From IMG/VR virus record IMGVR_UViG_2846068587_000001: DNA of 20,000 bases. One strand, written 5' to 3'. The stretch's first letter is position 1, and each line of letters opens with the position of its first letter. The notes below the pieces were generated by a model. The model made no database searches, had not been told where the DNA came from, and was given only the letters and a program-made list of their open reading frames with translations. A program made the position numbers and the translations under genes. The DNA comes from an uncultured virus (IMG/VR IMGVR_UViG_2846068587_000001) (Duplodnaviria > Heunggongvirae > Uroviricota > Caudoviricetes). This document shows, one piece after another, positions 1 to 20,000 of this stretch.

Positions 1-2
1 GT

Positions 3-512
3 GAGGCGCTGCTACGCGCCGCGATCCGCTTTTGTCGAGAGTCGTTGATCAGTCGGGAGACGCTGACCTTCGGCAGCCTTCCGGCGGGGGAGATCGTCGT
101 TTTGACCCCCGCCGAGCCGGAGCAGATCATGAGCCGTCTCTTGTCCGCCACCGCCTGCATTAATGCACAGAAGGCGGCGCTGTGGCATGGCGATGGCTTC
201 GCCCTGCTGGCGGAGAGTCGCTTACGTCTGGATCGGGCGGTAGACCGCCTGTGGGTCCGGATTGCGACGGAGCCCAGCGCCACGGCGGTCACGCTGCCGT
301 CAGTGCTATTGGCCTACCAGGATGCGCTGGCGGCGGGTGCCTTGATGCAGCTCTATATGATGCCGGATAAGCCCTGGAGCGATGTGCAGCGGGCGGACTA
401 TTACCGGATACGTTTCATCGAGGGGTATCGCGAGGCGTTTCGCAGTAGCAGCGAGGCCGCCCCGGATGAGACCGGTTTTCATAATCCCCCACGTCGGCAC
501 GCGTTTTTTTGA
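3..512 (+). CDS. Phage virion protein, probable head-tail adaptor-like; 5'-truncated by the window
   Basis: The frame is open from position 3 (EALLRAAIRFCRESL...), so the true start lies upstream of the window. Its stop overlaps the next ATG (TGATG, 510-514). It sits just upstream of the tail genes. Confidence 0.65.
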   Translation, partial: EALLRAAIRFCRESLISRETLTFGSLPAGEIVVLTPAEPEQIMSRLLSATACINAQKAALWHGDGFALLAESRLRLDRAVDRLWVRIATEPSATAVTLPSVLLAYQDALAAGALMQLYMMPDKPWSDVQRADYYRIRFIEGYREAFRSSSEAAPDETGFHNPPRRHAFF

Positions 513-1174
513 TGACGACCATCGCCGATGTGATTGGCCGGGTGAATACCCAGCTGAAAGATACCCTCTGGGCGCGCTGGCCACTGGCTGAGCTGTGCGA
601 CTATTTCAACGATGCCCTGTGCGCCATTTTACTGGTGCGTCCTGAAGCCGGTGCCGAGCTGGCGCACTTGCCCTGTGTTGTCGGAACGCGCCAACAGCTG
701 CCTGCCGGTATTTTCCGCTTATTGGAGATTGTCCGTGTTCATGATGGCCAGGCGTTGTTACCCGTTCCGCGCGAGGTGCTGGACAGCCAGTACCCCGATT
801 GGCATCAACTGACCGGCCCCGTAGAGCGCTATTGCTACAGCGATAAAACCCCGTTGATTTACTACCTGTTTCCGGGAGCGGCGGAGGCGTTGATGTTGGA
901 GGCGGTGGTGTGCCGCACGCCGACCGCCGTGAGCATTACCACCTTGCAGGATGAGACGGCGCAACAATCCGTACCGCTTGACCCGGTGTACATCAATCCA
1001 CTTATCGATTGGATGCTGTATCGCGCTTTCAGTAAAGACAATGAGGGCGGCGCCAATGTGGCGTTGGCAATGCAGCATTATCACGTCTTTGCCGAGCAGT
1101 TGGGTATCAAGCAGCGTAGCGATGCGCTGCTTCGTCAGGCGTTGCGTAATCAGTATCTGGGAGGTGAGTCTTGA
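512..1174 (+). CDS. Phage adaptor-like virion protein (DUF6682-like)
   Basis: 220-aa ORF with ATG coupled to the upstream stop. Motifs '[14 protein letters not shown]...RPEA' and '[13 protein letters not shown]' resemble the conserved gene preceding the tail fibre in 933W-like podophages. Confidence 0.7.
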
Positions 1175-3972
1175 GTATTGTGATTTCCGGGGTATTGCTC
1201 GATCCCCTCGGCCAACCGGTCGCCCAGGCTCAGATTACATTAACGGCGACGACGAATAGCCTGCGTGTATTGCGGGGATTCAGTTGCAGTGTACCGACGG
1301 ACAGCGCGGGGCGCTATACCTTGGCGTTGGAGGCGGGCAGCTATGCGGTCAGTGTGGCTCACCAGGGGCGTAACTTTGTCTATGGCGCGGTGACGATCGA
1401 CGCGGACTCGGCGCCGTCCTCGTTAAATGTGTTGCTCCAGCAACAGGTGATGGAGCAGCAGGTGACGCCAGAAGTCATCCTCTATTTTCGTCAAATCCAG
1501 CAGGTCGTTGCCGAGGATATGGCGGCGGTACAACAGTTGTCCGAGCAGGCGAATCAGGCGGCGGCTCAAGCACAGGGCAGTCAACGCGCGGCGGTTGCCG
1601 CCGAAAACGCTGCCGCGCAGAGTGCTCAGTCGGCAGCGCGTAGCCAGCAGGCGGCCTCGGCCGCAGAAAGGATGGCAGGACAAAGTCAACGGGCGGCGCT
1701 CTCCTCTGCCGAGGACGCACGGCACAGCGCTCAGGCCGCCGCACAGACGGCGGAGCAGGCGGCGACCCTGGCGGCCAGCCAGACGGTGACGCAGTTAACC
1801 GAGGCGGTCAGGGATGAGCGGGAACAGGTGGCAGATCTACACCGTCAGGTGGAGGAGGCCGCCGAACGGGGCGAGCAACAGGCACGGCAGGCCACGGCGC
1901 AAGCCGATGCTGCGCACGCCAGCCAACAAGCGGCCAGTGCGGCAGCGAGTGTCGCCGAACAATCCGCACTTCAAGCGCAGGGTAGCCAGCAGGAGGCGGC
2001 CACCTCGGCGGCGCAGTCTCAGCGCAGTGCGCAAACGGCGCAGTCTAGCCAGCGGAGCATGGCGGTTGCTGCGGATAAAATCGTCAAAAGCGCTCAGACA
2101 CTGCACAGTGACCAGCAGCATTTCAACAACTTGAGAAAGGATGTCGAATATTGGCAGGATAGAGCCAGGTGTTGGGCGGATGACGCTAAAATGTACGCCG
2201 GCCAGGCCGCAGGGAGTGAATTTGACGCGAGATCCTCTTTGTTCGAGACAAGAGATCTCCGCGAAAACATCTTAGAGATTGCAGCGGAGATAGACGAGAG
2301 TGTGCGGCAGGCAGAGGCTGCCGCGTCACAGGCAGCCGAACGGGCCGCTAGCGAGGCGGCGACCCTGGCAGCAGAGCGCGCCGCCGCACAAGCCAGTGAG
2401 CAGGCTGCGGCCCAGTTGACGCAGATTTTCAGCGATGACCTTGCGCAAACGCAACAGCATCAACAGGCGGCTGCCGCCTCAGAGGCTGCGGCACAGCGTG
2501 CAGTGAAGAGCGCTGAGGAAATACTAGAGCAGGAACACGCGCGGACAAATGCTGTGTTACAGCAGGCGAACGAGGCCGCTGAAAATGCAGAGCAGTATGC
2601 GCATCAGGCTGAAATATCGCTAGAGGGAGCACGCGAAGCGGCTGAAAATGCGCAAGATTCAGCCTTACTTGCCCAGTCAGCCAAACAAGATACTGCCCAG
2701 TATGTCGCGGAGGTACAGGCGCATACGCGTCAGGTGGTATTATCGGCGCAACAAGTTAAGGATGACACCGATACCAGTGTGCAGCTGGCAGAGGAAGTGG
2801 CTCAATTAGCGCAGACCACCCGATCTCTGGTGGTGAAAGGCCAGGAGCACGTTGAACGCATCGAGCGAGATCTTCAGCTAAATGAGGATAAGGCACCGCT
2901 AGCGAGTCCGGCTTTTACCGGGCATCCCACGGCGCCGACGCCGGATAAGTCGGCTGCCGGACAAGAGATCGCGACCGCGGCCTTTGTGTTGGCGCAGATA
3001 GCGCAGTTGATTAATGCTTCTCCGACGGCGCTGGATACCTTACAGGAGCTGGCCGCAGCGCTCGGTAACGATCCCAATTTTTCGTCAACGGTGATGACGA
3101 TGATTGGCCAGAAGCTGGATAAGGCGCAGAACGGGGCTGATATTCCGGATAAGGCCCGTTTTCTGGAGAATATTAGTATCGTCGAGGCGACGACCTCGCG
3201 CAAAGGCATCGTGCAGTTGAGCGACAGTATCAGTAATAACAGCATGAAGGTAGCGGCCACCGCCAATGCATTACGGCGTACTTATCTGGAAGCGACGCGA
3301 GCGGCCAGTACGCGTCAAGTGGGCCGAGTACAGCTTAATGACACCTTAAACAGTATCAGCACCACCCAGGCGGCGACGGCCAACGCCGTCAAACGCACTT
3401 ATGACGAGGCCACCCGCACCGCCAGCTATAGCCAGTATGGGCGGGTACGAGTCTCTAATAACACCAGTGATCCAGATACCACACGCGTGCCTACCTCAGA
3501 TGCATTACGGCGAGTTTACCTGGAGGCCACCCGCTTAGCCACCGTAAACCAAGTCGGTCGGGTTCAGCTTGAGAATAGTCTCTATAGCAGTAGTACGACA
3601 CGGGCAGCGACAGCCAAGGTGGTGAAAATTGCATACGCGACTGCCACTATTGAGGCCAGCCTCGAACGTCCAGGACGGGTGCAGCTCAACGACGATCTTG
3701 ATAGCTATAAAACCAATCAAGCGGCAACGGCGAATGCCGTCAGGCGAGCCTTTGAAAAGGCGGCCGATGCGATGACGTTGGCGCAACAAGCTATGGCGCA
3801 GATAACGACGTTGTCCCGGCTTCCCGGACCGCCGGGGCCTCCGGGGCCGCAAGGTGAGCCCGGACCATCAGGTCCACCAGGGCCACAGGGGCCACCTGGC
3901 CCTCAAGGTCCTCAAGGTCCTTCAGGCTCTAGTTACTCCAGTTCGGGGGAGCGTCATGGTTCGATTCGCTAG
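1171..3972 (+). CDS. Tail fibre protein (prophage tail-fibre N-terminal domain, Ala/Gln coiled-coil, fibre repeats, collagen C-terminus)
   Basis: N-terminus '[13 protein letters not shown]...ITLTA...[20 protein letters not shown]' is of the lambda Stf type. It also has the fibre motifs '[18 protein letters not shown]' and '[17 protein letters not shown]', five 39-aa repeats and a Gly-Pro-X run. SD GGAGGT lies upstream of the TTG start. Confidence 0.93.
3184..3768 (+). repeat. Five tandem 39-aa (117-nt) tail-fibre repeats
   Basis: Units begin [56 protein letters not shown] and [14 protein letters not shown]; each continues with an AATANAV/L-like motif. Confidence 0.9.
3826..3933 (+). repeat. 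Collagen-like Gly-X-Y repeat (12 triplets)
   Basis: [36 protein letters not shown]. Confidence 0.95.
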
Positions 3973-3987
3973 TTCAAGGTTCTGCGC

Positions 3988-5613
3988 GTGGTAATAGATA
4001 TCCCCCTGATGCGCGGAGAGCGTCCGCGTGTCATTGGCCACCTCTTACCGGAGGCGTGTGCCACGCAGGCGCGTAATTGCCATTTTCGTCATGGCGTGAT
4101 TTCGCCCTTGAGGGAAGATCTGGAAACCTCCATTACACTGCCGATCACTCCGCGCACCCTGTTCCATTACCGGGATGACTTCTGGTTCACCTGGCCGCGA
4201 CGGGTCGATGCCATACATAGCCCGGTGGCACAGGATCAATACGGCCGCGTCTATTTTACCGATGGTCAGGCTCCCCAGGTGACCAGTGCATCGATCGCCA
4301 CGCGGGGGCAAGGGCGTTACCCCGCAGCCAGTTATCGCTTGGGCGTCCCCGCACCGCCATCCCCGCCACAGATTGGGGAGATTTGTTATCCCGAGGGGGA
4401 GGAGTTGAATGATCCGCTGGATGACGAAACCCGGTTCTATGTCGAGACCTATGTGACCGCCTATGGCGAAGAGGGACCACCGGGGCCGGTCTCGCACGAG
4501 GTGACCATCCCTTATCCTGGCAGCCGGGTAACGTTACAGCTTGCCGCGTTGGTCGCGCAGAATCACAACATTAGTCGCCGGCGGCTCTACCGTTCGGTCA
4601 CCGGCGGCGGTGTGGCGGATTATCTGTTGGTCGCCGAATTAGATATCGCTCAGACCACGTATGAGGATGCGCTGCCGTCGGCGGTCTTGGGTGGGGTACT
4701 GGAAACCTATGATTACCTGATGCCGCCGGACAATATGGTGGGACTGTGCCTGATGGCGAATGGCATAGCCGCCGGTTTCGCCGGGAATGAAGTGCTGTTT
4801 TCGGCGGCTTACCTACCCTATGCCTGGCCGAACGCCTACCGGCAGAGTACCGAGCATGACATCGTGGCGATGGCGGCGTTGGGCACATCGTTGGTGGTGA
4901 CGACGCAAGGTTATCCCTATCTGTTTAGCGGGGTATCGCCGGGTAGCATGACCAGCAGTAAGCTGCCGATTTTGCAGGCCTGTAGCAGTGCGGATAGCCT
5001 GGTTGAGATGGATGGTTTCGTGCTGTATGCCTCGGTCAATGGCTTGGTGTCTGTTGATCACCAAGGCAATGCGCGGCTCGCGACGGAGGGGATTATCGAT
5101 CCCCGCCAGTGGCGTCGCCAGTTTCGGCCAGAGACGATACGTGCCTGGTCGGTGGAGGGGGAGTATTTCGCCCATTACCAAAATGCGCAGCAGCGGCGCG
5201 CCGGTTTTATTTTTGATCCTCAGGCGATGGACTTGCGCCATACCGATAGCGTTTTTGACTGTGCGGCCCGGCAGCTGGCGAGCGACCAGTGCTATATCGC
5301 CCGCCAACAACGGCTGTACCAACTCCAGCAGGGAACGCATCCCCGCGCCATGTACTGGTGCTCTAAGGTTTTCCTGGCACCGGCGAATACGGCTTTTTCC
5401 TGCCTACGGGTATTGAGTCCACAACCGTTACAGGTGGGGATCCACCTTATCATCGATGACGCGATCGCCTTTAGCTTACCGCCCGGTACGTTGACGGAGC
5501 CGGTGGTGAAGTTACCGCCGCTCACGGGACGGCGCTGGCAGATCGCCTGTTATGGTACGGCGCAGGTCGATCGCCTGACGCTCAGCACCTCTATGGCCAG
5601 GTTGCCCGCATGA
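3988..5613 (+). CDS. Phage tail structural protein (probable nozzle/stabilisation-type)
   Basis: 541-aa beta-rich ORF with motifs 'GERPRVIGHLLP...A..ARNC', 'YVETYVTAYGEEGPP' and 'FSAAYLPYAWP'. It lies between the fibre and tail-tip genes, and its stop overlaps the next ATG. Confidence 0.7.
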   Translation: MVIDIPLMRGERPRVIGHLLPEACATQARNCHFRHGVISPLREDLETSITLPITPRTLFHYRDDFWFTWPRRVDAIHSPVAQDQYGRVYFTDGQAPQVTSASIATRGQGRYPAASYRLGVPAPPSPPQIGEICYPEGEELNDPLDDETRFYVETYVTAYGEEGPPGPVSHEVTIPYPGSRVTLQLAALVAQNHNISRRRLYRSVTGGGVADYLLVAELDIAQTTYEDALPSAVLGGVLETYDYLMPPDNMVGLCLMANGIAAGFAGNEVLFSAAYLPYAWPNAYRQSTEHDIVAMAALGTSLVVTTQGYPYLFSGVSPGSMTSSKLPILQACSSADSLVEMDGFVLYASVNGLVSVDHQGNARLATEGIIDPRQWRRQFRPETIRAWSVEGEYFAHYQNAQQRRAGFIFDPQAMDLRHTDSVFDCAARQLASDQCYIARQQRLYQLQQGTHPRAMYWCSKVFLAPANTAFSCLRVLSPQPLQVGIHLIIDDAIAFSLPPGTLTEPVVKLPPLTGRRWQIACYGTAQVDRLTLSTSMARLPA

Positions 5614-7178
5614 ATAAACGGCGAGCCTTTCGGGCCGGACGTAACCTAGAGGCGGTATATGAAAACATCGAGCTGATAACCGGCCAACGTGGTGATGGTC
5701 AGGATCGCGCCATTACGGCCCGTGATTTGGTGGCATTGGGACTCGCGCGCTTGGGGCGCGCACCAGGCGGGCAGTTTCAACCGTTGCCGGGCGTGGATCC
5801 GGGGATTATTTCCCGTGACGGTGTAACGGGTGGCTTTGGTCAGGTCGATTTTCCGCCACCACCCGAGGCGTTGCAGGCGCATGGGGGCTTTAGTGCGGTA
5901 CTGCTGGAATGGAAAATCCCGCGTTACCGAGGCCATGCGTTAACGGAGATTTACCGCCATAGCGAAGATAATCTGGCCGATGCCGTTCTCGTGGCGACCT
6001 CGGTTTCGACGCTGTATGGCGACCCTGTCGATCCAGGGTGGCAAGGCTTCTACTGGGTCCGCTTCGTCAACATCGCGGGGGTGGCAGGGCCATTCAATGC
6101 GAGCGCGGGGACGCCCGCCCAAACCAGCCCTGAGATAGGTGTGGTGGTGTCGCTGATTGAGCGTGAGATTAATGACTCTCCCTTGATATCGGAATTAGCC
6201 GCTGAACTGGAAAACGGTCAACAGGCACTGATTGAAACAGGTGAGCGCCTAACTACCGTTGATCGCGATGGTAGCCAGGCTTTCCAGGCCCTATGGAGCC
6301 AGAAAAGTCGCGTTGGTGAGATTAGCGCTGGTATCGGCATCGTCGCAGGCAGCGATGCGCAAGGGAATCCCTTGAGTCAGGTGGCGATTGCCGCCAATCA
6401 GTTTTTTGTCTTTGACCCCAATAATCCCAACGATGACGGCACCTACGCGTTCCCCTTTGTCGTGGATGGGACGAGTGGCCGGGTCATCATGGCGAAGGCG
6501 GCGATAGAGCAGGCGACGATCCAGATTTTACAGGCACAACGTATTGTGGCGGATGAGGTCAAGGCTGGGATTTCGCTCAGTGCGCCCCAGATCACCGGCG
6601 CGCAGATTTTTGCTTCCGCCATCACCAGTTTAGGGAATCCTCCTCGCTTCGCCTTGACGCCCGATGGGGGGCTGTTTGCGCGTCAGGCGGATATCAGTGG
6701 TCACATCAATGCTACCAGTGGCCGTCTGAGTCGCGTCACCATCGATGAGACATGCGATGTCAAAGAGATCCGCGCCGAAACCATCAAGGGCGATATCGTC
6801 AAGGTCATCACGCTGAGACTTGGCATGCCGTTGCAGATCAGTGCCGCCCCCTTTGATCGCCTACTGTTTGCCATGCCAGTGGCGGCCCATGGTACGACCT
6901 CGACCAGTACCACCAGTTCAGGGAGGGAGGGGCGAGATAGAACTAGTACCAGCTACTCTGGGACGCGAATAGGCATCAACATCAATGGCCGAGAGGTGGT
7001 GGTTGCTGACCAATTTGGCTCAGGGGTCGATGTAGGGACGGCTATCGAATCCATCCCCGCTGCAACGAATATTACGCTGGAGTTGTGGGTTGAAAAGAGG
7101 AATGGCAATTCTACGCGACGTTATACCGATGACCAGACTATCTCAATGACGCTCAATTGCCTGCTGTACAAGGCTTAA
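5610..7178 (+). CDS. Tail tip / host-specificity protein (FN3-like region plus DUF1983/lambda-J-like C-terminal part)
   Basis: FN3-like 'FYWVRFVNIAGVAGPFN'; DUF1983-like 'AIAANQFFVFDP...FPFVVDG...AAIEQATI'; J-like 'ARQADISGHINATSG...VTIDETCDV...IKGDIVK'. Confidence 0.8.
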   Translation: MNKRRAFRAGRNLEAVYENIELITGQRGDGQDRAITARDLVALGLARLGRAPGGQFQPLPGVDPGIISRDGVTGGFGQVDFPPPPEALQAHGGFSAVLLEWKIPRYRGHALTEIYRHSEDNLADAVLVATSVSTLYGDPVDPGWQGFYWVRFVNIAGVAGPFNASAGTPAQTSPEIGVVVSLIEREINDSPLISELAAELENGQQALIETGERLTTVDRDGSQAFQALWSQKSRVGEISAGIGIVAGSDAQGNPLSQVAIAANQFFVFDPNNPNDDGTYAFPFVVDGTSGRVIMAKAAIEQATIQILQAQRIVADEVKAGISLSAPQITGAQIFASAITSLGNPPRFALTPDGGLFARQADISGHINATSGRLSRVTIDETCDVKEIRAETIKGDIVKVITLRLGMPLQISAAPFDRLLFAMPVAAHGTTSTSTTSSGREGRDRTSTSYSGTRIGININGREVVVADQFGSGVDVGTAIESIPAATNITLELWVEKRNGNSTRRYTDDQTISMTLNCLLYKA

Positions 7179-7220
7179 GTCTAACCGGCGCATAAACGGC
7201 TGGAGCCCGAAGGCATAGTG

Positions 7221-7592
7221 ATGAAACCGACCCTCGATGCGCGCATTCGACGTGCCGCCGCCGCTGATGGCGGCCAAGAGCTGATCGATGAGATTAATCA
7301 GGCTTGCCGTCAGGGACGGGCGTTTTGTATCGGATCGGCGCAGGTGCGCATCGTACTGCGTTTACGCTTTCGGGATGGCGAGCCCTATGTGGTGGTCTGG
7401 TTGGCCGCCAGCACGTTACACGATGGGGTGCGGCGTTATACCCCACTGATCCAGGCAATGACGCGCCAGGTCGGCGGCCGTTGGGCGGAGTTTGCCACGC
7501 GGCGCCGGGGATTTCTTCGCTTGGCTCGGCGGTTGGGTTTTGAGCCCCTGGCCGAGGAAGAGGGGTTGTTACGCTTTAAAATTCCGCTTTGA
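7221..7592 (+). CDS. Conserved phage protein, possibly GNAT-fold head-assembly type
   Basis: About 123 aa; the C-terminal 'FATRRRGFLRLARRLGF' resembles GNAT-like podophage proteins located between tail and ejection genes. The start could be GTG 7218 or ATG 7221. Confidence 0.55.
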   Translation: MKPTLDARIRRAAAADGGQELIDEINQACRQGRAFCIGSAQVRIVLRLRFRDGEPYVVVWLAASTLHDGVRRYTPLIQAMTRQVGGRWAEFATRRRGFLRLARRLGFEPLAEEEGLLRFKIPL

Positions 7593-7602
7593 GGAGACGG
7601 TC

Positions 7603-8178
7603 ATGGGTAAAGGCGGTAGTCGTGAAATTAAGGAGACCTCGCAGGAAAAGGCGGCGGCGGAGGTCGCGATGGCGCAGTGGAAGCTCTACCAACAAGAGTT
7701 GAGCCCCTTTGAAAATCTGTTTATGCGTCAGGTGGATGAGCTGGATAAGGAGAGCCAATACACACAGCGGGCGGGAGAGGCCAACCTAGGGTATCAACAG
7801 GCGTTCGGCCATGCTCGCCAGCAGACGGCGGATAGCTTGCTGGCGACGGGAACCGATCCGGGCAGCGGTAAGTTTCAATCTGCGTTGCAGAACAACACGA
7901 GCGATCAACTGGTGGGGCAGATCGATACCCGCAACCGGGCGCAGAGTAGCCAGCAAGATCGTTATATTGCTGGCCTGCAAGATGTGGCGGCCATCGGTGG
8001 CGGGCAGAAGGCGCTCGCGCTGAGCGGCTTTAACGATATTGCCGATGTGGCGCAGAAGCGTGCCGCCAACGATGCCTATCGTCATCTCAATGATCAACTG
8101 GCGTTAGGCGGTGCCGTCGGCACCGGACTCGGCATGGCGACGCGTTTCTATGGCATGCCGAATAAAGAGAGAACGTAG
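7603..8178 (+). CDS. Probable ejection/internal virion protein
   Basis: Start reassigned to ATG 7603 (MGKGGSREIKE...) with SD GAGGAG at 7591-7596. 191 aa, Gln/Ala-rich helical, with a Gly-rich hydrophobic C-terminus. Confidence 0.65.
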   Translation: MGKGGSREIKETSQEKAAAEVAMAQWKLYQQELSPFENLFMRQVDELDKESQYTQRAGEANLGYQQAFGHARQQTADSLLATGTDPGSGKFQSALQNNTSDQLVGQIDTRNRAQSSQQDRYIAGLQDVAAIGGGQKALALSGFNDIADVAQKRAANDAYRHLNDQLALGGAVGTGLGMATRFYGMPNKERT

Positions 8179-8214
8179 CGATGTGACGCGAGCGCGTCGC
8201 GAGAGGAGACGCAC

Positions 8215-8595
8215 ATGGGATGGGCATCCGATACCTTTGCCGATCTGACCCGCCAGCAATATCAGGATTGGCGAGAGCGGTTTTACCCACGGCTGAAAAC
8301 CTTGATGGAGCAGGCCTCAGGGGAGGCGTTGCTGGACCGCCAGCTTGGCCGGGCGGATTGGAATACACAGAATTCATTGCGTTCGGCGTTGAGTGCGCAG
8401 ACCAACCAGATGGCACGCTATGGCACACCGCTCGGGCAGGAGGCGCAAGATCATCGTCTTGGCCTGCGAACGGCCTTGGCCCATGCGGGTGCCAAGAACG
8501 GGATCCGTGAGGCGGCGCGCTCGCGTCAGTTCGCTATCTTGACCGGCGGAGCATCGGGCATTCGGGAGCAGGTGAGCGTGGGAGGAGACCGATAA
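8215..8595 (+). CDS. Phage hypothetical protein, probable internal virion protein
   Basis: 126 aa with SD GAGGAG upstream; tightly packed in the operon. Confidence 0.65.
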   Translation: MGWASDTFADLTRQQYQDWRERFYPRLKTLMEQASGEALLDRQLGRADWNTQNSLRSALSAQTNQMARYGTPLGQEAQDHRLGLRTALAHAGAKNGIREAARSRQFAILTGGASGIREQVSVGGDR

Positions 8596-8596
8596 C

Positions 8597-8857
8597 ATGG
8601 GATATGGATTGATTGACGTGGGCGCACAGACTCGGAGTCAGGCGCTGCAAGGGCTCAGGCAGAGCGCCGAGCGTGAGGAGCAGCGCAATATGCTCAATAA
8701 ACAGATACGCCAGCAGCGTCAGGCCGGAAGGATGACGGCGACGGGAACGGCCGCCGGGCTGGGGGCGGCGCTAGGCATGGGCACCAGCGTTGGCGGGCCG
8801 GTAGGCGCGGTGATCGGCGGCGTATTGGGACTGTTGGCCTCAAGTTTATTTTCCTGA
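8597..8857 (+). CDS. Small glycine-zipper membrane-type virion/ejection protein
   Basis: 86 aa; C-terminal GxxxG zipper 'GTAAGLGAALGMGTSVGGPVGAVIGGVLGLLASSLF'; SD GGAGGAG upstream. Confidence 0.7.
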   Translation: MGYGLIDVGAQTRSQALQGLRQSAEREEQRNMLNKQIRQQRQAGRMTATGTAAGLGAALGMGTSVGGPVGAVIGGVLGLLASSLFS

Positions 8858-8869
8858 CGGGAGGGCACG

Positions 8870-10309
8870 ATGGGTATTCAGGGTCTAGCGGAGGGGCTGC
8901 TGGCCGGTTTCAACGCCGCCGATCATGCGTTGAATCGCCGTGAGGCGTGGCGTAGACAAGAGGCCGAGAGTCAACGTCACCAGGCGAATAGCGATCGCCT
9001 GTTCACGCAGGCGAAGGAGCAAATGGATTGGAACCACGCGTATCAGCAGCGCCAGGAGGCCAGGGAGGATAAGCGTTGGGCGATGGGACAAGCCTTGGAT
9101 CGTGAGCGTTTGGCGTTGATGAAGGCGGATCACGCGGAGCACCGAGCGCAGCAGATGAGAGATCGGCGCACGTTACAGGAGATGCCGCTGGTTAAAGCGG
9201 GCTATGACGCGCTGCAAAACGGGCAGTATGAGCAGGCTAATCGCATTTTCTCACAGGTCTCTACGGACAGCCCACTGCACCCGGTACACTATTTTGGCCA
9301 GCAGCCGGTCGGCGTGGCGAAAGCGATCATTCAGGATGTGCCCAAAGTGCTAGCGGGGGAGTTGGATTACAACAGCCCCGACGCGATGGCGATATTGAAT
9401 CAGGTCTTCGCCGCCGATCTGAAACGTAGCATTGGTCAGACTGATCCCGACAGCGGCAAGAAAATCACCGATAGCCAGCTGATACACCTGGGGCGAAGCG
9501 AAGATCAGCAGGGTTTTATCGGAACCCTCCAGATCACCTATGACGATGGCTCCTCTGCCGAGAAGCCGCTGACCCGCAATGGCTCTAGCGACCCACGGGA
9601 TACCGTACCGATTATTCCGGTCAACGATCTGCTGGGGGGGCTGTACAACTATGTGCGTACCGTGGGTTATATCAACCAGCCGCAGCAGGTCGAGTTTATG
9701 AATCGTCTGGTTAACCCCGAGTCGGCTCCGCAAGAGGATAACCGCATGCTACGTGACTACCAGCGTTATGCCTATGAGCTGGACAAAGAGGAGGCCGGTG
9801 CATTGGTCGGTCTTGAGAAGCAGGACAGCCGGGCAGAAACGCAAGCTTATTATGACGGGCTGCGGGCACGGCTCGCACAACGTTTCGGTTATCACACGGA
9901 GGATGACCCGTCAGCGCAAGCCTTGCCCGCCGCGCTCCAGAGCTGGGCGGGGAGCGATGCGTCGAAGCAGGCCTTCTTGCGTGAGGGACACCAGCGCGGC
10001 GTACTGCCGGCAACGGTGACCCCGCGTCAATTGGACGCCATGTATGCCGATGCCCAATCGTTGTCGCAGAGTCCAGAAGGTAAGGCGCGGGCGTTTGCCC
10101 AAGAAAGCGATGACGCGTTGGATCGTAAGGCCGCTTTCCTGCGTAGTGATTTACAACATGCTACCGCGCCCGAACTCCGCTCGCGAATCGCCGGTGAGTT
10201 GATGGCACTGGAGCGGGAGTTAATGCGCCGTCAGAGCAAACCTGACCCGCGGGCGAGCCAGGAGCCCTCGCAGACTGACGCATTGTCCACGCCGTTTGAG
10301 GATCATTGA
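8870..10309 (+). CDS. Probable ejection (DNA transfer) protein
   Basis: 479 aa; N-terminus 'GLAEGLLAGF' followed by a charged coiled-coil; SD GGAGGG; directly precedes the giant virion gene. Confidence 0.65.
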   Translation: MGIQGLAEGLLAGFNAADHALNRREAWRRQEAESQRHQANSDRLFTQAKEQMDWNHAYQQRQEAREDKRWAMGQALDRERLALMKADHAEHRAQQMRDRRTLQEMPLVKAGYDALQNGQYEQANRIFSQVSTDSPLHPVHYFGQQPVGVAKAIIQDVPKVLAGELDYNSPDAMAILNQVFAADLKRSIGQTDPDSGKKITDSQLIHLGRSEDQQGFIGTLQITYDDGSSAEKPLTRNGSSDPRDTVPIIPVNDLLGGLYNYVRTVGYINQPQQVEFMNRLVNPESAPQEDNRMLRDYQRYAYELDKEEAGALVGLEKQDSRAETQAYYDGLRARLAQRFGYHTEDDPSAQALPAALQSWAGSDASKQAFLREGHQRGVLPATVTPRQLDAMYADAQSLSQSPEGKARAFAQESDDALDRKAAFLRSDLQHATAPELRSRIAGELMALERELMRRQSKPDPRASQEPSQTDALSTPFEDH

Positions 10310-10331
10310 TGGAGCCTCCTTTCCTTCCATG

Positions 10332-10354
10332 AACCGCTGATAGGCGGTTTTTTT
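10332..10354 (+). terminator. Intrinsic terminator between ejection genes
   Basis: AACCGC-tgatag-GCGGTT followed by a T run. Confidence 0.7.
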
Positions 10355-10396
10355 ACGCCTGAAATTTAGGCATTCCCCTCTAGCCGGAGGCATACC

Positions 10397-13300
10397 GTGG
10401 CGAATTCCCCTCAAGATCTGCGCCCTGAACAGCAACGATACGCTGTCGAGCGGCAGTCGTTGAATATCCAGCAACCGGATGAAGGCCTGGCGCGCTACTG
10501 GGACAGTTATGATCCCCAGAAATACTCCGGGCTTTCTGATGAGTCAGCGGAAAATAGCGGCAATATTTTTTCCGACACCGGTAATCTGCTCCTGAGTGGT
10601 GTGGCCTCTACGGCAGCCAGCCTGCGGGAAGGGGCAAGAAAGGCGATGCCAAATAGTGTCGTTTCTACTGCCGCGGATCTGCTTGCCCAAGGATTGGGTT
10701 TTGATGAAGAAAAATTTTGGCGAGACAGTCAACAAAAGGCTGTGAGTCGGTTGTCACCGGATATGCAGCAGGCGCGGGACAAGACGTTCTGGGAGAGCGG
10801 CCAGGGCTTTGGGGAGGCCTGGAGTGATCCGCGCAGCTATTTCGCCGGGGCCGTCGAGTCGCTGCCGGGTATGGTGGTGTCCATGGTACCGGCCATGAGG
10901 CTGGCTAAGCTTACCTATAGCGCGAAGGTAGCGCAGGGGGTCGCGGCGGAGCAAGCAGCGAAACAAGCAGCGCGGGTCGCCAGGTTGGCCGGAGCCATCT
11001 CGGAGGGGGTGCAGGCAGGAGGCGCGTCATCCCGTACGGTTAAAGAGACCATTTATACCCTGCCGGATGATGTATTACAGAACTCGGAGGCGGTACAGAA
11101 TATGTTGTCCTCAGGGATGAGCGTGGAGGCGATACGCCGGGCGCTGGCGGAGGATGCCTCGACCAAGGCGTTTCTCATTTCGGGGGTGGCGACGGGAATG
11201 TTCGGCGGCCAAGGCGATACGGTGATCGCCAAAATTATGACCGGTCAGCTCAAACAGGGGGTGATGAGGCGCTTTGCCAAAGGGGCGGTGGCTGAGGGGC
11301 TTTTTGAGGAAGTCCCGCAGTCGGCTCTTAGCCAGATGGCGGAAAACTATGCCTTACAATCCGCCGACCCGCAGCGCCCGCTCTCCGATGAGGTAATGAA
11401 TCAGGCGCTCGGTGGACTGGCCATCGGCGGCGTGATGGGCGGATCGCTGGCGGCGGGGAGTCGCACGGGTAAGTGGCAGGCGCAACACGATACGCAGCAA
11501 GCAAAAAACGATCAGCTGGCGACAGACGATGCCGCAGGGCCAACAGAGGCGCAAGCGCAGGAGGCCTATTCACGCTATCAAACGCAGTTTGCGTCGTTGG
11601 ATCGCGACACGCTGTTACAGCATTACGCCGAGGCCGATCTGTCTGAGGCGCCGGATGCGGCAGAGAAAAAACGCGCGGCCCATGAGCGACTACAGGCGCT
11701 AGAACATGACGAGGAGGTCAAGAAGGCGGCGAAGGCGTTGCGCGGGTTACCTCGAACCGATCTGCTGGCGCAGTACCATACGCTGAATGAAAAGGCGACG
11801 CGCACGGCGACGGAGCAGCTACAGTGGGAGGCGGCCCGTTGGCTTCTGAGGCAGCGGATGGCCGCGGCGACCCCACGGACTTCAACGAGTGCGGCATCGG
11901 GGGATGGGGTGGAACAGGAGAATGCGGCACGGGAGGATTTGCGGACATGGCAGGCCGCCCCCTTATCTGACCAGCATATCCGCGGGGGCCCTGAATCTAT
12001 GAACGAGGCCCGCTGGCTAGGGGCCCCTCCCGATCCTGCTGTGGTGCAAGCGTCATGGCCGGAGGAAAAAACGGTCGAGCTTTCCTCGCAGCCAGCTTAT
12101 CAGCGACGCGATCCACGGATTCAGGGTTTTGCGGAGGATAGCCCGTTACAACAAGTGTTATCTCAGCCTGGGGCACCTTCGGCGATAGAGCTGGTCCAGG
12201 CGCAAATGCAGCGTGGTGAGCAGGGGCTGACGCCTGATGAATGGAGGACGCAATTACAGGCGGAAGAGTCCCGCCAACAGCGAGCGCCCCGGTTACCCGC
12301 GCCGGGAGATATTTCACCGGGAAGGGGATTTCCGCTACCGGGCCCGGTGGCGCAGGTGGACGATAGGCCAGCAGGGTCTGAGCCAGAGTTTTCTGCGGGG
12401 GTTCGCACGGTTTTACGTCCTGGCGAAGCGGACTCACCAGGCACGGCACAGAGGGCTGCGCAATCATCAACAAATCCTGCGTCAACGTCTGAACAGCGTG
12501 CCGTGGTTATGCCCACGTCGATGGAGCCGCAGGCTAGCGGGCAGCCTCCGTCTGTGGTACCGCCGGACGATAAGGGGGCTCGCGTCGAGCGGGATATCCC
12601 GGCATCGACCGAGATCGCGCCGGAGCCACGCCAGAAGACGTTTTATTCACACCAGCCCGATCGTCCGAACGGTAGCTTATCTTTTGAGCGCGTGTCGCAG
12701 ATTGTCCAAGATTTTGAACAGGAGTATAAGGGTAATATCCCTATAGAGATTAGGGTTTACCGGCGTCAGGAGGATGCATATGGACCACAAGCCACCAGAG
12801 AAAACGTTGGACGTATTGCCGGAGCCTTCCACGGAGGGGCAGGACGAAGGGCAGTATCTCGATATCCCGATGCGAGTAACGCGCTTCGAACCGCCGCCGG
12901 CACCCTCCACGGAGGGAGAGGGCAAGTATCTGGAGATCCCCGAACTGATAACGTTACGCGACCCTCCTTTGTCTTGGTCAACGCCGCCAGCATCCGAGAC
13001 GAAGCCGATGCAAGACGTACCCTGCGACACGAAATCCTCGGCCACTTCGGCCTCAATACCTTTACGCCAGCGGATAAAAGACAGATTTTGGACGCGATTA
13101 TGGCGGCGCAAGGAGAAAAAGAACTAAGCACGTTGTGGAATGAGGTCAGACGTGGCTACTCCCATAAGTCTCAGTCTATCCAGGCTGAAGAGGTGTTTGC
13201 CTTAGCCGCCGAGCAGGAGCGAAAGGAGCGCGGCGTCCGTTCTGGGCGGCGTGTTATCCCAGCTCGCGTATTACATCTTGTGCAGAAGGGATTACGCCGC

Positions 13301-16300
13301 ATCGGACTGGTCACGGGAGGCATGAGGCTTGGCGAACTGTATGATGCCGTGGATGCAATTTCTGAAGGTATTCGACATGGTCATCGTCAGCAACAGATCT
13401 TCCCGGTGGATGATCATGCGCAGTTTAAGCGGGAGGAGGCTGACGTTGCCGACGGGCGTACGCTGCCGCATCCGGCTCAGCGCCCGCCTTGGCCAGACGA
13501 TTTCCCCGATGTGGTGCTCCATGCCCGGCTGGGGGGCGCGACGGGCCATCCTGACTACACGGCGGCCAAAAACGGGGATAAAGACGCTGCTTACAGGTTG
13601 GTTGCTGATGTGCTTAATAAGGCTGCCATCGACGATATCAGGAGTATCATCGGTAACCACCGCGTAGTGTTGACCGCCGTTCATGCCGAAGAGGCGAGCG
13701 GACGTAATAAAATTCCGTTGGCGATGGCTGAGGTATTGGGAAAAGTTCTGCATCAAGAGGTCGATAGCGGCATCGTGCAGACTGTGCGAGTGGGGCGCAG
13801 CGGAATGGATGGTTTTGCTCGCCTAGCCAATCAACCCAGTTTCGCCGGAGAGGTGCGCCGCGATGCGCACTATTTCATCCTGGACGATACCCTGACGCAA
13901 GGGGGCACCTTGGCCGGATTGCGGGGGTATATCGAGGCGCAGGGGGGCCAGGTGATCGGCGCCTCGGCGTTGACGGGTAAAATGTATTCAGCAAAAATGG
14001 CGTTATCGGCATCGACATTGTCGCGCCTGCGCGTCCATTTTGGAGGGAGCAACCTTGAAGCGTGGTGGAAACAACAATTTGGCTACGGTTTCGACGGACT
14101 CACCGAGTCCGAAGCCCAGTACCTCCTTCGTGCCGGGGACGCTGACGCCATCCGAGATCGCCTCCTTGCAGCGCGACAAACGGGAGGCTCACCAGTATTA
14201 CCAGAAACTACTGGAGACGGTAGACCTCTCCCACCTGATGTAACCAACCGCTCTGCGCAAAACGCCTCCCAACACGGAGGCGTTTCTGTTTTAGGCGAGG
14301 ATAACCGGCTGACGGAGACGGGACACAGCCCAGAAGTCGCCAGCGGGAATAACCCGATCCCACAGATTAATGCCGTCGTGCGGGGCGTCCTGCGCAAGCT
14401 GAATGCGCCATCGCTGCATGTGCGGGTCGTGCAGACGCAGAAAGAGGCCGAGCCCTTGGCCGGTGAACCGCTGGAGCAATACGGCAAGGTTCACGCCTTC
14501 TACCGCCCACAGTCGCGGGAAATCGTACTGATTGCCGATAACCTCCCTACGCCGCGCATGGTGCGGGAAAAACTGCGCCATGAAGTGATCCATCACGCCT
14601 TAGAGCAGGTGATCACGCCCGAGGAGTACCAACGCATCATTGACCGGGTGATGGAGACCCGAGCGAGCCGAGATGCGGTGATCCAACAGATTTGGCGCCG
14701 AATCGATGCCGCCTATGGACAGGAGTCGGTCGCGGTACAGGCCGGGGAGTTTCTGGCCCACATGGCAGAAAAACAGATGCCGGGCCGCTTTAGCGCGTTA
14801 TGGGATCGGGTCGTCTCACTGATCAAAACGCTCCTCAACCGCATCGGGCTGCTGCCTACGGTCGATGCCGAGAATCGCATCTATCTACGAGATACCTTAC
14901 GCACCTTGGGTCAGCGGCTACGCCAGGGGTATCGACCGACCGGCTCCGCCACATCAGCCGATGTCCCCAACGCGAAGGCGTCTACACCGCAAGAGCCCCT
15001 CAATCCGCTGGCTGACGATGTGCGCAATAATCAGTCCCGTTACTCGCGTGAGGGCAGCGCCCTTGAGCAAACGATACGGCGTAAAATGGGACTCGAACCT
15101 GAACATGGCTGGGGCGATAAGGCGCACGATTTCTACCGTGATTGGAAGGCCCAGAGTCCATCGGCGCGTCGGGCATGGCTGCGTGATCTGGGACGGCGCT
15201 TAAATACCGCCACCTTTGATGGCCTGGCACCGATCAAATATGCCGAAGCGAGCCAAGGCAACGTGGAGGCGGCCCGTTCGGCCTATATCGCCGCGCGCCT
15301 GGCCGCCGGCGCCAATACGGTGATGGCGGCGACGCTGGAGCATGGCCTACCTGTCTACAATCCGCAGAGTGGCGTCATTGAGCGCAAGGCGGGCAGCGGC
15401 AAATCGGATGCCTTGCTGGGGATCTTGGATGCGCTGGGGAAACACCGCGAGGACTTCTTTATTTGGATTGCCGGGCATCGCTCCGAACGCCTGATGCAAG
15501 AGGGGCGAGAGAAGCTGTTCAGCGCCGATGAAATTCGCCATATGAAGGCACGGGATCGCGGCAAGGAGACGCTCTTTGCCCAGCAGAAGGTAAAGTATGA
15601 CGCGCTGGTCAAATCCCTATTGGATTTACAGCAGGCCACCGGACTTATCGATCCCGAGCGCCGAGCCGTGTGGGAGGATGCCTGGTACTTACCTTACTTT
15701 CGCCAGACCGAGGATGGCGGAGTATTGGGGCCTTGGTCTACCCGCGGGATCGCCAACCAGCGCAGCACCGTACGGCGTCTGAAAGGGGGTGAGCAGGCGA
15801 TCAACGATCCGGTCGAGAATCTGGTGAATTACGTGGCGCGCGCCATCGATGCGGCGATGAAGAATGAGGCGATGCGCCGGATGGTGGTCAATCTGGCGGA
15901 TAGCGGCGTAATTGCGGTGATCGAGAAACCCAATCGTATCGACTATCAGCGCCTAGGTAAGCGCCAGGGCGTGGCCAAAGTCTATCTGGAGGGCGAGGAG
16001 CAACTGGTCGAGGTGAGCGATCCGGCGTTATTCCGCGCCATCACCATGATGGATATGGAGCGCAGCAATGCCTTGTTTATGCGTGCCGCGCGTCAGGCTA
16101 AACGCATTCTGACCATCGGCACCACCAGCATGCCCGATTTTATCATCCGCAACTTTATGCGCGACTCGTTGCATTCCTGGGCCATCAATCCGGATGGGGT
16201 CCGCGCCGTCACCAGCGCCTGGGCCGGGCTGAAAAAAGCCTACCGCCAGGATGATACGCTGATCGAGATGATGTTCGCCGGTGCCACCTTTGGCGGCGGC

Positions 16301-17635
16301 TATGCCAACGCCTATGATCCGGCCAGCACCGCACAGAGTCTGCGCGCTATCCTGCGGCGCAAGGGGTACAGCGACAGCCAAGCGCGCCAGTTCGAATCCA
16401 CTATTCTCCGCGATGGGCAGGACGTATTACGCCGATTAGGTGGCGTCTGGTCGCGCTATCGCCACCTGAGCGAGGCGGCGGAGAATGCTAACCGCGTCGC
16501 GACGTATCAGGCGGCGTTAAAGGCGGGTAAGGGCAGAGCTCAGGCGGCCTATGAGGCGCGCGATTTGATGGACTTCAGTATGCAGGGGGCGGCGAAGAGC
16601 ATGATCGTCCTGACGGACATGTTGCCCTTCTTCAATGCCCGTATGCAGGGGCTGGGCAAGTTGGCGCGTGCGGTAAAAGCCGATCCACAGGCGGTATTGA
16701 AGCGGGGCGGCCTGATCGCCGCCGCCTCCGTGGCGCTGTTGGCGGCCAACTGGGATGACGATCGTTATGAGGCATTGCCGGATTGGGATAAGGATATCTA
16801 CTGGCATTTCTTCATCGGCGATCAGCACTTCCGTCTGCCGAAGCCGTTTGAGATTGGGCTGATGTTCGCGACGCTACCGGAGCGGATGATCCGCGCCATC
16901 GGCGGGCAAGAGAGCGGGAAAAAATTCGCCAAACTGGTGGCGCACAATTTCATGGAGCAGCTGGCGTTTAATCCCATTCCCCAGATCGCACTGCCGCTGG
17001 CCGAGAACCTGGTGAACTATGACTTTTTTAGCGGAAATCCCATCGAGGGAATGGCCGATGCCAATCTGCTCTCTGGCGCCCGCTATGATCAGCGCACCAG
17101 CCTGCTGGCCCGCCAGATCGGCGAGCAGTTGGGTTGGTCACCGAAGAAGATTGACCACCTGATCACCGGCTATACCGGCACCCTGGGCGCCTATGTGCTC
17201 GGGGCGATGGATATCGTGCTGCGCGGCATGGGGGATTACGGCGAACGCCCGGCGCTGCGCGTCGATGAGCTGCCGGTGATCAAGTCGTTCCTGCGCGGAT
17301 CGGCTGCGCCGAAATCAACCCAGTACAGCGACGATTTCTACCGCATGATGCAGCAGGCCAACCAGGTTTATGGCACGGTGCAGCGCTGGAAACGGGAGCG
17401 CCGGCTACAGGATAGCCGTGCGCTACAACGGGAGCAGCGCCACATCTTAGCCAGCCGGCCACGGCTTAACCGGACGCAGCAGCAGGTACGCCAGCTAAAC
17501 AGCCAGATCCAGATGATACAGCTGCACACCCGCCTCAGCGCCGAGGAGAAACGCCAGCGCATCGACAAGCTACTGGCGCGCCGCAACCACATCGTCCAGC
17601 AGGCGGTGAAGCGGATGAATCGGTGGTTTGAGTAG
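10397..17635 (+). CDS. Large polyvalent virion/ejection protein (zincin-like domain, phosphoribosyltransferase, second zincin-like domain, LPD38-like C-terminus)
   Basis: 2412 aa with SD GGAGG. Motifs: 'RHEILGH' (about 13028-13045), PRPP-binding loop 'FILDDTLTQGGTL' (about 13874-13912), 'RHEVIHH' (about 14579-14596), and LPD38-like 'DDDRYEALPDWDKDIYWHF...FRLPKPFEIG'. The N-terminal region is Gly/Ala-rich and membrane-interacting-like. Confidence 0.85.
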   Translation: MANSPQDLRPEQQRYAVERQSLNIQQPDEGLARYWDSYDPQKYSGLSDESAENSGNIFSDTGNLLLSGVASTAASLREGARKAMPNSVVSTAADLLAQGLGFDEEKFWRDSQQKAVSRLSPDMQQARDKTFWESGQGFGEAWSDPRSYFAGAVESLPGMVVSMVPAMRLAKLTYSAKVAQGVAAEQAAKQAARVARLAGAISEGVQAGGASSRTVKETIYTLPDDVLQNSEAVQNMLSSGMSVEAIRRALAEDASTKAFLISGVATGMFGGQGDTVIAKIMTGQLKQGVMRRFAKGAVAEGLFEEVPQSALSQMAENYALQSADPQRPLSDEVMNQALGGLAIGGVMGGSLAAGSRTGKWQAQHDTQQAKNDQLATDDAAGPTEAQAQEAYSRYQTQFASLDRDTLLQHYAEADLSEAPDAAEKKRAAHERLQALEHDEEVKKAAKALRGLPRTDLLAQYHTLNEKATRTATEQLQWEAARWLLRQRMAAATPRTSTSAASGDGVEQENAAREDLRTWQAAPLSDQHIRGGPESMNEARWLGAPPDPAVVQASWPEEKTVELSSQPAYQRRDPRIQGFAEDSPLQQVLSQPGAPSAIELVQAQMQRGEQGLTPDEWRTQLQAEESRQQRAPRLPAPGDISPGRGFPLPGPVAQVDDRPAGSEPEFSAGVRTVLRPGEADSPGTAQRAAQSSTNPASTSEQRAVVMPTSMEPQASGQPPSVVPPDDKGARVERDIPASTEIAPEPRQKTFYSHQPDRPNGSLSFERVSQIVQDFEQEYKGNIPIEIRVYRRQEDAYGPQATRENVGRIAGAFHGGAGRRAVSRYPDASNALRTAAGTLHGGRGQVSGDPRTDNVTRPSFVLVNAASIRDEADARRTLRHEILGHFGLNTFTPADKRQILDAIMAAQGEKELSTLWNEVRRGYSHKSQSIQAEEVFALAAEQERKERGVRSGRRVIPARVLHLVQKGLRRIGLVTGGMRLGELYDAVDAISEGIRHGHRQQQIFPVDDHAQFKREEADVADGRTLPHPAQRPPWPDDFPDVVLHARLGGATGHPDYTAAKNGDKDAAYRLVADVLNKAAIDDIRSIIGNHRVVLTAVHAEEASGRNKIPLAMAEVLGKVLHQEVDSGIVQTVRVGRSGMDGFARLANQPSFAGEVRRDAHYFILDDTLTQGGTLAGLRGYIEAQGGQVIGASALTGKMYSAKMALSASTLSRLRVHFGGSNLEAWWKQQFGYGFDGLTESEAQYLLRAGDADAIRDRLLAARQTGGSPVLPETTGDGRPLPPDVTNRSAQNASQHGGVSVLGEDNRLTETGHSPEVASGNNPIPQINAVVRGVLRKLNAPSLHVRVVQTQKEAEPLAGEPLEQYGKVHAFYRPQSREIVLIADNLPTPRMVREKLRHEVIHHALEQVITPEEYQRIIDRVMETRASRDAVIQQIWRRIDAAYGQESVAVQAGEFLAHMAEKQMPGRFSALWDRVVSLIKTLLNRIGLLPTVDAENRIYLRDTLRTLGQRLRQGYRPTGSATSADVPNAKASTPQEPLNPLADDVRNNQSRYSREGSALEQTIRRKMGLEPEHGWGDKAHDFYRDWKAQSPSARRAWLRDLGRRLNTATFDGLAPIKYAEASQGNVEAARSAYIAARLAAGANTVMAATLEHGLPVYNPQSGVIERKAGSGKSDALLGILDALGKHREDFFIWIAGHRSERLMQEGREKLFSADEIRHMKARDRGKETLFAQQKVKYDALVKSLLDLQQATGLIDPERRAVWEDAWYLPYFRQTEDGGVLGPWSTRGIANQRSTVRRLKGGEQAINDPVENLVNYVARAIDAAMKNEAMRRMVVNLADSGVIAVIEKPNRIDYQRLGKRQGVAKVYLEGEEQLVEVSDPALFRAITMMDMERSNALFMRAARQAKRILTIGTTSMPDFIIRNFMRDSLHSWAINPDGVRAVTSAWAGLKKAYRQDDTLIEMMFAGATFGGGYANAYDPASTAQSLRAILRRKGYSDSQARQFESTILRDGQDVLRRLGGVWSRYRHLSEAAENANRVATYQAALKAGKGRAQAAYEARDLMDFSMQGAAKSMIVLTDMLPFFNARMQGLGKLARAVKADPQAVLKRGGLIAAASVALLAANWDDDRYEALPDWDKDIYWHFFIGDQHFRLPKPFEIGLMFATLPERMIRAIGGQESGKKFAKLVAHNFMEQLAFNPIPQIALPLAENLVNYDFFSGNPIEGMADANLLSGARYDQRTSLLARQIGEQLGWSPKKIDHLITGYTGTLGAYVLGAMDIVLRGMGDYGERPALRVDELPVIKSFLRGSAAPKSTQYSDDFYRMMQQANQVYGTVQRWKRERRLQDSRALQREQRHILASRPRLNRTQQQVRQLNSQIQMIQLHTRLSAEEKRQRIDKLLARRNHIVQQAVKRMNRWFE
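12780..13127 (+). CDS. Putative nested (+1 frame) 115-aa protein within the giant gene
   Basis: SD AGGAGG (12768-12773) is 6 nt before ATG 12780. An internal duplication has changes mostly synonymous in this frame. Candidate promoter TTGTCC-17-TATAAG at 12702-12730. Confidence 0.55.
   Translation: MDHKPPEKTLDVLPEPSTEGQDEGQYLDIPMRVTRFEPPPAPSTEGEGKYLEIPELITLRDPPLSWSTPPASETKPMQDVPCDTKSSATSASIPLRQRIKDRFWTRLWRRKEKKN
14055..14243 (+). CDS. Putative nested (+1 frame) 62-aa protein overlapping the end of the PRTase domain
   Basis: SD GGAGGGAG (14042-14049) precedes TTG 14055. Helical-looking 'LTPSEIASLQRDKREAHQYYQKLL'. A terminator hairpin begins 17 nt after the stop. Confidence 0.55.
   Translation: MKRGGNNNLATVSTDSPSPKPSTSFVPGTLTPSEIASLQRDKREAHQYYQKLLETVDLSHLM
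14260..14292 (+). terminator. Intragenic intrinsic terminator inside the giant gene
   Basis: Perfect 10-bp stem AAACGCCTCC-caacac-GGAGGCGTTT followed by CTGTTTT. Confidence 0.65.
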
Positions 17636-17667
17636 GAATAGTCTGGTTTTTGATTCAAAATCAAAGA

Positions 17668-17693
17668 ATAAAACCCGCAGTAGCGGGTTTTAT
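17668..17693. terminator. Bidirectional intrinsic terminator between the late operon and the convergent cargo cassette
   Basis: ATAAAACCCGC-agta-GCGGGTTTTAT, with A and T tracts on both sides. Confidence 0.88.
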
Positions 17694-17706
17694 GGTGCTT
17701 CTAGAC

Positions 17707-17850
17707 TTATTTTTTAGTCGTGCAGTTGCATAGCGGAATAGGGAAAGGTTTCCCTTTTTTGGCGTGTCGAACAACCCCATCTACACATGTAGTGTAGCGG
17801 AATATGATCTCACAGGAGCTTCCACATTTGCGACAGGTTCCCATTGCCAT
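17707..17850 (-). CDS. 47-aa Cys-rich microprotein (not in the ORF track)
   Basis: Manual translation: MAMGTCRKCGSSCEIIFRYTTCVDGVVRHAKKGKPFPIPLCNCTTKK*. Purine-rich SD-like AGGGA upstream; ends just before the terminator; shares a motif with the 46-aa neighbour. Confidence 0.75.
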   Translation of the reverse strand: MAMGTCRKCGSSCEIIFRYTTCVDGVVRHAKKGKPFPIPLCNCTTKK

Positions 17851-17888
17851 AGCGTTGGTTTCCCTGCATACCTGTAAACCCATACAGA

Positions 17889-17917
17889 TTGCGATTTGTT
17901 GGGAGAACCGCTAGACT
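17889..17917 (+). promoter_or_regulatory. Sigma70-type promoter for antisense RNA A
   Basis: TTGCGA-17 nt-TAGACT. Confidence 0.55.
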
Positions 17918-17923
17918 GCAACT

Positions 17924-18027
17924 CGTAGAGGTTGGTTGAGTGTAGCGGTGGGTTTCCTCCATACACACTGGAAAATTTCTCAGATTTTCCAGTCCCTAAG
18001 CCCTGTTACTAGCAGGGCTTTGATTTT
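17924..18027 (+). ncRNA. Putative cis-antisense sRNA A (about 100 nt; ends approximate)
   Basis: Promoter upstream; internal 10-bp hairpin at 17967-17993; terminator AAGCCCTG-ttactag-CAGGGCTT-TGATTTT at 17998-18027. Complementary to the leader of the 47-aa ORF. Confidence 0.5.
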
Positions 18028-18031
18028 CGAG

Positions 18032-18172
18032 TTACGAATAGCGATATTTTGATACTGGAATCTTAATTGGAAAGGCAGTTAGCCCTTTCTGGTATGCAAA
18101 GATTCGTTTGCCCTTCACTGTAATGAAAGGGCGGTAGATCGTGATGTATTCTTCAGCATTCGTAATTGTCAT
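18032..18172 (-). CDS. 46-aa basic microprotein
   Basis: Start reassigned to ATG 18172 (SD AGGT): MTITNAEEYITIYRPFITVKGKRIFAYQKGLTAFPIKIPVSKYRYS*. Confidence 0.75.
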   Translation of the reverse strand: MTITNAEEYITIYRPFITVKGKRIFAYQKGLTAFPIKIPVSKYRYS

Positions 18173-18197
18173 GGTTTTTACCTGATAAGTTTTGCTG

Positions 18198-18225
18198 TTG
18201 ACAAAACCTAAAGCAAGCGTATACT
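18198..18225 (+). promoter_or_regulatory. Near-consensus sigma70 promoter for antisense RNA B
   Basis: TTGACA-16 nt-TATACT. Confidence 0.65.
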
Positions 18226-18231
18226 GCAACC

Positions 18232-18296
18232 GCCAAGTTATTCGTATTCGCTTACGATAGGATAAGCCAGCGACAGCATTACGCTGGCTTTTCGTT
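18232..18296 (+). ncRNA. Putative cis-antisense sRNA B (about 65 nt; ends approximate)
   Basis: Strong promoter upstream; terminator AAGCCAGCG-acagcatta-CGCTGGCTT-TTCGTT at 18264-18296. Complementary to the leader of the 46-aa ORF. Confidence 0.5.
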
Positions 18297-18855
18297 AACT
18301 ATATCTAGTATTTGCATTTTTTTGCTTCCAGGTTATAGCTGCCTGCTTGCTAACTCCAAAGATGGTACTGATGTCGTCTTCAGACATCGACGGGGTAACT
18401 AATCTGGCATCGATAAGGAAGTGACTAGCAAAAACATCAGCTTGCCATTCGCTATCTTCGTATATTTTATGTCCTCCAGGAACTTTGTCTCGGGCATAAG
18501 CTATCTGATTTCTATGCATTATCAGGTGCCCTAACTCATGCGCAACAGTAAAGCGGGCATGTTTATCGCCATCGCATAAAGCGTCATAGATGGATTGCTG
18601 TAACACAATTTTATTTTTATCTGGATAGGTTACAGCATAACGTCCTGGTAAGTTATGGTCTTCTACAATTTCTAGGTTAATGATCTCTGATTGCATGAGC
18701 GCTTCTAAAATAACCTCTAGCTTAAGATACGGCTTGTTTGTTATCTGAAGCATTTCTCTGAGGTTATCCCTGAAGTAATGTGCGTAAAATTTGATCTTGT
18801 TATGACTTAGAGGTGAAACGCGATGGCCAAGTTCTCGTTTCGCAGTGATCATCAT
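18295..18855 (-). CDS. ImmA/IrrE family (M78) zinc metallopeptidase
   Basis: 'ARFTVAHELGHLIMH' (HExxH), 'EWQADVFASHFL', and a C-terminal HTH-like 'ISTIFGVSKQAA'. Coupled to the HTH gene by a TGATG overlap. Confidence 0.93.
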   Translation of the reverse strand: MMITAKRELGHRVSPLSHNKIKFYAHYFRDNLREMLQITNKPYLKLEVILEALMQSEIINLEIVEDHNLPGRYAVTYPDKNKIVLQQSIYDALCDGDKHARFTVAHELGHLIMHRNQIAYARDKVPGGHKIYEDSEWQADVFASHFLIDARLVTPSMSEDDISTIFGVSKQAAITWKQKNANTRYS

Positions 18856-19205
18856 CAGTCCTTCAACATTTCATTGAGTTTATCTACCTGTTCAGGACTT
18901 AGTCCCTTAAACTTACGAGCAAAAGCAAGCATTAACTCTTTGTTTTGGTCTTCAGTGTTAGACATATCTACCTTTAGAGATGGCTGAGAAAGTTCAGCTT
19001 GTCTCTTCAAAGTCTCTAGTTCTTGGTCGCTTAATTTAAAATTAGTTGCTAATGAATGTATTAGGGAATCGGGAATGGCTCGCTTACCTAATTCGATTGC
19101 TGATAGATATGCTGAACTAACCCCAAGCATATCAGCCATGTTCTTGAGAACCATACCCCGGTCTATCCTCAGTTTTCTGAGAGTCTTACCAAAGCTAGTT
19201 ACCAT
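18855..19205 (-). CDS. XRE-family helix-turn-helix transcriptional regulator
   Basis: Start reassigned to ATG 19205 with SD AGGAGG; 116 aa; 'FGKTLRKLRIDRGMVLKNMADMLGVSSAYLSAIELGKRAIP'. Confidence 0.93.
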   Translation of the reverse strand: MVTSFGKTLRKLRIDRGMVLKNMADMLGVSSAYLSAIELGKRAIPDSLIHSLATNFKLSDQELETLKRQAELSQPSLKVDMSNTEDQNKELMLAFARKFKGLSPEQVDKLNEMLKD

Positions 19206-19233
19206 GTTGTGCCTCCTACATATCTCTTTATAC

Positions 19234-19262
19234 GTTATACAGAAAGCAAAACTCAATTTCAA
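19234..19262 (-). promoter_or_regulatory. Candidate sigma70 promoter of the HTH-peptidase operon
   Basis: TTGAAA-17 nt-TATAAC on the minus strand, 28 nt upstream of the ATG. Confidence 0.5.
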
Positions 19263-19506
19263 CAAAATCTGTAGAATAATTTCTCTGAACATGTGGATTC
19301 ACTCTACTCCTAAAGAGTCGGCCAAGCAAGACTGATTGATAAAAAACCCTACATATTGTGCTTGTTATGATTATGATTACATATATATGGTTTTTTTCCT
19401 AGTGTAAAGAGACTAGTGCCGCAAGTTCCCTCCCTCCTAACCAGGTCCTCTTCATTAAAGACTTCGAACGCAACACATCACCCTAGATCATGCCCCCTGT
19501 TGTAAC

Positions 19507-19554
19507 CGACAACAGTGGGGTAATGCTCGACAACACACGACAACACACGACAAC
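19507..19554 (+). repeat. Four CGACAAC direct repeats, candidate integrase arm-type sites
   Basis: Copies at 19507, 19528, 19538 and 19548; the last three have a 10-bp period. Located near the inferred att junction. Confidence 0.6.
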
Positions 19555-19836
19555 GCGTTGGAGTAGCTCATATCGAGGGGAGAGGTAGTTTCATCTGGTT
19601 ACAAATAAACCGCTGCTCAGGGGGGAGAAAGGAGGGCTACGCAGCGTCTTCTTCTGCCTATCATGCCCAGGAGGCGGTGAGCGGGCTGTGCAGCTGAGGG
19701 GCGATACTCGGCCAAATGGACTATTATCACTTGATGGAATTTTTCAGAATATTCTTGTGTGTTCAAGATATTAGCCGGAGGGTGGCTAGTGTAGGATAGG
19801 GCGGAAATGAGAATGTGCAGGCGATCGAAAAATCTG

Positions 19837-19849
19837 CAACTGATTGATT
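19837..19849 (-). promoter_or_regulatory. IHF-binding site next to the att core
   Basis: AATCAATCAGTTG matches the consensus WATCAANNNNTTR exactly. Confidence 0.55.
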
Positions 19850-19860
19850 TTGAAGTGGAT

Positions 19861-19963
19861 AAAAAAAGACCTGACACGATTCCTGTATCAGGTCTAGGGG
19901 AATGGCTCTTGTGGAGAGCCGTGCGCTAAAAGTTGGCATTATGCAGGCATGGATCGCCTTGCC
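19861..19963 (-). ncRNA. sdsR: SdsR (RyeB) small RNA
   Basis: The reverse complement GGCAAGGC...GCCTGCATAATGCCAACTTTTAGCGCACGGCTCT...GAGCCATT...ATACAGGAATCGTGT...GGTCTTTTTTT matches enterobacterial SdsR as I recall it. A sigmaS-type -10 (cTACGAT) lies at 19969-19975. Confidence 0.9.
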
Positions 19964-20000
19964 TATTAATCGTAGTGCATCTGTGGCGTTTTGCCAGTGA

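Follow-up and report, generated by a model that had tools for sequence, protein, structure and literature searches.

Phage morons are units of promoter, gene and terminator that lie inside the late operon, between genes and not within coding sequence. The unit described here likewise comprises a putative promoter, a gene and a terminator-like hairpin within a late operon, but lies inside a coding sequence. A precedent for a gene nested out of frame in a larger one that encodes its partner is traH, in traI of RP4 (PMC7314908); TraH is a relaxosome factor, unlike the candidate antitoxin considered here. The PRTases of polyvalent proteins described by Iyer et al. (2017; PMC5512222) are of the same class as the overlapped domain: they have a DD motif, are ComFC-like and occur in polyvalent, MuF and solo settings. 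Their role is called enigmatic there, however, no partner is named, and the word "overlap" is absent from the main text. In the MuF toxin-immunity pairs of temperate phages (Jamet et al. 2017, PMC5576092), a virion-associated toxin domain is followed by a small ORF for 89% of toxin genes. The MuF toxin is C-terminal and its immunity gene is downstream, whereas the candidate toxin domain here occupies an internal position, with the small gene wholly nested out of frame. PRTases are not mentioned there. ShosTA (PMC11961720) also includes a toxic PRTase, but ShosT has an extra pyrophosphatase domain and its DNA-binding antitoxin acts indirectly (type IV).

A described toxic homologue is KfrC of IncP-1alpha and IncU plasmids. 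Mitura et al. (2021; PMC8124265, section 2.3) reported that overproduction of KfrC inhibits growth and that changing DDT to AAA abolishes the inhibition. According to the same article, intact full-length kfrC is toxic when overexpressed, kfrC1-249 was not clonable under tacp, two-hybrid fusions of kfrC1-249 were cloned, and a kfrC deletion plasmid is stable in E. coli. There kfrC is handled as a single gene, and the terms "antitoxin" and "open reading frame" are absent from the main text. The PRTase domain, the pattern of a toxin with a small downstream ORF and the precedent of a nested gene are already known. In a literature search covering mainly the main text of open-access papers, neither the small nested ORF nor an antitoxin for the PRTase/KfrC family was found described.

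The window, a 20,000-nucleotide stretch of an uncultured virus (IMG/VR IMGVR_UViG_2846068587_000001), covers the part of a podovirus-like prophage that encodes tail and internal virion proteins. Its nearest named relatives are Edwardsiella prophage proteins, and the nearest virus record stops 5' of the PRTase region. The features under discussion are listed in Table 1. LPD38 lies at the end of the 2412-aa ORF. A phage phi24B protein of the same class is packaged, and its ejection has been proposed (bioRxiv 10.64898/2026.04.10.717836). By analogy with this protein, gp47, the 2412-aa protein is probably a packaged ejection protein.

Table 1. Features of the giant virion gene and of the unit nested in it (window coordinates)
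Feature	Position	Strand	Basis
2412-aa polyvalent (LPD38) protein	10397..17635	+	ORF list; LPD38 E 1e-46; PHROG 616/18222/10089
ComF/ShosT-like PRTase domain, KfrC N-domain homologue, candidate toxin	13460..14200	+	model, fold matches, KfrC identity
Allele-variable PRTase block, co-switches with peptide tail	13559..13783	+	62-77% identity to L001
Catalytic DD motif (DDT)	13883..13888	+	invariant in 73 aligned proteins
Internal sigma70-like promoter (putative), TTGACG-17-AAAAAT, within LTGK..SAKM codons	13970..13998	+	TTGACG 13970-13975, AAAAAT 13993-13998
Shine-Dalgarno site GGAGGGAG	14042..14049	+	duplex energy -9.8 kcal/mol
62-aa +1-frame gene, candidate antitoxin	14055..14243	+	TTG start, 62 codons, TAA 14241-14243
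Conserved helix motif LTPSEIASLQRDK, LTPSEIxSL type	14142..14180	+	132/139 loci, 76/83 non-redundant
Allele-variable tail of small protein, HQYYQKLLET type in window	14189..14233	+	57% identity to L001, L086; 84-91% to L003, L004
Intrinsic-terminator-like hairpin and U tract inside giant ORF	14260..14292	+	10-bp stem 14260-14285, T-rich tail

The overlapped domain has the type I PRTase fold and DD motif of the polyvalent-protein PRTase/KfrC family. It was modelled at a pLDDT of 93, and its structural matches place ComF at rank 1 and the toxin ShosT at rank 4. The N-domain of KfrC is 41-45% identical (E to 2e-45), PHROG 22413 matches at E 2e-62, and the DD pair is found at 138 of 139 PRTase loci. 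The PADLOC profile of ShosT matches the PRTase only at E 0.06, over 33 residues, which does not place it in ShosTA. No MuF domain was matched in the window protein, and its PRTase is internal rather than C-terminal, as a MuF toxin would be. The PRTase is present in 1/61 family-level and 2/5 genus-level genomes.

A small gene overprinted on the 3' end of the PRTase domain had been proposed in a preliminary description of the window, and its promoter, GGAGGGAG, TTG start at 14055, 62 codons, stop and stem were all found where that description placed them. Conservation was examined in homologue DNA, for which the 80 best metagenome matches (out of 549) and the 80 best viral matches (out of 138) were taken along with a few others; the set is therefore biased toward closer relatives. 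A PRTase match was present in 165 of the 167 sequences, and removal of 24 exact duplicates and two loci without the anchor motif left 139 (both of the latter still have the +1 ORF and the TTGAC site). The non-redundant set contained 83 PRTase genes less than 80% identical: 43 solo, 14 C-terminal and 26 embedded.

The +1 frame is under selection as a coding frame. With the expected number of stops derived from each PRTase's own residues and codon use, the three blocks over window positions 14057-14182 have 0 stops in the 83 genes against 2.8, 86.9 and 28.5 expected, or about 118 in sum. Directly upstream of 14057 there are 4 stops against 12.3 expected, and blocks farther upstream match expectation. 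No comparable depletion was seen in the +2 and reverse-strand frames of these genes, and a 134-aa antisense ORF (14083-14487) was therefore rejected. Synonymous identity is 0.73 in the motif region against a background of 0.35 (sd of 15-codon windows 0.05), and the use of CGA/AGA for Arg and the alternation of Asp and Asn retain E-I in the +1 frame. The seven loci without the motif pattern have variant or shifted motifs, and L30 and L38 of the peptide are invariant in 70 aligned rows. The product is predicted to have a disordered N-half and a single helix (residues 32-55).

Selection also extends to the ribosome-binding site. Most homologues start at an ATG that lies about 19 codons 5' of the anchor motif; the Shine-Dalgarno sites in front of it have a mean energy of -3.7 kcal/mol, against -1.7 for controls (p 9e-10). 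The window, L004, L005 and L086 are without this family ATG and have a strong Shine-Dalgarno site before the TTG equivalent to 14055 (-6.1 to -10.7 in the three relatives). An ATG just before the motif, present in 64% of homologues, was rejected as the start; it is without a Shine-Dalgarno site (mean -0.4), and stops are avoided upstream of it.

The preliminary description judged that so many signals in order were unlikely by chance. For the promoter in the single window this does not hold, as 11 such sites occur against 10.7 expected from shuffles, but the evidence from homologues exceeds chance. The Leu of LTGK, at the -35 position, is encoded by TTG in 69 of 83 genes against 18.2 expected, with 9-20 at other upstream Leu columns, and this site is under selection. 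The first base of the -10 box is not conserved; its -11A (73/83) and -7T (82/83) are, although the PRTase residues encoded at these positions largely dictate both. Where the -10 box encodes Arg, the codon is AGA or AGG in 8 of 9 cases. The TTG bias and the -10 codons fit the prediction of selection on a TTGAC-17-nAnnnT promoter. Conservation of the promoter-like site stops at the KfrC clade, where TTGAC is missing at the LTGK position.

The 14260 hairpin is the top terminator match of the window (folding z -3.55), although three of its ten pairs are A-U pairs belonging to the U tract. The stem itself is as first described, but it is conserved in part only. With a terminator defined as a hairpin at or below -10 kcal/mol that lies 3' of the stop and is followed by a T tail, one is kept in 10/25 embedded, 9/14 C-terminal and 6/32 solo copies, the controls for embedded copies being 2/75 downstream and 11/75 in-gene. 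The hairpin occurs in 10 of the 16 closest loci, and that of L004 carries a two-sided stem change. Four RNA runs of the 24 listed were examined. Contigs ended near the hairpin, at 14246-14267, in two of them: X7 spans 13985-14267, and X4 spans 13337-14246 and so starts far 5' of the promoter. X16 reads through and X9 is without coverage of the gene. The contigs are a weak hint of an internal transcript; depth (145 vs 3-16) cannot rank parts of the gene and was not used. Of the independent transcription unit first proposed, a real, separately initiated gene with a conserved promoter-like site is supported, whereas the terminator is not a general part. The unit may be moron-like, with its own expression in the lysogen.

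The same small ORF occurs in solo PRTases, MuF fusions, plasmid kfrC and polyvalent proteins, as expected from the proposal that the overlap keeps the two genes together. Among the 14 C-terminal fusions scanned, four are MuF proteins, as is one more protein that has an intein. The two-gene linkage is conserved: the motif is found at 132 of 139 loci, and the +1 frame is open in 12/12 annotated phage and plasmid records, ten of them with a clear motif. Only Mcat8 among these records has part of the small ORF annotated (the plasmid gene tables are incomplete); 62-aa hypothetical proteins are already annotated in some Edwardsiella records (P0163, P0178, P0194). Searches with a peptide profile returned 337 proteins in one case and 1196 representative proteins at E <=0.001 in another, and those listed are without a family name. 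The peptide has no match in PADLOC, Pfam, NCBIfam or PHROGs, nor among GenBank phages; its Atlas matches are unnamed and under 0.9. The DNA has no match in E. coli genomes. The neighbours of solo PRTases are diverse, with no constant third gene. Judged from the sequences compared, the unit is a family-wide two-gene module and not peculiar to the window virion protein.

Among the plasmid matches of the PRTase are the kfrC/traN genes from IncP and IncU plasmids. The small ORF is likewise present, without annotation, in kfrC/traN of IncP, IncU and related plasmids (L170-L173, L175-L178 and L179, the last being RA3, NC_010919 ~4300-4472). KfrC differs from the window protein in having a plasmid-specific C-domain, and its small-ORF start is shifted to codon -5/-7. 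The hidden ORF of RA3 spans kfrC codons 171-260 without a stop, and the kfrC1-249 construct therefore lacks the end of the ORF, namely its final 10 residues and the stop. The failed cloning of kfrC1-249 is explained equally well by loss of the KfrC C-domain. Intact kfrC is toxic in excess despite carrying the ORF, and the fragment was cloned in two-hybrid fusions; both observations weigh against the antitoxin reading.

The alleles of the small protein are tied to those of the PRTase. When the window and L001 are compared in 18 blocks of 45 nt, 12 are 95-100% identical; those that fall below are in the variable PRTase block and the peptide tail. L003 and L086 differ by the same two switches in a different background. 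Among 120 full-length proteins, 112 could be typed, the peptide tail being judged by proxy from the main-frame reading. Proteins with Tyr at PRTase position 45 have a YYQ-type tail in 93/93 cases and those with Arg a non-YYQ tail in 19/19, so that pairing holds in 112/112; both types occur in three backgrounds (3/6, 3/1, 87/3). No mismatched recombinants were found among the 112, though the DNA between the blocks has clearly been exchanged. The typed proteins are clonal, and the pairing therefore reflects few independent events, perhaps only 2-4. Such co-switching fits any physical partner of the PRTase. Mutual information between PRTase and peptide columns (K84-D41 at the top) was discarded as confounded by clade; the R189 pairs lie in a gappy column.

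It is probable that the 62-aa gene encodes an allele-specific antitoxin (immunity protein) of type II-like action, nested in the 3' end of the toxin gene that it overlaps. The inhibitor role suggested at the outset draws indirect support from allele co-switching and from the published toxicity of KfrC; by analogy with the DDT-dependent toxicity of this homologue, the window PRTase is a candidate toxin. With the late operon silent, the internal promoter would yield a short transcript (~14005-14290). The helix of the peptide would bind and block the PRPP-using PRTase; a lysogen, or a cell making virions, would thereby be protected against its own PRTase as well as against a matching PRTase delivered by sibling virions. 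Like ShosT (PMC11961720), the PRTase would upset the pools of PRPP or nucleotides, whether it is delivered in the ejected protein or made from solo or plasmid genes. Because of the overlap, the toxin domain could be fused in the middle of a giant protein without loss of its antidote.

Allele co-switching and tight linkage would also suit a peptide that is a genuine partner of the PRTase but serves as an activator, adaptor or chaperone subunit, and Iyer et al. (PMC5512222) propose that these enzymes produce or sense nucleotides during DNA entry. This reading is nevertheless unlikely: toxicity of KfrC depends on DDT, the construct that clips the ORF failed to clone (PMC8124265), and a separate promoter would suit constitutive immunity better than a late subunit needed in stoichiometric amounts. 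Nor does the peptide appear to be cargo of its own that acts on a target in the host or in a rival phage, and a regulatory ORF whose translation tunes the terminator and read-through is no more likely. Copies without the PRTase core do exist (the complete provirus G004 and the 66% complete G003), the conserved helix is in tandem in 7 of 261 listed matches, and long versions are fused to HEPN, SH3 or GmrSD domains in 3/9. However, the tail allele follows the PRTase allele across ~400 nt of recombined DNA, the terminator is missing in most copies, and polymorphic toxin systems commonly include orphan immunity genes. Both the cargo and the regulatory variants are accordingly given little weight. 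The persistence of the peptide without the PRTase core in G004 also makes it unlikely that the peptide is the toxic part.

If a programmed ribosomal frameshift led into the +1 frame, the PRTase would gain an alternative C-terminus and the giant protein a short isoform. CT(T/C) GAA is conserved near the start, and a few database proteins (P0243, P0267) join the PRTase part to the small protein. Their junctions, however, are at different points, as from assembly indels; the +1 frame opens at an ATG with a Shine-Dalgarno site, often just past a stop; a -35 site is conserved upstream; and the start moves in KfrC. A frameshift is therefore highly improbable. A last alternative is that there is no gene and that the PRTase sequence by itself produces the +1 conservation. 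This view can be defended from the chance-level promoter of the single window and from the N-half of the peptide, whose composition is typical of off-frame sequence. It is scarcely credible given the absence of stops where the expectation came from the PRTase residues themselves, the rare CGA/AGA codons and D/N alternation that keep +1 residues, and the tandem duplication of the motif outside the overlap.

If the antitoxin reading is correct, the antidote would explain an enzyme whose function was unclear; the reading also bears on the unexplained toxicity of KfrC on broad-host-range plasmids. A widespread toxin-antitoxin family, to judge from the 1196 representative matches, would have been mostly missed by annotation, and a toxic domain could sit in the middle of a virion protein of 2400-4500 residues and still carry its immunity gene. 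Deletions and truncations of kfrC would change two genes, a warning for such constructs. A broader proposal is put forward tentatively. Polyvalent virion proteins would carry self-contained immunity cassettes nested in their own genes; the PRTase, once injected, would stall rival elements or cells that lack immunity, while the nested peptide would protect lysogens in an allele-specific manner; and kfrC of IncP/IncU plasmids would be a toxin-antitoxin locus that has gone unrecognised. Other domains may follow the same design, for instance the first HExxH peptidase domain of the giant protein.

Over that peptidase domain lies a second +1-frame ORF (12774-13127, +, 117 aa) with AGGAGG 6 nt 5' of an ATG at 12780 and an internal repeat that stems from a 78-nt duplication. 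Among the few homologues, L001 and L190-L192 keep this frame open, and L193/L194, at 50% identity, have a shorter version of it. Within giant phage genes without the PRTase core, the small gene itself is found at L183:2400-2640 and L187:2490-2700, the latter also with a terminator-like hairpin; these copies are possible orphan immunity genes. Elsewhere the small ORF continues into HEPN, SH3, GmrSD or unnamed 70-aa domains (L026:3087-3983; L036:3081-4340; L082:734-1921; L049, L068, L073, L080), as if its promoter and start had captured downstream genes.

The giant gene has ~180-575 nt of extra DNA at window 14928-15011 in L001, L085 and L086, which on sequence grounds marks this as another domain-exchange site. 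Located 3' of the giant gene is a low-GC pair encoding an HTH protein and an IrrE/ImmA-like peptidase (18295-19292, -), with a near-consensus TTGACA/TATACT promoter on the opposite strand (18198-18225, +). Finally, the tail fibre at 1171-3972 (+) ends in a collagen-like repeat and a Ser-rich tail; the latter is similar to a segment close to the C-terminus of the protein encoded at 5610-7178.

Follow-up and report, generated by a model that had tools for sequence, protein, structure and literature searches.

Does the minus-strand cassette near the end of this prophage of a gut-type bacterium encode a dedicated repressor-peptidase system with small effectors of its own, or does it carry a unit of wider use? 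The window analysed is a stretch of 20,000 nucleotides from an uncultured virus of the Caudoviricetes (IMG/VR IMGVR_UViG_2846068587_000001); its relevant features are given in Table 1. Gene order and AT-richness were confirmed as first read: on the minus strand, an XRE HTH gene is followed by an ImmA/M78 peptidase gene, a leader with ORF1, a leader with ORF2 and a terminator (coordinates and Pfam domains), and GC content is 0.407 (41%) in 17636-19469 compared with 0.595 in 1-17635. In run X3, one contig fuses 17635 to 19470 (its shorter side being 30 letters), and loose contig ends occur at 19470 and 17635 in runs X1/X3. The cassette is swappable prophage cargo. A plasmid search returned no match. 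In one metatranscriptome run, contigs cover 18173-18479 and 18997-19183, contigs of a kind that reveal neither strand nor transcription.

Table 1. Positions of the cassette and its observed and predicted elements in the window.
Feature	Positions	Strand	Basis
Candidate XRE operator, imperfect palindrome over the -35	19258..19276		conserved columns; putative binding
Candidate operon promoter, TTGAAA-17-TATAAC	19234..19262	-	read from the sequence; -35 and -10 columns kept in 9 aligned relatives
XRE-family HTH repressor, 116 aa	18855..19205	-	Pfam HTH_19 (E 8e-10), also HTH_3; PADLOC capH (E 2e-11)
ImmA/IrrE (M78) zinc peptidase, 186 aa, HELGH plus E136	18295..18855	-	Pfam PF06114 Peptidase_M78 (E 3e-10)
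Hairpin 1 of module 1, terminator of antisense RNA 1 (+ strand)	18261..18293		inverted repeat
Predicted antisense RNA 1, ~62 nt	18231..18292	+	promoter; fold z -3.4; predicted ends
Antisense promoter 1, TTGACA-16-TATACT	18198..18225	+	11/12 consensus; p 0.01 vs 100 shuffles
RBS hairpin of ORF1, adjoining and partly covering the RBS	18180..18209	-	fold, pair counts
Microprotein 1 (ORF1), 46 aa, pI 10.0	18032..18172	-	three-stranded beta-sheet predicted; transmembrane segments absent
Hairpin 1 of module 2, which ends module 1 and serves as terminator for antisense RNA 2	17998..18020		terminator scan, inverted repeats, alignments
Predicted antisense RNA 2, ~100 nt	17923..18027	+	fold z -3.1; predicted ends
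Antisense promoter 2, TTGCGA-17-TAGACT	17889..17917	+	best antisense site of the leader; below scan threshold; p 0.06 alone
Hairpin upstream of ORF2 RBS	17872..17887		loop 17882-17876 pairs with 17955-17949
Microprotein 2 (ORF2), 47 aa, pI 9.5	17707..17850	-	beta pattern as ORF1, framed by CxxC and CxC
Terminator common to ORF2 and the convergent LPD38 gene	17668..17693		terminator scan, inverted repeats
AT-rich exchangeable cargo cassette	17636..19469		between LPD38 gene and att-proximal prophage end; GC and read contigs

Judged by sequence comparison, ORF1 and ORF2 are real genes and distant members of a single, unannotated family of basic beta-sheet proteins. Both are under strong purifying selection (ORF1, pS 0.81-0.95 and pN 0.05-0.26 against 9 relatives; ORF2, dN/dS 0.03-0.11 in 12/17 pairs, these being the unsaturated ones), which bears out their conservation. 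The family is large, with 1,501 clusters at 50% identity, and has mostly been missed by annotation; among the matches listed, 29/30 E. coli module-2 loci had no annotated feature at the position of the unit. The first-pass annotation had called the two proteins related, and this held at a distance: HMM iteration with ORF2 as the starting point arrives at the ORF1 family, and the two proteins have matching predicted strand patterns. Closer similarity was not found, as direct BLASTP gave no alignment and hhalign gave P 0.011 with a probability of 3.8%. None of 42 members examined has a transmembrane segment, the highest 19-residue hydropathy among them is 0.83, and net charge ranges from +3 to +11. 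The CxxC and CxC motifs of microprotein 2 are likely a zinc site. Searches of Pfam, NCBIfam and PADLOC gave nothing significant for either microprotein, PHROGs gave only phrog_33859 (unknown function, matching 12/38 members), and the ESM Atlas returned unnamed clusters only, under 0.9. A fold search with both models found no PDB or BFVD match at E<=0.001 and none at Z>=2, which for 46-residue models does not prove a new fold.

The two modules had been described as sharing a design, and they do: the repeating unit is a hairpin, an antisense promoter, a structured leader and a microprotein. The leaders themselves, however, form no common sequence family, and a covariance model of module 2 does not match leader 1. 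An antisense sigma70 promoter was significant (p<=0.05) in 40/57 leaders; a sense promoter within the leader, significant in only 2/57, was discarded. The antisense promoter keeps its position across phyla, its -35 beginning 15-50 nt upstream of the start codon in 55 of the 57, and both the -10 and -35 columns of antisense promoter 2 are conserved in 23 leaders. One metagenome contig of nine (L443) lacks the antisense -10 and keeps the ORF, which may reflect an assembly error or tolerance of this loss. Folds of both leaders and of the predicted antisense RNAs beat shuffles (z -2.3 to -4.5), and the RBS was more paired than the control in 45/57 leaders.

Long-range pairing joins the region covered by the predicted antisense RNA to the hairpin beside the RBS. 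On the mRNA strand of module 1, the loop of hairpin 1 (18278-18273) is complementary to the RBS-hairpin loop (18198-18193), and this 6-bp helix is 100% paired in 8 sequences, with two pairs changed on both sides. The free 5' end of predicted antisense RNA 1 is complementary to a separate mRNA loop, UUGGCG (18236-18231). In module 2, the pseudoknot helix is 91% paired, again with two pairs changed on both sides, and its partner at 17949-17955 is covered by predicted antisense RNA 2. Such pair counts were reached in 0/500 and 1/500 shuffles, controls that ignore relatedness and, for module 1, involve 8 sequences. The cognate duplex beat swapped partners in 22/22 Firmicutes-type and 22/23 module-2 leaders. 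Two traits of type I TA systems thus appear, one predicted (a cis-antisense small RNA with its own promoter and terminator over the mRNA leader) and one comparative, with kinship ignored (RNA structure that locks translation and a long-range pairing that activates it).

In addition, 21/23 module-2 leaders contain a pair of hairpins whose loops are identical and vary in concert, possibly twin binding sites for the microprotein. The protein could then be a non-toxic feedback regulator that binds RNA or DNA and acts on its own operon and on the one upstream, for instance by binding leader hairpins and causing terminator read-through or mRNA stabilisation. Its basic, aromatic, beta-sheet character would suit this role, as would the fact that the module always begins at the terminator-like hairpin of the upstream operon. 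We nevertheless consider such a regulator quite improbable, whichever of these effects it had: in two loci with near-identical proteins (L420 and L421) the twin loops are reverse-complemented, a pattern easier to reconcile with sense-antisense pairing than with recognition by a protein. Twin loops are missing from module 1 and from Firmicutes leaders, and a regulator that does no harm would hardly need to be silenced so tightly.

Linkage of the microprotein to XRE-ImmA genes, as first supposed, is strong. Within the subfamily of this peptidase, the XRE gene lies upstream in 74/77 loci and the microprotein downstream in 70/77 non-redundant loci, the other 7 having no detectable microprotein; among the matches listed, it was downstream in 0/63 other ImmA-like loci, a control set of mostly distant peptidases from a contig scan. 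However, the view of a dedicated HTH-ImmA system was not supported. When loci were found through the microprotein (168 loci), an HExxH peptidase was directly upstream in 128, whereas 31 followed peptidase-free genes (HicAB-, HigBA-like or other) and 9 followed no long ORF. The family also occurs behind a second, dissimilar ImmA subfamily (11 loci), and near-identical module-2 units lie behind HicAB-SecB-like, HigBA-like and orphan genes. Other TA or defence-like partners upstream were HicB plus a SecB-like protein, Gp49/RelE-HigA and a STAND ATPase; hokD adjoins two E. coli copies.

These loci bear on an alternative already raised in the first-pass annotation, that the microproteins are peptidase ligands or inhibitors. 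In its wider form, a microprotein would bind ImmA as an activator replacing the GAF/ssDNA sensor, as an inhibitor or as a substrate, and would feed back on XRE cleavage. The frequency of an adjacent upstream peptidase is in line with this idea, and the peptidase indeed lacks the GAF domain that forms the ssDNA groove of CapP, its sole PDB relative (7T5T, residues 81-179 of 291 aligned). Similarities of microprotein and peptidase are correlated (r 0.55, 120 triplets), a correlation that shared ancestry explains and that is below that of XRE and peptidase (r 0.75). The occurrence of the unit behind peptidase-free genes, behind no long ORF and behind the second ImmA subfamily argues against a ligand, as do mismatched histories: close peptidases have distant microproteins in L015 and L344/L439, and the converse, close microproteins with distant peptidases, is seen in 282 pairs. 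A peptidase ligand is therefore very unlikely.

Stacking of modules, the other feature stressed at first, does occur, but tandem modules were present in 5/223 loci and are not the defining form. The tandem in the window is two single modules of different lineages stacked at a terminator hairpin, and homology to single module-2 loci starts at hairpin 17998..18020. A double copy in L251, which contains N and looks like an assembly duplicate, was rejected as a tandem, and a D-type second ORF in Firmicutes was rejected as a second antisense module for having no positional promoter.

Small phage genes gated by antisense RNA can equally be antirepressors, and the P22 antirepressor ant is kept off by the antisense RNA sar. 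The microprotein may by analogy be a phage life-cycle regulator, i.e., an antirepressor or small repressor inactivator that antisense RNA silences and the stress operon turns on. Prophages carry most of the copies found, and ImmA pairs drive ICEBs1 and phi105 induction, both of which would agree with such a role. However, antirepressors usually track the repressor of their own phage, whereas ORF2-type proteins 85-90% identical to each other occur in unrelated prophage positions as well as behind the HicAB-, HigBA-like and orphan genes mentioned above. PHROGs and Pfam gave no Ant/Bro family match, and no significant match to sar or C4 RNA was obtained. We regard an antirepressor as unlikely, though a better candidate than the feedback regulator or the ligand. 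Precedent for it includes the TF-smORF modules, in which, according to the passages covered, lysis repressors are inactivated by small proteins whose genes follow that of a transcription factor (10.1101/2022.09.16.508337). These modules and P22 sar/ant resemble the present one in placing a small prophage gene under a neighbouring regulator or a cis-antisense RNA. Unlike P22 sar, the present unit matches the Rfam sar model only below significance (E 0.75) and only in the terminator region.

Upstream of the modules, the XRE gene adjoins that of the HExxH M78 peptidase in an ImmR/ImmA-type layout, with the peptidase start overlapping the XRE stop. Columns TTC.ACA and T.TTGTTGA of the palindrome are unchanged in 9/9 sequences, and A96-R97 in the C-terminal part of XRE is invariant in the alignment. 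A consensus promoter scan did not call the operon promoter. The two layers of control envisaged earlier are consistent with this palindrome over the XRE -35 and with the conserved antisense promoter and structured leader. In the passages covered, ImmR/ImmA, DdrO/IrrE and CapH/CapP share the XRE-M78 pair, an Arg conserved in the repressor's C-terminal part, and an association with prophages and defence (10.1101/2022.04.27.489752; PMC13228613). CapP as described there has a C-terminal GAF domain and is divergent from the immune operon, whereas here the GAF domain is absent and the output co-directional; that output, in contrast to all three systems, would be an RNA-gated microprotein. Makarova et al. 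(2009) predicted that Xre and a COG2856 peptidase, abundant in prophages, control a third, toxic component; in the passages covered, the third gene is RelE or PIN, and neither a microprotein nor an antisense RNA appears (PMC2701414). The present unit is a concrete candidate for that component. RosmerTA (RmrA) and the PADLOC candidate PDC-M69 gave weak domain-level HTH and peptidase matches; RmrA is a fused protein of 360-400 aa, whereas HTH and peptidase are separate here, and neither microprotein matches the PADLOC partner models, including RmrT.

The initial statement that no named system is recognisable was upheld, as Rfam, PADLOC, Pfam, NCBIfam and PHROGs gave no match to one. With Rfam, only SdsR/RyeB, SraC/RyeA and tRNAs were significant in the region and 10 related loci; matches to isrJ, sar and others were sub-threshold terminator matches and were rejected. 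No description of the microprotein-antisense unit was found in the article texts searched; Burroughs and Aravind (2020), on small proteins in HTH-peptidase operons, could mention the family.

We propose that the unit is a type I TA-like effector of non-membrane type, gated by repressor cleavage and antisense decay, a reading from sequence that we hold at even chances. Its scheme builds on what comparison establishes, namely gene order, coding selection, antisense promoter and compensated helices. The module would be portable and promoterless, carried on the transcript of whichever operon precedes it. Here, XRE probably represses the operon at the palindrome over the -35, and the ImmA peptidase would cleave XRE under stress (step 1). 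The read-through mRNA would hold the microprotein RBS in or beside a hairpin, and translation would need an upstream element paired long-range with the loop of that hairpin (step 2). A strong, short antisense RNA would make its entry at a loop left exposed, which in module 1 is UUGGCG, cover the upstream element and block the pairing, leaving the RBS untouched (step 3). Steps 2 and 3 are, on the leader comparisons, highly probable. Protein would be made only upon induction of the mRNA or once synthesis of the short-lived antisense RNA stops, as when a phage shuts off host transcription or the element is lost (step 4). Growth would then be arrested by the basic aromatic beta-sheet protein through binding to a target of general kind, most likely nucleic acid or the translation machinery (step 5). 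These last two steps could go either way. At the ends of stress and TA operons in many bacteria, the unit would most likely serve as a last-resort growth brake.

Typical type I toxins are hydrophobic, and members of this family are not, which counts against a toxin. Compared with known type I toxins (Hok, TisB, TimP, Ldr, Ibs and similar), no hydrophobic helix and no Pfam, NCBIfam or Rfam match was found, and models and sequences of the microproteins gave no known toxin fold or family in fold, Pfam, NCBIfam and PHROGs searches. For the RNA logic there are precedents. In the plasmid ColIb-P9, Inc RNA competes with a pseudoknot of repZ, which encodes the replication initiator, at a UUGGCG target loop; leader 1 has the same loop, but no coupling to a leader peptide was seen, and loop and pseudoknot partner are separate elements here. 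For timP/TimR this logic is proven: the passages covered describe an RBS in a hairpin, translation that needs a pseudoknot or long-range pairing, and a TimR antisense RNA that binds far upstream of the RBS and blocks this pairing (PMC13000454), all three being predicted here. TimP, however, is described there as an inner-membrane toxin with its own transcript. The present microproteins, by contrast, are basic and soluble, with an antisense RNA encoded on the other strand of the leader itself and an mRNA supplied by the operon upstream.

If toxic, the microproteins would join a small number of non-membrane type I toxin families, possibly with a new target, and their many natural, sequence-distinct antisense/pseudoknot pairs offer a ready set for the study and reuse of RNA switches. 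A joint reading, which we put forward tentatively and think rather doubtful, takes the modules as cross-phylum, promoterless, RNA-gated cartridges that stack, dock at the terminators of TA and stress operons, act as an AND gate, encode a soluble toxin and sense phage take-over, module 2 being possibly wired to LexA. If true, protease-triggered derepression and antisense RNA decay would form the AND gate, and a soluble basic microprotein of unrecognised fold would arrest the cell via a nucleic-acid target, constituting a new non-membrane type I toxin family and a general sensor of phage take-over. LexA wiring would let the prophage mute module 2 during its own induction. The 16 bp of 17872..17887 (CTGT-N8-ACAG) have what we take to be the form of a LexA box, CTG-N10-CAG; this form is present in 45/53 module-2 leaders compared with 0/100 other leaders, and the same bases also form the RNA hairpin.

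The window takes in the late region of a podovirus-like prophage, including its right end, with tail fibre, tail-tip and adaptor genes and a 2,412-aa LPD38 protein (10397-17635). This polyvalent protein matches a phosphoribosyltransferase weakly and contains two motifs resembling HExxH. Beyond it, the cassette (17636-19469) has the minus-strand order reported in the first-pass annotation (table) and is AT-richer, as also reported there (GC 40.7% versus 59.5% upstream). The prophage end adjoins SdsR/RyeB and SraC/RyeA (Rfam), suggesting an enterobacterial host. These two genes overlap at the window end (19857-20000), where public sequencing run X1 shows a loose end of repeat-like character (19858-19887), as would fit integration of the prophage at this sRNA locus. 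A single X1 contig (16800-19506) included the whole cassette, and a contig of run X3, from another study, extended across both microprotein genes (17612-18239); thus, the tandem is not an assembly artefact. One further X3 contig joined 17635 to 19470, i.e., without the cassette, which is therefore exchangeable prophage cargo.

Features of the cassette
Feature	Coordinates	Strand
XRE	19205-18855	minus
M78 peptidase	18855-18295	minus
ORF1	18172-18032	minus
ORF2	17850-17707	minus
Terminator closing the cassette	17693-17668	minus

A short 10-nt tandem repeat at 19507-19547 varied in copy number between runs. Upstream of the operon promoter is a 16-nt inverted repeat with a 24-nt spacer (19341-19396), a region where relatives keep a CA.ATA.TAGTG-like motif that resembles an NrdR box. 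The E. coli relatives have a divergent Bro-N gene on this side, which the window lacks.

Substitution patterns indicate that both microprotein ORFs are genes. ORF1 (46 aa) showed pN of 0.05-0.26 against 9 relatives, with synonymous change saturated (pS 0.81-0.95), and ORF2 (47 aa) had dN/dS of 0.03-0.11 in the 12 of 17 pairs that were unsaturated. The two proteins had been described as related, which BLASTP did not support (no alignment); a profile comparison aligned them weakly (P 0.011). However, when 1,399 downstream segments were ranked with an HMM made from four proteins of ORF2 type, members of the ORF1 family came first (best non-self E 1e-4) and no unrelated segment appeared before rank 11. 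Iteration from ORF2 converged on 70 segments including ORF1, and AlphaFold2 predicted an equal strand pattern (pLDDT 85 each). On these grounds we assign both, as distant members, to one family, although iteration from ORF1 did not reach ORF2; ORF2 has extra CxxC and CxC motifs. Searched against 1.84 billion 50% clusters, a 38-member profile detected 1,501 proteins (E<=0.001). Neither Pfam or NCBIfam nor fold searches gave a match, and the sole PHROGs-type match, phrog_33859 (unknown function), covered 12 of the 38 members. All 42 members examined were basic, 36-60 aa long and free of transmembrane segments.

Linkage was assessed after reducing peptidase-found loci to distinct peptidases and setting aside loci without a recoverable peptidase ORF and three with <330 nt downstream. 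Among the matches listed, 77 loci including the window reached the subfamily cut-off of at least 70 bits; XRE was upstream in 74 and a microprotein downstream in 70 (68 of this family and the rest of C type, a small basic protein unrelated-looking to the ORF1/ORF2 family), compared with 0 of 63 more distant peptidases, again among the matches listed. The proposed co-occurrence with HTH-ImmA pairs is supported within one subfamily, to which these counts apply because the search patterns favoured an HKIYEDSEW motif. By source titles of the matches listed, its members belong to Gammaproteobacteria, Alphaproteobacteria and Firmicutes.

The reverse search with the microprotein altered this view: it yielded 168 distinct loci, in which the microprotein was preceded by an HExxH peptidase in 128 (116, plus 11 of a second subfamily and one fusion), by other genes in 31 and by no long ORF in 9. 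The non-peptidase partners included HicA-HicB with a SecB-like gene (labelled from size and position, with no Pfam match), Gp49/RelE-HigA, a STAND ATPase and orphans. At L349:242-1140 and L437:1856-2995, a 146-aa gene, SecB-like in size and position, lies between HicA-HicB and the module downstream; this may be a toxin-antitoxin-chaperone system with an extra effector. Two orphan families ahead of the module, one of ~165-180 aa with a weak integrase SAM-like match (L399-L414) and one of ~300 aa with no Pfam match (L350-L369), are candidate uncharacterised defence genes. The microprotein family was present in 10 of 401 genomes of one order. Among 5,426 E. coli genomes, 86 matched part of the cassette, 56 matched module 2 and none gave an 80% cassette match; plasmids gave no match.

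The tandem array claimed initially is real in the window but is not the general form. Of 223 loci, 5 had two antisense-gated modules in tandem. Besides the window, these were one locus that is probably an assembly duplicate and three related loci, in which the added module is of C type and has an antisense promoter of its own. Close relatives of the window XRE-peptidase-ORF1 stop after one module, and behind other operons module 2 stands alone, its homology beginning exactly at hairpin 18020-17998. The single module is therefore the system, and the window carries a rare stack. C-type proteins with a similar antisense-gated leader (L020:3202, L109:3762, L065:2523, L090:2017) lie alone behind XRE-ImmA or as second module. 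Six Firmicutes loci (L054, L066, L070, L190, L211, L256) have a second, 39-aa basic ORF (D type) after the first microprotein, lacking an antisense promoter; ahead of this ORF, a hairpin loop shows complementarity to the first leader as well as compensatory changes, by eye resembling a 5'-3' fold-back.

Leaders were scanned with an approximate sigma70 matrix, with 100 dinucleotide shuffles as control. Of 57 distinct leaders, 40 had a best antisense site at p<=0.05 and 2 a best sense site at that level, suggesting that the module lacks a promoter of its own. In 55 of 57 leaders the antisense -35 begins 15-50 nt upstream of the start codon, a position from which the predicted antisense RNA would span the 5' part of the leader and not the ribosome-binding site; shuffling the upstream part left this site less paired in 45 of 57. 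Each leader type has, in the antisense-covered part, an element complementary to the loop of the ribosome-binding-site hairpin. In tests that ignore kinship, the module 1 element forms a loop-loop helix of 6 bp that pairs in all 8 sequences, two of its pairs having changed on both sides (a 5-bp version was not significant); the module 2 helix is 91% paired in 23 sequences, with two doubly changed pairs, and on four of five measures none of 500 shuffles equalled the whole structure; cognate duplexes exceeded swapped partners in 22 of 23 module-2 and 22 of 22 Firmicutes-type leaders, and in the latter 16 of 30 nested pairs showed double change. The minimum-energy fold of a distant leader, L447, contains an equivalent of the module 1 helix.

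Upstream, all 9 aligned regions conserve a palindrome that overlaps the -35 of the promoter of the XRE operon; together with the conserved antisense promoter and leader pairing, this palindrome argues for the two layers of control proposed earlier. The peptidase matches CapP over the catalytic part only and lacks the GAF domain, which in CapP forms an ssDNA groove (PMC13228613). As it is also co-directional with its output, it is ImmA-like rather than a CapP member. We infer repressor cleavage and its signal from ImmR/ImmA.

Most likely, the microprotein mRNA would arise by read-through from the upstream operon, its translation would require the long-range pairing, and the antisense RNA would silence it by removing that pairing. 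The module would in this respect resemble timP/TimR, where antisense RNA takes away long-range pairing needed for translation (PMC13000454). A product that would inhibit growth and have a general target is suggested by its double locking, by its place in prophage cargo that can be swapped and by the attachment of the module to toxin-antitoxin operons of several kinds. A related precedent is hok/sok, which acts on phage shut-off of transcription. On the other side, the microprotein has no known toxin fold, and in one metagenome contig (L443) an 18-nt deletion removes the module-1 antisense -10 with the ORF intact. The earlier alternative of a peptidase ligand or inhibitor is unlikely, given that microprotein similarity follows that of the peptidase less closely (r 0.55) than XRE similarity does (r 0.75; 120 triplets thinned from 165) and that near-identical proteins occur without an upstream peptidase. 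The microprotein may instead be an RNA-binding feedback regulator or an antirepressor, the latter with P22 sar/ant as precedent. Another precedent for an antirepressor is given by TF-smORF modules (10.1101/2022.09.16.508337).

Consistent with the initial view that this is no named system, the literature searched contained no description of an antisense-gated microprotein module. A third component had been predicted for Xre-COG2856, named as RelE/PIN by Makarova et al. 2009 (PMC2701414), whereas the window has a microprotein. The module is real, widespread and, as far as searched, undescribed; it arranges known control logic anew around a new protein family with a putative function.

No Rfam family matched the leaders of the cassette region or related loci. 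In leader 1, the loop opposite the 5' end of the antisense RNA contains UUGGCG, a motif that a title cited by PMC10724649 names for the ColIb-P9 Inc target. In 21 of 23 module-2 leaders (L349-L424), the loops of the first two hairpins are identical and co-vary. Eight loop sequences occur, of which one is another's reverse complement; in the window (17967-18020) the two loops differ. The hairpin before the ORF2 ribosome-binding site (17872-17887) is a 16-mer shaped like a LexA box, one base away from the antisense -35. This form was found in 45 of 53 module-2 leaders versus 0 of 100 others; 9 of the 45 keep it though a stem pair breaks, and three leaders have the hairpin without the box. It may couple module 2 to SOS or may just be the RNA hairpin.
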